From contig CAKPCU010000002.1 of NCBI GenBank assembly GCA_934148015.1, forward strand, positions 30,672 to 94,671: a stretch of DNA of 64,000 nucleotides, in the 5' to 3' direction. This document shows positions 1-64,000 of this stretch, in pieces. How positions within the stretch are numbered: the first letter of the stretch is position 1; the number at the start of each line of letters is the position of its first letter. The notes beneath the pieces are model-generated. The model ran no database searches and was not told the origin of the DNA. It saw only the letters and a program-made list of their open reading frames with translations. The DNA is from an uncultured Bacilli bacterium (GTDB lineage Bacteria; Bacillota_I; Bacilli_A; RF39; UBA660). The translations under genes and the position numbers were made by a program.

Positions 1-497
1 CTAACTGTTGTACCAGTTTTATTTGTTGTACCAATTTGCTTTAATGGACTATCTACTTTACCACCATCTTTAAATGATATCTCGTACTTACCACCATCTC
101 TTGATATTGTAACTTTCATCCATTTAGAAAGTGCATTAACAACTGATGCACCAACACCATGAAGACCACCAGATACTTTATATCCACCTTCTTGGAATTT
201 ACCACCAGCATGTAAAACTGTATATATAACCTCTGGAGTAGATTTACCAGATTCATGCATACCAACCGGAACACCACGTCCTTCATCCGATACAGATACT
301 GATCCATCATCATGAATAATAACTTTAATATGATTACCATAGCCATTTATTACTTCATCTATACCATTATCAACAATTTCCCAAACAAGGTGATGAAGTC
401 CTCTTTTATCAGTAGAACCAATATACATACCTGGTCTTTTTCTTACGGCTTCTAGCCCTTCTAATATTTTAATTGATGATTCATCATACTTATTCAT
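1..497 (-). CDS. Type IIA topoisomerase subunit B, N-terminal GHKL ATPase part (ParE favoured over GyrB); the 3' end runs off the window start
   Basis: Absent from the ORF track because it is truncated. Manual translation from the ATG at 495-497 gives [48 protein letters not shown]...[15 protein letters not shown]. The short N-terminus and the neighbourhood (yneF, tkt, lexA) resemble the Bacillus parE region. Confidence 0.85.
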
Positions 498-644
498 TTA
501 AATAATCATCTCCTTAATTTTCTTAACCTATAAAAGATTATATCACATAAAGAAAAGAAAATGCAAAGTTTATTTACACTTTATATAGCATATTTTTACG
601 TAAAATAACTTTACTTATTAAAGCAAAAGAAAAAAGTACATTAA

Positions 645-854
645 TTATTGTACTTTATTCATAGCCTTCATCATTTGATTAACCTGCTTTTGACTAGGTG
701 TTCTACCCATTTGTTGCATCATTATTTTTATCATTTTTTCGTTTATTGGTGGATTTTTCTTTAAGTATTTTTTCATAAATAATCTAGCTCCAAAAAATCC
801 CGCTACTAGTCCTACAACAAGACCTAATAGACACCATAAAATATTTTGTAACAT
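645..854 (-). CDS. yneF: UPF0154/YneF-family small membrane protein
   Basis: 69 aa with one N-terminal TM helix, followed by [40 protein letters not shown], which is typical of YneF. Confidence 0.8.
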
Positions 855-900
855 ATTAAATTCTTCCTTTCATAATACTATTTTACTAAAAAATCATAGT

Positions 901-1323
901 TTATACAAGGCTTTTTGATGTAACTTTACTAAGCCAAAAGTAATCTTTATTATTAAAATCACAAACTAATACATTACTTTCATTAGATAATATTTTAAAA
1001 AACTCAGTAATATTCTTATTTGTTTTAATTTTAATATAAGTTGTATATACACATAACTTAGTTTTTTCTATTCCATCATCTAAAATATGTTTATTTAAAG
1101 ATTTTGTATAATTTTGATCAAACGAAAAAGCTCTATACAAATTACTATTAACATTTGTTTTATCAAAGGTCTGTGCTATTTGTTCAAATAATCTGTATGA
1201 TATTATAAAGTCACTTTTACTTGATAAAGATATTTGTTCTAACATTTTATACAAGTAATATGTCTTATTATAGTATAATTTTGTAAATGAATCATTGATT
1301 TTAAATAAGTAATATACTCTCAT
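901..1323 (-). CDS. Small cytoplasmic protein at the position of B. subtilis yneE/sirA (between tkt and yneF); possible SirA-like protein
   Basis: 140 aa ORF with no TM helix. The call rests on synteny plus a loose resemblance of both termini to my recollection of SirA. It is not verified. Confidence 0.45.
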   Translation of the reverse strand: MRVYYLFKINDSFTKLYYNKTYYLYKMLEQISLSSKSDFIISYRLFEQIAQTFDKTNVNSNLYRAFSFDQNYTKSLNKHILDDGIEKTKLCVYTTYIKIKTNKNITEFFKILSNESNVLVCDFNNKDYFWLSKVTSKSLV

Positions 1324-1381
1324 ATTAAAACACCTCTCTTAAAGAATAATATATATTCTATAAGAAAGGTGTCGAATTATA

Positions 1382-3334
1382 TTACTTAAGTAATTTTTCA
1401 ATCCTTTTATAAATTGTATCATCATCTAATTTTAATTTTTTAAGAACATCTTCTTCTTTACCAGAGTATCCGAATTCATCTATACCCATTATATATTTAT
1501 CGTTGTAAACATATTTATGCCATCCAAATTTAGAAGCTCTTTCTATAACGAATGTTTTATAACCTATTGGAAGAATTTCATCTTTATAGCTTTGAGGTTG
1601 TTCGTTAAATAATCTTGTACAAGGCATTGAAACAACTCTTATTTCCATATTTTTACGTGATAATTTCTCTGCTATATCAATTGCAAGAGCAACTTCACTA
1701 CCTGTTGCTATTATTATGCCAAATAATTTTTTCTTTTCTTTTCTTACTATGTAAGCACCCTTTTTAACCATTAAAGGATCAGTTGTACTTAAATTAACCA
1801 CTTTGTTTCTTGAAATAACTATAGAACTTGGTTTGTCATTATTTAAAGCTGTATGCCATGAACCAATAACTTCATTAGCATCACATGGTCTATATACATA
1901 AAAATTAGGAATTGAACGAAGCATTGCTAATTGTTCAACTGGCTGATGTGTTGGTCCATCTTCACCAATATTTACGCTATCATGAGTAAATACAAATATA
2001 CTTGGAATATTCATCAAACTAGCCATTCTAATAGAAGGTTTTAAATAATCAGAAAAAGCTAAAAAAGTAGAAGCAAAAGGTCTTAATCCAGATAATGCAA
2101 TACCATTAGTAATAGCACCCATTGCATGTTCCCTAACACCATATCTAATATTTTTACCATTTAAAGATGTACTGTTAAAATCATCAAAACTTTTTAAATA
2201 AGTTTTACAAGATGATGCCGTATCAGCACTTCCACCTAAAAAACAAGGATAATTATCAGCTATTGTGTTCATAACTTTACTATTAATATTTCTTAACTCA
2301 TCATCATCAAATAATGCATCATTAAAAAGTTTAGTAACATCATATCTTTTATCTTCATTTAATGAAAGCAAAAATCTTTTAGTATCACTATCACAAGTAT
2401 TTAAGTAAGCATTATACTTAACTTCCCACTTCTTTTTATCGTGCATAACTCTTATTCTTATGAAATTAGCCATTTCTTTTCTTAAGCTTCTTATATTTTT
2501 AAATAGATCTGTATCAACGGATAATTTAACTCTTAATTGTCTTATGTCTTCTTTAGTTAATGTTCCTCCATGAACTTTATTTGTGCCTTGAAGTAAAGAA
2601 CCTTTTCCTATTACTGTTTTAACTTCAATGAATGATGGCTGTCCTTTACATCTTTTAGCTTTATTAATAGCCATATCAATAAGTAGTGGATTATTACCAT
2701 CTGCAACTACTTGTGTATACCACCCCATTGCCTCAAAACGTTTTAATATGTCCTCATCAAAAGAATCTTTTAAACTTCCATCTAACGTAACTTTATTTGA
2801 ATCTAATATAACAATTAAATTATCTAATTTTAAATTTCCGGCAAGTGAGCAAGCTTCATAGCTAACACCTTCCATTAAATCTCCTTCAGAACATAAAACA
2901 TAGGTGTTGTAACTTATAAGACCATTAAATTTTTCTTTTAAGTATTTAGCGGATATTGCCATACCAACTGCTGAAGCTATTCCTTGTCCTAAAGGACCAG
3001 TTGACATATCAACTCCTTTTGTTACTCCATACTCTGGATGACCTGGAGTTACAGAATCAATTTGTCTAAACTCTTTTAAGTCATTAATAGATATATCAAA
3101 ACCAGACATATAAAGCACGGAATATAATAAAGCTGATGCATGCCCTGCTGACAAAACAAATCTATCCCTATTTATCCATTTTTCATCTAAAACATCTATG
3201 TTTAAATGTTTACTATATAATGTATACAATATTGGTGCAGCTCCAAGAGCTATACCTGGATGTCCACTTCTAGCTTTTGATATCTGTGCAATAGATAATG
3301 CTTTAATAGCATTTATTATTCTTTCATCATTCAT
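1382..3334 (-). CDS. tkt: Transketolase
   Basis: 650 aa with the SGHPG, GPLGQG, EGDLMEGVS and GEDGPTHQP motifs. Confidence 0.95.
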   Translation of the reverse strand: MNDERIINAIKALSIAQISKARSGHPGIALGAAPILYTLYSKHLNIDVLDEKWINRDRFVLSAGHASALLYSVLYMSGFDISINDLKEFRQIDSVTPGHPEYGVTKGVDMSTGPLGQGIASAVGMAISAKYLKEKFNGLISYNTYVLCSEGDLMEGVSYEACSLAGNLKLDNLIVILDSNKVTLDGSLKDSFDEDILKRFEAMGWYTQVVADGNNPLLIDMAINKAKRCKGQPSFIEVKTVIGKGSLLQGTNKVHGGTLTKEDIRQLRVKLSVDTDLFKNIRSLRKEMANFIRIRVMHDKKKWEVKYNAYLNTCDSDTKRFLLSLNEDKRYDVTKLFNDALFDDDELRNINSKVMNTIADNYPCFLGGSADTASSCKTYLKSFDDFNSTSLNGKNIRYGVREHAMGAITNGIALSGLRPFASTFLAFSDYLKPSIRMASLMNIPSIFVFTHDSVNIGEDGPTHQPVEQLAMLRSIPNFYVYRPCDANEVIGSWHTALNNDKPSSIVISRNKVVNLSTTDPLMVKKGAYIVRKEKKKLFGIIIATGSEVALAIDIAEKLSRKNMEIRVVSMPCTRLFNEQPQSYKDEILPIGYKTFVIERASKFGWHKYVYNDKYIMGIDEFGYSGKEEDVLKKLKLDDDTIYKRIEKLLK

Positions 3335-3397
3335 AATAAAACCTTCCTATTCTATAAAATTATTATAAGTCAAAAAGGTATTTTTATCAATAATAAA

Positions 3398-3541
3398 TTA
3401 ATCATTTAAAACTATGCTAGTGTCATTTCTAACTTGTTTTTCACCTTCGTTTGTAGGAGCATTTACAACCCATAATACATTTACAATAGTAATTATTAAA
3501 AATATAATCATCATTCCTTTATAGTCTTTTAAAAAATTCAT
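3398..3541 (-). CDS. Small single-TM protein divergent from lexA; candidate SOS-induced division inhibitor (functional analogue of YneA/SosA)
   Basis: Not in the ORF track. Translation: MNFLKDYKGMMIIFLIITIVNVLWVVNAPTNEGEKQVRNDTSIVLND (47 aa). An AAGGAG RBS sits 8 nt upstream. An alternative ATG lies at 3547. Two LexA-box-like sites lie in the shared intergenic region. Confidence 0.5.
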   Translation of the reverse strand: MNFLKDYKGMMIIFLIITIVNVLWVVNAPTNEGEKQVRNDTSIVLND

Positions 3542-3585
3542 ATTCATCACTCCTTATCGTTTTAAATTACAATTACATCTTAACA

Positions 3586-3599
3586 CGAACATATGTATG
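3586..3599. promoter_or_regulatory. LexA (Cheo/SOS) box-like site CGAACATATGTATG
   Basis: Close to the Bacillota consensus CGAAC-N4-GTTCG, with two mismatches in the right arm. It lies between lexA and the divergent small gene. Confidence 0.6.
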
Positions 3600-3614
3600 T
3601 GTCAATAATAAAAT

Positions 3615-3628
3615 TGAACAAATGTTTG
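3615..3628. promoter_or_regulatory. LexA (Cheo/SOS) box-like site TGAACAAATGTTTG
   Basis: GAAC-N4-GTT core is intact, with one mismatch in each arm. It lies 54 nt upstream of the lexA ATG. Confidence 0.6.
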
Positions 3629-3681
3629 ACAATGTAAAGTAATTGTGTTATTATTAAATTGTAATAAAAAGGAGAAATACT

Positions 3682-4293
3682 ATGCAAAAATTAACAAATA
3701 GACAAAATGATGTATTAGATTGTATAAAAAGCTTTTCTGCAAAGCATGGCTATCCACCTACAGTAAGGGAAATTGGAGAGGTTTTGGGACTTAATTCACC
3801 TGCTACTATTCAATCTCATATAAATGCATTAGAGCATAAAGGATACATAAAAAAAACTAGTTCAAAATATAGGTCTTTAGAGATTGTTGGTAATAACGAA
3901 TATTTAAATGAGGATATTGCACAAGTTCCACTACTTGGAAAAGTAACTGCTGGAACACCTATTGAAGCTATTGAAACTCCTAATGAATTTTTTAGCTTAC
4001 CTGCATATTTAATACCAAAAAATGAAGAAGTATTCACTTTAAAGGTAAGTGGTGAAAGTATGATAAATGCTGGGATTTTAGATGGAGATATAGTAATAGT
4101 TAAAAGACAGAATGTAGCTAGAAATGGTGATATAATAGTAGCTATGACAGAGGAAAATGAAGTTACTTTAAAAACATTTTATAAGGAACAAGGATACATT
4201 AGATTACAACCAGAAAATGATACTATGAAACCAATAATACTTTCTACTTGTACCATTTTAGGCAAAGCTATTGGATTATATAGAAAATTTTAA
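3682..4293 (+). CDS. lexA: LexA repressor
   Basis: 203 aa with an N-terminal winged-helix region (LTNRQNDVLDCI...GYPPTVREIGE) and S24 self-cleavage motifs (GESM and VIVKRQ). Confidence 0.95.
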   Translation: MQKLTNRQNDVLDCIKSFSAKHGYPPTVREIGEVLGLNSPATIQSHINALEHKGYIKKTSSKYRSLEIVGNNEYLNEDIAQVPLLGKVTAGTPIEAIETPNEFFSLPAYLIPKNEEVFTLKVSGESMINAGILDGDIVIVKRQNVARNGDIIVAMTEENEVTLKTFYKEQGYIRLQPENDTMKPIILSTCTILGKAIGLYRKF

Positions 4294-4315
4294 AAGAGCT
4301 TAAAGGCTCTTTTTT
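4292..4315. terminator. Bidirectional hairpin between the convergent lexA and fic genes
   Basis: AAGAGC-ttaaag-GCTCTT followed by TTTTT. It overlaps the fic stop codon. Confidence 0.5.
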
Positions 4316-5445
4316 ACATGTATATTTTTAATTATATTGTCATCATAATCTACGTATTTAAAGTTAAATGCTAATTCATAATTATTTTTAAAGCTAGATA
4401 AGTGGCCATTAGTTTCCCTTGTTTTAATTAGTATATCTTTTTCTATTAAAGGTAATATCATTTCCTCTTCTATTTTTAATACTTTTTTCTTATTATTATA
4501 TCTATTATACATATTAGCAAAATCACTTACCGTTATATTTCCTTTTATTGAAAGAAGATAATGAAGAGTTTGATAATCTAATGTTTCTAATTTTTTTGAG
4601 CAAGAATTTGCAATTAATTGCATAATATATTCTTTTTCAAGTTCTGCAAGTACAGTATTCATCATGTATTTTAAAAATAGTGATATATCTGAATATTTTT
4701 TTGTTTCTCTTATTATTTTATAATATTCATTTTTATTTATCTGAATTCCCCTATTAAAAATTACATATGGATAAACATTATTATTTAATAAATACCACAT
4801 ACTAGTTGTTCTAGCTGTTCTACCATTAACATCATAATAAGGATGTATATAAACAAAGTAAAAGTGCAATATTTGAGATTTTAAGTAACTCATGGTCTTA
4901 GTATCATCAAAAGAATAATTATTCATAAAATCTAGTAACTCATCCATCTTATCTTCAATTAAACTTGCATCAAGTCCCATATCAGGTCTTTTAGTAACAT
5001 CACTAGAATAATAGATATAAACAGGATTCTTTCTATAATATTCTCCCATATTTTTATAATCTTCATCATCTAATAGTCCTTTACTCAAAATTGAATTTAA
5101 TTTTTTTAAAGTTTCCTTAGTAATATCTTTATTATCTAATATATATCTATATCCTTCATATAAGTTAATAATACGTAATTTATCTTTTTCTTGGCTATTT
5201 TTATATATTTTCTTTTCATTTACAATTTTTTTAATTTTTTCTATATCATCATAATATCCTTCAACACTATTGTTAGATTGTACCTCATTAAATAATAAAA
5301 CTTTTTTAGCAAAAGATAATGTATCCATTTTACCAGATTTTAATATAAATTCTTCTAATTCTTCTTCTTTTTCTTTTAACATATCTTCATTTATATAAAA
5401 ATATCTATTATTGTTTTTAAGTGGTAATATAATTTTTTTATTCAC
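4300..5445 (-). CDS. Fic/DOC family protein (AMPylase-type)
   Basis: 381 aa. The Fic motif reads HPYYDVNGRTAR, against the canonical HxFx(D/E)GNGRxxR, so one Gly is replaced by Val. There is an N-terminal NSVEG helix and a C-terminal wHTH-like tail. Confidence 0.8.
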   Translation of the reverse strand: MNKKIILPLKNNNRYFYINEDMLKEKEEELEEFILKSGKMDTLSFAKKVLLFNEVQSNNSVEGYYDDIEKIKKIVNEKKIYKNSQEKDKLRIINLYEGYRYILDNKDITKETLKKLNSILSKGLLDDEDYKNMGEYYRKNPVYIYYSSDVTKRPDMGLDASLIEDKMDELLDFMNNYSFDDTKTMSYLKSQILHFYFVYIHPYYDVNGRTARTTSMWYLLNNNVYPYVIFNRGIQINKNEYYKIIRETKKYSDISLFLKYMMNTVLAELEKEYIMQLIANSCSKKLETLDYQTLHYLLSIKGNITVSDFANMYNRYNNKKKVLKIEEEMILPLIEKDILIKTRETNGHLSSFKNNYELAFNFKYVDYDDNIIKNIHVKKSL

Positions 5446-5494
5446 AATAGATAGTCACCTCTTTTTGATTAAGTATTATACAACATAAAATAGT

Positions 5495-5526
5495 AAAAAG
5501 GAAGCTTAAAATAACATCAAGCTTCC
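5495..5526 (-). terminator. Rho-independent terminator after the dinD-like pseudogene
   Basis: Minus-strand reading: GGAAGCTT, an 11 nt loop, AAGCTTCC, then TTTTT. Confidence 0.7.
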
Positions 5527-5735
5527 TAATCTATATAAAAACGCTTTATCATGCATCAGCGTTCTACAATATTATATGGTTTGTAACTTTTTTGTTTACT
5601 ACTTTTTATACAAACCAATTTATGTACATTTATAATATATCCATTTTTATAATAAAATTACACATATATTTTATTATACGTTTAATTTTTTCTAATATAC
5701 TTCTTATCATAAAAGTTAAATTACTTTTTTATTAT

Positions 5736-6544
5736 TCATTTTTTATCTTTCGCTAATTCTTTTAAACTCTTTTCTGGTGTAAGTAATTTTTCTGGCATAG
5801 TTCCACCTAATCTTTCAATGCTATTTCTTACTTCTTTTCCTACTTCATATAAGCAGAATTTGCAGTGTATTCATTATCAACGTTTTCTCTTTTTAATTTA
5901 GCATCTGTTTGAGCTATTCGAAATATGTTATCTGCTAGTTCTTCACTCCCAATATTATCTAAGATGTCTTCTCTATATCTTAGTTTCTTTCTTTTGAAAA
6001 TATCATCTGCTGTTTCACCATTATATAGTCCTTTATATCCTGCATTATGAAATTTTGCTAAATTCTTTACTCCACTATTAATAGCTGTTTTATTTAAATT
6101 ATAATTGCCTCTTCTTGCTTGGTTTCTTCTATATAATCTTTTTTCATCTTCTGTTAGTTCATTGTATTCTTTTTCAGATAGTTCTTGTTTCCTTGTTTGA
6201 ATGGCAAAGTAGGTTTGACCTAAAGCTATAGCTTCTTTTCTAGAATCACCATTTTGTACAATTAGATAACATGCATATCTTGATAGCTTATAATCTAACA
6301 ATTTTCTCTTTGTTTTCGAACCTATCTGAACCATTTTCCCAACCCCGAGAAAATGGTCATTAGTATTATATCCACTTTTAAGACAAGATGTTTTTGCATA
6401 TTCTATGGCATTAGAAAATCTTTCCCATTTACTATATCCAAGTAACGGCATTAATTCTCTTGCCAACCAATATTCATTACCTTGTTCATCTATATGTTTA
6501 ATATCTTCAAATACTTTCTCTGTATATTCTTTTATTTCATTCAT
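5736..6544 (-). pseudogene. DinD-like (DNA-damage-inducible protein D family) gene, copy B, disrupted by a 1-nt deletion
   Basis: The ORF 5840-6544 stops at TAG. The remaining C-terminus (YEVGKEVRNSIERLGGTMPEKLLTPEKSLKELAKDKK) continues in the adjacent frame to the TGA at 5736 and aligns with the intact copy at 9028-9849. Confidence 0.75.
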
Positions 6545-6613
6545 CTTAAATCTCCTTTTTATAGATTTTAATTATAATTTACAATCTTATTTCATTTATT
6601 ATTAAACTTATCA

Positions 6614-7639
6614 TCACAATAATTCCAAATTTCTCTTCTCATCTTCAATTACATTAATGAACTCTTGTTTTGATGGTATTGTTAATTTAAACTCAGCCGA
6701 AAAGATCGTATTATTATCTTCTGGAAGCGTATATTTAACTATTGTTTCGTTTTTATCAGTTGATAATAATATTCCAATAGTTTTATTTTCATCCAACGCT
6801 TTTATATTTCTATCGTAATAGTTTACATACATCTGCATTTGCCCAATGTCCTTATGAGTTACTTTTCCTATTTTTAAATCTATAATTACAAAGCATTTAA
6901 GTATTCTATTATAAAATAGCAAATCAGGATAATAATGCTCTGTATCAAGTGTAATTCTAACTTGATTACCAACATAAGTAAATCCCTTACCTAACTCCAA
7001 CAAAAATTCTTTTAAATGATTTAAAATATTTTTTTCTAAATCAGACTCTAAATAATTTGTATTTTCTTTAATATCCAAAAACTCTAATACAAATGGGTCT
7101 TTTATTATATCCTTAGGTTCATTAACTATAAAACCTTTATTTGATATTTCTAATATTTTATTTTTATCTTTTGCATTATATACTCTTTCATATAAAAGTG
7201 TTGATCTTTGCCTTGCAAGTTCTCTAACATTCCAATTAGAATTAATACATTCATGCATATAAAAATTTCTTTTTACATCATCTTCTATTTTTATAAGTTC
7301 TAAATAATGAGACCATGATAATTGCGACGACAATGTTGTCGCAATTGGATAACATAAATAAAATTTTCTCATTCTTTCTAAATTTCTTTTTGAAAAACCT
7401 TTTCCAAAAACTGTTGTAAGCCTAATAGATAACTCATTGGTAATATAATCATTATATTTAGCCCTTTTATTTCCACTTTGTTTTTCTATTATCATTTTGC
7501 CTATGTTCCAATATAGTTTTATCATTTCTGTATTAACAGTCTTATATACTCTATTTCTGCTTTCTTCAACTAACTTTTTTATATCATTATATAGCACATC
7601 AACTTCCTTACTATCTATTAAATCAATTTTGCTTTTCAT
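6614..7639 (-). CDS. YhcG/DUF1016-family PD-(D/E)xK nuclease-like protein
   Basis: Motifs: LYWNIGKMI, LSWSHYLELIKI, NWNVRELARQ, DPFVLEFLD, and the core PDLLFYNRILKCFVIIDLKIGK. Start moved to MKSKIDL, which follows the RBS GAAAGGAAG. Confidence 0.8.
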   Translation of the reverse strand: MKSKIDLIDSKEVDVLYNDIKKLVEESRNRVYKTVNTEMIKLYWNIGKMIIEKQSGNKRAKYNDYITNELSIRLTTVFGKGFSKRNLERMRKFYLCYPIATTLSSQLSWSHYLELIKIEDDVKRNFYMHECINSNWNVRELARQRSTLLYERVYNAKDKNKILEISNKGFIVNEPKDIIKDPFVLEFLDIKENTNYLESDLEKNILNHLKEFLLELGKGFTYVGNQVRITLDTEHYYPDLLFYNRILKCFVIIDLKIGKVTHKDIGQMQMYVNYYDRNIKALDENKTIGILLSTDKNETIVKYTLPEDNNTIFSAEFKLTIPSKQEFINVIEDEKRNLELL

Positions 7640-7650
7640 ATTCTTCCTTT

Positions 7651-8220
7651 CTATGGCTTGCAATTTTTAACCTTATATCCATTCTTATTTAATCTAATTT
7701 CTACACTTCCATCCTTATCTGTTCGGTATATTTTACTATCCTTTAAAATATCTAACACTGCCTCTTTAGGATGACCATACCTATTATTTTCACCTACACT
7801 AATTAAACTATATTTAGGATTAATACTATCAATAAATTTTTTGCTACTACTTGTATTAGAGCCATGGTGTCCTACTTTTAAAAAGTCTATGTCATTTAAA
7901 TTATACATATCTAAAATATCATTTTCTCTTTTAATACTAGCATCTGCCATAAATAGAAATTTTAAATTTTTGTAATTAAAGTAAATTACACTAGAATTGT
8001 CATTTTCATTATCATATAAAGATGTATTTAAAAATTGGAATTTATACTTATCTATATTTAAATTATCAATACATGAATAATATTTAATTTTTTTATTTTC
8101 TAACGCTTTGATTAATTTATTTTCTAGATTATTAAAATTACCACAATTTAATATAACCTTTGAAACTCTAATATTATTTATCAAATTAACCGATTCTCCC
8201 ATATGATCATAATCACCATG
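7651..8220 (-). pseudogene. Displaced 3' fragment of comEC (metallo-beta-lactamase domain only)
   Basis: About 70% aa identity to the C-terminal 190 aa of the full comEC (HGDYDHMGESVNLINNIRVSKVILNCG...). It has no N-terminal domains and is preceded directly by a terminator. The M in the ORF track at 8241 is fortuitous. Confidence 0.8.
8141..8220. repeat. 80-nt block, 79/80 identical to 10356-10435 (junction of the comEC duplication)
   Basis: Direct comparison of the two stretches gives a single C/T difference (8191 versus 10406). Similarity ends abruptly at 8221/10436. Confidence 0.9.
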
Positions 8221-8255
8221 TGGCGACATACGTTTATGCATACGAATTTAAACAA

Positions 8256-8284
8256 AGAAAAAGAACTATCGTTTAAATAGTTCT
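8256..8284 (-). terminator. Rho-independent terminator after the 231 aa unknown gene
   Basis: Minus-strand reading: AGAACTAT, a 7 nt loop, ATAGTTCT, then TTTTTCTTT. Confidence 0.65.
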
Positions 8285-8978
8285 AATTATTTTTATTGGT
8301 GTCTTCTAGTGATAACACTTTCACTTTTGGTTGTTCTCCATCATTCACTGTATATTTTATAAAGATGTCATTATCTAAATTATGCAATAGTTCTTTCAAC
8401 TCATTTTCACCCATTCTGTTTAATAAAGTTATTAAACCAGTTTTATCCAATGAATCAAAATAAGAGTGTTTCATACTATCAATATATTCATTTTTCACTA
8501 CCTTAAAAGTTGGTGACTGTTCTAAATGTGTATAATATCTTTGAAATATAAAATATAAATAATTCTTTTTTAATTCCAAGTTTTCAAAATTTAGATTTAG
8601 CTCAATATCACCACAATTAATTCCCTTGACACTTCTCTCAGTCCAATTAATAGCAAATTTTAAATCAATTTCCAAATTACTAAAGTTTATATCTTTAATA
8701 AATTCGTGATCTTCCAAAAGAAAATCAATTATTTCGCTTATTTCTTCAAAATCAATAATATATGAAAACGTTGTTCGCTCTGGAACACTGCCCTTAAAAC
8801 TATTGTTACCAAACATAAACATTATTTGCGTTTCATTATTACAAATATTCAATACTACATCTAATTGTGGTGATTTTCCATTACTTAAAATCGATAATCT
8901 ATCTTCCACATAAGGGCAATATTTTAACAGTACACTTTTAACATATGAAATCAAATCTTGTTTTTTAATATTACTCAT
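8283..8978 (-). CDS. Hypothetical cytoplasmic protein (231 aa), no recognisable motif
   Basis: Long ORF. Start moved to MSNIKKQ, which follows a GGAGGT RBS. Acidic, with no TM helix. Confidence 0.6.
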   Translation of the reverse strand: MSNIKKQDLISYVKSVLLKYCPYVEDRLSILSNGKSPQLDVVLNICNNETQIMFMFGNNSFKGSVPERTTFSYIIDFEEISEIIDFLLEDHEFIKDINFSNLEIDLKFAINWTERSVKGINCGDIELNLNFENLELKKNYLYFIFQRYYTHLEQSPTFKVVKNEYIDSMKHSYFDSLDKTGLITLLNRMGENELKELLHNLDNDIFIKYTVNDGEQPKVKVLSLEDTNKNN

Positions 8979-9027
8979 AGTTACCTCCAAAATACATAAT
9001 TGTTTCCTATTATATCATAAATCATAC

Positions 9028-9849
9028 CTATTCTTTTAATTTTTTATTTTCTTTTTCTAATTCTTTTAAACTTGTTTTGGGTGTGGGTAGATTTTCTGGC
9101 ATGGTTCCACCTAATCTTTTAATGCTACTCCTTATTTCTCTACCTACTTCATAATGAATAAAATGTGCTGTATATTCATTGTTTACGTTATCTCTTTTTA
9201 ATTTAGCGTCCGTTTGAGCAATTCTAAATATATTGTCAGCAAGTTCTTCACTCCCCATATTATCTAAGATGTCTTCTCTATATCTTAGTTTCTTTCTTTT
9301 GAAAATATCATCTGCTGTTTCACCATTATATAGTCCTTTATATCCTGCATTATGAAATTTTGCTAAATCTTTTACTCCACTATTAACTGCTGTTTTATTT
9401 AAACTTAAATTACCTTTTCTTGCTTGATTTCTTCGATATAATCTTTTCTCATCTTCAGTAAGTTCATTATATTCTTTTTCACTTAGTTCCTGTTTTCTCG
9501 TTTGAATAGCAAAATATGTTTGGCCTAGAGCTATTATTTCTTTCTTGGGATTACCATTCATTACAATTAAATAACAAGCATATCTAGATAATTTATAATC
9601 TATTACATTTCTTATTGCTCCTTTTGCTAGTTTTATCATTTTGCGTTGTACCGCAAAATGATCATCTACATTATATTTACTTTCTTGGCAGGCAACTTTA
9701 GCTCTTTTAATTAAATCATTTAGGCTTCTCCATTGGTGATATCCTAATACTGATTGTAATTCTCTAGCTAACCAATATTCATTACCAAATTCATCTACAT
9801 GTTTAATATATTCAAATACCTTTTCTGTATATTCTTTTATTTCATTCAT
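9028..9849 (-). CDS. DinD-like (DNA-damage-inducible protein D family) protein, copy A, intact
   Basis: MNEIKEYTEKVFEYIKHVDEFGNEYWLARELQSVLGY...YACYLIVMNGNP matches the DinD-type N-terminus. Start placed at MNEIKEY, as in copy B, after the RBS GAAAGGAAG. Confidence 0.7.
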   Translation of the reverse strand: MNEIKEYTEKVFEYIKHVDEFGNEYWLARELQSVLGYHQWRSLNDLIKRAKVACQESKYNVDDHFAVQRKMIKLAKGAIRNVIDYKLSRYACYLIVMNGNPKKEIIALGQTYFAIQTRKQELSEKEYNELTEDEKRLYRRNQARKGNLSLNKTAVNSGVKDLAKFHNAGYKGLYNGETADDIFKRKKLRYREDILDNMGSEELADNIFRIAQTDAKLKRDNVNNEYTAHFIHYEVGREIRSSIKRLGGTMPENLPTPKTSLKELEKENKKLKE

Positions 9850-9865
9850 TTTATCATCTTCCTTT

Positions 9866-11857
9866 CTATGGACTACAAGTCTCAATTTTTAATTTATTAT
9901 TTTTAATTTTAAATATAATACTTCCATCTTGATCTGTTCTATACATTTTTGAATTACTCAAATTATTTATTACTTCTTTATTTGGATGGCCATACCTATT
10001 ATTCTTTCCAACACTAATAATTGAATATTTAGGACTAATCTCATTTATAAAATCTTTACTACTACTTGTTTTACTTCCGTGATGTCCTACTTTGAGTACA
10101 TCGATATCTGATAGATTATATTCTTCTAAAATATCTTTTTCTTTATCTATTCCTGCATCTCCCATAAACATGAACTCATAACCATTAAGTTCTGTATATA
10201 TAACATTACCATTATCATTTTCATTATCATATTCTTTCGTATTTAGAAATTGTAGTTTATACTTATCTATATTTAATTCTTTAATGCACAAATAATATTT
10301 GATTTTTTTTCTATCTAAAACTTCAATTAATTCATTTTCTAAATTATTAAACTCACCACAATTTAATATAACCTTTGAAACTCTAATATTATTTATCAAA
10401 TTAACTGATTCTCCCATATGATCATAATCACCATGAGTTAAAATAAGTACATCTATTCTGTTTATTCCTTTAGAATTAAGATAAGGAATTATTTTATTCT
10501 TTGCAAGTGAATAATTACTGTTAAATAAACCACCTGTATCTATTAAAACTGTTTTACCATGCGGAAGTATAATTACACTAGAATCCCCTTGCCCAACATC
10601 TAAATAAGTAATAGTTTGATTAAAAATAAACAATTTACTATTTACATTAATTACAAATATTAAAAGATACAGCATTATATATTTCTTATTTTTATTTATA
10701 AAAAGATATAAGAAAGCGTAATATAAAATAATCATAAAAATATTAGGTTTAGAAATAACAACTGAAAACACTTTTACTTTATTTAAAAAGCCTATAGTAT
10801 AGTTAAAGAACTTAATTAAATTGTAAAAAGAATTATCCAAGAATTTGAACATAAATGTTAGCAAACTAAAAGGAAATATTATAATTGTTACTACAGGAAT
10901 ATAAATTAAATTATATATAATCGTAAGTAAATTCACTTTAAAATAATATAAAGCTAAAATTGGAACTGATGATAAAAAACTAATTAAACTAGTATAAACT
11001 AAATTTTTTCTTTTTACACTAAGTATAAAAAAGGTTATAGTAAAAGAAAAAATAAAACCAATATTATAAGCTAAATATGGATTAAAAAGTAATAATATAA
11101 AAAATACAAATATAAGTAAATAATTTTTTTTATAATTAAGAGAATATCTTTTATTTAAAAAACATGCTAATAAAAAGAAGACACATCTTATAAGTGATAT
11201 CGCATAATTAGTTAAAAATAACATAAATAGTAAAAATATAAACATAACTTTTTCTTTTAATTTTTTATTTTTAATTAATTTATTAAGCACTAATAAAAAG
11301 AAATTAATATGCATACCAGAAATAGCAAAAAGATGACTGATACCTAAATTTTTGTACCATTCTTTATAGTCTTTTTCTATCATACTTTGATCTGCTATAA
11401 TAAAAGCTTTTAAATAATTACTAGATTTATATTTATCTATATGTTTGATAAAATCATTTTTTATTCTGTATAAAATATTTTTATTCTTGCTAATTAAAAG
11501 GGCCTTTTCCTCTACTAACACATATTTTATGTTTAATGATAATAAATACTTGCGATAATTAAAAAGATTAAATACCGAATTATTTTTAGAAGTCTTAATA
11601 CTACCACATACTTTAACTTTATCTCCTAAGTAATATTTAAAATTATCATATGTAGTAACTCTATATTTATAATTATTTTTAATATCATAAACATATCTAT
11701 TATCATATTTAATTACATTAACTATCTTACCTTTAATACATCCATCTTTTATAAATTCTTCCTTTTTATCATTAATTAATAAATAAAATGTTTTAATTAA
11801 TGAGATAACACAAATTAAAATTAATACTATACTTAATTTCTTTTTATCAAACTTCAA
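9866..11857 (-). CDS. comEC: DNA internalisation competence protein ComEC/Rec2
   Basis: 663 aa with a polytopic competence domain and a C-terminal metallo-beta-lactamase domain (LTHGDYDHMG, HHGS). TTG start overlaps the end of comEA. Confidence 0.9.
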   Translation of the reverse strand: MKFDKKKLSIVLILICVISLIKTFYLLINDKKEEFIKDGCIKGKIVNVIKYDNRYVYDIKNNYKYRVTTYDNFKYYLGDKVKVCGSIKTSKNNSVFNLFNYRKYLLSLNIKYVLVEEKALLISKNKNILYRIKNDFIKHIDKYKSSNYLKAFIIADQSMIEKDYKEWYKNLGISHLFAISGMHINFFLLVLNKLIKNKKLKEKVMFIFLLFMLFLTNYAISLIRCVFFLLACFLNKRYSLNYKKNYLLIFVFFILLLFNPYLAYNIGFIFSFTITFFILSVKRKNLVYTSLISFLSSVPILALYYFKVNLLTIIYNLIYIPVVTIIIFPFSLLTFMFKFLDNSFYNLIKFFNYTIGFLNKVKVFSVVISKPNIFMIILYYAFLYLFINKNKKYIMLYLLIFVINVNSKLFIFNQTITYLDVGQGDSSVIILPHGKTVLIDTGGLFNSNYSLAKNKIIPYLNSKGINRIDVLILTHGDYDHMGESVNLINNIRVSKVILNCGEFNNLENELIEVLDRKKIKYYLCIKELNIDKYKLQFLNTKEYDNENDNGNVIYTELNGYEFMFMGDAGIDKEKDILEEYNLSDIDVLKVGHHGSKTSSSKDFINEISPKYSIISVGKNNRYGHPNKEVINNLSNSKMYRTDQDGSIIFKIKNNKLKIETCSP
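10356..10435. repeat. Partner of the 8141-8220 near-identical block, inside full-length comEC
   Basis: 79/80 identity to 8141-8220. Confidence 0.9.
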
Positions 11858-12563
11858 TATTATCCTTTATTTTATTAAATATACTCTCTCCAATGCCAGA
11901 TACATTTAATATGTCTTCTATTTTTTCAAAATATCCATTAGTATTTCTATAATCTATTATCTTTTTAGCCTTTGCTTCTCCTATTCCTTTCAAAGTCATA
12001 AGTTCTTCCAAACTAGCCGTATTAATTGATATTTTACCTTGAATAGAATTTGTCTTTTCTTCTTCATTTTTACTTTCTTTGGAAGCTTTTGTAGTAGAGG
12101 CATCTTTAGCATTATTACATGCTTTATTACCAGTATCTGGACATACACACTCTGTTGATACACATTTTAAAGTTTTATTATCACTACTATTATTATTTTT
12201 CATATAGTCTTCTATTTCTTTAGTAGTATAAATAATTAAATACATTTCATCTTCTACTTTTTTACTTAAATTTAAATTTTTAGTATAAGAATCATTAGTA
12301 AGCCCTCCAGCAAGTTTTATAACATCAGTAATTCGTTTTCCCTCTTCTATTTCATACACTCCAGGTGAATCAACAGCCCCTTTAATATCAACAAACACCG
12401 TACCATTATCCTTAGACTCTTTTTTATTAATAACAGACATTTTTTTATCACTTTCAGTTTGAATAGTATCTTCTCTATCAGTGGTAAAGCTAATAGTAAG
12501 CATTAATATTACTACAAAAATAAATATAAAATATTTCCAATACCTTCTTAAAAAATTAAACAT
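11847..12563 (-). CDS. comEA: ComEA-type DNA receptor (SLBB domain plus tandem helix-hairpin-helix)
   Basis: N-terminal TM helix, VDIKGAVDSPGVYE (SLBB), and INTASLEELMTLKGIGEAKAKKIIDYR...ILNVSGIGESIFNKI (HhH). Confidence 0.9.
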   Translation of the reverse strand: MFNFLRRYWKYFIFIFVVILMLTISFTTDREDTIQTESDKKMSVINKKESKDNGTVFVDIKGAVDSPGVYEIEEGKRITDVIKLAGGLTNDSYTKNLNLSKKVEDEMYLIIYTTKEIEDYMKNNNSSDNKTLKCVSTECVCPDTGNKACNNAKDASTTKASKESKNEEEKTNSIQGKISINTASLEELMTLKGIGEAKAKKIIDYRNTNGYFEKIEDILNVSGIGESIFNKIKDNIEV

Positions 12564-12623
12564 TTTTACCTCCTTCTAATCATATTATTATCTACTTAAT
12601 ATGTAAAACCCTCTTCTAAAATT

Positions 12624-12654
12624 AAAAAAAGTTAGAATTTTTTTGATTCTAACT
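12624..12654 (-). terminator. Rho-independent terminator after the SEDS gene
   Basis: Perfect 9-bp stem AGTTAGAAT/ATTCTAACT with a T-run on the minus strand. Confidence 0.8.
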
Positions 12655-12695
12655 TAAAAAAATATTATTTAAACTTTTGCTTTTTCTTATATGTA

Positions 12696-13844
12696 TTATC
12701 TAACCAAATGCTTTTGTTCAAACATCTTATTTTCAACAGCTACTCTTTGAACTAGTCCTAAACAAATTAACAAATTAATCATAAATGATCCACCATACGT
12801 ATAAAAAGGAAGTGGAACACCAGTTAGTGGTATAACACCTAATACACCACCTAAATTAATTAATATATGAAGACTAATTAAAGAAGCTACTCCATAACAT
12901 ATTATAGTTCCAAATAAATTATAAGATCTTCTACCAATTCTTATAATTCTCCATATTATAATAAAATAAGCCGCTAACATTAATATACCTGATACTAATC
13001 CCATTTCTTCTATAATTATTGCAAAGATAAAATCAGTATGTGCTTCTGGTAAATATAAGAACTTCTGCTTACTATTACCATAACCACTACCAAGTAAGCC
13101 ACCTGTATTTATTGCAATATAACCATTACATACTTGATAACCAGTTTTTTGTCTATACCTAGTACAAGGATCTTTATAATTAAATCTACTTTTTTGACTA
13201 TCACTTAATCCTTTACCAGTTAAAAGCATTACAACTACTAAAATCAAAACTGAAATAACAGCAGATGATGTCATAACAAGTTTTGTCTTAGAATCATATG
13301 GAACAATTAAGAATATAACAACAGTTATTCCCATTATAACCATCATTGTACCAAAGTCAGGTTGTTTAAATACTAACAATATAAATATAAGTGGTACTAT
13401 ATATGGTAAAACTTTCATTGTATTACTTATGTTCCTTATCTTAATTAAATAAGAATATATAAAAGCAAAGTATAAAATAAGTACTGTCTTAGCAAACTCA
13501 CTAGGCTGAATACCAAAACTTCCTATAAAAAGCCAACCTTTAACACCATTACTAACATTATCATTAACAAGTACATATGCTAATAAACCGATTATTCCTA
13601 CAACAGATAAATAAACTAAATTTTTCCATCTTTTAAGTGGAACACTTATAATAATTCCAGCACAAAAAAGACCTATACATATAAATATCAATTGTCTTTT
13701 AAAGAAATAATAGCTATCTTGATACTTCATATATGCTTTTAGAGAAGATGCACTTCCTACCATCATAAGACCAAATACTAAACATATAAAGCTAATAATT
13801 AAAAGTGGTTTATCTATTTTATTAAGTACTCTTTTATTAAACAT
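12696..13844 (-). CDS. SEDS-family peptidoglycan polymerase (FtsW/RodA)
   Basis: About ten TM segments with QPSEFAK and QPDFGT motifs. Start moved to MFNKRVL, which follows a GGAG RBS. Confidence 0.9.
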   Translation of the reverse strand: MFNKRVLNKIDKPLLIISFICLVFGLMMVGSASSLKAYMKYQDSYYFFKRQLIFICIGLFCAGIIISVPLKRWKNLVYLSVVGIIGLLAYVLVNDNVSNGVKGWLFIGSFGIQPSEFAKTVLILYFAFIYSYLIKIRNISNTMKVLPYIVPLIFILLVFKQPDFGTMMVIMGITVVIFLIVPYDSKTKLVMTSSAVISVLILVVVMLLTGKGLSDSQKSRFNYKDPCTRYRQKTGYQVCNGYIAINTGGLLGSGYGNSKQKFLYLPEAHTDFIFAIIIEEMGLVSGILMLAAYFIIIWRIIRIGRRSYNLFGTIICYGVASLISLHILINLGGVLGVIPLTGVPLPFYTYGGSFMINLLICLGLVQRVAVENKMFEQKHLVR

Positions 13845-13972
13845 TTTTAATCTCCTAACATATATATAATACCACATCTTTTTTAAATTTTTAATACCTA
13901 GGTATTTTGTATAACACTTTGTTTACATTTAGAGTAAACTATAGTAGGTAATTATAAAGGAGGGATATTAGT

Positions 13973-14143
13973 ATGTATTATTATGGTTACCAAGGTGGTT
14001 ACGGATATAACTCTCCATGTTCAGGTGGTGCTTATGCTTATCCATCATATGGAAACAATAGTGGATATGGTGCTGCTATAATACTAGTTCTATTTATTTT
14101 ACTTGTTATAGTAATTGGTGCTAGATGGATAGGAAATAATTAA
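13973..14143 (+). CDS. YjcZ-like Gly/Tyr-rich small membrane protein
   Basis: Not in the ORF track. Translation: MYYYGYQGGYGYNSPCSGGAYAYPSYGNNSGYGAAIILVLFILLVIVIGARWIGNN. RBS is AAAGGAGGG. Confidence 0.6.
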   Translation: MYYYGYQGGYGYNSPCSGGAYAYPSYGNNSGYGAAIILVLFILLVIVIGARWIGNN

Positions 14144-14245
14144 AGACTACTTACTTAAGGAAGCATTTATTTGCTTTCTTTTCTTTTTCATTTTACTTTC
14201 TTATTAATTTATGATAGAATACATTTAAGTTTGGGGATGTATTAT

Positions 14246-14794
14246 ATGTTTAAGAAGTTAAAAATACTAGATGAAAAAGATAAAAGATTAAGAACTAAAA
14301 GTGAAAATGTAGTTTTTCCTATATCGAAAGAAGAAAAAGAAACCATAAAAATAGCTATGGATAACTTAAGATATAGTCAAATAGAAAAGTACGCTAAAAA
14401 GTATAACTTAAGAGCTGGTTGGGGACTTTCTGCTGTACAAATTGGTATATTAAAAAGATGGTTTATAATAGTAGAAGAACAAGATGATGGTTCATTTAAA
14501 GAATACTTTTTTGCTAATCCTAAAATAATTAGTAATTCACAAGAGAAAATATATGTTGAACAAGGAGAAGGATGCTTAAGTGTTAATCGTGATGTTCCTG
14601 GTATAATACCTAGATATGCAAGAGTAACAGTTGAAGCTTATGATATGAATGGTAATAAATTCACTTTAAGAGTAAGAGAAGATTTAGCTATATGTGTACA
14701 ACACGAATTAGATCACTTAGAGGGTATATTATTTGTTGATAGAATTGATAAAAAAAATCCTTTTAAAGACAAAGATAAATATAGATCAATATAA
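14246..14794 (+). CDS. def: Peptide deformylase
   Basis: Motifs GWGLSAVQIG, EGCLSV and QHELDHLEG. The ORF-track start at 14171 is an upstream extension. ATGs at 14237 or 14246 are plausible starts. Confidence 0.9.
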   Translation: MFKKLKILDEKDKRLRTKSENVVFPISKEEKETIKIAMDNLRYSQIEKYAKKYNLRAGWGLSAVQIGILKRWFIIVEEQDDGSFKEYFFANPKIISNSQEKIYVEQGEGCLSVNRDVPGIIPRYARVTVEAYDMNGNKFTLRVREDLAICVQHELDHLEGILFVDRIDKKNPFKDKDKYRSI

Positions 14795-14828
14795 AAACAT
14801 TTAAGTTATGAAACCTAAATGTTTTTTT
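14795..14828 (+). terminator. Rho-independent terminator after def
   Basis: AAACATTTA, a 12 nt loop, TAAATGTTT, then TTTT. Confidence 0.7.
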
Positions 14829-14831
14829 GTT

Positions 14832-15221
14832 TTATACTTTAGTTGGCACTAAATAATTAAAATAAGGAATATTTCTTAAAATCATATATATAAATAAAAC
14901 TATAATGATAACAATTAATATCTTAGTATTAAGAAATATTACTATTCCTTTAAATATATAATTATAAATTAATAATATTAAATATATAAAAAGCATAATA
15001 CTTAGAATAAACACTCCTGGATTATATCTAAAACTTTGATAAAAATCTAATTTTATCAAAGACTTAATCATTCTAGTTGTACCACAACCTGCACAGTAAA
15101 AATTAAACAGATACTTAAATAAACATCTAAAGTGTATTAAATCAAGTATTTTAATAGAAAGTAAAATAACTAATATAACTAAAGCAGTTATTAATATAAC
15201 TTTAAATAATCTTTTTTTCAT
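14832..15221 (-). CDS. DUF2752-like membrane protein
   Basis: The motif CLFKYLFNFYCAGCGTTRM is followed by TM helices. Start moved to MKKRLFK. Confidence 0.65.
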   Translation of the reverse strand: MKKRLFKVILITALVILVILLSIKILDLIHFRCLFKYLFNFYCAGCGTTRMIKSLIKLDFYQSFRYNPGVFILSIMLFIYLILLIYNYIFKGIVIFLNTKILIVIIIVLFIYMILRNIPYFNYLVPTKV

Positions 15222-15222
15222 A

Positions 15223-15657
15223 TTATAAAAACATGAACATAGTTTCAAATGGTAAAGTAAAATCTATGTTATTATTAGCATTATCAACTACATTAAAGAT
15301 AACACCTAAATAATATAATATAATCCATAATACAAGCATACACGCACTTATTATGATACCTGCTATTGCAAGTGATTTACCATCATTATTATACTTCTTT
15401 GATTCACATAATCCTATAATAGAAAACACTAATCCTATCCAAGATGATGCACCGCAACATAAAAGTGATACTAAAGATATTACAAATCCTGCTATTGCAA
15501 GACCATTTTTCTTAACCTTGTCACTTTTAACATTACTTTTATCATTAACTACACTTTCTTTTTCATTAGAATTATTTTTATTACTAAAATCACATTTACA
15601 ATTAGGACAAATCATATTTTCATCTAATGCATTACCACAATTTGAACAATATTTCAT
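15223..15657 (-). CDS. Zinc-ribbon plus DUF4190-like membrane protein
   Basis: N-terminal CSNCG...CPNCKC followed by two TM helices. Confidence 0.65.
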   Translation of the reverse strand: MKYCSNCGNALDENMICPNCKCDFSNKNNSNEKESVVNDKSNVKSDKVKKNGLAIAGFVISLVSLLCCGASSWIGLVFSIIGLCESKKYNNDGKSLAIAGIIISACMLVLWIILYYLGVIFNVVDNANNNIDFTLPFETMFMFL

Positions 15658-15658
15658 A

Positions 15659-18631
15659 CTAATTACCTCCGTTTATATTATCTTTATTATCAATATCCTC
15701 TAGTTTAACACTAACTAATTTAGACACACCAGACTCTTGCATAGTTATTCCATATAAACAATCTGCATATTCCATTGTCTTCTTTTTATGTGTAATTACT
15801 ATAAACTGAGTCTTTTTCTTAAATTCATTTAAAAACTTACCAAAATTATCAACATTTACTTCATCAAGTGCTGCCTCAACCTCATCTAATACACAAAATG
15901 GAACTGGTCTTACTTCTAATATTGCAAATAAAAGTGCTATTGCAGTTAATGTTTTTTCACCACCTGATAAAAGTGATATATGCTTAAGTGTTTTACCTGG
16001 TGGAAGAGCTTTTATATCAATACCAGTTTTTAATATATCATCTGGATCAGTTAATGAAAGTTCTGCATTACCACCACCAAATAATTTTTTAAATACTTCT
16101 TTAAATTTTTCTTTTATTTCATTAAATGTATTAATAAATTTTTCTTTCATAATATCATCTAATTCTTTAATTATTTCAAGTATTGTATCCTCAGCCTTTT
16201 CTAAATCATTTCTCTGATTAGTTAAAAATTCATGTCTTGTCTTTACTCTTTCATACTCTTCTATAGCCCCTAGATTAACTTCTCCTAGCCTTTTTATTTC
16301 AGCCCTACATTTATCAACAATCTGCCTAGCTTCTTTTTTATCCATATCTAAAAAGTAATTTTCTTTAGCTTTTTCATAAGTTATAGAATAGTCTTCAGTT
16401 AAAGTATTAAGTAAATTATCAAGCATTACATCTAATCTATTTACCTTTATTTCTAAATCTTTTAACTCATCTTTTTTCTTGTAATATAAAGAGTTATTTA
16501 ACCTAGACTCTTTTTCCATGTCTTCTATAGTTTCATTATTACTATTAATAATAGCTTTAATATTATTAACATTTAATTCTAAACTTTGTCTTTGTCTTTC
16601 TTTTTCATAGAACTCTTCTACTATCTTTTCTTCTTCTTTAGATAAAGTATTATTAATTAAACCTTTTATATTATTTACTTCTTCTTTTAAATTATCTAAT
16701 TCTTTTTCTAAAGAACTTTTCTTAAGCAATTCATAATTATAACTTGCTTCTAGCTTAGTTTTTTCATCTAGAGTTTTATTTTTTAAATTATCATAAACTT
16801 TATATTTATTATCTTCTATGTTTATCTTTTCTTCTTTTTCTTTTCTTTTTTCTTGAAGTTTTCTAAGAAGTTCACAGTTATAATTTAAGTCGTGTTTTTG
16901 TGTTATTATGTTTGTTTGATTTTTTATTACACCACCTGTTATAGCTCCTCCAGTATGAACTAGTTCTCCATCTAATGATACTACTTTATATCTATATGAT
17001 ATTTTTCTTGCAATAGAATTTGCACTATCTAAATCTTTTACTATAATAGTTGTACCTAGCCTATTTTTAATTATTCTATCATAAGTAGATTCATATCTAA
17101 CTAAGTTAGATGCAACATCAATAAAATCATTTTCTAATCTTAATATTCTAAGTGTTTCATTATCTATGTATCCTTCTTTAATTATATTAATAGGAAAAAA
17201 TGTTGCTCTTCCAAATTTATTTATTTTAAGATAATTAACCGCATCTTTAGCAGCTAATTCATCTGTTGTAACTATATAAGAAGATGCAGATGCTAAAGCT
17301 GTTGAAATAGCTGTAGCATAAAGGTCATCAACTTCAATTAATGATGCAATAGTTCCATGAATACCAGTAAGTTTTGGATTATCTAAAACACATTTAACAG
17401 CATATGGTAAACTAGAATTATTCTCTATAGAAGTCTTTAACATTTCTATTTTATACTTTGTTTCATTTTCTAATCTATTTTGAGTTAACATGTCATTTTC
17501 TAGAGCATCATGTATTTCTTTTAGTTTATTAAACTTAAAGATTATATCATCATAAGTTAAATTAACTTCATCTAATTTTTTCTTAATCATTGATATATTA
17601 TTATTACTTGCAAATATTTCATTTTCTTTTCTTAAAATATTTTCTTTTATATTAACTAAATTATCATGTACTTTCGTATCACTTGCATTATACTTTTGTC
17701 TTTCTGTAATAAGATTTTTTTTACCCTTTAATTCTTCAGCTTCTTTTGTTATAGCATTTAACTTATTTTGCATTTCAAATAATTCTTCATTATTTTTAGT
17801 TTGCTCTAATTTTAATTTTTGACTATTAGCCAAAAAAGTAGAATTATCAGTTTCCATTAAAGTAAGTTCATTAGTTAAATTAGATACTTTCATTTTATTT
17901 TCCTGATACTCAGTATTCATACTTTCTACTTCACTAACTATTAACGATACTTCAATTGAGTCTAATTTTTCTTTGTTTTCTAAATATTTTTTAGCATTAT
18001 CACTTTGTTTTTCAAGAGGTTTTAAGTTAGATTCTATTTCTAAAATAATATCATTTATTCTAGTCATATTATCATGAGTTCTATCTAGTTTTCTTAACGC
18101 TTCATCTTTTCTTTTTCTATATTTTAATACGTTAGAAGCTGATTCAAATATAATTCTTCTATCCTCTGGTTTATTAGATAATATTGCACCTATATCACCT
18201 TGTGAAATAATATTAAATGATTCTTTATTTACACCAGTATCAACAAGTAAATCTTGTATATCTTTAAGTCTACATTTTTCATTATTTAAATAATATTCAT
18301 TTTCTCCAGTTTTATATATACATCTTTTAATTTGCACTTCAGAATAATCTATTGGTAAATATTTATCAGTGTTATCAAAAATTAATGTAACACTTGCAAG
18401 ATTAGCTGCTTTTCTTGATTTACTACCAGAAAATATTACATCACTCATAGCACCTTCACCACGTAATTGTTTAACTGATTGTTCACCAAGTACCCATCTT
18501 ATAGCATCTACTATATTACTTTTACCAGAACCATTAGGTCCTACTATACCAGATATACCACTTGTTAAATTAATTGTAATTTTATCTGCAAAAGATTTAA
18601 AACCAGAAGTTCTAATTTCCTTTAAATACAT
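15659..18631 (-). CDS. smc: Chromosome segregation protein SMC
   Basis: GPNGSGKSN Walker A, long coiled coils, a hinge, LSGGEKT and VLDEVEAALD. ATG at 18631 follows a GGTGA RBS. The ORF-track GTG at 18640 is possible. Confidence 0.95.
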   Translation of the reverse strand: MYLKEIRTSGFKSFADKITINLTSGISGIVGPNGSGKSNIVDAIRWVLGEQSVKQLRGEGAMSDVIFSGSKSRKAANLASVTLIFDNTDKYLPIDYSEVQIKRCIYKTGENEYYLNNEKCRLKDIQDLLVDTGVNKESFNIISQGDIGAILSNKPEDRRIIFESASNVLKYRKRKDEALRKLDRTHDNMTRINDIILEIESNLKPLEKQSDNAKKYLENKEKLDSIEVSLIVSEVESMNTEYQENKMKVSNLTNELTLMETDNSTFLANSQKLKLEQTKNNEELFEMQNKLNAITKEAEELKGKKNLITERQKYNASDTKVHDNLVNIKENILRKENEIFASNNNISMIKKKLDEVNLTYDDIIFKFNKLKEIHDALENDMLTQNRLENETKYKIEMLKTSIENNSSLPYAVKCVLDNPKLTGIHGTIASLIEVDDLYATAISTALASASSYIVTTDELAAKDAVNYLKINKFGRATFFPINIIKEGYIDNETLRILRLENDFIDVASNLVRYESTYDRIIKNRLGTTIIVKDLDSANSIARKISYRYKVVSLDGELVHTGGAITGGVIKNQTNIITQKHDLNYNCELLRKLQEKRKEKEEKINIEDNKYKVYDNLKNKTLDEKTKLEASYNYELLKKSSLEKELDNLKEEVNNIKGLINNTLSKEEEKIVEEFYEKERQRQSLELNVNNIKAIINSNNETIEDMEKESRLNNSLYYKKKDELKDLEIKVNRLDVMLDNLLNTLTEDYSITYEKAKENYFLDMDKKEARQIVDKCRAEIKRLGEVNLGAIEEYERVKTRHEFLTNQRNDLEKAEDTILEIIKELDDIMKEKFINTFNEIKEKFKEVFKKLFGGGNAELSLTDPDDILKTGIDIKALPPGKTLKHISLLSGGEKTLTAIALLFAILEVRPVPFCVLDEVEAALDEVNVDNFGKFLNEFKKKTQFIVITHKKKTMEYADCLYGITMQESGVSKLVSVKLEDIDNKDNINGGN

Positions 18632-18649
18632 ATATTTCACCTACTATAC

Positions 18650-19315
18650 TTATAATTTGGCTTGTTTTCTTAAAGCATCATGTGCAGCATGTTGTTCTGC
18701 TTCTTTTTTGCTCTTAGCATTTCCACTACCTAAAATAATACCATCTACTATTACATTAACATAAAACGTTCTATCATGAGATGGACCATCTTCTTTTGAT
18801 AATTCATAGTGAACAGATTTTTTAGTTGTCTGAACAAGTTCTTGAAGTTTAGACTTATAATCCATAAAAAATATTTCTGGTTTATCTTTTATAAAAGGTA
18901 TAACTATCTCATATACTATTTGTCTAGCTTTAATATATCCTTGATCTAGATATACTGCTCCTAAAAACGATTCAAACATATCAGCAAGTGTTGCTTTTCT
19001 ATATCTTCCACCACTTTTTTCTTCTCCTTTTCCTATCTTTACATATTTTGGAAAATCAAGAAGCATAGCATACTCATATAAAGCATTTTCACAAACATAC
19101 ATTGATCTTATCTTAGTCATCTTACCTTCTTCATAATTAGTAGTATTATAAAGATAATCACTCATAATTAAATCAAGCACTTTATCACCTAAAAACTCTA
19201 ATCTTTGATAATCTTCTTTTAAATTATGCTCATTACAATATGATGAATGTGAAAATGCTGTATCATAAATATGCATATTATCAGTTTTAATATCAAATCT
19301 ATCTAATAGTTCCAT
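18650..19315 (-). CDS. rnc: Ribonuclease III
   Basis: QRLEFLGDKVLD signature and a C-terminal dsRBD (DGPSHDRTF...GNAKSKKEAEQHAA). Confidence 0.95.
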   Translation of the reverse strand: MELLDRFDIKTDNMHIYDTAFSHSSYCNEHNLKEDYQRLEFLGDKVLDLIMSDYLYNTTNYEEGKMTKIRSMYVCENALYEYAMLLDFPKYVKIGKGEEKSGGRYRKATLADMFESFLGAVYLDQGYIKARQIVYEIVIPFIKDKPEIFFMDYKSKLQELVQTTKKSVHYELSKEDGPSHDRTFYVNVIVDGIILGSGNAKSKKEAEQHAAHDALRKQAKL

Positions 19316-19366
19316 AATTATACCACCCAAACAAATTATAACAAAAAAACTAGAGTAAATCTAGCT

Positions 19367-20434
19367 TTATTTAATATTGTAATTGCTTTGTATATGATTA
19401 GCTGTCTCATTTATCACGTTTTTTTCATTTGTTAATTTTTCTAATAATCTTTTCTTATTTTCAACAGCTTCTTTTAAGGAAGTAATTTCTATATTTAGTT
19501 TTTCAACACTTAATTCATAATCTGATTGTTCCTTTTTTGTTAGAAGCAAAACTCTTTTAAATAATTCCATATCTTTTGGTACTTCACTTTTATAAGAATC
19601 AAGTAAACTTTTTAAGGTCAAATCAATAGCACTTTTTGTATTAATTTTATCTTCTAACAAAGACTCTCTACATTTTAACATAGCACATCTAAAATCAATT
19701 TCCAATTTTAATTCTTCTATATTTTTATAATATTCTTTATCCATACTATTTGATAAATTAATTATTGCATTAATAATTTCATAATTATTGGTTATAGAAC
19801 TATCCTCTTTAAAAAATGGTTTAAAATCTATATTTTTCTGTTTTTCTTTAACATCATCTTCACTTTTTTCTTCTGCAACACCATTATCTTTGTTGTTCAT
19901 GATATTGGCATTCTTCTTTTTTCTAGCAAGAGAAATAATGCTCTCACAACCATACTTTTCAATTTCTTCTTTAGTTATTAATATACCCCTATACTCTACA
20001 TCAATATTATCAAAGGCATTCTTTTCTATTTTCTCCACACCACTTGGTATAAATACCATACTAAGATTGTTGTGGTAAAACGCTCCAGTTTCTATTTTTT
20101 TTAAACTATTTGGTAAAATAATACTTTCTATATTATTTCTAAAAAACGATTCTCTTGGAATAATAGTAATTCCCTCTTTTAAAATAACCTCTTTTAATCT
20201 ATTAAGTGCAAAACAGTCCATTCCCATACTTTTAATAGTAGATGGTATTATAACTTTTTCTATTTTATTATTTGCAAAAGCATATGCACCAATAGACTCT
20301 AAGCCCTCTGGTAAACTCAAACTAGTAATTCCCATATTAGAATAAGCATTAACCGAAATATCTTTAGTACCATCAGCTATAACAACATTATCTCTTACAT
20401 TATCATTTATACCACTTTTAATATCATAAAACAT
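19367..20434 (-). CDS. BspA-type leucine-rich-repeat protein with a C-terminal coiled coil and no signal peptide
   Basis: Repeats of the form IxIPxxVxxIGxxAFxxC/N (for example LPEGLESIGAYAFANNKIEKVIIPSTIKSMGMDCF). Confidence 0.7.
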   Translation of the reverse strand: MFYDIKSGINDNVRDNVVIADGTKDISVNAYSNMGITSLSLPEGLESIGAYAFANNKIEKVIIPSTIKSMGMDCFALNRLKEVILKEGITIIPRESFFRNNIESIILPNSLKKIETGAFYHNNLSMVFIPSGVEKIEKNAFDNIDVEYRGILITKEEIEKYGCESIISLARKKKNANIMNNKDNGVAEEKSEDDVKEKQKNIDFKPFFKEDSSITNNYEIINAIINLSNSMDKEYYKNIEELKLEIDFRCAMLKCRESLLEDKINTKSAIDLTLKSLLDSYKSEVPKDMELFKRVLLLTKKEQSDYELSVEKLNIEITSLKEAVENKKRLLEKLTNEKNVINETANHIQSNYNIK

Positions 20435-20541
20435 TTAAGCACCTCTTTATCTATATACATATTAACATAACTTTATTAAATACGTCAAAATATTTATTAT
20501 AAAGTGTAAAATAAAGGTGACTTTTAAGCCACCTTTACAAA

Positions 20542-22731
20542 TTAATTAATTTCTAAATAATAATCTGTGAAAGAATCATTATTTAATTTAAATCCATCTT
20601 TTTCTATCAAGTAATATCCAATTTCATCAAAACCTGCATTACTAATTGAAATATTATCATTTAGTGTCGGATTAGTTGTAAAACTTTTTTTATTTTCAAA
20701 AGTTATTTTAGAATTTTTTATAGCTGTTTTTATTTCATTAAATTTATTACCAAACTTAACTGTAACTTTAAAATAAATTCTTTCAGCTCCTTTAAATACA
20801 TATTTTGGAACAATAACTTCATTTTTATAAGTTGACAAAATATTATCACTATTACCTTGCGGTTTAAAATTTATTATTTGCCAACCACATTTTTTACAAG
20901 TTTTAAACTCATACTGATATTTTCTAGCACATCCTTTTTTTATGTCAACTGTTAATTTAACATATGATTTATCATCATAATTGGAAATACTTTTATTTAT
21001 ATCATAATTAGTAACATAATTTTGATTATTTACTTTGCACACATTATCATCACATTCAATATTATGTGTATCTACTTTTAAATTAATATCAGATGAATAA
21101 ATTCTACCATAATCACCATCAATCAAACACATAAAGCTATCGGTTTCATGATTTACGTTAGCATATTCTAAAAGACCAAAAGCACTTATTGCACTATTAT
21201 TATTTAAAATAGAGACAATAGAACTTGTATTATCCTTACTTATATAATTCTTAGCATCGCTTAATATATTACCTAGGTTTGAAATTGGTGAATAATTTTT
21301 ATAATTATCATCTAAAGTTGTTATAAAACTTGGCATTAATTCACCACTTTGATTATTCTTTGAATTTTGCACAATATCGTTTAAATCAATTCCAAGAGAT
21401 ACAATTTTAGAAAGTCCTTCTGTAAATTTTTTAACATTATTATTTGTATTTTCAATTAAGTTTTTAATATCATCTGCAGTTAGTTCAGATATTTTTTTAC
21501 CCTTTATACTATCAAGTTTACTTTTTGCACTATCTATTAAGGTTTTAAATGAATGATTTTCATGATTGGTTACTGCGTCAGCCCCATATTCAACCTTATA
21601 TATTTCTCCATAATGGAATCCTATATCACTTATTGGATCTCCTGTAATTGAATATAAAACCAATCTACCACTACTTTTTATATCATCTGAATAATTTACT
21701 GTTCTATCACTATTTACCACATTACCATTTTTATCATGGGTTGATAAATAAATTAACGAATTATTAATATTAGTTGTAAATTTATTTGATACAAAAATTG
21801 GAGTTACACCCATTCCATTAAAATATGCAACTTGTTCTAAATGAGAATTACTAATTTTATATTTATCATTATAATCTTCTAATGAAGAAGCTTTTAATAC
21901 TTCTCTTGTTTCTGGACTTTCGGTTATTGAAGCTTCCTTATCAACTATTGCAGCTCCTCCTATTTGTGCTAAATAAGCTCCAAGAGAATGCCCTGTTACA
22001 TATATTTTAGCATTACTATTATCTTTTATTATTTTATCATATACTTCCTGTGCATAATTGTAAGCTTTCATAGACTGTGAATTTTGTCCATTAATAGAAT
22101 ATAAAACATCAGTTATCCACTCATATAAGTCTGGATAATCTGTACCTCTAAATGCTATTACATAATTATTTCCTTTTTTAAATGTAATTGCATCAAAAGC
22201 ATTATTCCAAGAAACATTATCAGGATCTTTTTTTCTTGCACTATCACTTTTATAATCAAATATTGACCAAGAGTCCTCTAATTCAGATACATTAGCAAAA
22301 TTTAAAAAGTAATATTTTTGTCCGTCTTCTTCATAAGCATCAGTTAAAACATTAACAACACTTTTAGCTTTTCTTTCACTCATTCCTTCTATATATTGCT
22401 TAACCTTATAATTTTCTTTAGAATTTTTAAGCTTAACCATTTTATTTTTTTGTGAAAAGAAACAGCCTTTTTTTAGTTTTCCATCAGAGTCAATACATCC
22501 ATTATTATCTTTTGAACTTCTCGTTAATGGATATTTATAAATATTATCATTGGGCACATCCTCATATACTAAGGATGCTAACATTGCAAGTTCTCTTGTA
22601 CTTACGTTTCCATCATTTGCAGATAGATAGTTTTGTCTTTCTGTTACAAAATTAGTAGAATAACTAATAATATATGATAATAAAAATATAAATACAGATG
22701 AAAGAATTATACTTACATTTAATTTTTTCAT
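20542..22731 (-). CDS. Secreted class-3 lipase / DUF2974-type alpha/beta hydrolase with a large C-terminal extension
   Basis: Signal/TM helix MKKLNVSIILSSVFIFLLS, then IAFRGTDYPDLYEWITD and the nucleophile elbow VTGHSLGAYLAQ. Start moved to MKKLNV, which follows an AGGAGG RBS. Confidence 0.75.
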   Translation of the reverse strand: MKKLNVSIILSSVFIFLLSYIISYSTNFVTERQNYLSANDGNVSTRELAMLASLVYEDVPNDNIYKYPLTRSSKDNNGCIDSDGKLKKGCFFSQKNKMVKLKNSKENYKVKQYIEGMSERKAKSVVNVLTDAYEEDGQKYYFLNFANVSELEDSWSIFDYKSDSARKKDPDNVSWNNAFDAITFKKGNNYVIAFRGTDYPDLYEWITDVLYSINGQNSQSMKAYNYAQEVYDKIIKDNSNAKIYVTGHSLGAYLAQIGGAAIVDKEASITESPETREVLKASSLEDYNDKYKISNSHLEQVAYFNGMGVTPIFVSNKFTTNINNSLIYLSTHDKNGNVVNSDRTVNYSDDIKSSGRLVLYSITGDPISDIGFHYGEIYKVEYGADAVTNHENHSFKTLIDSAKSKLDSIKGKKISELTADDIKNLIENTNNNVKKFTEGLSKIVSLGIDLNDIVQNSKNNQSGELMPSFITTLDDNYKNYSPISNLGNILSDAKNYISKDNTSSIVSILNNNSAISAFGLLEYANVNHETDSFMCLIDGDYGRIYSSDINLKVDTHNIECDDNVCKVNNQNYVTNYDINKSISNYDDKSYVKLTVDIKKGCARKYQYEFKTCKKCGWQIINFKPQGNSDNILSTYKNEVIVPKYVFKGAERIYFKVTVKFGNKFNEIKTAIKNSKITFENKKSFTTNPTLNDNISISNAGFDEIGYYLIEKDGFKLNNDSFTDYYLEIN

Positions 22732-22744
22732 TAATAAGCCTCCT

Positions 22745-23251
22745 TTATTTTTTTGTTCCACATTTAGTAAACTGATTAATTTTTCCATTTTCATCAAACA
22801 AACTTAAATATAACTTAGTCATATAAAACGTATAAGATTTATTTTCACCAATATCTTCTTCCCAATCACTACTTTTATTAATATTTAACTTGCTAAAATC
22901 ATAAGTATTAATTGTTTTTTGTCCTTCTTTAGTAGCATATACACTATAAATCAAATCATTATTTTCCATATGAACCAATACGTACATTTTATCAATATTT
23001 TCGTTTTTTTCATCTAATTGATAATCATACATACAATAATCACTATTATTAATTACATTGTCAGCTTTTATATTTTCTACCTGTCTTGACACACTAGTAA
23101 AAAATGCTTTTTCTTTTGCAATTTTAACCTGCTTTATAATATTTGGTATCGTAAAAGTTAATAATATTCCAAGTATTACTATAACAGCAAGTATTTCTAT
23201 AAGTGTAAATCCACGACGTTTTTTCTTTAATTTCTTTTTTGTTTTATCCAT
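22745..23251 (-). CDS. Type IV pilin/pseudopilin-like protein (prepilin N-terminal cleavage/methylation motif)
   Basis: KKRRGFTLIEILAVIVILGILL at the N-terminus. Confidence 0.8.
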   Translation of the reverse strand: MDKTKKKLKKKRRGFTLIEILAVIVILGILLTFTIPNIIKQVKIAKEKAFFTSVSRQVENIKADNVINNSDYCMYDYQLDEKNENIDKMYVLVHMENNDLIYSVYATKEGQKTINTYDFSKLNINKSSDWEEDIGENKSYTFYMTKLYLSLFDENGKINQFTKCGTKK

Positions 23252-23347
23252 ACTTCCTCCTATCCTTTAAATTAATTATACTGTTGTTCGTAGAATTAGT
23301 CAATAAATTAAATTGTTATTTAAGCACTTATTTTGCTTGTGGAAAAC

Positions 23348-26215
23348 TCATACTTTTCTTATTTCAAATGCAACTATCTGCATTTTAGAAAATCTTTTTT
23401 CCACTTTACCAGTTAATAGATAAACACATGGTATATCAATATTAAAATATTTTTCATAAATTTTAGGAAACAATACAACGTCTATTTTACCAAAAGAATC
23501 ACTAGCTTCTATAAACATCATTCTTTCATTATTCTTCGTAGTTATTTCTCTTCTTCTTTCAAAATATAATACTATTTTTATATTCTTATCAAAATAATTA
23601 TCTATGTTTTTAGTAGTTATACTATTATCATTTATATATTTATTAGTTGGATGATTACTTATATAATAGCCATATATCATAAACTCATACTCTGATAATT
23701 TATTATTTTCATACTCATCATATAATTTTATCTCTGGTTCAATTATTATGTTATCTTCCAAATCAGATGAGATATCAGCATAATTAATAATAGCTTCCAT
23801 ATTTTCTATTAAAGTTCTTTTGTTATAACCAAACTCATCTAAAGAACCAGATAAAATAATATTTCTAATTACGTCTTTACCTAACTTATAGTTTCTTTTA
23901 ACAAAATCTATATATGACTTATATGTACCATTATCACATCTTTCATTTACAATTCTATTAGATGATAAAACACCTATATCTTTAATAATAGAAAATGGAG
24001 ATAAAATATTATTATCTTTAACTTCATAATAAGACGTAGATAAATTTATACTAGGTTTTAATACATTAATATTAAGAACTTTAGCTTCATCTATTTCTTT
24101 TTTTATCTTTTGTTTATTACCTATAGAATTATTTAACATCTCACACATAAATACTAAAGGATAATGTACCTTTAAATAAGCTATTTTATAACCTATAATA
24201 GCATAACTAACAGAATGTGCTTTATTAAATCCATAATTAGCAAACTTCTCTATTAAATCATAAACTTCCATAGCTTCTTTTTTGCTATACCCATTATTTA
24301 TACTACCTAAAATAAAATCATTTCTATAAGAAAGAAGTAAGTCTTCCTTTTTCTTACTCATCGCTCTTCTTAACATATCAGCTTTCGCATAAGAAAAAGA
24401 TGCCATAGAAGATGCAATTTGCATTATCTGTTCCTGATAAATAATTATTCCATACGTACTTTTTAATATACTTTCTAATTTTTCATTAATATAAGTAGTT
24501 TTTTCCTTTCCATTTCTTCTTTTAATATATAAAGGTATATTATCTATTGGTCCAGGTCTAAAAAGTGCTACAGCATCAATTAAATCATTTATATTAGTAG
24601 GTTTTAAGTCAGTTATAAACTTTTTCATACCATTAGATTCAAACTGAAATATGCCATCTAATAATCCAAGAGAAAATAACTCATATGTTTTTTTATCATC
24701 AAGTGGTATATCATTAAAAGAAATACCTACTTTTTTAATAATACTATCTACTAAACTTAAATTTTTAAGAGATAAAAAATCCATCTTAAGAAGACCTAAA
24801 TCCTCTATATAATTCATAGTATAACCACATAAATAATTACCAGAAGAATCAGTTAAAAGAGGTACATAATTTCTTAAGGTTTTACTAGATATAATAACAC
24901 CTGCTGCATGAATAGAAGTATGTCTTTTAATACCTTCTAAATGAAGTGCTATGTCATATAATTTTCTTAACTCTTCATCACTATTTAATATTTTTCTAAC
25001 ACTAATATTATCTAATTCTTTTTTTAAAGTACTCTTATCATCAAAACTCTTAACTAAATTATCTATTTTATAACTACTAACATTAAGTATTCTAGCTAAA
25101 TCCCTTATTACTTGCTTTGCAAGTAAATTAGAAAAAGTAACTATTTGACAAACTTTATCCTTACCATATTTATTTGTAACATAATCTATAACCTGATCTC
25201 TTTTATCAGCGTCAAAATCAATATCAATATCAGGCATAGTAACCCTATCTGGATTTAAAAAGCGTTCAAAAAGTAAATCATACTTTAAAGGATCAATATC
25301 AGTTATACCAAGACTATAAGATACCAAAGAAGATGCAGCAGACCCCCTACCAGGTCCAACTAAAATATCATGTCTTTTAGCATACTTAACATAGTCCCAT
25401 ACTACTAAAAAATAATTACTAAAACCCATTTTTATAATAATATTAAGTTCATGTTTTAATCTATCAATATAATCTTTAGTAACATTATCATTTAATCTTT
25501 TCTTAAGACCAATAATACATAAATCTGTTAAATATTTATTATAATTAAAATTATCATCACTATTATAAACTGGTAGTAGAAAATTATTTTTAGGTATTAC
25601 TAAATCTATTTTATTTAGAAAAAACATAGTTGTTTTTGTAAACTCAATAGGCACGTTACCCTCTAGAGTAACACTTGATTCAAAGTCATAAGTATTATCA
25701 TCTATTTTATATAGAAAAGGTAAATACTTTTCATAAGATTTATCTAATGTTAAATACTTTTTAATATATACTTTATCTACATCAATTAAGTCATATTCTT
25801 CTTTAGAAGAAAACCCAATAAATACATCAGATGAGTACTTTTTTATTTCATTAAAATACCCTTTATAACAAAAAGGAATAACTACAATTATATCACTTAA
25901 AAACTCATATAATTTTTTCAAATTAAGTAATCCTTCATTTTTTAAAGTATTTATATTACATAAATTTTGATATCCTTTATAATTTTTAGCATAAAGTAAA
26001 AGAGTATAATCTAAATTAACTTCAAGTCCTATAATAGGTTTAATATTATTTTCCCTGCACTTTTTATAAAACTCCATAGTTCCATATAAATCATCATCAC
26101 ATAATGCACAAGCTTTAATATCATAACTAATTAACTTTTCAATTAAATCATCTATTTTAATTAAACTTTTTAAAATAGAATAATCACTTTTAACATATAA
26201 AGGAACATAATTCAT
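23348..26215 (-). CDS. dnaE: DNA polymerase III alpha subunit, DnaE type
   Basis: 955 aa with a PHP-like N-terminus, polymerase core (GPGRGSAASSLVSYSLGITDIDP, PDIDIDF, FNKAHSVSYA) and an OB fold. Confidence 0.95.
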   Translation of the reverse strand: MNYVPLYVKSDYSILKSLIKIDDLIEKLISYDIKACALCDDDLYGTMEFYKKCRENNIKPIIGLEVNLDYTLLLYAKNYKGYQNLCNINTLKNEGLLNLKKLYEFLSDIIVVIPFCYKGYFNEIKKYSSDVFIGFSSKEEYDLIDVDKVYIKKYLTLDKSYEKYLPFLYKIDDNTYDFESSVTLEGNVPIEFTKTTMFFLNKIDLVIPKNNFLLPVYNSDDNFNYNKYLTDLCIIGLKKRLNDNVTKDYIDRLKHELNIIIKMGFSNYFLVVWDYVKYAKRHDILVGPGRGSAASSLVSYSLGITDIDPLKYDLLFERFLNPDRVTMPDIDIDFDADKRDQVIDYVTNKYGKDKVCQIVTFSNLLAKQVIRDLARILNVSSYKIDNLVKSFDDKSTLKKELDNISVRKILNSDEELRKLYDIALHLEGIKRHTSIHAAGVIISSKTLRNYVPLLTDSSGNYLCGYTMNYIEDLGLLKMDFLSLKNLSLVDSIIKKVGISFNDIPLDDKKTYELFSLGLLDGIFQFESNGMKKFITDLKPTNINDLIDAVALFRPGPIDNIPLYIKRRNGKEKTTYINEKLESILKSTYGIIIYQEQIMQIASSMASFSYAKADMLRRAMSKKKEDLLLSYRNDFILGSINNGYSKKEAMEVYDLIEKFANYGFNKAHSVSYAIIGYKIAYLKVHYPLVFMCEMLNNSIGNKQKIKKEIDEAKVLNINVLKPSINLSTSYYEVKDNNILSPFSIIKDIGVLSSNRIVNERCDNGTYKSYIDFVKRNYKLGKDVIRNIILSGSLDEFGYNKRTLIENMEAIINYADISSDLEDNIIIEPEIKLYDEYENNKLSEYEFMIYGYYISNHPTNKYINDNSITTKNIDNYFDKNIKIVLYFERRREITTKNNERMMFIEASDSFGKIDVVLFPKIYEKYFNIDIPCVYLLTGKVEKRFSKMQIVAFEIRKV

Positions 26216-26340
26216 AAGTTATACCCTCCTTCATTTATTATTTTACTACAAAAAGCTTAATTTTTAAATTTTAATTTGACTATTTTATGATAATATGTTA
26301 AAGTTATTAAGCAAACACGCACTTTAAGGAGGAATTAAAC

Positions 26341-26511
26341 ATGGCTAAAAATGTATCTAGTAAGAAACCATTATTTGGAAATAGTCGTTCACATGCACTA
26401 AATGCAACTAGAAAAAAACAAAAGGTTAATTTACAAAATGTAACTTTAAATGGAGTTAAAGTTGTAATGAGTGCAAAAGAAGCTAAAAAGTTTAGAAAAA
26501 ATAATGCATAA
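26341..26511 (+). CDS. rpmB: 50S ribosomal protein L28
   Basis: Not in the ORF track. Translation: MAKNVSSKKPLFGNSRSHALNATRKKQKVNLQNVTLNGVKVVMSAKEAKKFRKNNA. RBS is AAGGAGG. Confidence 0.9.
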   Translation: MAKNVSSKKPLFGNSRSHALNATRKKQKVNLQNVTLNGVKVVMSAKEAKKFRKNNA

Positions 26512-26537
26512 TAAAACTACCAAGAACGGTAGCTTTT

Positions 26538-27503
26538 TTATTTAAAAACTAAACGATCACCTAACGTATCAACCTGATAATAAATTCCATCTTCATCATC
26601 AAAATAACCAACGTAAAATTGATCTGCACTTTTTCCAAATGCTAACACTATATTGTTTGAAATTAAAACATCATCAAATGAAACTAATGTTTTTAAAGCG
26701 TTTAAACTTAAACTTTCAGTCATGCTTTTAGGTTTTAAAATTTTATTATTTTTATTATTCTTTTTTATAGTATTCACGATATATTTAGCCACCAAATACT
26801 TCATGTTACCGTTATTACCATTAGCTATCGTATCAGATTTTAAAGTCTCACCCTCATAATATAAATAACAATTACTATCAACGTTTTCAAATCCCGATTC
26901 TTTTTTAAGTTCTTCTTTTTCATTTTTTGCTAATGACATTACTAGTACACCTTTATTTTCATTAACCTCATATAATTTTCGTATTCTTTCACCAATAGTA
27001 TTATATTTTGTATAAGTATTGCTGCCAATTGTAACCTCTAGATTTTCTTTGTTAAACAAAAAATCTTCTGAAGTCGAATCAGCTAAAGTAAGTTTTTCAT
27101 TTAATGTAGAATTTAAACTTAGATAAAATTTATCTGTAGAAAATCCATCAGCACTTACATTTGTATCTTTCGTGCAACTATTATCTGTACAAGTAATTAC
27201 AAAAATATTAGCATTATCACTACCTTGATGTTCTTTTCCAGTATTAGGATCAGTAAAATTACCCTCTAAATAACCTTCATCAACTAAAGTTTTTGTACTT
27301 ACAAAATAAACATTATTAGTAGACATATAAGCTTTAGCTATTTCTATTATTTCTTCTGCAGCTTGCACTTTTACCTTTTCTTTTGAAGTCTTAACATATT
27401 TAGTAACCCCAATAGAAACTAATGTGATTAAAATACCAACTATTACTATTACTGCTAATAACTCTATTAATGTAAAACCTTTACTTTTTTTCACCTTTAT
27501 CAC
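26538..27503 (-). CDS. Type IV pilin/pseudopilin-like protein, 321 aa
   Basis: KSKGFTLIELLAVIVIVGILITL at the N-terminus. Confidence 0.8.
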   Translation of the reverse strand: MIKVKKSKGFTLIELLAVIVIVGILITLVSIGVTKYVKTSKEKVKVQAAEEIIEIAKAYMSTNNVYFVSTKTLVDEGYLEGNFTDPNTGKEHQGSDNANIFVITCTDNSCTKDTNVSADGFSTDKFYLSLNSTLNEKLTLADSTSEDFLFNKENLEVTIGSNTYTKYNTIGERIRKLYEVNENKGVLVMSLAKNEKEELKKESGFENVDSNCYLYYEGETLKSDTIANGNNGNMKYLVAKYIVNTIKKNNKNNKILKPKSMTESLSLNALKTLVSFDDVLISNNIVLAFGKSADQFYVGYFDDEDGIYYQVDTLGDRLVFK

Positions 27504-27587
27504 CTATCCTATATTAATATTAACATTATGATATAAATTAGTCAATTTATTAATAACAAAAAAAGAAAAGCATTCATGCATTTCTTA

Positions 27588-28034
27588 CTACTTACTACCA
27601 GTAGATCCAAAGCCTGCTTCTCCTCTTTTAGTATCATCTAATTCATTTACTTCTTTAAATACAGCTTTTAAATAAGGCATTATAACTAATTGTGCAATTC
27701 TCTCTTGCGGTTCAATTTGTCTTACCTCATTTGAATGGTTATGAAGTGCAACCATTACCTCTCCTCTATAATCAGAATCTACAACTCCTACTTTATTAGC
27801 TGGTGCTAATCCTTTTTTAGAAGCTAAGCCACTTCTTGCAAATATAAAAGAAGCATATCCGATAGGCGTTTCTATAGCAATACCTGTTTTAATTAATTTA
27901 GTTTCTCCTGGATTTAATACTTCTGCACTTTCTATGCAAGCATATAAATCACAACCAGCTGCATATTCTGTACCATAAGTTGGTATAGTAGCTTTTTCAT
28001 TTACTTTTTTTAATTTTATTTCTTGTGTTAACAT
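27588..28034 (-). CDS. dut: dUTP diphosphatase
   Basis: Motifs AGCDLYA, ARSGLASKKG, VDSDYRGEV and GFGSTG. Confidence 0.95.
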   Translation of the reverse strand: MLTQEIKLKKVNEKATIPTYGTEYAAGCDLYACIESAEVLNPGETKLIKTGIAIETPIGYASFIFARSGLASKKGLAPANKVGVVDSDYRGEVMVALHNHSNEVRQIEPQERIAQLVIMPYLKAVFKEVNELDDTKRGEAGFGSTGSK

Positions 28035-28036
28035 AT

Positions 28037-28549
28037 TTATACTCCTACTAATTCTTTTTCTTTTAATAGTACTATTTTATTATTTTTAAGTGTTTTTTTA
28101 ACATCTATTACTCTTTGATTAGAAGATCCTTTCCATTTTAATGTAAAGTCATGTAATTCATCTTCATATCTTCCATCTACTAATACATCTATATAATTTA
28201 GTACTTCTTTATCTTTTAAGTCTCTATCAAATAAGAAACCACTCCATACCCATATTGTCTTATCTGGGTATATTTCTTTAAATTTTTTAGCTAGTTTAGT
28301 AGTGCCTTTAATATTATTAGGATGCATAGGTTCTCCTCCTAATATAGAAAGTCCCTTTATATAATCATTATTTGCTAAATCAATTATTTTATCTATAGTC
28401 TCATCAGTAAATTCTGTTCCACTTTTAAAATCCCATGTCTCAGGGTTAAAGCAATTCTTGCAATGAAATGAACAACCTTGCATAAAAATTGAAACTCTAA
28501 CACCTGGTCCATTAGATATATCCATTTTTCTTATTTTATTATATCTCAT
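28037..28549 (-). CDS. nrdG: Anaerobic ribonucleotide reductase activating protein (radical SAM)
   Basis: GCSFHCKNCFN cluster. The gene lies directly downstream of nrdD. Confidence 0.9.
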   Translation of the reverse strand: MRYNKIRKMDISNGPGVRVSIFMQGCSFHCKNCFNPETWDFKSGTEFTDETIDKIIDLANNDYIKGLSILGGEPMHPNNIKGTTKLAKKFKEIYPDKTIWVWSGFLFDRDLKDKEVLNYIDVLVDGRYEDELHDFTLKWKGSSNQRVIDVKKTLKNNKIVLLKEKELVGV

Positions 28550-28552
28550 ATA

Positions 28553-30706
28553 TTACGCATCCTTATTATCTATATGTATTACTCTTTCTTTTATTTCTTG
28601 TGTTCTTCCTTTATTCCAGAAGTTAGTTCCTATGTATCCACAAGTTCTTCTTGCAACATTTAATTTATCATGATCTCTATTACCACAATTTGGACAATAC
28701 CATTCTAAATCATCATCTAAAAGTATTTCACCTTCATAACCACATTCTTGGCAGTAATCAGACTTTGTATTTAACTCAGCATACATAATGTTATCATAAA
28801 TAAATTTAATAACTTCCATAACAGCATCTAAGTTATTAGTTAAGTTAGGTGTTTCTATGTAACTTATAGCACCACCTGGTGAAAGAGTTTGAAATTCACT
28901 TTCTAATTTTAACTTAGTAAATGCATCTATCTCTTCAAATACAGGTACATGATATGAGTTTGTAATATAATCTCTATCTGTAATTCCTTTAATTTTACCA
29001 AAACGTTCTCTTAAACACTTAGCAAATTTATAAGTAGTTGATTCTATTGGCGTACCATAAACACTATAATCAATATCCTCTTCAGACTTCCACTTAGCAC
29101 ACATATCATTTAACTTTCTCATAACTTCAAGGCCAAATTCTTTACCCTTACCATTATCTGTGTGAGAATGACCTGTCATAAATTTAACACATTCATAAAG
29201 TCCAGCATAACCAAGTGATATAGTTGAATATCCATGATGTAATAATTCATGAATACTTTCTCCCTTACCTAATCTTGCAAGTGCTCCATGTTGCCATAAA
29301 ATAGGTGCAACATCACTAGTTACTTTAGATAATCTTTTATGTCTTGCTTGTAATGCTCTATGACATAACTCTAATCTTTCATCCATAAGATGCCAGAATA
29401 ATTCCATATCTTTATCAGCTGATAAGGCAACATCAACTAAATTTATTGTAACAACACCTTGATTAAATCTACCATAATATTTAGGTTTACCATCAGAATC
29501 TACATAAGGAGTCAAAAATGATCTGCATCCCATACAAGGATAACATTGTCCATTACCATTTTTATCTATCTTTAATTGTTTCATTATCTTTTCAGATATA
29601 TAATCTGGAACCATACGTTTTGCAGTACATTTAGCTGCTAATTCTGTTAAATAATAATACTTACTATTTTTATGAATATTATCTTCTTCTAGTACGTATA
29701 AAAGTTTAGGAAAAGCTGGAGTTATATAAACACCTTTTTCGTTCTTCATACCCATAATTCTTTGTTTTAAAACTTCCTCAATAATCATTGCAAGCTCTTC
29801 TTTATATTCTTCTGTTTCTCCTAAATATAAGCATACAGATAAAAATGGAGCTTGACCATTAGTTGTAGTCATAGAATTAATTTGATATTGAAATGTTTGT
29901 ACACCATCAGTTATTTCTTTAGCTAAATCTTCTTTAGCATATTTTTCACAATCTTCTAATTTAAATTTTCTTTTTTTATATTTATCTAAAAAACGTTTAT
30001 AACTTTCTCTAACAAAAGGTGCTAAATGTGTCATTGTAATAGTTGCACCACCATACTGACTTGAATTAACTGCAGTAATTAATTGTGTTGCAATAGTCAT
30101 AGCAGTTAAAAAACGATGAGGCTTTTCTATCATAACACCATTTATATTAGTTCCATTTTCAAGCATATCTTCTAAGTTTATTAAATCACAATTATGAAGT
30201 GCATTTTGTGCAAAATAATCCATATCATGAAAATGTATTATACCTTCATCATGTGCCTTTACAATGTCTTCAGGAAGTAAAAATCTTCTTGATATATCAG
30301 TAGATGTAATACCTGCTATATAATCTCTTTGAGTAGTAACTACTTTAGCATTCTTATTAGAATTTTCAGTATTCCAATAATCACTTTCACCATCTATTAA
30401 TTCTTTAATAGAAAGGTCTGTTGTATTACTTTTTCTAACTAATTCTCTTGTGTATCTATAAGTAATATATTCTTTAGCTAAAGCAAACTTATTTAAAGAC
30501 ATTAATCTCATTTCTATAATATCTTGAATGTCTTCAACAAGCATTCTTTTTTTCTTTAATCCTTCTATATATTTAATAATATTTTTAATTTGAATATCAG
30601 TTACTCTATCTTCTTCACTAACTTCACTATTGGCCTTTGAAATAGCTCTTTCAATCTTTTCTGGACAATAATCTACTATATGTCCATCTCTTTTAATTAT
30701 TTTCAT
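28553..30706 (-). CDS. nrdD: Anaerobic ribonucleoside-triphosphate reductase
   Basis: 717 aa with an ATP-cone N-terminus, a C-terminal zinc ribbon (CQECGY...CPNCGN) and the glycyl-radical motif RRTCGYIG. Confidence 0.95.
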   Translation of the reverse strand: MKIIKRDGHIVDYCPEKIERAISKANSEVSEEDRVTDIQIKNIIKYIEGLKKKRMLVEDIQDIIEMRLMSLNKFALAKEYITYRYTRELVRKSNTTDLSIKELIDGESDYWNTENSNKNAKVVTTQRDYIAGITSTDISRRFLLPEDIVKAHDEGIIHFHDMDYFAQNALHNCDLINLEDMLENGTNINGVMIEKPHRFLTAMTIATQLITAVNSSQYGGATITMTHLAPFVRESYKRFLDKYKKRKFKLEDCEKYAKEDLAKEITDGVQTFQYQINSMTTTNGQAPFLSVCLYLGETEEYKEELAMIIEEVLKQRIMGMKNEKGVYITPAFPKLLYVLEEDNIHKNSKYYYLTELAAKCTAKRMVPDYISEKIMKQLKIDKNGNGQCYPCMGCRSFLTPYVDSDGKPKYYGRFNQGVVTINLVDVALSADKDMELFWHLMDERLELCHRALQARHKRLSKVTSDVAPILWQHGALARLGKGESIHELLHHGYSTISLGYAGLYECVKFMTGHSHTDNGKGKEFGLEVMRKLNDMCAKWKSEEDIDYSVYGTPIESTTYKFAKCLRERFGKIKGITDRDYITNSYHVPVFEEIDAFTKLKLESEFQTLSPGGAISYIETPNLTNNLDAVMEVIKFIYDNIMYAELNTKSDYCQECGYEGEILLDDDLEWYCPNCGNRDHDKLNVARRTCGYIGTNFWNKGRTQEIKERVIHIDNKDA

Positions 30707-30768
30707 ATTTTAACTCCTGTATTTTTATTTTTACAATACAAATATAGCACAAACAAATTAATATAGAC

Positions 30769-30784
30769 TGTTGCAATTGCAACA
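30769..30784. promoter_or_regulatory. Perfect 16-bp palindrome TGTTGCAATTGCAACA in the nrdD / Crp-Fnr divergent intergenic region; candidate operator
   Basis: The palindrome was read directly from the sequence. It lies 42 nt upstream of the regulator ATG. Confidence 0.4.
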
Positions 30785-30825
30785 TTTTAAAAAAAATGAT
30801 ATTATTTTATTAAGAGGTGTAAAGT

Positions 30826-31452
30826 ATGAAAAATCTATTTAAAAATATTGATGAAAAAAACATAAACAAACTTCTAAAAAAGTTAGAATCTACTATTATA
30901 AATTTTAAAAAAGATAGTGTTATTCTATCAACATCTAAAAATGAAAATATAATTGGTATTATAACAAAAGGATTAATAAAAATAATTAGAACCGACTATA
31001 ATGGAAATAGGACTATAATAGAAGAATTGGGTCAAAATGATATATTTAGCTCTTACATATACTCTATTAAAAATAGTGAATATGATATCGTTACAGTAGA
31101 AGATACAGAAATAATAATCATTGATTATTTAAACATAATAAATTATGATGAAAATAGTTTATATTATATACAGTTTATAAAAAACATACTAGAGATAACA
31201 AACGATAAAGTACAAGAAAAAAACAATAGAATAGAAATACTAACAAAAAAGTCAATAAGAGATAAATTATTAGAATATTTTAATCAAATATCAAAAAAAA
31301 ATGGCTCTAAAAATATCTATTTGCCATTTACTTTTACAGATTTAGCTGATTATTTATCAGTTGATAGAAGTGCTATGTCAAGAGAATTAAAAAATTTAAA
31401 AGATGAGGGATTTATTAATATAAAACAAAAAAGAATTACTTTACTTTATTAA
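30826..31452 (+). CDS. Crp/Fnr-family transcriptional regulator
   Basis: cNMP-binding-like beta-roll plus a C-terminal HTH (FTFTDLADYLSVDRSAMSRELKNLKDEGFI). There is no Fnr-type Cys cluster. Confidence 0.8.
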   Translation: MKNLFKNIDEKNINKLLKKLESTIINFKKDSVILSTSKNENIIGIITKGLIKIIRTDYNGNRTIIEELGQNDIFSSYIYSIKNSEYDIVTVEDTEIIIIDYLNIINYDENSLYYIQFIKNILEITNDKVQEKNNRIEILTKKSIRDKLLEYFNQISKKNGSKNIYLPFTFTDLADYLSVDRSAMSRELKNLKDEGFINIKQKRITLLY

Positions 31453-32331
31453 TTCTTTTAATTCTTTTCCAAGTTCGTTATCTGAGTATTTTCTTCTTAT
31501 TTTTCCAAGAGCTTTTTGTTCAATTTGTTGAACTCTTTGTCTAGTCATTCCAAGTACCTTTCCAACTTCTTTTAATGTTTTAAAAGTACCATCATCAAAT
31601 CCATATCTCATTTTTATAACTTCAATTTCCATACTATTTAACCTAACTGATTTTAGCATATTATGTACTTCTTTTATCATAAGACTTTTTTCAACAACAT
31701 CTTCCATAGATTCTTCTTCATATGGTATTAATTGTATAATTTCAGTATCATTTGCATCTTCACTTCTATTTCCGCCTTGAATTGTTTCATTTAAGCTAAT
31801 TTTATCTTTAAAATACCTTTCTAATTTTATTAACGTATCAATAGAAATATTTAATTCATTTGCAATTTCGTGTTTTGATGGTTCTCTTCCTAGTTTAGAA
31901 GATAATAAATTATATGCATTTTTATATTCATACATTTGTCCATATCTAAAATTAGCTAATCTTATAGTTCTAGAATTATCTTCTGCATATCTTTTGATAT
32001 GTTGTCTTATCCAAAATGTTGCATATGTTGAAAATTCTGCACCTACATTTACATCAAATTTTTCAGCAGCTTTCATAAGCCCAATATTTCCAGCTTGAAT
32101 TAAATCTAAATAATCAATACCATAATGAACGTATTTTTTTGCTATCGGTATAACTAATCTTAAATTTCTTTCAACTAATATCTTTCTTGCTTCATCTTTA
32201 TTATTTAATAACATTTTATATACTTTTTCTTTTTCTTCTTTATTAAGTGGTTCCTTTAAAGAATCCAAATAAAGTCTTAAACCATCATCTTCTAAGTCTA
32301 TATATTCGACTTCTTTTAATTTGCGTCCCAT
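31441..32331 (-). CDS. RpoD-like sigma-70 family factor lacking region 1.1
   Basis: Motifs RNLRLVIPIAKKY, DLIQAGNIGLMKAAEKFD, FSTYATFWIRQ and region 4 VGKVLGMTRQRVQQIEQKAL. Confidence 0.85.
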   Translation of the reverse strand: MGRKLKEVEYIDLEDDGLRLYLDSLKEPLNKEEKEKVYKMLLNNKDEARKILVERNLRLVIPIAKKYVHYGIDYLDLIQAGNIGLMKAAEKFDVNVGAEFSTYATFWIRQHIKRYAEDNSRTIRLANFRYGQMYEYKNAYNLLSSKLGREPSKHEIANELNISIDTLIKLERYFKDKISLNETIQGGNRSEDANDTEIIQLIPYEEESMEDVVEKSLMIKEVHNMLKSVRLNSMEIEVIKMRYGFDDGTFKTLKEVGKVLGMTRQRVQQIEQKALGKIRRKYSDNELGKELKELIK

Positions 32332-32352
32332 ATAAAATTCCCCCAATATATT

Positions 32353-33036
32353 TTATTTATGTAATTTACAAATTTTTTCTTTTTCTTCTTTTATATTATC
32401 AACATATTTAAATAATTTATCTTTATTATTATCTATAATTTTCAAACTAGTTTCAAAGTATTTTTTAGCTTGATATGGATCTATTGGATTTCTTTTAATA
32501 ATTGCTTTTAATACTTGTTTATTCTCATAATACCAAGAGTCACTTCCATATATATAAGCTTCCATTTTAGAATCGTTTTTATTATATACTGAAACAGAAT
32601 CGAAAAGTCCTTGTCTTATCTTATATAATTCAAGTGTTATAGGGTCATATATAAAATAATTATTATTATCTATTATAAAATTTAAATATCCCATATTTCC
32701 ATTCTTATCATATGTAACCAATCTTTGTGAATTGCTTATATATTCTTTTCTTCTAGGAAATCTAATTGTTTCAAACTTTTCATCATTGCTAATAATATCA
32801 TGTAATAAATTAACACTGCTAATGTTATTTACATCACCCATCACAACATCTTGAGCTTCAAAGCTATTAGTATTAAATTTAAGCTCTTCTTTAGATAAAT
32901 AACCATTAACTAAAAGATTAGAATATAAATAACATTTTAATAAAATTGAATCATCAACCGATAATTCTCCCAACAAATTATTTGTCTTTTCAATAAAACT
33001 ATTATAGTATTGATCTAATAAATCATTTTTTTTCAT
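32353..33036 (-). CDS. Cytoplasmic transglutaminase-fold-like protein, apparently inactive paralogue of 33160-33954
   Basis: It aligns by eye with its neighbour (LKCYLYSNLLVNGYLS versus LCNLYLYLLYSGNLS; YFIYDPIT versus FCYDAT) but lacks the Cys and His residues. Confidence 0.45.
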   Translation of the reverse strand: MKKNDLLDQYYNSFIEKTNNLLGELSVDDSILLKCYLYSNLLVNGYLSKEELKFNTNSFEAQDVVMGDVNNISSVNLLHDIISNDEKFETIRFPRRKEYISNSQRLVTYDKNGNMGYLNFIIDNNNYFIYDPITLELYKIRQGLFDSVSVYNKNDSKMEAYIYGSDSWYYENKQVLKAIIKRNPIDPYQAKKYFETSLKIIDNNKDKLFKYVDNIKEEKEKICKLHK

Positions 33037-33159
33037 TTTTTAATCTTCCTTTCTTAAAATACTGCCAGAAAAAGAGACTGGTTATTATTATAATACACAT
33101 ACAAAATAATTTCAATTACTTTTTACATTAATATAAATATGTAAATTTACTAAGTTTCT

Positions 33160-33954
33160 TTAAAACTTATGATTTTTTCTTAAAGTTTTACAAATAAAAT
33201 CCATTTTTTCATAATTATCATCATAGAATGATTTTATTAATTTATCATTATCTTTAAATTTAATTAAATCTTCTTTAAAAATATTTTTAAATTCCTGGTT
33301 TGTATAGCAATTAAGTCTTTTAAGCTCTTTTAAATACTGTTTTGTTTTCTCAGTTTCTTTATAGCAATAATCCATAAAATTACGCTCAAAATGAAGTATT
33401 TTCATTTTACCACTGCTATTTATCATTTTTAAATTATTATTACATAATTTTAAAATAAATCCCCAAGTTGCATCATAACAAAAACACTTATCTTTATCAA
33501 TAATAAGATTTAACTCATGTAAAGAACTATAATCTTTTTTAAATAAATTATTAAGTGTGATATTACTAATTACTTTTTTATTAAAAAGAGGATCATACCT
33601 AAAAATTATTAAATTTTGTTTAATTTGAGTTGTTAATATATAATTTTCTATCTTATTTTTATCTAGTAACTCTTTTAAACCAGCAGATATATTACGACAA
33701 CATCCATAACCAAGTATTAAGTTAATGGCACCATCATTTATTATATTATCACTTTTTTGAATAAATGTTTTATTTATTGATAAATTACCACTATATAGCA
33801 AATACAGATATAAATTGCATAGCGATAAAGAAGAGTTTATGTTTATACTGCTCGCTAAATACATAATACTTTTAAATATTTCATCACACTTAAATAATGC
33901 TTCTTTAAGTATTATGTCATCTTCATTAATTGAAAAGTATCCAGGAATAATCAT
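33160..33954 (-). CDS. Cytoplasmic transglutaminase-like (papain-fold) protein
   Basis: GYGCCRNISAGLKELL (Cys), then SSLHELNLII...CFCYDATWG (His and Asp), with spacing typical of a transglutaminase core. No signal peptide. Confidence 0.5.
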   Translation of the reverse strand: MIIPGYFSINEDDIILKEALFKCDEIFKSIMYLASSININSSLSLCNLYLYLLYSGNLSINKTFIQKSDNIINDGAINLILGYGCCRNISAGLKELLDKNKIENYILTTQIKQNLIIFRYDPLFNKKVISNITLNNLFKKDYSSLHELNLIIDKDKCFCYDATWGFILKLCNNNLKMINSSGKMKILHFERNFMDYCYKETEKTKQYLKELKRLNCYTNQEFKNIFKEDLIKFKDNDKLIKSFYDDNYEKMDFICKTLRKNHKF

Positions 33955-34019
33955 AAATATTTCCCTCCTTTTATATTATTAAAACACCCAATATTTTAGA
34001 ATACTGGGTATAAAATAAA

Positions 34020-35222
34020 CTAAAAATTAAATTTTATTGATTTAACAATGTCATCTGATGAACCCTCATCTAAAGAGCTATAACTATCTTTCGTAACATA
34101 TACATAAACTTCTATTAATTTATTATCTGGCAACATAACAAAGTATGAATTTACAATTCTTTCTTTATCATACTTATTTAATTTTAAATATAACGTATTA
34201 TTACCATTAAATGTTTTATTTTTTTCTAATGCTATTTCAGATGAGTCTAATAAACTTTTTATTGATGATGAAAATAAATTATAATCTTTTTCATATTCAA
34301 ATGATGGATAATAATATATTTCAACAATTTGAATATCTGATTTACTAATATCCATAGATAAATAACTATAATAATATGTGTCTACATCTTCTTCGGTATC
34401 TTTTTCTTTTTCATCTAATTCCATACAATCTGGCAACATTAAAGTCATTTCATCTTCTTTGTACTCGATTATTTCACCATTATTGCCACCTGTTTTATTT
34501 ATATCTTTCGTATTAGGTACAACAAAAACATTCCATGATATTGTTATTAATACTAAAAAATATATAGAAATTAATAAACCGTATTTTAAATTTCTTTTTT
34601 TAGGGTCAAAATACCATTTATCTTTTTTATTTTTTATATAAATATTTTTTATGGTATCTAAGTAAAATATTTTCTTAAATTTACTAGTCTTAATATTAGA
34701 AATGTCATTCTTAATAACTTTTTTAGAGACAGCTGTATCTTTTGAAATAGCACCATACTTATTAAAGATTTCTTCAACTTCTTCTATAAACATTTGAATA
34801 TCTGCTTTACCTGTTTTTTCATTCTTAAAGTCTAATGGAAAGAATATAGCAGGTGGTAAAGTCATTAATAAAGCTAAAGTAAGATCATCACTTATTACAG
34901 ATATAAACTCATCATTAGTATATAATATTTTAAACGATTCTAAATTAACACCTACCCCTTGTTTTATCATAACAATTATTGGCATTAATATTAAAACATT
35001 TAAAAGTGTTATTAAACAAGATGATATAATAAGATATTTTTTTGTTTTTCTATCATTATATATTTCTTTATTTACTACCTTATATCCTAAGATGATTCCA
35101 AATACTATTAAACAATTTAAATATCCAACTGAAAAGTTAAAAAACACATAAACAAGCAGCCATGGAATAGAAAATATTAATCCACCTAGTATCCCAGAAA
35201 GATACTTAACTACTCCTTTCAT
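34020..35222 (-). CDS. Polytopic membrane protein with a C-terminal extracytoplasmic domain, unknown function
   Basis: 400 aa: four N-terminal TM helices, a soluble loop and a fifth TM helix. Its start lies 1 nt after the thrS stop. Confidence 0.6.
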   Translation of the reverse strand: MKGVVKYLSGILGGLIFSIPWLLVYVFFNFSVGYLNCLIVFGIILGYKVVNKEIYNDRKTKKYLIISSCLITLLNVLILMPIIVMIKQGVGVNLESFKILYTNDEFISVISDDLTLALLMTLPPAIFFPLDFKNEKTGKADIQMFIEEVEEIFNKYGAISKDTAVSKKVIKNDISNIKTSKFKKIFYLDTIKNIYIKNKKDKWYFDPKKRNLKYGLLISIYFLVLITISWNVFVVPNTKDINKTGGNNGEIIEYKEDEMTLMLPDCMELDEKEKDTEEDVDTYYYSYLSMDISKSDIQIVEIYYYPSFEYEKDYNLFSSSIKSLLDSSEIALEKNKTFNGNNTLYLKLNKYDKERIVNSYFVMLPDNKLIEVYVYVTKDSYSSLDEGSSDDIVKSIKFNF

Positions 35223-35223
35223 A

Positions 35224-36993
35224 TTATTTATCTTCCTTACCTTTTTTATTTTTTATTTCATTAACAAGTAGGCTAACAAACATATTTTTTTCTACACTAT
35301 AAGTTTTATTTGATCCATGTCTTCTATAGCTTACTAAGTTTTCACTACATTCTTTATCTCCTATAATAATATTAATAGGTATTTTCTTAATTTGAGCTTC
35401 TCTCATCTTATAAGATAATTTTTCATCTCTATCATCTAATTCTACTCTTACATTTGAATCTTTTAACATATCATATATTTCATTTGAATATTCTAAATGA
35501 TAATTATTATTAACTGGTATTATATTTACTTGAACTGGTGCAAGCCAAGTTGGCAAGTTACCCTTAGTTTCTTCTAATATATAAGCCATAAATCTATCTA
35601 ATGAACCAAGTATTGCTCTATGAAGTACAACAGGAGTCTTCTTTTCACCATTTTTATCAACGTATTTTAAATCAAATTTAGCTGGAAGACAAAAATCTAA
35701 CTGACAAGTTGATAAAGTATATTCAGCTCCAACAGCTGGTTTTACATTAACATCTAACTTAGGTCCATAAAATGCAGCTTCTCCTATTTCTTCTGTATAA
35801 GGAATGTTTAAATCATCTAAAACCTTTCTAAGTTCACTTTCAGCTTTCTCCCACATTTCATCATCTGGATAATATTTTTCTTTATCTTCTTTATCTCTTA
35901 AAGATAAAACACATCTATAATTAGTAATATTAAAATCTTTATAAACATCAAAAATTAAGTCTACAACAGATTTAAATTCAGACTCTATTTGTTCTGGAGT
36001 AACAAATAGATGAGCATCATTTTGACAAAAATGTCTTCCTCTTTCAATACCCTTTAAAGCTCCTGATGCTTCAAATCTAAAGTCATGAGCTATCTCACCT
36101 ATTCTAATAGGTAAATCCTTATATGAATGTAATTTATTAGCATAAATCATCATATGATGCGGACAATTCATTGGACGAAGTACAAATTCTTCATCTTCAA
36201 CTTTCATCATAGGAAACATATTTTCTTTATAATGATCCCAGTGTCCAGATGTTTTATATAAACCTACCGTACCAACACATGGTGTCATAACATGTTTATA
36301 TCCTAAACTTATTTCTTTATTTCTTATATAATTTTCAAGTTCTTGCCATACTATGTAACCATTAGGTAAAAACATTGGCATTCCCTTACCTACTAAATCA
36401 TGAGTCATAAATATTTCTAAATCTTTACCTAGTTTTCTATGATCTCTTTCCTTAGCTTCTTCTAATTCTTTTAAGTAATTATTTAAATCTTCTTCACTCT
36501 CAAAGCATACACCATATATTCTTTGAAGCATTTTATTTTTAGAATCACCCTTAAAGTATGCACCAGAATGTTTAATTAACTTAAAATATTTCATCTTTTT
36601 AGTAGATTCAACATGTGGACCTCTACATAAATCAGTAAAATCTCCTTGGCTATAGCATGATATAACAGTATCATTTTCATCCATTCTAGATATTAAATCT
36701 ATTTTATATGGATCATCTTTAAATTTTTCTAATGCTTCTTCTTTAGTTAATTCATGTCTATATATTCTTTTATCTGCTTTAGCACATTTTTTCATTTCTT
36801 TTTCAATAACAGGTAAATCTTCATCATTCAAAGTCTTATCACCTAAGTCTATATCATAGTAAAAACCATCTTCTATTACTGGTCCTACCCAGAACTTAGC
36901 ATCTGGATATAAGTGTTTTACAGCTTGTGCAAGTAAATGGGCACAAGAATGATTAAGTATGTTTAATTTTTCATTTTCTTTAATATTTTCCAT
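35224..36993 (-). CDS. thrS: Threonine--tRNA ligase (short form without an N-terminal TGS domain)
   Basis: HSCAHLLAQAV lies close to the N-terminus. Class II motifs are present (RPMNCPHH, FRFEASGALKGIERGRHFCQNDAH, GPKLD), followed by an anticodon-binding domain. Confidence 0.95.
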   Translation of the reverse strand: MENIKENEKLNILNHSCAHLLAQAVKHLYPDAKFWVGPVIEDGFYYDIDLGDKTLNDEDLPVIEKEMKKCAKADKRIYRHELTKEEALEKFKDDPYKIDLISRMDENDTVISCYSQGDFTDLCRGPHVESTKKMKYFKLIKHSGAYFKGDSKNKMLQRIYGVCFESEEDLNNYLKELEEAKERDHRKLGKDLEIFMTHDLVGKGMPMFLPNGYIVWQELENYIRNKEISLGYKHVMTPCVGTVGLYKTSGHWDHYKENMFPMMKVEDEEFVLRPMNCPHHMMIYANKLHSYKDLPIRIGEIAHDFRFEASGALKGIERGRHFCQNDAHLFVTPEQIESEFKSVVDLIFDVYKDFNITNYRCVLSLRDKEDKEKYYPDDEMWEKAESELRKVLDDLNIPYTEEIGEAAFYGPKLDVNVKPAVGAEYTLSTCQLDFCLPAKFDLKYVDKNGEKKTPVVLHRAILGSLDRFMAYILEETKGNLPTWLAPVQVNIIPVNNNYHLEYSNEIYDMLKDSNVRVELDDRDEKLSYKMREAQIKKIPINIIIGDKECSENLVSYRRHGSNKTYSVEKNMFVSLLVNEIKNKKGKEDK

Positions 36994-37230
36994 AAAAATT
37001 TCTCCTTATCTTCACTTTTTTTCTCTTTCCTTTTTCTTCTCTATAATTTTGCTTCATTTTATTTATTAACACCGGATTATCACACATTACAAATGGTAAT
37101 AATAACTTATTAATCTAGTAGTTCAAATAATGTACTATAATTTAAATTTAAACTATCTACATATCTATATTTTGTGATAAAATTATCATCCTCATTTTCT
37201 AAATATTATATTAGTATTTCTTTTTCTATA

Positions 37231-38001
37231 TTAGATATCAAAATCTTCTCTTGTAACAAAGACTCTGATGTTAAAACCTCCCTCTTTTTTATAATAATAA
37301 TTTACTAAACTTTCTATGTTTTTTAACATTGTACTTGCCTTATCAAGCTTGGAGCAATTTAAATACAATTTAATAAATTCTTCTTCTGGTAATTTATATA
37401 TATGACACTTTCTTCTATATTCATAATCTGTTAGCACTTTATATATTTCATCTTCTTTAAGTTTTGGCACTCCTAAATATTCTAAATAGCTATTAAATAC
37501 CATATCAAGTAATTTATAGTAAGTTAGATTAAACTGCATATTATTTTCCTTTAAATTAGATTTAAGTTCATTTAAGTAATTCCATATATGATAATTATTA
37601 TAGTTAACTTTATCAGAACTTATCACTTTTAAATTACTATCTATATAATCTAATGATATATTAGATAACTCTTTTACACTATCATCTAAATCATATATAA
37701 CTTTTCCATATGCAAATATTTTAGCAGTAGTTAAATATCCATTGTCAAATTCATTTTTAATGGTATCTTTTATCTTACTTACTGGTTCCATGATATATTC
37801 AGTTAAATAACTATTCGAATCAAAGAATCCTTTTTCTTTATAATTAGCACCATCTTTAAGAACCAAATAAACCTTTATATTAGAATACTCATTTTGAATA
37901 CCTAATGCATAACTATCATAAAGTACTGCACCAACTACCATTTCATCTTCCTCATATTTTTTTAGGAATTCTTTTAGTGCTAACTTCCATTTATCAATCA
38001 T
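37231..38001 (-). CDS. Nucleotidyltransferase-fold-like protein with a degenerate active-site motif
   Basis: VVGAVLYDSYALGIQNEYSNIKVYLVL resembles the G[SG]x9-13DxD strand-helix-strand but lacks the Ser and Asp residues. Start moved to MIDKWKL, which follows the RBS AGAGGTGG. The ORF-track start overlaps the T-box terminator. Confidence 0.5.
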   Translation of the reverse strand: MIDKWKLALKEFLKKYEEDEMVVGAVLYDSYALGIQNEYSNIKVYLVLKDGANYKEKGFFDSNSYLTEYIMEPVSKIKDTIKNEFDNGYLTTAKIFAYGKVIYDLDDSVKELSNISLDYIDSNLKVISSDKVNYNNYHIWNYLNELKSNLKENNMQFNLTYYKLLDMVFNSYLEYLGVPKLKEDEIYKVLTDYEYRRKCHIYKLPEEEFIKLYLNCSKLDKASTMLKNIESLVNYYYKKEGGFNIRVFVTREDFDI

Positions 38002-38021
38002 TTTACCACCTCTTTTTAAAC

Positions 38022-38238
38022 AAAAAAGCACTTCCTTAAAAAGGAGTGCTTAAAACACGGTACCATCCTTACCTTTAACTTAATTTGATAACGTGTTATA
38101 TAACACGGAAAAACCCATTACAGGTATCTGCTTAGAAGTAGTAATTTTATAATTAGTTTATCTACTTTACACCATATAATAGACTCTCTTTAAAACATCA
38201 TCATAAAATCATGTCTTCATCAATGCATTTATACCAAA
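38022..38238 (-). promoter_or_regulatory. T-box riboswitch leader
   Basis: Minus-strand reading shows an AAGAGAGTC and GGTGTAAAG stem I region, a CGTTA F-box-like element, the T-box AAGGATGGTACCGTG (38056-38070) and the terminator AGCACTCC-tttttaa-GGAAGTGCT followed by TTTTTT. Confidence 0.8.
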
Positions 38239-38267
38239 ATAATACTACTTTTATCCATTTTAGTCAA
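38239..38267 (-). promoter_or_regulatory. Sigma-A-type promoter for the T-box leader
   Basis: TTGACT, a 17 nt spacer, then TATTAT, immediately after the dnaI stop codon. Confidence 0.6.
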
Positions 38268-39194
38268 TTATTTTCTATTATTTTTACTAATCATTTCTGT
38301 ATCTATCGTTAATTGTTTTATTCTTTCTATTATTCTTCTTGCTTTTACTTTCTCAGTACTTTTATTAGTTGTTATACTAAGATGTTCTTCTAATTCTTTT
38401 ATATTTAAATTAGAAGTAATAAACGTAGGAAGACCTTCTTGCATTCTATATTGAAGTACGCATCCTAATACCTCATCTCTACTCCACGCTGTTACTCCTT
38501 CTGCTCCTAAATCATCTATTAAAAGTATTTTAGCATATTTTATCTCATTAAATTTATTTTTAAATTCATCAGATGAAGAAGATGAATAAGATGCCTTTAA
38601 ACTTCTTAAATATTCAGGCCAGTATACTATAACACTTTTAACGTTATTTTTAGCAAGCTCATTTATCATAGCAGAAATAAGATACGTTTTACCAGAACCA
38701 AAATTACCATGTAAAAATAAGCCCTTACCTATAATACCTTTTTTGTAATCTTTTATATAATTTAATATCCATTTAATAACACTTGTTCTATTATTATCAT
38801 CAGTATAAATATCTTTTATTTTAGCTTCTTTAATTTCTCTTGGTATATCAAAACTAGTTACATTACTTAAATAATTAGTATCTTTAATATATGCATTTTT
38901 ATACTTACAAGAAACATATGAAAAAGATATATCACCTTCATTTATAGTAGGCAAATAACAATAACCATTTATATTATTTTTACATGTAACAAGTCCCTTA
39001 CAAGTTTTACAATTCTTAAACTCTTTAAAACTATCTTCTAAAAGAGAAGTATATTTCATTAATTTTTCATCACTTAAATTAATACTATCTACAAAATCTT
39101 TAAATTCATTATCTTTTTTAGCATTATGATATGCTACTTTAAGTTTATAATTTAAATCATTTACTTCTTTAATAGAATTATTTATCTTTTCCAT
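38268..39194 (-). CDS. dnaI: Primosomal helicase loader DnaI
   Basis: N-terminal Cys-rich region (CKTCKGLVTC) and an AAA+ domain (LHGNFGSGKTYL, LLIDDLGAE). ATG at 39194 follows the RBS AAGGTGA. Confidence 0.9.
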   Translation of the reverse strand: MEKINNSIKEVNDLNYKLKVAYHNAKKDNEFKDFVDSINLSDEKLMKYTSLLEDSFKEFKNCKTCKGLVTCKNNINGYCYLPTINEGDISFSYVSCKYKNAYIKDTNYLSNVTSFDIPREIKEAKIKDIYTDDNNRTSVIKWILNYIKDYKKGIIGKGLFLHGNFGSGKTYLISAMINELAKNNVKSVIVYWPEYLRSLKASYSSSSSDEFKNKFNEIKYAKILLIDDLGAEGVTAWSRDEVLGCVLQYRMQEGLPTFITSNLNIKELEEHLSITTNKSTEKVKARRIIERIKQLTIDTEMISKNNRK

Positions 39195-39215
39195 AACTTT
39201 CACCTTATTTCTTTA

Positions 39216-40511
39216 TTATGAAAATTCTCTTAACATATCCTTAAGTGATTTTTCATCTTCTACACTAATTTTTTCTTTATTTATATTTTGATCAAACCAT
39301 TCTGGTAAATTTTCTTTGCCTATACTTTGTCCTTTAGGCATTTCATTTAGTTTTTTCATCTTTTTATACTCTTTTTCAGCTGCCTTCATAGCTTCTTCTA
39401 CCGTTTCTATATTAAGTCTTTTCCACTGTGATGCTATAGCTTCTAAAAAGTTTTTTGTAAGTTTTTTATTATTTATTTTAAGTACATAGTCAATTAAAAC
39501 ATTAACAACTCCTGGATTTAACTTAAAGTCATTTAAAAGGGATTCTAATATTCCTAAATCTCTAGTTGATGGTTTAGCACCATTACTTCTTCCTCTTAAA
39601 AAATTATAAGGAGAAGTATTTTCAAATACGTATATCATTTTAGCTCTTTTACTTTCACTACCAACAGGAGATTTTAAGTATTCAGGCTGACTTTTATAAA
39701 CAAGTTTAGGGAGTTTATTTTCATTAGAAAACTTATAATAATTTTTAACATTTTTTCTTAAAGCTACTTTATCTATAAGACCATTTTCTTTTATAGAACT
39801 TAGTATGGAAGACTTCATCTCCATCTCATCTAAATTATATACAAAAGATAAATTATTAATAAGTTCTTTAACTTCCTTAGAAAACGTTTTATTAGTAATT
39901 ACACCACTAGGTACAGAAGATATTAAAAGATCAAAATCAAACGTTTTATCTATTTTTATATCACCGGTTTTATTTACTCTTAAGTCTTCATTTAAATTAT
40001 CATAAACAGTACCAGGTGCTGAATCAAACACACTATCAAATGATGATGTAATATCCTCATATGAAGAAAGATTAATACGAGGCACTTTAAAATATTTAAG
40101 TAAATTCTCATATTCTTTTTTTCCAATATTATTATATAAAACTATGTTAAGTATAGGATGATTAAAGAATTCTGATGCTGAAATTGGTGAAAAAAGTTCA
40201 TATACAAAAGAATTAACATCACTTTTTTTAACGTATGTTTTAACAAGGCCTACCGCTTCTAACTTTTTTCTAGCTATTACGATATGTTCCATTTTTATTC
40301 TAAGACTAGACATTAAATGATGATGAGTATATTCACTACTTAATATTTCAGCTTTATCTAAATCAGCCCACAAAGTATAATACAAGCTAGTTGCAATACT
40401 TCCTATAATAGGTTGATATAGCATACTTATTATCTTTCTATCATTCTCACTTAAAATAGTACGGTTAACTACTATAAAAGTATCAGCAGGTAAAATATTT
40501 ATTTCTTTCAT
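39216..40511 (-). CDS. dnaB: Bacillus-type DnaB (replication initiation and membrane attachment protein with a DnaD-like domain; not the helicase)
   Basis: MLYQPIIGSIATSLYYTLW N-terminus and a C-terminal DnaD-like domain (FLEAIASQWKRLNIETVEEAMKAAE). It lies upstream of dnaI. Confidence 0.8.
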   Translation of the reverse strand: MKEINILPADTFIVVNRTILSENDRKIISMLYQPIIGSIATSLYYTLWADLDKAEILSSEYTHHHLMSSLRIKMEHIVIARKKLEAVGLVKTYVKKSDVNSFVYELFSPISASEFFNHPILNIVLYNNIGKKEYENLLKYFKVPRINLSSYEDITSSFDSVFDSAPGTVYDNLNEDLRVNKTGDIKIDKTFDFDLLISSVPSGVITNKTFSKEVKELINNLSFVYNLDEMEMKSSILSSIKENGLIDKVALRKNVKNYYKFSNENKLPKLVYKSQPEYLKSPVGSESKRAKMIYVFENTSPYNFLRGRSNGAKPSTRDLGILESLLNDFKLNPGVVNVLIDYVLKINNKKLTKNFLEAIASQWKRLNIETVEEAMKAAEKEYKKMKKLNEMPKGQSIGKENLPEWFDQNINKEKISVEDEKSLKDMLREFS

Positions 40512-40596
40512 AGTAAGTCACTCCTTTAATAACTATTTTAATCTATTTTCCTTATTATTTCAATAAATAATAAAAGAAGAATTAAAAAATTCTCCC

Positions 40597-41631
40597 TTAT
40601 TTACTTTCTTTATGATAAAGTTGTGGGTACACAAATTCTTGTCCATTGCCTGTTATCTTACCATCTAAGAAGTGATCAGAGTTTATATTATCTCCTTGAC
40701 AAAAATATTTATACTTATAAATATTAACATTTGAATCACCCTCAATTATAGGATCATCAAACGTAACATCAACTGCATACCATATATCGTTGACCTTAAC
40801 ATAATTCCACATATGAGCTTCTTCACTTCCATCATCACCAACCGACGTTCCACTAACTAATATGCAAGGTATATCAAGATAATCTAGCAAATATTTAAAA
40901 GCCTTAGCATATCCCTCACAAACTGCCTTTTCATTAATTAATGCACCATATATATCTCTAATACCAATAGAATTTCTAGTTTCATCATAAGATAATTTTT
41001 CGACTAAATAATCATGTACATATCTTATTTTATTATAGTTACTACCATCAGCTTTTTTTAATATATTAGTTTTTAAATATTCTATTTCTGATAATAATTT
41101 ATTTAAATCTTCTAAAGAAGTAATATAATCTTGAAAATAATTACCATTATCAGATGATGGTGCTATACTAAGTTCATATCTAGTTTCCTTATTACTTATA
41201 TAAGTTTTTGTATTTAAAACTAGTTTAGAAAAATCCACATAAAATAAATCTACATTATCATAATTAAGAGCATTAATTGCATTTTGAAATTCATAATTTA
41301 GTAAATCATTATCAGTTAAAACATTACTCATACCATTTGTATCTATATCAATTTTAAAATTACCACTTTTCATATTATCTTTATTATTTAAAACAGAGTC
41401 ATATATATTTTTAGCTTCACTACTAAGTTGATTATAATAATATTTTTTTTCCTTACCATTTGAGTTATTTAAATTCTTATCATCTATTGATAATCCATTA
41501 TTAACTATTCTATTAAATAATAATGAATTATTGTAAGCACCTGCTAAATCAATTAAATTAAATTCTGCTCCTAAAAATAAAGCTACAATACTAAATAAAA
41601 CTATAAGTATAAACGTTAAAAACTTTTTCAA
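40597..41631 (-). CDS. Secreted or membrane-anchored transglutaminase-like cysteine protease domain protein
   Basis: Signal/TM helix, then KAVCEGYAKAFKYLLDYLDIP...HMWNYVKVNDIWYAVDVTFDDP, giving the Cys-His-Asp core. Confidence 0.8.
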   Translation of the reverse strand: MKKFLTFILIVLFSIVALFLGAEFNLIDLAGAYNNSLLFNRIVNNGLSIDDKNLNNSNGKEKKYYYNQLSSEAKNIYDSVLNNKDNMKSGNFKIDIDTNGMSNVLTDNDLLNYEFQNAINALNYDNVDLFYVDFSKLVLNTKTYISNKETRYELSIAPSSDNGNYFQDYITSLEDLNKLLSEIEYLKTNILKKADGSNYNKIRYVHDYLVEKLSYDETRNSIGIRDIYGALINEKAVCEGYAKAFKYLLDYLDIPCILVSGTSVGDDGSEEAHMWNYVKVNDIWYAVDVTFDDPIIEGDSNVNIYKYKYFCQGDNINSDHFLDGKITGNGQEFVYPQLYHKESK

Positions 41632-41685
41632 TCTAATCCCCTCTTCACATAATTATCATAATATAATAAGATAATATAAGTCAAG

Positions 41686-42327
41686 CTACTTTGTTATTTC
41701 TATTTTAAAAGGTGATGTAAATGATGGATCTTTCTTTTCCTTGTACTCAAATAAAATATTAACCATAAAATATAATATCAAAATCAAAATAACTATTTCC
41801 ATAACATTTATTATATTTCTAATTAAAGGATTTCTTCCAGATTTTTTATTTAATTGATAGCTACCACATCTTTTGCAATAAGTATCACTTGAAAATATCT
41901 TTTCTCCACAATTAGAGCAATATTTATCTCCAGTTAAAACAACTTCTTTAATTATTTCCTTTTTAACTATCTTCAAATTCTCGTTAATCTTTTTCTTTTT
42001 ATTTAATGCTTTATCATTTGTTTTTTGCTCTTTAATAGGCACTTCATCTATTATAGTATCTGTTTTACTATTATATGATTTATTACTCATAAATTCTATA
42101 ATTTTTATACAAAAATATATTATAAATCCACCTATAGATATATATAAATACGTTTTAAGTCCAGTTAATATTTGTATCATAGTTGCAGCATTATTTATAA
42201 TTCTATAATTAACAATATTAAAAATATATAAAATAAGTGCAGAAATACCTATACCAAGAGGAATGAATTTAAGTAATTTCTTCAAGATAAAACACCCCCA
42301 ATAAATAATTGATTTTATTATAATCAT
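41686..42327 (-). CDS. Membrane protein with an internal zinc ribbon
   Basis: TM helices flank CSNCGEKIFSSDTYCKRCG. Confidence 0.55.
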   Translation of the reverse strand: MIIIKSIIYWGCFILKKLLKFIPLGIGISALILYIFNIVNYRIINNAATMIQILTGLKTYLYISIGGFIIYFCIKIIEFMSNKSYNSKTDTIIDEVPIKEQKTNDKALNKKKKINENLKIVKKEIIKEVVLTGDKYCSNCGEKIFSSDTYCKRCGSYQLNKKSGRNPLIRNIINVMEIVILILILYFMVNILFEYKEKKDPSFTSPFKIEITK

Positions 42328-42371
42328 TTTAAAAAAAAAGTAAAGAAATTTATATCACTTCCCTACTACTT

Positions 42372-42992
42372 TTACTTAAGCTCATTTATTCTATCGCTAT
42401 AATTACTACTATTTGTTATAAAGGATCCTGATACTACCATATCACATCCTGCATATTTGCATAAACTTACGGTTTTATTATTTACACCACCATCTATACT
42501 TATTATTAAATCTTTAGGAGCTAATTTTTTAAAATTAATTATTTTGTCTATGACTTCTTCTTTAAATTCTTGACCACCTTCTCCAGGTGTAACACTCATA
42601 AATAATACAAGATCAATATCATCTACAAACTGAGCTAACTTATCTATTTTTGTTTCTGGATTAATAGCAAGCCCTACTTTTATACCATGACTTTTAACAT
42701 AATCAATTATCTTAAAATCATCTATTACTTCAACATGAAAAGTTAACATATCTGGTTTTAATAAAGCATATTCTTTAATTAAATCCAAATCTTCTACCAT
42801 TAAATGTAAATCTATTTTCTTTTTACTAATACTAATTATATCTTTTACCATTTCTTTAGTAAATTTAGTATTATTAACAAACTTACCATCCATTACATCA
42901 ATATGTAAAAAGTCTGCATTAGAATCATTTACTTTTTTTACAGCATTAATTAATCTGTCATATTCTTTTAATATTGATACTGAAACTTTCAT
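42372..42992 (-). CDS. rpe: Ribulose-phosphate 3-epimerase
   Basis: LHIDVMDGKFVNN and MSVTPGEGGQ motifs, in the conserved position after rsgA. Confidence 0.85.
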   Translation of the reverse strand: MKVSVSILKEYDRLINAVKKVNDSNADFLHIDVMDGKFVNNTKFTKEMVKDIISISKKKIDLHLMVEDLDLIKEYALLKPDMLTFHVEVIDDFKIIDYVKSHGIKVGLAINPETKIDKLAQFVDDIDLVLFMSVTPGEGGQEFKEEVIDKIINFKKLAPKDLIISIDGGVNNKTVSLCKYAGCDMVVSGSFITNSSNYSDRINELK

Positions 42993-42995
42993 ATT

Positions 42996-43838
42996 TTACC
43001 TCTTATTTTGATTTATTTGTTCTATAAATTTTTTATAATTATCATATCTAGAATCTAATATAGTTTTTTCTTTTAACATTTCTTTTATATAACAACCATC
43101 TTCTTTTATATGCATACAATCTTGATATTTACATTTATCTTGATTTTCATAAAATTCTATAAAGTTATCTTTTATATCATTTTTATTCATACCTATAAAA
43201 TCAAGTGAAGAAAAACCAGGTGTATCTGCAACTAAACCATCTTCTATTTTAAGTAATTCAACATGTCTTGTTGTATGTCTTCCTCTACCTAATGCTTTAG
43301 AAATTTCTCCAGTTTTTAAGTTAAGATCTTCTTTTAAACGATTTAGTAAAGATGATTTACCAACACCAGTTTGACCTGTTAAAACACTTACCTTTTTATT
43401 TAAAATTTTTTTAATATTATCTATTTCATCATTTATAAATACATCATATCCTATTTTTTTATAATACGTTATTATACTATCAATGTAAGTTTTATCCTCT
43501 AATAAATCATATTTAGTAAAACAAATAATAGGTTTTATGTTATTGTATTCTATTATAACAAGCATCTTATCAAGTAAGTTACTAGAAAAAGAAGGCTCTA
43601 TAGTGCTTGTTAATATAAGAGCTTGATCTATATTGGCAACAGGAGGTCTTATAAGTACGTTTTTTCTTGGTAATATTTTATTAATAACTTTATTTTCTTC
43701 ATCAACTATAACCAAGTCACCTACTAAAGGTGACTCTTTTAAATACTTAAATTTACCTATGCATGAACATTCTAATAATCCATTATCAGTTAAAACAGTC
43801 CATTTATTACTTATTAATTTAATTACTCTTCCTTGCAT
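42996..43838 (-). CDS. rsgA: Ribosome small-subunit biogenesis GTPase RsgA
   Basis: TGQTGVGKSSLLN and GRHTTRHVEL motifs plus a C-terminal zinc knuckle (CKYQDCMHIKEDGC). Confidence 0.9.
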   Translation of the reverse strand: MQGRVIKLISNKWTVLTDNGLLECSCIGKFKYLKESPLVGDLVIVDEENKVINKILPRKNVLIRPPVANIDQALILTSTIEPSFSSNLLDKMLVIIEYNNIKPIICFTKYDLLEDKTYIDSIITYYKKIGYDVFINDEIDNIKKILNKKVSVLTGQTGVGKSSLLNRLKEDLNLKTGEISKALGRGRHTTRHVELLKIEDGLVADTPGFSSLDFIGMNKNDIKDNFIEFYENQDKCKYQDCMHIKEDGCYIKEMLKEKTILDSRYDNYKKFIEQINQNKR

Positions 43839-43849
43839 ATTTACCTTTC

Positions 43850-45625
43850 TTAATTGTTTTCATTTGTTTTTTCACCAGATGTATTACTTGTTTGTGTAGT
43901 TGTATCTTTTTTAGGTTCTGTAGTTGTTGTAACAGGCTTTTTAGATACTGTTATTTTAAGAGTATCTTTCTTAAATATTTCTTCACCTGGTTTTGGAGAT
44001 TGTGCTAAAACGGTATTTTCATCCACACCATCCTTTTCCATAGGTATAACCTTTAAAGTCAAACCATACTTTTCACAAAATTCTTGAGCTCTATCTAAAG
44101 ACCAAGCATCCGTTACCATATCTGGATACTTATTAACTATTTTAGGTATATATAATGTAACTTTTTCACCAGACGCAACCTTTGTACCACTTTTTGCACT
44201 TTGATCTATTATTAACTGTTCTTTTCCTTCGTACTTAGTAGAGTCATCTACTTCTTTTTCTTCTATATTAACTACTATACCACTAAGCTCTAACTTAGCT
44301 TTAACTTCATATGCATTTTGACCAACATAATCTTCCATAGAAAGTTTAGTAGAACCAGTAGAATAAATTATTGTAATTACAGTATTTTTCTTAGCATATC
44401 TATTTTTTGTTGGATTAGTTTCTATTACTAAATTATTATCAACTTCATCACTTGCTTTTCCTTTAGAATTAATTTTAAATCCTGTTTTTTTAAGTAAAGC
44501 TTCAGCCTTTGATATCTCCATTCCATATACATCTGGAATCTTTATATCCTTTGATGCAGATATTTTAGGAAATACTAATACTACTAATACTAAAACAAGA
44601 ATAAATATAAATATTATTGATGCTATTAACATTATTTTTTTGTTATTACTCTTTTCTTCTTTTTCTTCATTAGTAATTTGTTTTACTATAGGTTTATCTT
44701 CTTTTTCTATTTTTTTATTTTCTTTAGCTAAATTGATGGCTTTGGTATCAGAAAAGTCTGTTTCTGGATACTTAAATACTATTTTTTCTTCATCTTTTCT
44801 ATCTTCATCTAAACAAGTTTTAATATCTTCTGCCATAGCTCTTGCATCACGATATCTATTCTTTGGATTTTTAGCTGCTGCTTTTAAAATAATATTTTCA
44901 ACCGATTGTGGAATTACTGGATTAAGTTCTTTTGGACTTGGTAATTCTTCTTTCATATGTTTTAAAGCTATCTCAACTGCTGTATCACCTCTAAAAGGCA
45001 TTTTACCAGTTAACATTTCAAACATTAAAATACCAAGAGAATATATATCACTTCTAATAGTAGATCCTTTTCCACTAGCTTGTTCTGGTGGAAGATAATG
45101 TACAGATCCCATAACTGAATTAGTTTGTGTAAGCTGTGCACTATTTAAAGCCATAGCTATACCAAAATCTGTTATCTTAACTAACCCACTATCTTTAATC
45201 ATTATATTTTGAGGTTTAATATCTCTATGAATAATATAAGAATCATGAGCTGTTGCAAGTGCATCTAGTAATTGAAGCATAATATCCATAACTTCTGGAA
45301 GTGATAAAACTCCACGCTTTTTAATTAATTGTTTTAACGTTTTACCTTCAATATATTCCATTACTATGTAAAAATTGCCTTCATCTTCACCAACATCATA
45401 TATTTCAACTATATTAGGATGTGAAAGTGAAGATGCTGAAAGTGCTTCTCTTTGAAATCTTCTAACAAATTTTTCATCACCAGCAAGATCTCCTCTTAAA
45501 ACTTTAACAGCTACTTTTCTTCCTAATATTGTATCAGTTGCTAAATAAACATTAGCCATACCACCTTCGCCTATTAATTTTTCAATTTCATAACGATCAC
45601 TAATTTTTTGCCCCTTTGTAATCAT
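43850..45625 (-). CDS. prkC: Ser/Thr protein kinase with PASTA repeats (PrkC/PknB type)
   Basis: Motifs GEGGMANVY, HRDIKPQNIM and DFGIA, a TM helix, and PASTA-like C-terminal repeats. Confidence 0.9.
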   Translation of the reverse strand: MITKGQKISDRYEIEKLIGEGGMANVYLATDTILGRKVAVKVLRGDLAGDEKFVRRFQREALSASSLSHPNIVEIYDVGEDEGNFYIVMEYIEGKTLKQLIKKRGVLSLPEVMDIMLQLLDALATAHDSYIIHRDIKPQNIMIKDSGLVKITDFGIAMALNSAQLTQTNSVMGSVHYLPPEQASGKGSTIRSDIYSLGILMFEMLTGKMPFRGDTAVEIALKHMKEELPSPKELNPVIPQSVENIILKAAAKNPKNRYRDARAMAEDIKTCLDEDRKDEEKIVFKYPETDFSDTKAINLAKENKKIEKEDKPIVKQITNEEKEEKSNNKKIMLIASIIFIFILVLVLVVLVFPKISASKDIKIPDVYGMEISKAEALLKKTGFKINSKGKASDEVDNNLVIETNPTKNRYAKKNTVITIIYSTGSTKLSMEDYVGQNAYEVKAKLELSGIVVNIEEKEVDDSTKYEGKEQLIIDQSAKSGTKVASGEKVTLYIPKIVNKYPDMVTDAWSLDRAQEFCEKYGLTLKVIPMEKDGVDENTVLAQSPKPGEEIFKKDTLKITVSKKPVTTTTEPKKDTTTQTSNTSGEKTNENN

Positions 45626-46365
45626 TTATCTTCACCACTTTCTCTTTCTAAATAAGCAATTGAAACATTATCAGTTCCACCCCTTAAATTACTTTTTCTA
45701 ACTAATTTAACTATCTTTTCTTCTAATGATAAATCACTATTTAATACTTTTTCAATTTGTTCTTTAGTAAGCATATTAGTAAGTCCGTCACTACATAATA
45801 ATATAGCATCACTATTAATATCAACATCAAATATATCAACATCTATAGGGTTATTAGCTCCAAGAGCTCTCATAAGTACATTCTTTCTTGGATGATTAAC
45901 AGCTTCTTCTTTTGTTAATTCACCAGATTCTACTAATAAATTTACTAAAGTATGATCTTTAGTTACTTTGTATAGTACTTTTTTCTTCATTACAAAACCA
46001 GATGAATCACCAACGTTTCCAAATAATATATAATCATCTGTTATAACGGATAATACTAAAGTAGTACCCATTCCTTTACTTGCAGGAAATTCATCAGTAT
46101 ATTTAAAAATTGCATCATTAAGTTTAATAGCATTTTTTCTTATCCAACTAACAGCTTCTTCTTTAGTACCTATATCTTCTAAATTTTTAAATTCTTCTGT
46201 AAATCCATTAACTACTATAGACGATGCAACTTCTCCAGCCTTATGACCACCCATTCCATCTGCAACAATCATAAGATACTGCCCAGATAAATTTTTAACT
46301 ATCATTACTGAATCTTCATTATGAGTCCTAACTTTTCCAGTATCTGTTATGTAATATGCTTTCAT
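45622..46365 (-). CDS. stp: PP2C-family Ser/Thr phosphatase
   Basis: Motifs ADGMGGHKAGE, GTT and CSDGLTN. It overlaps the prkC start by 4 nt. Confidence 0.9.
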   Translation of the reverse strand: MKAYYITDTGKVRTHNEDSVMIVKNLSGQYLMIVADGMGGHKAGEVASSIVVNGFTEEFKNLEDIGTKEEAVSWIRKNAIKLNDAIFKYTDEFPASKGMGTTLVLSVITDDYILFGNVGDSSGFVMKKKVLYKVTKDHTLVNLLVESGELTKEEAVNHPRKNVLMRALGANNPIDVDIFDVDINSDAILLCSDGLTNMLTKEQIEKVLNSDLSLEEKIVKLVRKSNLRGGTDNVSIAYLERESGEDK

Positions 46366-46367
46366 AA

Positions 46368-47408
46368 TTATTTCTCCATTTCATTTATTTGTTCACTACG
46401 AAGCTGTCCACATGCTGCTGACACCTTTCTTCCAAATTCTCTTCTTATTGTTACATTTATACCTTGCATCTTTAATATATCATAAAACTGATCAATTGTC
46501 ACTTTACTACTAGCTTTAAATCCTATATTACTAGTTTCATTATATGGAATTAAATTAACATAACAATTTAAGTTCTTAAGCTTTGATGCTAATTCATAAG
46601 CACAATCTTTACTATCATTAATATCTTTTAATAATATATATTCAAAAGTAACACGTCTATTAGTTTCCTTTATATAATCTTTAACTGCATCCATTATATC
46701 ATTAATTTTATATGCTTTATTAATTGGCATTATTTTATTTCTTATTTCATCTGTTGGTGCATGAAGACTAATCGCTAAATTAACACCAAGCTTTTCTTTA
46801 GCAAATTCTCTTATTTTAGGAACAACTCCACAAGTTGACACAGTAATATGTCTAATACCTATATTAATTCCCTTAGGATCATTTATTATGTTAATAAACT
46901 TCATAACATTATCATAGTTATCAAATGGTTCACCAATGCCCATTAAAACAACATGACTTATTCTCATCTTTATATCTTCTTCTACTTTTAAAACTTGCAT
47001 AACAAGTTCATATGCATAAAGATTTCTTTTTTTCTTTAATCTTCCACTTTCACAAAATGAGCATCCCATATTACATCCGACTTGTGATGATACACATAAA
47101 CTATTACCATAATCATGCTTCATTAAAACAGCTTCTATCAATTTACCATCAAATAATTCAAATAAGTACTTTTTAACATCAACATCTTCTTGTTTTTTTA
47201 TTATTTTTAATTCACCCATACTAAAATTTTCTTTTAAATACTTTATTAAATCTTTTTTTAAATTTGTCATTAAATCAAAACTTTTAGCTCTTTTTACATA
47301 AAGCCAGTCAAACACTTGCCTAGCTCTAAACTTAGACTCACCAATTTCTTCAAAATAGTTTTGTAAATCTTCAAGTGAATAATTATATATATTGTTCACA
47401 AAAAACAC
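46368..47408 (-). CDS. rlmN: 23S rRNA/tRNA A-C2 methyltransferase RlmN (radical SAM)
   Basis: CNMGCSFCESG cluster and a C-terminal CGQL motif. Non-ATG start: GTG at 47408 or 47399. Confidence 0.9.
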   Translation of the reverse strand: MFFVNNIYNYSLEDLQNYFEEIGESKFRARQVFDWLYVKRAKSFDLMTNLKKDLIKYLKENFSMGELKIIKKQEDVDVKKYLFELFDGKLIEAVLMKHDYGNSLCVSSQVGCNMGCSFCESGRLKKKRNLYAYELVMQVLKVEEDIKMRISHVVLMGIGEPFDNYDNVMKFINIINDPKGINIGIRHITVSTCGVVPKIREFAKEKLGVNLAISLHAPTDEIRNKIMPINKAYKINDIMDAVKDYIKETNRRVTFEYILLKDINDSKDCAYELASKLKNLNCYVNLIPYNETSNIGFKASSKVTIDQFYDILKMQGINVTIRREFGRKVSAACGQLRSEQINEMEK

Positions 47409-47563
47409 TTCCTTTTAACTAGTAAATATTATATCAAATTAATATTAAAAGGTTAACTAGTTTGCATGTAAATATAAGTAAATTTTAAAGTTTTTCTAGC
47501 ATTCTTTACACTTTTTTTAATAATTTATTAAATATTGTTAATAATATTTGTGGAGGATGAAAA

Positions 47564-47734
47564 ATGAAAAAAGATAATAAAAAAATAAAATGTGACGTAG
47601 AATCTTGCAAACATAATGATTGTGAATGTAAAAACTGCACTTTAGATGAAATAAAAGTAAGTGCACAAGGCGATAAAAAAGAAGCTTGTAAAAAAGAAAC
47701 AATCTGTGATAGCTACGAAGAAAAAAATAATTAA
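47564..47734 (+). CDS. Small Cys-rich DUF1540-like protein
   Basis: Not in the ORF track. Translation: MKKDNKKIKCDVESCKHNDCECKNCTLDEIKVSAQGDKKEACKKETICDSYEEKNN. RBS is GGAGGA. Confidence 0.6.
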   Translation: MKKDNKKIKCDVESCKHNDCECKNCTLDEIKVSAQGDKKEACKKETICDSYEEKNN

Positions 47735-47742
47735 TTGTAAAA

Positions 47743-47778
47743 ATGAGAGAGAAAAAAATAAGTTCTCTCTCATTTTTA
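47743..47778 (+). terminator. Rho-independent terminator after the DUF1540-like gene
   Basis: ATGAGAGAGAA, a 9 nt loop, TTCTCTCTCAT, then TTTT. Confidence 0.8.
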
Positions 47779-47842
47779 TTATAAACTTATTTCAATCATT
47801 TTATGGATGTAAGTAAAATGGCCAAATTTTTTTTACATAATT

Positions 47843-47870
47843 AAAAAATGCAGAATATTAATTTCTGCAT
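47843..47870 (-). terminator. Rho-independent terminator closing the SipW/TasA-like locus
   Basis: Minus-strand reading: ATGCAGAA, a 7 nt loop, TTCTGCAT, then TTTTTT. Confidence 0.75.
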
Positions 47871-47905
47871 TGTATTTATTATTTCGACAAAATTTGACAT
47901 ATAAA

Positions 47906-49108
47906 TTATTTTTTTAAACTATTTTTACTAGCTATTATAACTGGTACAACCTTGCATGTTTTGTCTTTTGATACCATATTTATACTTGATGTATCATTAT
48001 CTATTTTAGCTAAACTATAAGCAAATGTACTATTATCATGTCCATCTAAAAAGTAACATGTATTACTAGCTAGATATAAAAATGTACTATTTTTAAATAC
48101 ATAAGAAGCATTATTATTAGAATTATTATCTAATATGGTAGATGCCCTTGTTTTATAATCTACTTTTCCAAGTATTAAATCTGAAAGTCCTTCTTTTTTT
48201 ATAATAGTATTATCTATATCAGTTGAAATAACTTTTAATACATCTTCTACACTTAATTTTCTAGTATTAGCACTCCAACTTGATATTATATTGTTATATA
48301 ACGAATCACTATTATAAAATGTATTTTCTAAATAATTATTATCAAAACTTGGTAATAATGTAACAGTATCATCTGCTATTTTATTTTTTGTATCAATAAC
48401 ATGAGTTTTAATACATGTACTACTTATGTTATTGCATGCTTTATTATCTTTAACATCATATAAAATAAGTTTACCAAGGTCATAGTTATGATCTAATTCA
48501 TTTTCATCATCTTCTATAACCTGCTCTGCAATTAAACTTATTCCAAGTTTTATTAATGGAGATGAATTATTTGTATCTTTTTGATATTGATAAGCCTTAT
48601 TTCCCCATAAACTATCTAATTTATCATCACCAGAGTCAAGTGGCCAAGAAACAGATATTTTAAACCTATTTTCTTCACCCTTTAGTAGTACATTATTTCT
48701 ATCTAGTCCAATATTTATATGAAATGGATAGTTATGTGCTATAACATCTTCTATATAATCTGATGTGGTATCTAATGATGATGTCATATTATCTTCATTT
48801 AGTATTTTAACATATTCTATTTTATATTTAATACTTGCATCAGAATCACCTTTATTATTTATTACTATTTCTTCTTTATTCGTTTCCATGCCAGGCTTTA
48901 CATCATCAAGTGATATTACTATATCTTTTGTTGCAACCTCTTCTCCTCTTTTAAACTCTATATACCATGATTTTACAGTAACATCAGTATCTACCTTTGA
49001 TAATCCGCTATATGCAAACCAAGCAAGAGTAACTGAAATAAATGAAATAACCATAAATGTAATAGACATAATGCTAAGTCTTATATTAACTTTTCTTCTT
49101 TTATCCAT
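47906..49108 (-). CDS. Secreted TasA/camelysin-like protein (400 aa) with a SipW-cognate-type signal
   Basis: The N-terminal helix ends in VTLAWFAYS. It is followed by ISLDDVKPGMETNKEEIVINNKGDSDASIKYKI, resembling the TasA-type LKPGD...N.G strand pattern. Confidence 0.6.
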   Translation of the reverse strand: MDKRRKVNIRLSIMSITFMVISFISVTLAWFAYSGLSKVDTDVTVKSWYIEFKRGEEVATKDIVISLDDVKPGMETNKEEIVINNKGDSDASIKYKIEYVKILNEDNMTSSLDTTSDYIEDVIAHNYPFHINIGLDRNNVLLKGEENRFKISVSWPLDSGDDKLDSLWGNKAYQYQKDTNNSSPLIKLGISLIAEQVIEDDENELDHNYDLGKLILYDVKDNKACNNISSTCIKTHVIDTKNKIADDTVTLLPSFDNNYLENTFYNSDSLYNNIISSWSANTRKLSVEDVLKVISTDIDNTIIKKEGLSDLILGKVDYKTRASTILDNNSNNNASYVFKNSTFLYLASNTCYFLDGHDNSTFAYSLAKIDNDTSSINMVSKDKTCKVVPVIIASKNSLKK

Positions 49109-49136
49109 TTACTCCTCCTTGATAATATTTATTTTG

Positions 49137-49697
49137 TTATTTACTTCTTCTTTTTTCTTCTTTTTCTAACATAAATGACAATATCTCTGAACCTATTACA
49201 TAAAATAATGGTATTATTACGAATATTAACATTCCATATTTAGTACTAACTATTTTATAAATAAGTGATAATAATTTTACTTTATATACTACAACACCAT
49301 ATAATTGATCTTGATAAACTAATGGATCTTCTACTAAGTTAGCAGTACCTTTAGTTCTAAATACATATTTACCCTTTTCATCTTTTTCTATTCCAACAAC
49401 TTTATGTGTTATAACTTTATCTCTAAAGCTTCCAGCTCTACCTAAATAACTAATAGTATCTCCTACTTTTATTTTAGAAGCATCAGTTTCTTTTGATATT
49501 AAAACATCTCCTATATCATAAGTAGGCTTCATACTTCCAGATACAACGGTAAACATTCTAAGATTGAAAAATGATAATTTATTATTACTAAATCTTTGTA
49601 ATACAACTACTATTACAAATAGTATAACTAAAAGTGCTATAACAAAGTTTAAAACACTTTTAACTATTTTTAATCCTTTATTTTCCTTCTTTTCCAT
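49137..49697 (-). CDS. sipW: Signal peptidase I, SipW/Sec11 (ER-archaeal) type
   Basis: 186 aa: N-terminal TM helix, VVSGSMKPTYDIGD (Ser), ITHKVVG (His), TKGTANLVEDP, and a C-terminal TM helix. Confidence 0.8.
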   Translation of the reverse strand: MEKKENKGLKIVKSVLNFVIALLVILFVIVVVLQRFSNNKLSFFNLRMFTVVSGSMKPTYDIGDVLISKETDASKIKVGDTISYLGRAGSFRDKVITHKVVGIEKDEKGKYVFRTKGTANLVEDPLVYQDQLYGVVVYKVKLLSLIYKIVSTKYGMLIFVIIPLFYVIGSEILSFMLEKEEKRRSK

Positions 49698-49700
49698 AAA

Positions 49701-50831
49701 TTATAAATAATCCTTTATCCTTTCCATATATTCATCCATTTCTTTTTTAAACTTTCTTTTTACCGCATCACTACCACTAGACTGTATTTTCTTTTGTTTC
49801 TTTATTTCATCTGAAATAAATCTCATAAACTCATTTTCATCTATTTTAATACCAAGAGACATTAGTAAAGAAATTATTTTATCTATTTCTTCTGCACACA
49901 TAAGTATTGCATATTTAGATAATTTTTCTTTTTGCTCTTTCTTTGATGCAGCGATAGAATCTAAAACAAAATAATTCATTAAGAAAGATCTATCTAAAAA
50001 AACTTTAATTATATTATTTCCATCAGTATCAAAATTTTCTTTTAAATTCTTAGTATCATTTAAATAATAATTTCTTAAATAATCCCATAGTTTAACAGCT
50101 ATTTGGAAGTTAGGATTCTTAAGTATAATATTTGTCTTTTTAACTTGTGAATTAATAAGTGTTATATGAGCTTTATCTAAAGCTTTAACCATTTCACTTC
50201 TCTGCCAACTTGTAATATATTCTTTTACCCTTTTTATTCTTTGTTTAATATTTTCTATTTCTTCTTCTATATTTTTATTAGTATCATCATTAGGTATTGA
50301 AGTAGAAGTTATTTTAAGTGATATATCTACTTTTTCTTTTAACGTAGTAGTATCAGCTTTATATTCTAATACTTTCTTATTATTTACTTCTAGCTCATTA
50401 AGCAAATCTTCTTTTTCTAATATAAATTTATTCATTGTATATATAAGAGAATATAAAAATCTATTTTCATATATATTATAAGTTTCTTCATTTCTTATAT
50501 CTAGTATTTTTTTAGGCTCTATATCTTTTGTTTTTTCATTTAATTTTGAAATGTAATTAGTATGTCTTGCTAAATCTTTTACACTTGCAACAGTTATCTT
50601 TTTGGCTTTTTCAACTTTAACTACCATTTCTTCTTGAACTAAAGCCATTTTTGGATTTCTAACTATTATATCAATAAAAGGACAAGCTTTTTCCATCTCA
50701 TCCATCCATTCAAAAGAAAGGGAATCTCCTAAAAAGTCAGATTTAAAGTGCATATCAGAATTAGTATTTTTCAAAAAAACTTTTGAATTTTCATTTAATG
50801 TTTCATCAACTAAGTTTTCTAATTTAGCCAT
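49701..50831 (-). CDS. Cytoplasmic partner of the AAA+ protein; McrC-N/DUF2357-like region, no PD-(D/E)xK nuclease motif found
   Basis: 376 aa. ETYNIYENRFLYSLIYTM resembles the ENRF(L/V)K element of McrC/DUF2357 proteins. The gene is tightly packed (gaps of 18 and 3 nt). Confidence 0.45.
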   Translation of the reverse strand: MAKLENLVDETLNENSKVFLKNTNSDMHFKSDFLGDSLSFEWMDEMEKACPFIDIIVRNPKMALVQEEMVVKVEKAKKITVASVKDLARHTNYISKLNEKTKDIEPKKILDIRNEETYNIYENRFLYSLIYTMNKFILEKEDLLNELEVNNKKVLEYKADTTTLKEKVDISLKITSTSIPNDDTNKNIEEEIENIKQRIKRVKEYITSWQRSEMVKALDKAHITLINSQVKKTNIILKNPNFQIAVKLWDYLRNYYLNDTKNLKENFDTDGNNIIKVFLDRSFLMNYFVLDSIAASKKEQKEKLSKYAILMCAEEIDKIISLLMSLGIKIDENEFMRFISDEIKKQKKIQSSGSDAVKRKFKKEMDEYMERIKDYL

Positions 50832-50849
50832 TTATATCCCTTCCCTTTA

Positions 50850-52358
50850 TTATATACTCTTCTTTAATGTTTCTAGGTAAGATATACATTCTTTCATTAC
50901 ACCTTTACCTACCCTTTTATTTAAATATGATATAAAAGGATCTATTTCATCTCTAATAAATGAAACACTTAATTGATCAAATTTTCTAAGTATTTTCTTA
51001 GCTAAAAAGTAATCAATTCCTTCTATTTCACTACCACCACATCCAACATATACTGGAACGAAAGTATTAAGTTGTTTCATAATACGATTACCAAATGATA
51101 TTCTAAAGTGCTTTATTACATAATCATCCATTTCACTAACTAAATCTAAGTTTGCTTTTGAAACAGGATGTTTTTCAATTGCATCTTGAAATAAACTTTC
51201 TAAATAACTAGAATTTATTTCTAATGCTTCTTGATCTCTGCATTCAAAAGGATCTACCTTAGTATTTATATCAAGTGGCATAGCACGGTCATAAACTTTA
51301 TCTGTTACCATGAATGTTGAATCATCATTATTTATAGTACCAATATACCAAAGGTTTCCTGGTAATTTAAGTTTTCCATTTGGAATTTTCTTTGGATCTT
51401 TTTCCCAACTACTTGGTACTATATCAATTATCCATTCATCTCTATTAGGCATTTCAAGGATTGATAAAAGGTCCGCAAAGTAATATTCTACTCTAGCTAA
51501 GTTCATTTCATCTAGTATGATTGTATGAACATTATCATCAAACGATGCTGTGTATATCTCACCTAATGCCTTTGTTTCAGTAAACTTCTTAGTAAACTCA
51601 TTAAAGTATCCTAAAAAGTCTGATCTATCTCTCCAAGATGGTTCAACAGAAACAACACAAGAATCTACTTTAACAAACTTACCCCAAGCGTACGCAAGTG
51701 ATGTTTTACCAGTACCAGAAATACCTTGTAATATAATTAACTTACCACAAGCTAGTCCTGCAAAAAATGGTCTTAATATATCAAAATCATAATATAATTT
51801 TAATTTACTTGCAGCAAAACATCTAAAGTCATCTATTATTTCGGTTAAACTTTCACTATTGTTATATTTTTTAACTTTATAATTAGCTAATGCTTCATCA
51901 ATAGAAACAAGCTTTGGAAATCTTATATTTGGATCTCCTTTTATTTCATCTGAAACGTCATCAGCTTCTTCATCTTCTTTTTCCTCTTCATTAGGATTAA
52001 TACCTAACTGAGAAACTTTCATTGCCATTATCTTTTCTTTTTCTTTCATAAGTTGTTTAACTTGTTCATTTAAATTACCAATTTCATTTAATAATTCATC
52101 TTTATTTAATTTTCTATTAGCTTTTCTAATCATCTTTTTAATAAATAAAACTATAAGTCCAATTACTAATAAAACAATTATAACAAGAAAAGCAATACCT
52201 ATGTATAAAAAAGACTTTTCTCCTTTACTAAAGCTTCCACTATAACTATCTATTATTTTAGCATAAGCTTTAAAATCAAACATCTTTTTTATACCGCCAA
52301 ACAGCCCTTCAAAAAAGACAGAAAGAAATTCATAAAAGAATCTTAAAAACGTATTCAT
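50850..52358 (-). CDS. Membrane-tethered McrB-family (AAA_5/COG1401-like) AAA+ NTPase
   Basis: TM helix FLYIGIAFLVIIVLLVIGLIVLFI, then a coiled/acidic linker. Walker A is LQGISGTGKTS. McrB-type elements are ILDEMNLARVEYYFADLLSILE and WYIGTINNDDSTFMVTDKVYDRAMPL. Confidence 0.7.
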   Translation of the reverse strand: MNTFLRFFYEFLSVFFEGLFGGIKKMFDFKAYAKIIDSYSGSFSKGEKSFLYIGIAFLVIIVLLVIGLIVLFIKKMIRKANRKLNKDELLNEIGNLNEQVKQLMKEKEKIMAMKVSQLGINPNEEEKEDEEADDVSDEIKGDPNIRFPKLVSIDEALANYKVKKYNNSESLTEIIDDFRCFAASKLKLYYDFDILRPFFAGLACGKLIILQGISGTGKTSLAYAWGKFVKVDSCVVSVEPSWRDRSDFLGYFNEFTKKFTETKALGEIYTASFDDNVHTIILDEMNLARVEYYFADLLSILEMPNRDEWIIDIVPSSWEKDPKKIPNGKLKLPGNLWYIGTINNDDSTFMVTDKVYDRAMPLDINTKVDPFECRDQEALEINSSYLESLFQDAIEKHPVSKANLDLVSEMDDYVIKHFRISFGNRIMKQLNTFVPVYVGCGGSEIEGIDYFLAKKILRKFDQLSVSFIRDEIDPFISYLNKRVGKGVMKECISYLETLKKSI

Positions 52359-54367
52359 TATTCTCCCCCCACGTAATTTCCAGTTTTATTTAAAATATCA
52401 TCAAAGACAACTCTTTCTAATAATTCTTCTGGAATTGAATCATATATTACAGAAGATACATTTTTCTTAAGACCTACAAATATGTATTTAACTAAATATA
52501 AATCTTTCTTTTCTTTTTCATTTAAAGATTTTTCTTCTTCTAAACTTATTGCAAACTTAAAACCTATCTTCATTAATTTTTTAATTATTTTCTTATTTTC
52601 TCTAAATTCATTTTCTCTAATTAAAATAATTATACTATTTTTAACAAATTCATCATTTAGTTTTTCAATTATTTTATTTAGTTTATTTTCTTTTTCATAT
52701 AAGGTATTAGGTAAATATATAATGTATTTATCTTTAAAGTTAAATGAGAACATATTTTTAACTAATTTACTTAATAATAAGCTAACTAGTATAATTATTT
52801 TATCTTCTGCAATTACACCTTCACTATATGTTTTATCAACAATATAATCACTATAAGCTTTACTAAAAGTTATATTATGTTCTAGATTAATACCATGTAA
52901 ATCCTTTTTAGAAGTAATACCTTTAATGTTTAGCTCAAACATACCAGTTTCTAATTTTTCTAAACTTTGTTTAATCATACCAGTATGTATTTTTTGTAAC
53001 CTTATAATTCTATTTACATTTATTAGTATATCTTCTACTTCAGAATAATTTTTTATATATTTTAGTATCTCACTTTTATATAATTCTCTTTTAGCTTTTA
53101 TATCCATATCTACTAAACTGTAATGATCTAAACTAATAATAACATTAAATATAGATAAATACTTTTCTACTTTAAGTCCATACTTTAAGTCAGTACCCTT
53201 ATATTTTTTTATTAAATTAATAGCTTCTTCTTTCATTATATCTTTAGTTTTCTTAATAGCATTACGACCATTATACATCGTATTAACATCACCAGAATAA
53301 TTGTAATACTTTCCATCTATATAAGAATTTAATAATGACTCTTTAATAGTTGCTTCATTAACTTTTAGCTTCTTATCAGTATCTAAAATACTAATTATTT
53401 CATCTAATTCTAACTTTTTAATATAAATAGCTTTTTCTAAAATACTATTAAACTTTTTCTTTCTTTCATTTAGCATTTCTAAATTACTTTCTATAATAGA
53501 TGCATCATCTTCTTCATCCTTTTTATCTTCTAACGCTACTTTTTTTATAGACTCTTTATTATCATCAATAGAAGTTTCTGCAATCTTTAAATAAGTATTA
53601 TCAAGTTCTGTTTCATCAACATTTACCATTCTAAAGAACATAGTTTTATCCAAATCTTCAGGATTAGGTCTTGCCTCTATCTCTAAATTAAGATTATTAA
53701 CAGCCTCATCTTCTTCATCTATTTCTTTTTTATTATCTACTTTTAATTCTTTAATTATTTCTTCCTTGATAGGTTTTTTATCTTCTTTTATTTTTATATT
53801 AGATAATTTATCTTTTATTTTTTTTATAAAATCTTTTCTATTTGGTGATACTTTATCAATTAATTTATTAATCTTATTATCATTTGAATTAAGATTAGCT
53901 ACATAAACTATTAAAAGTAAAAGTATAATTATAAATGGATTAAATAAAGTCTTCTTAACAAATCCAAAATGAGGAAGTACTTTAACTACTTTACCAACTA
54001 TTTGTTTTTTACTTATTGCATCATCTTTAGTATTATTAGCATCACCTTTAGTAACGTAAGTATTCTTATAAGCTTCAACTACTCTATGTGTTATAAAATT
54101 CTTACCTTTTTTATACGTAACTACATCATTTAATGAGATATCATCTGTATATTTAACTATTATCCAGTCTCCTATATTTATTTCATTTTTCATACTACCT
54201 GTTTGAACTTCAAACAATGAATATCCAAAGAAGCTAGCATAATCATTTCCTAACACTTTTACTTCTATATTGTTATATATAAATACAATTAGAACAAATC
54301 CTAGTAAAAATATTAAAATATCTAAAATAACGTTTAACACTAACTCTTTAACACTTTTTTTGCTCAT
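52358..54367 (-). CDS. SipW-type signal peptidase I fused to a roughly 500 aa C-terminal extension
   Basis: N-terminal TM helix, QTGSMKNEINIGD (Ser), ITHRVVEAY (His), TKGDANNTKDD, a second TM helix (FIIILLLLIVYVANL), then a Lys/Glu-rich linker and a roughly 200 aa alpha/beta-looking C-terminal domain. Its stop overlaps the next ATG (TAATG). Confidence 0.75.
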   Translation of the reverse strand: MSKKSVKELVLNVILDILIFLLGFVLIVFIYNNIEVKVLGNDYASFFGYSLFEVQTGSMKNEINIGDWIIVKYTDDISLNDVVTYKKGKNFITHRVVEAYKNTYVTKGDANNTKDDAISKKQIVGKVVKVLPHFGFVKKTLFNPFIIILLLLIVYVANLNSNDNKINKLIDKVSPNRKDFIKKIKDKLSNIKIKEDKKPIKEEIIKELKVDNKKEIDEEDEAVNNLNLEIEARPNPEDLDKTMFFRMVNVDETELDNTYLKIAETSIDDNKESIKKVALEDKKDEEDDASIIESNLEMLNERKKKFNSILEKAIYIKKLELDEIISILDTDKKLKVNEATIKESLLNSYIDGKYYNYSGDVNTMYNGRNAIKKTKDIMKEEAINLIKKYKGTDLKYGLKVEKYLSIFNVIISLDHYSLVDMDIKAKRELYKSEILKYIKNYSEVEDILINVNRIIRLQKIHTGMIKQSLEKLETGMFELNIKGITSKKDLHGINLEHNITFSKAYSDYIVDKTYSEGVIAEDKIIILVSLLLSKLVKNMFSFNFKDKYIIYLPNTLYEKENKLNKIIEKLNDEFVKNSIIILIRENEFRENKKIIKKLMKIGFKFAISLEEEKSLNEKEKKDLYLVKYIFVGLKKNVSSVIYDSIPEELLERVVFDDILNKTGNYVGGE

Positions 54368-54405
54368 AAATACCCCTACCTTCTAGTATCATATCTTACT
54401 AAATT

Positions 54406-54434
54406 ATTTTATCATAATAAGATGCATATTACAA
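54406..54434 (-). promoter_or_regulatory. Candidate promoter of the five-gene cassette (TTGTAA, 17 nt spacer, extended -10 TGATAAAAT)
   Basis: Read on the minus strand. It lies between the upstream terminator and the RBS of 52358-54367. Confidence 0.45.
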
Positions 54435-54458
54435 CAAAATACGACTATTTTTTTAAAG

Positions 54459-54487
54459 AAAAAACTACCAGTATTCATAACTGATAG
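54459..54487 (-). terminator. Rho-independent terminator after the inactive peptidase paralogue
   Basis: Minus-strand reading: CTATCAGT, a 7 nt loop, ACTGGTAG (one mismatch), then TTTTTTC. Confidence 0.6.
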
Positions 54488-54500
54488 CAAATGCTTATTC

Positions 54501-55031
54501 TTAAGCCTCTTCTTTTGAACCATATTTTATTTCTACAATTAAAGCATATAATTCATAAATAAATATTAAAAATGATGGAAGTAAAACTATAAATAAGAAT
54601 CCCCATTTAGACTCTATTACTGATAAAAACGTACCAACATCATGATATACCTTTCCAGGTGTTCCAACAACGTAATTAATAGAATAAGTTGAACCATTTT
54701 CATACGTAATAGCTTGTTCTTGTTCATATATTTCACCAATCTTGCCATAGTCTATGCTAACAGATCCTTTAGCATCTACTTTATACGCAAAAACATTATC
54801 ACCAACTTTTAAGTTTTCTAACTTTTGTTTTTGAACTAAAACTAAATCTCCTTTTTTATAATCATTAGTAGAAATAGCTTCTTTTAAAATAACTAATGTT
54901 TTATCCCCAAACTCAGTAAGTCCATAATCATTATAATTTAATAATAACACTGTCATAAAAATAACAAATCCAAAGAATACAACTGCTAGTATTCCTAAAA
55001 ATATATTTTTAATAAGTTTTAATGCTTTCAT
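54501..55031 (-). CDS. SipW-fold paralogue lacking the catalytic Ser and His (pseudo-peptidase)
   Basis: Same N-terminal and C-terminal TM architecture and length as sipW. However, SGSM is replaced by LKEAIS, THKV by DYGKI, and TKGxAN by YENGST. Start at MKALKLI follows an AGGAGG RBS. Confidence 0.65.
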   Translation of the reverse strand: MKALKLIKNIFLGILAVVFFGFVIFMTVLLLNYNDYGLTEFGDKTLVILKEAISTNDYKKGDLVLVQKQKLENLKVGDNVFAYKVDAKGSVSIDYGKIGEIYEQEQAITYENGSTYSINYVVGTPGKVYHDVGTFLSVIESKWGFLFIVLLPSFLIFIYELYALIVEIKYGSKEEA

Positions 55032-55136
55032 AATACCTCCTATACTACTATCCAAAATTATATCATACTTTTAAAACCTTATCAATAATAATAATTTAAT
55101 AATTTAAATCTATAAATTTATAATATTTTATAATTG

Positions 55137-56012
55137 TCAATTATTTAAATTTATCTTAAAATCATTTTTATCATAGGTTTTACCTAAATCTGTTTTATAA
55201 AAAACTATCTTAATATTTTTATTACTATCTAAATCAAATGCAATTTTATTAATAAAATCATTAGAATCTTTAGATTCTTCTTTTAAATTGCTAGTCATAT
55301 CTACTCTTAATTTATCTGAGTCAAAATAAAGTGTATAAGTCTTTTTACTATCTAAAAGATTAGATACTATAACCTCTACTTTTTCATCGTAATTATTACA
55401 ATTAAGTGTAACATCATCATTAATATTTAGCTGCCTTGAAAGAGAAAACTTTCCCTTTAAAATCTTTTTATAAGGACTTGTTGATGTAACTATTATATTA
55501 ACTTCAGCATCATTTATCTTAGTGTTATCTAAGCTTACTAGATTAAAATAAAGTTTTGCTTCACTTTTATTATCAAGCCATTCATATCCATTTTTAATAC
55601 AATCATCAAGATTATTAATATCTGTTATAACATCAGAGGTAGTATTAAAACATACTTTAGATGAAGATAACGTGCCATTATAAGTACTATCATTATCATT
55701 TATAATACATTTATAATTACTATTATTAGTAGAACACTCTACTTTATAAGATATATCATAATCAGTTATTAATGAATCATTTAAATAGTTTTTAATATCA
55801 AAATATGTATTACTACCATCCCAAGCATTATTAACATTAGATACTTCTTCTAAATCAAGACTATTACTAGAAAAGTAAAAATCTTTAGACTTATAATAAT
55901 AGTTTAAAACGTTATTATAAGCATACTTAGCAAAGGATACACCATATGTTAAAACAAGTGTAAGTACTAATATTAATATAATCATAATTCTTATCTTGCC
56001 ACTTTTTTTCAT
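55137..56012 (-). CDS. Secreted protein (291 aa) with a SipW-cognate-type signal
   Basis: The N-terminal helix ends in VSFAKYAYN. It shares the NAWDGS element with the giant protein (NTWDGS). Confidence 0.55.
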   Translation of the reverse strand: MKKSGKIRIMIILILVLTLVLTYGVSFAKYAYNNVLNYYYKSKDFYFSSNSLDLEEVSNVNNAWDGSNTYFDIKNYLNDSLITDYDISYKVECSTNNSNYKCIINDNDSTYNGTLSSSKVCFNTTSDVITDINNLDDCIKNGYEWLDNKSEAKLYFNLVSLDNTKINDAEVNIIVTSTSPYKKILKGKFSLSRQLNINDDVTLNCNNYDEKVEVIVSNLLDSKKTYTLYFDSDKLRVDMTSNLKEESKDSNDFINKIAFDLDSNKNIKIVFYKTDLGKTYDKNDFKINLNN

Positions 56013-56019
56013 AATTCAC

Positions 56020-56562
56020 CTACTTTTGCCAGCTTTTTATTTCAATATCAATATAATCAGTTATATTTGAATAACTACTATCATTATAATCTTGTGGAAA
56101 ACTAATATTTAATCTATAATTATCATTAATTTTTTCATTATAAACCATTTCAAATACATCTGAATTACATACTAAAGCATTTTCTTCATTTCTACTATAT
56201 GTTTCATCACAAGTTAAAACTAAATTACTTTTATTACTCTCTTCTTTATATAAATTAATATTTAATGGAATAAAATGATAAGTTTTTATAGTTATTGTAT
56301 AATTTAAAGTAACATCACTACTATAATTTTCATTATTATTAGAAACAGTAAAGGTATAATCTTTTAAATCACCTGGTTTTAACTCATCTAACGAAATATT
56401 TATATTATCTGTTTTCTTCCCGTCAAAAACAAATGATGCTATTTTTTCATCATCACTTGTAAGTGATGCTTTAGAATTAAATTTAGAGTATGTTATACCT
56501 GATATAAATAAAGTACTAACTATTAAAATTACTAAAATAATTATTTTCTTTTTCATAATCAT
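56020..56562 (-). CDS. Small TasA/camelysin-like secreted protein (180 aa)
   Basis: The helix ends in ITYSKFNSK. It is followed by ISLDELKPGDLKDYTFTVSNNNE, a TasA-like pattern. Confidence 0.65.
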   Translation of the reverse strand: MIMKKKIIILVILIVSTLFISGITYSKFNSKASLTSDDEKIASFVFDGKKTDNINISLDELKPGDLKDYTFTVSNNNENYSSDVTLNYTITIKTYHFIPLNINLYKEESNKSNLVLTCDETYSRNEENALVCNSDVFEMVYNEKINDNYRLNISFPQDYNDSSYSNITDYIDIEIKSWQK

Positions 56563-56569
56563 ACTCCTT

Positions 56570-59500
56570 TTATTTTGTTATAAATGCTTTATCTGTAAAA
56601 CTTATCATTTTATCATTATCGTATAAGTAAAATCTTAACTTATACAAATTATAATCTAAACTATTAGGTTTTAAATTAATAGTTATCTTATTATTAAAAT
56701 CATTTTTATTATCTACTAATAAATACATATTATCTTTATATAGTGTTAAATTATCAGATGTATAATCATTTATATTTATTTGTTTATAACTTACATCTAA
56801 TGCTGATAATACACTTTTTTTAAGTAATGATACATATATTTTAGGATTTGATAATTTACCCTTATACAATATATTATAATTCATACTGTAATTATCTAAA
56901 GTTTTCTTAATTATCTTTTCGTTACTATCTTGTATATCAAATGAGTAATTATGAGTATTCTTCTTATTTGTAACATTTAAAGGAATATTTATAGAATCTA
57001 TAGATAATATGTTATCTAATACTCCATCAAATGATAAATAAGCTTCTATATCAAAGTAGTATTTACCCTCATCTAAAATGCTATTATCTACTTTAGTTAT
57101 AATATTAAGAACTTTATTTAAAGTATCACTACTATTTGATAAATTAATATTTATTACATCTTTATTCATAGAATATTTATTATCATCTATCATAAATTTA
57201 ATGTTCTTTAAATACTTATGATCTACTATATTTTTATTTGAATCTAATACTTTTATCTTTAATCCCCATACCATGTTAAGTAAATTACTATCTATAATCT
57301 TATTTTTATTTATATAGCTATATACTTTTGATAAATTAATATCTATATTATTTTCAGAGTTACTATTATACATAACTTCATCACTATAATTAGATTTTAT
57401 TTGAGCATTAGAAGTCATATTATTGTATATATTTATTTCTTTTAAACTATTCTTTAAAGAACCTCTAACTTCGTTTTTCTTATTATCTAAAACTGAAACT
57501 GATAATATTAAACCGCTAATTTCTTCATCTATATTACAATGAGAAAAATCTACAGTTATTTTATAGGTATCATCTATATTTTTAGTTACATCTTTTTTAA
57601 ATACTTCTTTAGAAGATTTTCCAATTAAACTAAATAAGTCAAATGAATATAAGTAATATGAATCTTTTAATAAATAGTCATCTTCTTTTACATTATAAGT
57701 ATACATACTATTATTTAAATTCAAAGTTATTTTAGTATTAACAGGTAATATTTTATTTGACTTTAAGTAAAATGTATCATTATCATTAAATTTATAATCT
57801 GATTTATAAGTATATTTTAATAAAATACTAGAATTACTTGTTATATTTAATTTATCGTATGACTCATCATAGTTATTTAATATGTATAATCCTTCACACT
57901 TATAACCCTCATACAAAATTAAGTCTGATGAAGCATAAGATGCAATACCTATATTATCTAAAGCTTTAATATAAATAATAGAACTTTTATTATTTATAGT
58001 TATCTTATCTTTATAATTAGTCCATAAACTATCATCTATTAAATCTAGTTTTTCTTTATTTAAGACCCCTTCTGAAACATAATACTTAATAGATTTAACA
58101 CCAGACATTTCATCTTTAGCATTTACAAAAATGTCTAAATTTTCATTTATAAAATATATAGATGGATTATCATTTAAAGTATTTAAAGTTTTATTATTAT
58201 AACTTATCTCTATATCACATCCACTTAAATCAAGTACTAATATATCAGAATTAATATACGTAATATTATCATTATAATCAACTATTTTAGCATATATAAT
58301 GTAATACCCTTCTTCACTAATTTTCTTTGATGATGTAAATAACTGCCAGTCAGTTATATTGTTTAATTCATCATAAGATAATGCATTCTTATCTTTTTTT
58401 ATGTAATAGTATATTTCTTTAACCTTATTTAAATTATCATCTTCTTTAATATTAAACGTAATATCATTACTTACTAAAACTTCATTTAAGCTGTAGCTTA
58501 CATTATTCCAAGAATAAGAATTAATATTAATGCTCGCTAAAGGCTTATTAATATCATCGGTATATAATATTGGATAAGAATCATCTTCATATACCCAAAC
58601 ACTATTAATGTTATTTTTTATGTTATCTAAATCTGTAAATTCACTAAAGCCTAGTGTGTTAACTAAAAAGTTTTTATTTTTTAAATTAGAAGTATAAGTT
58701 ATTTTACCTGTATAATTACCTGAAAATGCATATTTACTTGATGAAGCGTATGAATTTGTTATGCTAATAGATGAAGATAATATGTTTAAAATAAAGTAAG
58801 AATCAGTTGCATTAAAAGTATTTTTTATAGAAAAGTTATTTGTATTATTTATATTTCCTATAATACCAGATGAGTTTTCTGCACTTATCTCTCCTGCGTT
58901 ATAAGTATTTGATATTAAACCAGATGCATTATTTAAGTAAGATATAATACCTGATGCTATCATTTTACTATTTATAGAGCCTGTATTATATGAATTATTA
59001 ATATTTATTTTTTCCCTTCCTAATGAAACTATACCAGATGAATAATTATAACCATATACATATGCCTTATTAATAGTATTTAAAATATTAGTATTACTAG
59101 CTTCTGAAGCAATTCCAGATGAAATACCAAGTTTATATTTTACTTTGTATTTTAAATTAGTTATTTTAATATCTTCTATCGTGTTTAATTTATATAAAAT
59201 AGATAAATTACTAGCACTACTATCTACATTTATACTAAAGTTACTACTATCTATACTATTATTATTTATAGATATACTAGATAAGCTAGAAAAGTTATCT
59301 ATTACACCTTCTAAAGTAATACTTTCTATATCATAGTAAGATAAGTTAATATTACTTAAATCTATATTTGATGAAGTACTATCTTTTGATAATAAAATAT
59401 CATCTAAACTTATTTCATTTTCTTCATAAGTATTATTATCACTACCAATTACATATCCACCATAAATAGTATTTTCTATTAAACCATTATCTACATTTGA

Positions 59501-60118
59501 TGCAATACCACCAGTTATATTTCCACCATAAATAAGTGAATTTTGTACATATAAATCTTTAACAGTTCCATTTAAATTAGTAAATAATCCAAGATATTTA
59601 GTATCTTTTTTAGTTATATAAGCACCGTATATAGTATGAGAATTACCATTAAATGTACCCTTAAAATTATTAATTGAATCAAATAAGTTAATACTACCAA
59701 CTTTATTTGTCATATCACTAGAAGAATAATAATTAGATGAATATTTATCTACAAAATAAGTATTACCATCTAATATATATTTAATTAAATTATCTTCATA
59801 TTTAAATGTACCTTTATTTATTATAATATCATTACTTAACTCAAAATAAGTATTACTATAACTTGTAGTTTTAAGCATATTACTAAAATAAGCTAACTCT
59901 GATGCATTAGAAATAATAAAAGGATCATCCTGACTTCCTGAACCACTTCTATAACTAGAAGAAATAGAGCCATCCCAAGTATTATCAATGTTTAAAGGAT
60001 TTCTATTTTTTTGTCTTGCAAAAGTCGCTATTGAAACAGATGATAGTATCAAAATAAAAATTGCTATAAGTATTATATATATTTTATTTTTTTTACTTTT
60101 AAGGTTAAACTTTTTCAT
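56570..60118 (-). CDS. Giant secreted protein (1182 aa) with GLUG-like repeats and Ig-like C-terminal modules; no LPXTG motif
   Basis: The N-terminal helix ends in IATFARQKN and is followed by NTWDGS...GSQDDPFIISNASELAYF. Repeats include GGIASNVDNGLIENTIYGGYV, SGIASEASNTNILNTINKAYVYG and SGIVSL...NNSYNTGSI. Confidence 0.7.
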   Translation of the reverse strand: MKKFNLKSKKNKIYIILIAIFILILSSVSIATFARQKNRNPLNIDNTWDGSISSSYRSGSGSQDDPFIISNASELAYFSNMLKTTSYSNTYFELSNDIIINKGTFKYEDNLIKYILDGNTYFVDKYSSNYYSSSDMTNKVGSINLFDSINNFKGTFNGNSHTIYGAYITKKDTKYLGLFTNLNGTVKDLYVQNSLIYGGNITGGIASNVDNGLIENTIYGGYVIGSDNNTYEENEISLDDILLSKDSTSSNIDLSNINLSYYDIESITLEGVIDNFSSLSSISINNNSIDSSNFSINVDSSASNLSILYKLNTIEDIKITNLKYKVKYKLGISSGIASEASNTNILNTINKAYVYGYNYSSGIVSLGREKININNSYNTGSINSKMIASGIISYLNNASGLISNTYNAGEISAENSSGIIGNINNTNNFSIKNTFNATDSYFILNILSSSISITNSYASSSKYAFSGNYTGKITYTSNLKNKNFLVNTLGFSEFTDLDNIKNNINSVWVYEDDSYPILYTDDINKPLASININSYSWNNVSYSLNEVLVSNDITFNIKEDDNLNKVKEIYYYIKKDKNALSYDELNNITDWQLFTSSKKISEEGYYIIYAKIVDYNDNITYINSDILVLDLSGCDIEISYNNKTLNTLNDNPSIYFINENLDIFVNAKDEMSGVKSIKYYVSEGVLNKEKLDLIDDSLWTNYKDKITINNKSSIIYIKALDNIGIASYASSDLILYEGYKCEGLYILNNYDESYDKLNITSNSSILLKYTYKSDYKFNDNDTFYLKSNKILPVNTKITLNLNNSMYTYNVKEDDYLLKDSYYLYSFDLFSLIGKSSKEVFKKDVTKNIDDTYKITVDFSHCNIDEEISGLILSVSVLDNKKNEVRGSLKNSLKEINIYNNMTSNAQIKSNYSDEVMYNSNSENNIDINLSKVYSYINKNKIIDSNLLNMVWGLKIKVLDSNKNIVDHKYLKNIKFMIDDNKYSMNKDVININLSNSSDTLNKVLNIITKVDNSILDEGKYYFDIEAYLSFDGVLDNILSIDSINIPLNVTNKKNTHNYSFDIQDSNEKIIKKTLDNYSMNYNILYKGKLSNPKIYVSLLKKSVLSALDVSYKQININDYTSDNLTLYKDNMYLLVDNKNDFNNKITINLKPNSLDYNLYKLRFYLYDNDKMISFTDKAFITK

Positions 60119-60170
60119 ACTTATATCACTATCCCTTCTACTTCTTTTTATCTAGTTTATATACATTAAA

Positions 60171-60179
60171 ATTATAACA
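60171..60179 (-). promoter_or_regulatory. Extended -10 element TGTTATAAT upstream of the giant gene
   Basis: Minus-strand reading. It lies just downstream of the terminator at 60199-60232. The -35 element is weak. Confidence 0.4.
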
Positions 60180-60198
60180 TAGATTTGACAAATTTAGA

Positions 60199-60232
60199 CA
60201 AAAAAATGCACCAATCATAACCAATTGGTACA
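60199..60232 (-). terminator. Rho-independent terminator after the 541 aa gene
   Basis: Minus-strand reading: TGTACCAAT, an 8 nt loop, ATTGGTGCA (one mismatch), then TTTTTTT. Confidence 0.65.
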
Positions 60233-60239
60233 TATTATA

Positions 60240-61865
60240 TTATTTCTTAATGCTTTCCTTACTTAGTATTTTTTCAACTTCTGTCATAAACCATATTTTA
60301 TTTGCAGAAGTACTACTATTATTAATTTTATTAATTCTTAATATAAGTAATATTTTATTTAATAAGTTATCTAAATTATCTGGATCCAACTCTTCTAAAG
60401 TTAACTTAATATTACTAAGTCTATACTTATTAATTATTATTTTAGCTATATCAGTATCAGAAAATACTAAAAGACCATTAACTATTATATTAGTAGGATT
60501 CATAGCATATAAATCAAACTTTTCACTTAATTCTTCTATTTCTTCATAAGTACTTAAATTATATACTCTTTGAATAGTTATCTTTTTAAAGTAATCATAA
60601 CTATAATATAAATTTAATACATCAGATATTGAAATAGTATTATTTAATATTTGAAGAACTTTATCTTTAAAATATGCTTTATCATATTTTTGATATAATT
60701 CATATAATTCTTTAGCTATACATACTGAATTAATCTTCATTTGTTTTAAATTAGAATCACTTTTAAATTCAAAGAATCCAGGTCTTCCACCAAATATCTT
60801 TTTATTTAATTTATAAAGTTCTTTTTCTTTAGCTTCTATTTTATCTACTACTTCTTTTAATTCTTTATATTCAGTTTTTTCTTTAGCATCTACTTCTTTT
60901 TTATACTCTTTTTTAAAGTCTTCAAAAAGAGGTAAAAACATAGCATAATTACTATACTCTATAACATTTAATTTTAATTTTTCTAAAATATCACATATCT
61001 TATTTAATTTATCTTTATCATTAAAATCATTTTCATCATAAAATAACGATTGTACTGCATTTGTCTTAACTTTACTATTTTCTAAATATTCATTTATATT
61101 TATTTTACCAGTCTTTGCTAAATTAGCTATATCATATATATTTTCTTTATTAGCAAAATTAAGTTCTATGTATGCTGATTTTAATTTTTCTAAACAATCT
61201 TGATAGTTTTTAATATTATTATTAACCATTACTTCTTTTTGTAATTTTATAATATAACTATTAAATTTTCTATGATTATCTTTTATTAATTTTCTAAAGT
61301 TCAACTCTATATGACTTATAATATCAGGATTTACCCAGTATATTTGCTCAAATATTTCTGATACTTTTTCATATGATAAGCTCTTTTTATTTCTAACGTC
61401 TAAAAAAGAAGACATATATTCATGTACATAGCATGTATATTTAAAATCATCACTTGTTAACTTAATACCTGCTAGTTCAAACTTATCTAAAAAGCCGTTT
61501 ATTATTTCATTTAATGATTTAAAATTAAATGTATAATAATTGTTTAATCTATATAGTAAATCATCAAAACCCATCTTTTCAAAATAACTATTTGATGGAT
61601 TAAGTAAAAATTTTACGTTTTCTAAATTTATTAGAGTATCATTTAATTTATCAAGGTTTTCTCTATCATCTTTTATTTTAATAGCTCTGTTTTTTGCTAA
61701 TATATAATTTCTAACACTATCTTTATATTCGTTATATTTATTTTCCATATCTTTTATATTAGCATTAAATTTTTTCTTATTAGTTTTTGTTTTTGTTGGA
61801 AGTGTTGATAAAAGCGTTTTCTTTGCATTAATATCTTTTACGATAAAGTCTAAAAAGTTATTCAT
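60240..61865 (-). CDS. Cytoplasmic helical protein (541 aa), unknown function
   Basis: No signal peptide or TM helix. Lys/Glu/Asn-rich with coiled-coil-like segments. ATG at 61865 is preferred over the ORF-track GTG at 61874. Confidence 0.6.
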   Translation of the reverse strand: MNNFLDFIVKDINAKKTLLSTLPTKTKTNKKKFNANIKDMENKYNEYKDSVRNYILAKNRAIKIKDDRENLDKLNDTLINLENVKFLLNPSNSYFEKMGFDDLLYRLNNYYTFNFKSLNEIINGFLDKFELAGIKLTSDDFKYTCYVHEYMSSFLDVRNKKSLSYEKVSEIFEQIYWVNPDIISHIELNFRKLIKDNHRKFNSYIIKLQKEVMVNNNIKNYQDCLEKLKSAYIELNFANKENIYDIANLAKTGKININEYLENSKVKTNAVQSLFYDENDFNDKDKLNKICDILEKLKLNVIEYSNYAMFLPLFEDFKKEYKKEVDAKEKTEYKELKEVVDKIEAKEKELYKLNKKIFGGRPGFFEFKSDSNLKQMKINSVCIAKELYELYQKYDKAYFKDKVLQILNNTISISDVLNLYYSYDYFKKITIQRVYNLSTYEEIEELSEKFDLYAMNPTNIIVNGLLVFSDTDIAKIIINKYRLSNIKLTLEELDPDNLDNLLNKILLILRINKINNSSTSANKIWFMTEVEKILSKESIKK

Positions 61866-62010
61866 TTTTATCACTTTCCTTTTCTTCTATATCAAACTTA
61901 TTATCATCCAAAAACTGTAAGAAATCTACTATATCTTGATAAACTTTTATTAGATCTTCCAAGCTTAATTTTGAAAGATCAAATCCCACTTTATTATTCT
62001 CCATTTTCAT
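61858..62010 (-). CDS. Small acidic protein (50 aa)
   Basis: Not in the ORF track. Translation: MKMENNKVGFDLSKLSLEDLIKVYQDIVDFLQFLDDNKFDIEEKESDKNE. Its stop overlaps the next ATG (ATGAATAA). Confidence 0.45.
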   Translation of the reverse strand: MKMENNKVGFDLSKLSLEDLIKVYQDIVDFLQFLDDNKFDIEEKESDKNE

Positions 62011-62028
62011 AATCTATACCTTCCCTTT

Positions 62029-63117
62029 TTAATTAAATGATGTATATCCTGTTGTATCTTTTATAAAATTAATTGAAATAGCAAGTTCAGCCCCAGATGA
62101 ATCTGTCTCTAGACTATCTATATCTTGTCCTTCTATCCATACATAGACTCTCATTTTAGTAACTCCATTTGGAATTGAAAATAACGGAGTATCAAATTCT
62201 GTATCTGTAATAGTTTGTTGTTCTTCAAAATAATTCATATCCATTGCAGAAGAGCCTGATACTGTATCTTTTACATATATTGGTCCTCCAGCTTTTTTAT
62301 AAGCATATGTTGGAAACTTTTCGCCATCCTTTAAATTTATACCATATTCTTTAGCTTTTTCTTTTGACATATTAGTATGAATTCTACTATTAGGTTCAAA
62401 TATAATTGATCTGCAATTATTATTACAAGATAAATTTTGTATTGTTCTATAATCAGTATCTAAAGGTGCACTACCTACTTTAACAAATCCTATTCTAGTT
62501 GAATTAACAAGACCTTGCATTTCCTCTGTTTCTCCATCATCTATGGTAACTTCTGTTCCAAAGTCTAAAAATAAATTATCATCTACAGGAGAACCTGTAT
62601 CATTCTTAACAAATAAATCAAATGCTATAAATGAGCTGTAAGGATATATTCCTTTTTCTGTTAATAATTTAGTATTAACAAATCCATTTTTTTGATTTTT
62701 ATTTCTGTACATAACCCCTGCACTAGAATATATTTCAAATTTTGATTTATTACTATCTCTAACACCTAGTGTAGATACTGGAGTAAGTCCCATCGCAGCC
62801 CACTGACTAGTATTATTAGGATATGTATTTTTTAAGTTATTTATAAGCGTTTCTCTAGATATTTCAACATAATTATCATAGTTAATAGCATCAAAAGATA
62901 TTTGAAGACCACTATTTTTTGTTACTATCATATTAAACGTTTTAACCTTAACATTTAAGTTTGTTGAAAACCATGCATATGTTGCTGCAATTAAAGTAAT
63001 TCCTAAAAAAACAATACTTGTAATTAAAAGAGGGCGATTTTTCTTATGAAGTAATACTCTTTCTTTTACTTTGTTTTTTCTTTTAGCTCTGCTTTTAACA
63101 GTCTTAGTATTTTTCAT
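62029..63117 (-). CDS. Secreted protein with a SipW-cognate-type signal; paralogue of 63191 to beyond 64000 (candidate fibre subunit)
   Basis: The helix ends in ATYAWFSTN. The C-terminus KMRVYVWIEGQDIDSLETDSSGAELAISINF matches its neighbour. Start at MKNTKTV follows the RBS AAAGGTGGTGA. Confidence 0.6.
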   Translation of the reverse strand: MKNTKTVKSRAKRKNKVKERVLLHKKNRPLLITSIVFLGITLIAATYAWFSTNLNVKVKTFNMIVTKNSGLQISFDAINYDNYVEISRETLINNLKNTYPNNTSQWAAMGLTPVSTLGVRDSNKSKFEIYSSAGVMYRNKNQKNGFVNTKLLTEKGIYPYSSFIAFDLFVKNDTGSPVDDNLFLDFGTEVTIDDGETEEMQGLVNSTRIGFVKVGSAPLDTDYRTIQNLSCNNNCRSIIFEPNSRIHTNMSKEKAKEYGINLKDGEKFPTYAYKKAGGPIYVKDTVSGSSAMDMNYFEEQQTITDTEFDTPLFSIPNGVTKMRVYVWIEGQDIDSLETDSSGAELAISINFIKDTTGYTSFN

Positions 63118-63143
63118 ATAATCACCACCTTTTAAATACAAAC

Positions 63144-63174
63144 GAAGAGTAATTATAAATATTTATTACTCTTC
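63144..63174 (-). terminator. Perfect 10-bp intercistronic hairpin (possible attenuating terminator) between the two paralogues
   Basis: GAAGAGTAAT, an 11 nt loop, ATTACTCTTC, followed on the minus strand by GTTTGTATTT. Confidence 0.5.
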
Positions 63175-63190
63175 ATTTATTTATAATTTT

Positions 63191-64000
63191 TTATTCTCCA
63201 TCTTGAGATGTTGTTGGAGTAATATCAGTACTTGGTCCTTCATAATTTACATCAGTTTCAGTAAATCTTTCTTTAGTGAATCCAAAGTTAATTGATATTT
63301 TCTTTCCAAGTGATGCGAAATCATAGTTATCAACATCTTGACCTTCGATAAATACATATACTCTAACCTTTGTAATACTATTAGGAGCTAAAGTCATAAA
63401 TGTAGGTCTTTCAGTTCCTTTTTTATTTTTCATAGTATCTGTAAAGTATGGAAAATCAACTAATTTGTATTGTGATTTATCTTCTGCTTGAGCATATGTA
63501 GCATAATCTACAGTACTGTTTTCATAACTGTTATAACCAGCTCCATCATATACATCAACGTTATCAGCTATAGTAAGTGCTCTTGAAATAGCATATGTTG
63601 GTTTAGCTTCTGTAGTAGTAAATGTTGCACAGTTAGTTTTTGCACCATCTCCTAATGTAGTATCATAAGAAGCTGCATCAGTAACATTAGTTCCTTCTGG
63701 TTTTCTCTTTAAGCATGAAGTTTCATACCAATTAATAGCATTTTGAACGTGTGCAGTATCATTTGGTTCCCAAATTTGAGCACTACGGCAAATACCAGTT
63801 ACTTGAGCTTTACCATCTGCTGCTTCAACATTAGAACATGTAATACCAGTTATATTAGTTGCATCAGTAGTATCTCCTTTAACACGACCAATTTGTGCAA
63901 AGGCAACTCTAACAGAGTTTTCAATACCAGTTCCATTTTGACCAGTTGAAGCAACTTTAACAGCTGAATTAGTTGTTAAATAAATAGCTTCTTCGTTTAA
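63191..64000 (-). CDS. Secreted paralogue of 62029-63117 (candidate major subunit); the 5' end lies beyond the window
   Basis: The ORF-track 80 aa ORF (63191-63433) is only the tail. The same frame stays open with no stop up to 64000. Manual translation: ...VRVAFAQIGRVKGD...GICRSAQIWEPNDTAHV...KVRVYVFIEGQDVDNYDFASLGKKISINF. Confidence 0.7.
   Translation of the reverse strand, partial: LNEEAIYLTTNSAVKVASTGQNGTGIENSVRVAFAQIGRVKGDTTDATNITGITCSNVEAADGKAQVTGICRSAQIWEPNDTAHVQNAINWYETSCLKRKPEGTNVTDAASYDTTLGDGAKTNCATFTTTEAKPTYAISRALTIADNVDVYDGAGYNSYENSTVDYATYAQAEDKSQYKLVDFPYFTDTMKNKKGTERPTFMTLAPNSITKVRVYVFIEGQDVDNYDFASLGKKISINFGFTKERFTETDVNYEGPSTDITPTTSQDGE

Follow-up and report, generated by a model that had tools for sequence, protein, structure and literature searches.

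Background

SipW of Bacillus subtilis is a signal peptidase of the S26B, or ER/archaeal, type whose substrates are TasA and TapA, and the SipW-dependent fibres of the TasA type are thought to assemble extracellularly without an energy source. The EAL fold, that of a class of c-di-GMP phosphodiesterases, has been turned to partner binding, with loss of its catalytic residues, in several proteins. FimX and LapD are c-di-GMP receptors, the former with the type IV pilus ATPase as its target, reached via PilZ, and YdiV (RflP) is a ligand-free anti-FlhDC factor.

A class of McrBC-derived systems associated with signal peptidases was named CoCoPALM by Bell et al. (eLife 2024; PMC11090510) in two sentences, with its analysis deferred. 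The traits given are a McrB-like GTPase of the NxD type, an FtsB-like segment combining a transmembrane (TM) helix with a coiled coil, association with signal peptidases, and a McrC homologue (DUF2357) that usually has a coiled coil and no active nuclease (PMC11090510). A third conserved component, an EAL-like fold and the fusion of a peptidase to a tail are all absent from the description, and the string "EAL" has 0 occurrences in the text and the supplements searched (PMC11090510).

The locus and its likeness to CoCoPALM

The window analysed here is a stretch of 64,000 nucleotides from an uncultured Bacilli bacterium. It carries a gene in which a SipW-type peptidase is fused to a long tail, and this gene is surrounded by the following features.

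52358..54367, minus strand: SipW-type signal peptidase of 669 aa with a predicted cytoplasmic tail, whole gene (ORF call, architecture of relatives)
50850..52358, minus strand: McrB-like NTPase of 502 aa with an N-terminal TM helix, first downstream partner (McrB matches, motifs)
49701..50831, minus strand: DUF2357 (McrC N-terminal domain) protein of 376 aa, second downstream partner (PF09823, 45.7 bits, cut-off 23.3)
49137..49697, minus strand: second SipW-type signal peptidase, of ordinary length, 186 aa (TIGR02228, 78.3 bits; position conserved in 80 loci)
47906..49108, minus strand: exported protein of 400 aa with an N-terminal signal-like hydrophobic helix, closing the conserved cassette (sequence, conserved position)
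54501..55055, minus strand: degenerate SipW-like paralogue of 184 aa, upstream (TIGR02228, just 13.6 bits)

The NTPase shows a Walker A motif (GISGTGKTS), a Walker B motif (IILDEMN) and the signature GTINNDD, i.e., NxD followed by D, all of which reach a conservation of at least 90% among 71 orthologues. Its sequence matches in the PDB are to McrB only (7vsr/6hz4, E ~2e-3), and by family it would be a GTPase. A TM helix at residues ~50-74 is followed by a charged helical stretch, so that, as in CoCoPALM, a GTPase of the NxD branch bears an N-terminal TM segment in place of a DNA reader; a Pfam match to FtsB/DivIC was not found in this protein, and the FtsB homology of the CoCoPALM segment was thus not reproduced. 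The McrC homologue also follows the CoCoPALM pattern, with DUF2357 and a helical charged region. Pfam and PDB searches gave nothing beyond PF09823, no nuclease domain was detected, and the D...(D/E)xK pattern is not conserved across 67 orthologues. Signal peptidases complete the likeness, two of them intact and SipW-type (one fused to the tail) and one degenerate, conserved in 80 loci. The locus matches the CoCoPALM type, on account of the McrB-only PDB match, the NxD signature, the TM anchor, the nuclease-less DUF2357 protein and the signal peptidases. With canonical McrBC it shares an AAA+ NTPase with a McrB-type signature, presumably stimulated by the DUF2357 McrC N-terminal domain. Unlike canonical McrBC, however, the pair has neither a DNA-binding domain nor a PD-(D/E)xK nuclease and is membrane-anchored inside an operon for secretion and fibres. 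The exported 400-aa protein found no match in family searches.

The stop codon of the tail gene overlaps the start codon of the NTPase gene (TAATG), and the two genes are translationally coupled. The NTPase gene comes next after the tail in 78 of 80 genome loci, always within 20 bp, the other two loci ending at contig ends; the DUF2357 gene follows in 68 of the 80, and the remaining loci again end at contig ends. The last two domains of the tail, one helical and one of EAL fold (see below), also occur as a stand-alone protein (~335 aa) or on other TM anchors (598 aa), and in every context examined the genes for the AAA+ protein and then for DUF2357 lie directly downstream. A link between the tail and the adjacent AAA+ protein had been proposed from the sequence alone, and the co-occurrence of the module with the NTPase and DUF2357 even when unfused bears it out. 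A functional tie between the tail and the neighbouring AAA+ protein is the best supported result of this study. On a wider scale, species-level genomes keep one fixed gene order that includes TasA-like genes and two further SipW genes. Of those loci among the 80 whose upstream flank is covered, most have an orthologue of the degenerate SipW-like gene ahead of the fusion.

Relatives of McrBC are typically restriction systems (PMC11090510), and the NTPase matches the PADLOC candidate PDC-M26A at 2.5e-37, both of which would fit an anti-phage defence cassette placed inside a surface-protein operon, with the tail as its sensor or effector. The PADLOC match, nevertheless, spans just residues 187-309 of the NTPase, its AAA+ core. 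Neither a nuclease nor any other effector domain was detected, and the SipW fusion in 73 of 80 loci and the fixed gene order across species differ from the patchy distribution of defence islands. We consider this reading highly improbable and reject it as the main explanation because of the absent effector and the fixed synteny with secretion genes.

The peptidase half

The first 160 residues form the peptidase.

53888..54367, minus strand: S26B/SipW-type peptidase domain between two TM helices, residues 1-160 (TIGR02228, hydropathy, invariant residues)

This part matches TIGR02228 (sigpep_I_arch) over residues 14-157 with 69.1 bits, above the curated cut-off of 51.85. The motifs GSMKNE (57-62), THRVV (93-97) and TKGDANN (106-112) were located, and Ser58, His94, Asp109 and Asp115 are unchanged in 120/120 full-length relatives. 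The serine in GSM and the histidine in THR indicate catalysis of the Ser/His and not the Ser/Lys type. Hydrophobic helices at ~9-31 and ~140-158 flank the catalytic domain (Kyte-Doolittle peaks at ~4-22 and ~134-145 in 19-aa windows). A complete SipW-type peptidase with these motifs and two TM helices, as the sequence-only reading had described it, is thus confirmed; it is of the S26B/SipW type and is predicted to be active.

Other S26B peptidases with long C-terminal extensions were found in number: 379 relatives (E<=1e-3) have the same peptidase and tail, with a tail identity of at least 40% in the 120 that were listed, and the fusion is present in 73/80 species-level genome loci. The ORF is a genuine gene, since the relatives and the loci keep its architecture. 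The closest match is a metagenome-assembled genome from a Hadza sample.

With B. subtilis SipW the fusion protein shares Ser/His catalysis and N- and C-terminal TM helices, and its gene also sits among those of TasA/camelysin-like exported proteins. B. subtilis SipW, however, has ~190 aa with a short tail past the second TM helix (TM2), while the fusion protein has ~510 predicted cytoplasmic residues more. The NCBIfam equivalog model for Bacillus SipW (NF046067) gave 59.3 bits, far under its cut-off of 190, so the fusion protein is not an orthologue of that enzyme.

Topology, linker and helical domain of the tail

The tail had been placed in the cytoplasm by analogy with SipW topology. The first TM helix (TM1) obeys the positive-inside rule, with a mean K+R of 3.9 on the N-terminal side and 1.3 past the helix, in agreement with that placement, while the flanks of TM2 have a similar K+R density on either side and do not discriminate. 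A cytoplasmic tail is consistent with these data, and we infer it here.

Behind the second helix, the tail is built of three parts, of which the first two are as follows.

53513..53887, minus strand: poorly conserved, highly charged linker, residues 161-285 (conservation profiles)
53039..53512, minus strand: conserved all-helical domain, residues 286-443 (AlphaFold2 model, pLDDT 83; present in stand-alone homologues)

The linker has one short conserved motif, D..KT..FRM..VD (residues 238-251, window positions 53615-53656), which can also be made out in P0199/P0229, variants with a TM anchor but no peptidase. The helical domain includes YIDGKYYNY, with Y349 and Y354 nearly invariant, and belongs to no known family as judged by Pfam and PDB sequence searches, which found no match. 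The sequence-only reading had overlooked that ~160 aa of the tail make up this distinct conserved domain, as well as the fact that the locus represents the already named class CoCoPALM.

The EAL-fold domain

52361..53038, minus strand: EAL-fold domain without the EAL catalytic constellation, residues 444-669 (AlphaFold2 model, Foldseek)

An alternating strand/helix pattern had been seen by eye in the last ~200 aa, and it was reproduced by two template-free AlphaFold2 models with pLDDT of 83 and 82.6, the latter spanning residues 438-669. The domain is modelled as one long helix, a β-hairpin (477-484/487-497) and five parallel β/α units, with further strands at 547-551, 579-584, 604-609, 628-631 and 653-655. 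When the domain model alone was compared with the PDB by Foldseek, EAL domains made up 50/50 of the matches listed, 19 of which had E<=1e-3; FimX was the best (E = 3.1e-6), with LapD also among the best and YdiV also in the list. With the whole tail as query, non-EAL TIM barrels (TrpA, RPE) appeared only at E ~0.5-1. The fit is moderate, with TM scores of 0.35-0.55, rmsd mostly of 7-12 Å and probabilities of 0.93-1.00. The strand spacing of 54/33/25/22/24 aa agrees with that in PdeL (~57/33/32/23/36), as read off the alignment, and the β5 and β6 motifs, "GYxFA..LDD" in the stand-alone branch and "DYIFIDKK", resemble EAL blocks in the right order.

At the level of sequence the likeness was not recovered. 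PF00563 gave no match at E<=10 to the whole protein or the tail, and the tail was left unassigned by Pfam, NCBIfam, PADLOC and PDB sequence searches with the whole protein and with residues 240-669 and 470-669. When 74 diverse members were scanned singly against Pfam, PF00563 was absent among the 25 most-matched families listed, and only peptidase families recurred. A 146-sequence tail profile aligned with six E. coli EAL domains by hhalign gave probabilities of 0.1-1.2% (0.2% in local mode) and an empty alignment in forced global mode; with relaxed mact a co-linear but non-significant alignment of ~170 columns was obtained, in which "DYIFIDKK" falls on the EAL motif "DyiKIDk". An HMM made from the E. 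coli EAL domains of PdeL, PdeH, PdeK, PdeG, BluF and RflP scored the tail at E = 4.5, against 7e-60 in a leave-one-out control. A profile search from the stand-alone branch reached no canonical EAL domain among the 120 listed of its 130 matches, those 120 being unannotated or "hypothetical protein", without a Pfam domain.

The low hhalign probability (at most 1.2%), the absence of the Pfam EAL family among those listed for the 74 members, the low TM scores with large rmsd, and the seven strands modelled instead of eight, which leave the barrel looking incomplete, would all suit a generic α/β scaffold whose EAL likeness reflects convergence or an artefact of the modelling, the tail then being a spacer or oligomerisation device. 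We regard this as quite unlikely. EAL domains, and no other TIM or Rossmann folds, fill the Foldseek list of the domain at high probability, and strand spacing and the β5/β6 motifs follow the EAL block order. A passive spacer would, moreover, hardly show the strong conservation of the module and its obligate link to the GTPase pair. The models thus support a resemblance that is real at the level of the fold only, and of the EAL-like tail proposed earlier the fold has stood while similarity in sequence has not.

Seven residues of the domain, F477, S506, E521, Y548, K559, K562 and G602, are conserved to at least 96% among 146 non-redundant members that are otherwise ~20-45% identical. They are mostly polar or aromatic and differ from the EAL catalytic set. 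In the family, nothing conserved corresponds to the residues with which EAL domains bind metal and c-di-GMP (E and R of EALxR; N; ExxE; DD; K; E; Q); in β6, F630 occupies the place of the EAL lysine (KxD), and a conserved acidic cluster is absent family-wide, with residues placed on the EAL motifs by strand order and the non-significant co-linear alignment rather than by superposition. The replacement of the catalytic residues had been noted in the single sequence, and it holds for the family.

Instead of a protein interface, the conserved S506, E521, K559 and K562 could make up a site for ligand binding or catalysis. They follow strands β2/β3, on the ligand-binding face of EAL domains, and in structure the domain comes closest to FimX and LapD, non-catalytic c-di-GMP receptors of which the former controls a pilus-assembly ATPase; one might read from this that the domain is a receptor of c-di-GMP or some other nucleotide signal, gating the GTPase pair, the peptidase or both. 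Such a receptor is unlikely in view of the missing ligand- and metal-binding residues. An Rfam c-di-GMP riboswitch was not found in the window (gathering threshold; E<=1 on 54300-64000, the operon start lying beyond the window edge) or in nine related loci, nor did the EAL HMM find a canonical EAL gene in the window or across 89 related loci totalling 1.08 Mb. The nucleotide-sensor role suggested in the sequence-only reading, and with it a role as a c-di-GMP sensor, is unsupported and stands as an unlikely alternative.

The same near-invariance of seven mostly polar or aromatic residues would be expected of an active enzyme of new specificity, in which an EAL-derived barrel had been refitted with a Ser/Glu/Tyr/Lys site of its own. 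We hold this to be very unlikely, as a protein-protein interface would conserve residues equally well. Furthermore, E521 lies in a predicted helix and not at a strand end, the metal-binding acidic cluster is not conserved family-wide, and no similarity to characterised enzyme families was found in Pfam and PDB sequence searches.

Proposed role of the tail

We favour a tail that is probably a docking or coupling adaptor, tying an active SipW-type peptidase to the CoCoPALM-type GTPase pair. The two TM helices would anchor the peptidase with the catalytic domain on the extracellular side, and the C-terminus would run into the cytoplasm as a floppy charged linker, the helical domain and the catalytically dead EAL-fold domain. 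Rather than an accessory of the peptidase, the helical and EAL-fold module would be one of three core components of a McrBC-derived, CoCoPALM-type system, alongside the membrane-anchored McrB-like NTPase and the nuclease-less McrC-N (DUF2357) protein; in this lineage the fusion to SipW would tether it to the membrane.

On the model of the non-catalytic YdiV, FimX and LapD, the module would most likely serve protein-protein docking or coupling, and the adaptor would connect the GTPase pair in the cytoplasm with the peptidase whose substrates are the TasA-like or adhesin-like exported products of the operon. Loss of catalytic residues is common to these proteins and the tail domain, and action by partner binding is proposed for the latter; FimX regulates a filament-assembly NTPase. 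FimX and LapD, however, retain a recognisable PF00563 sequence and c-di-GMP-binding residues, and the tail domain has neither. It also differs from FimX, LapD and YdiV in the apparent absence of the eighth strand and in the family-specific helical domain in front. The physical interaction with the GTPase pair and the outcome of the coupling, like the cytoplasmic location, are what we infer from this arrangement.

A farther-reaching and rather doubtful possibility is that the module, the tethered GTPase ring and the nuclease-less McrC-N protein make up an uncharacterised NTP-driven membrane machine with an exapted EAL coupling subunit, here fused to the signal peptidase, and that in this machine GTP hydrolysis on the cytoplasmic side would gate or energise the SipW-dependent processing and assembly of fibres or adhesins. 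If so, an NTP-driven machine would serve the surface fibre or adhesin of small-genome gut Bacilli. The permanent fusion of the peptidase to the conserved partner of the GTPase pair points to cytoplasmic control of, or energy input into, a Sec/SipW-dependent structure.

With the docking or coupling adaptor proposed here, CoCoPALM, named yet unstudied, would gain a third core component, one whose fold can be recognised, and the tail would be a further case of reuse of the EAL fold without c-di-GMP chemistry. Uncultured gut Bacilli and Mollicutes-like bacteria commonly carry the system, which was seen here in at least 80 species-level genomes, and it may therefore shape their attachment in the gut.

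Peptidase Part and Architecture of the Fusion Protein

The gene that the sequence-only reading had placed here is borne out as a single ORF in a window of 24.6% G+C, and the three peptidase motifs quoted for it, GSMKNE, THRVV and TKGDANN, are all found in it. Residues 1-160 match TIGR02228 (archaeal/ER/SipW-type signal peptidase I) with 69.1 bits against a curated threshold of 51.85, and hydropathy places one TM helix at about 9-31 and another at about 140-158. With the equivalog model for Bacillus SipW the score was 59 bits, short of its cut-off of 190. Judged by these profile scores, the protein is a SipW-type enzyme and not a SipW orthologue. Since Ser58, His94, Asp109 and Asp115 never vary in 120 full-length relatives, an active peptidase is predicted. 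For a degenerate SipW-like paralogue (54501-55055, minus strand), an orthologue immediately precedes the fusion gene in most loci with the upstream flank covered, a recurrence which indicates that this pseudo-peptidase is kept by selection.

Relatives were sought in a set of 5.8 billion proteins with scoring limited to residues 240-669, and 379 of the 8,000 candidates scored had E ≤ 1e-3. The 120 relatives listed are 455-765 aa long with at least 40% identity over the tail. A precomputed Peptidase_S24 match at the N-terminus is recorded for most of them, and where a source name is given, in a few cases, it reads simply "signal peptidase I" or "signal peptidase". Further peptidases with long C-terminal extensions, which had been suggested as a check, do occur: the peptidase-tail architecture is conserved among the relatives and, by this comparison, the fusion gene is real. 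Conservation along the alignment divides the tail into four parts.

Features of the fusion gene and its tail (tail parts from the conservation profile)
52358-54367, minus strand: single fusion ORF, 669 aa
Residues 161-285, minus strand: linker, variable and charged
Residues 238-251 (window 53615-53656), minus strand: short motif D..KT..FRM..VD within the linker, at least 80% conserved
Residues 296-440, minus strand: conserved block
Residues 470-600, minus strand: strongly conserved block

The linker motif is a candidate docking peptide. It is also discernible in P0199 and P0229, two TM-anchored variants of the tail protein that are not peptidases.

Fold of the Tail and Its Relation to EAL Domains

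Pfam, NCBIfam, PADLOC and the PDB sequences gave no match to the tail. Modelled by AlphaFold2 without templates, residues 286-669 (pLDDT 83, pTM 0.84) show an all-helical part followed by a β-hairpin and repeated β/α units. In a Foldseek search of the PDB with this model, EAL domains rank first (Bd1971, FimX, MucR, BifA; E from 1.6e-3), and the generic TIM barrels TrpA and RPE rank behind at E of about 0.5-1. When residues 438-669 were modelled alone (pLDDT 82.6), all 50 of the matches listed were EAL domains, 19 of them at E ≤ 1e-3, with TM-scores of 0.35-0.55. The non-catalytic receptors FimX (best match 4ag0_B, 3.1e-6) and LapD top this ranking, and YahA/PdeL, RocR and ligand-free YdiV are also among the matches. 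The resemblance to EAL domains first seen by eye was therefore right at the level of fold. The modelled domain has no eighth strand.

Sequence comparison indicates that the relationship is limited to that level. The references were six E. coli K-12 EAL domains (PdeL, PdeH, PdeK, PdeG, BluF and RflP/YdiV), against which the profile of 146 tail-domain sequences reached a probability of 0.2% in hhalign. An HMM of the six, which recovered PdeG at 7e-60 in a leave-one-out control, scored the tail ORF at E = 4.5, within noise. In a Pfam scan of 74 diverse members run singly, only peptidase families recurred and EAL was absent among the 25 families listed. With relaxed settings hhalign gave a co-linear, non-significant alignment of about 170 columns, pairing the hairpin with the YQPI/EAL strands, GYxFA with aLDDFG and DYIFIDKK with DyiKIDk. 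The spacing of successive strand ends (54, 33, 25, 22 and 24 aa) is similar to that of PdeL (about 57, 33, 32, 23 and 36). Convergence or a modelling artefact is quite an unlikely source of the EAL resemblance.

The replacement of the EAL catalytic residues, also noticed earlier, holds up. Phe630 stands in place of the Lys of KxD, the Glu of EAL aligns with a variable position, and ExxE and DD have no conserved counterpart among the 146 non-redundant members, in which F477, S506, E521, Y548, K559, K562 and G602 are conserved instead. The domain is a probable distant EAL homologue with the catalytic constellation wholly lost; that it is a re-tooled enzyme seems very improbable. Domain anatomy, fold and loss of the EAL residues are established for the fusion protein.

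A sensor of c-di-GMP or another nucleotide, as the sequence-only reading proposed, would find some support in the model, which puts invariant Lys, Ser and Glu residues on the face where the barrel would bind its ligand. Several results speak against a sensor: residues that bind c-di-GMP are not conserved, Rfam found no c-di-GMP riboswitch in the sequence available (nine related loci and the window, the operon's 5′ leader lying beyond position 64000), and no canonical EAL gene was found in the window and 89 related loci; we consider a sensor unlikely. The Rfam scan at gathering threshold gave zero matches over the whole window (1-64000), so that a T-box leader proposed near 37231-38267 is unconfirmed at the Rfam curated score.

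Module Occurrence and Gene Order

With only the tail as query, 1.84 billion representatives were searched exhaustively; besides fusions, two other kinds of protein came up. One is a stand-alone form of about 320-350 aa covering tail residues ~340-635; in the other, of about 600 aa, the module stands behind a different N-terminus, which in P0199 and P0229 consists of a signal/TM segment with a charged stretch and in P0253 of a long acidic low-complexity region. The stand-alone branch retains LDD at the β5 position. Its ~335-aa members (e.g., P0211, at 7474-8481 of locus L005) read GY.FA..LDD there, nearer to the alDDFG of EAL domains than the fused branch (FAISLEEE in P0001); this may mean that the stand-alone proteins have degenerated less. 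Around P0084 and P0098 (fused), P0211 and P0199 the order is the same: the module, immediately behind it a protein of ~476-514 aa, and after that a DUF2357 protein.

In 80 species-level genome loci, ORFs were called and searched with the window proteins. The peptidase-tail fusion is present in 73; the tail ORF stands without the peptidase part in the other seven, for the most part where a contig ends or the frame seems to shift. The AAA+ gene comes next in 78 loci (two stop at the contig edge), always with a gap of at most 20 bp, and DUF2357 follows in 68, the remainder stopping at contig edges. In the window the fusion stop and the AAA+ start share bases (TAATG). The tail is a module that keeps the same partners and is obligately linked and translationally coupled to the McrB-like/DUF2357 pair. 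The wider order is also fixed: a giant surface protein, two TasA/camelysin-like proteins, the degenerate SipW, the fusion, AAA+, DUF2357, SipW and a ~400-aa protein.

Four loci (L039, L068, L074 and L076) have three p370-like genes and one p544-like gene directly upstream of the fusion, replacing the giant protein, the TasA-like genes and the degenerate SipW block; cargo genes are exchanged here and the five-gene core is retained. The MAG titles of L017, L021, L026, L086 and others read Muribaculaceae, Ignavibacteriales or Actinomycetes despite the Bacilli-type cassette, probably because the assemblies were binned or labelled wrongly.

AAA+ and DUF2357 Partners and the CoCoPALM System

The AAA+ protein (502 aa, TM helix at ~50-74) carries Walker A GISGTGKTS, Walker B IILDEMN and the signature GTINNDD, each with a conservation of at least 90% among 71 orthologues. 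Its residues 1-11 (MNTF.RFFYEF; 52326-52358, minus strand) are conserved to the same degree in these orthologues, unusually strongly for a segment preceding a TM helix. Its sole PDB sequence matches are to McrB (7vsr, 6hz4; E ~2e-3) over the whole AAA+ domain. The 376-aa partner matches DUF2357, the McrC N-terminal domain, with 45.7 bits, and neither a nuclease domain nor a conserved D..(D/E)xK motif was found in it. The AAA+ core also matches the PADLOC candidate PDC-M26A; a defence cassette is, all the same, a highly improbable reading of the locus.

A clade of NxD-type McrB-like GTPases with a fused FtsB-like TM/coiled-coil segment was described and named CoCoPALM by Bell et al. (eLife 2024, PMC11090510), with the analysis left for later publication. 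No later literature using the name was found. The locus has the class features that were tested, and FtsB homology was not reproduced here; the fusion protein therefore belongs to this named, uncharacterised system. Neither an EAL domain nor a third component is mentioned in the text and supplementary files of PMC11090510 that were searched. As far as the literature was searched, neither the fusion of peptidase and tail nor an EAL fold in the third component has been described.

Proposed Role of the Tail

The catalytic domain of the peptidase would lie outside the cell and the tail in the cytoplasm, because SipW topology places the catalytic domain outside, TM1 follows the positive-inside rule, the stand-alone homologues are soluble without any signal, and the partner requires cytoplasmic NTP. 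YdiV, FimX and LapD work through partner binding, and by this analogy we moderately favour a docking or coupling adaptor as the role of the tail. Of the earlier proposal, the link to the adjoining AAA+ gene is supported and the sensor is unlikely. As an adaptor, the module would bind the GTPase pair and thereby couple it to subunit processing. If coupling between GTPase and peptidase does drive or gate fibre assembly, the interest of the system, moderate in itself, would be high.
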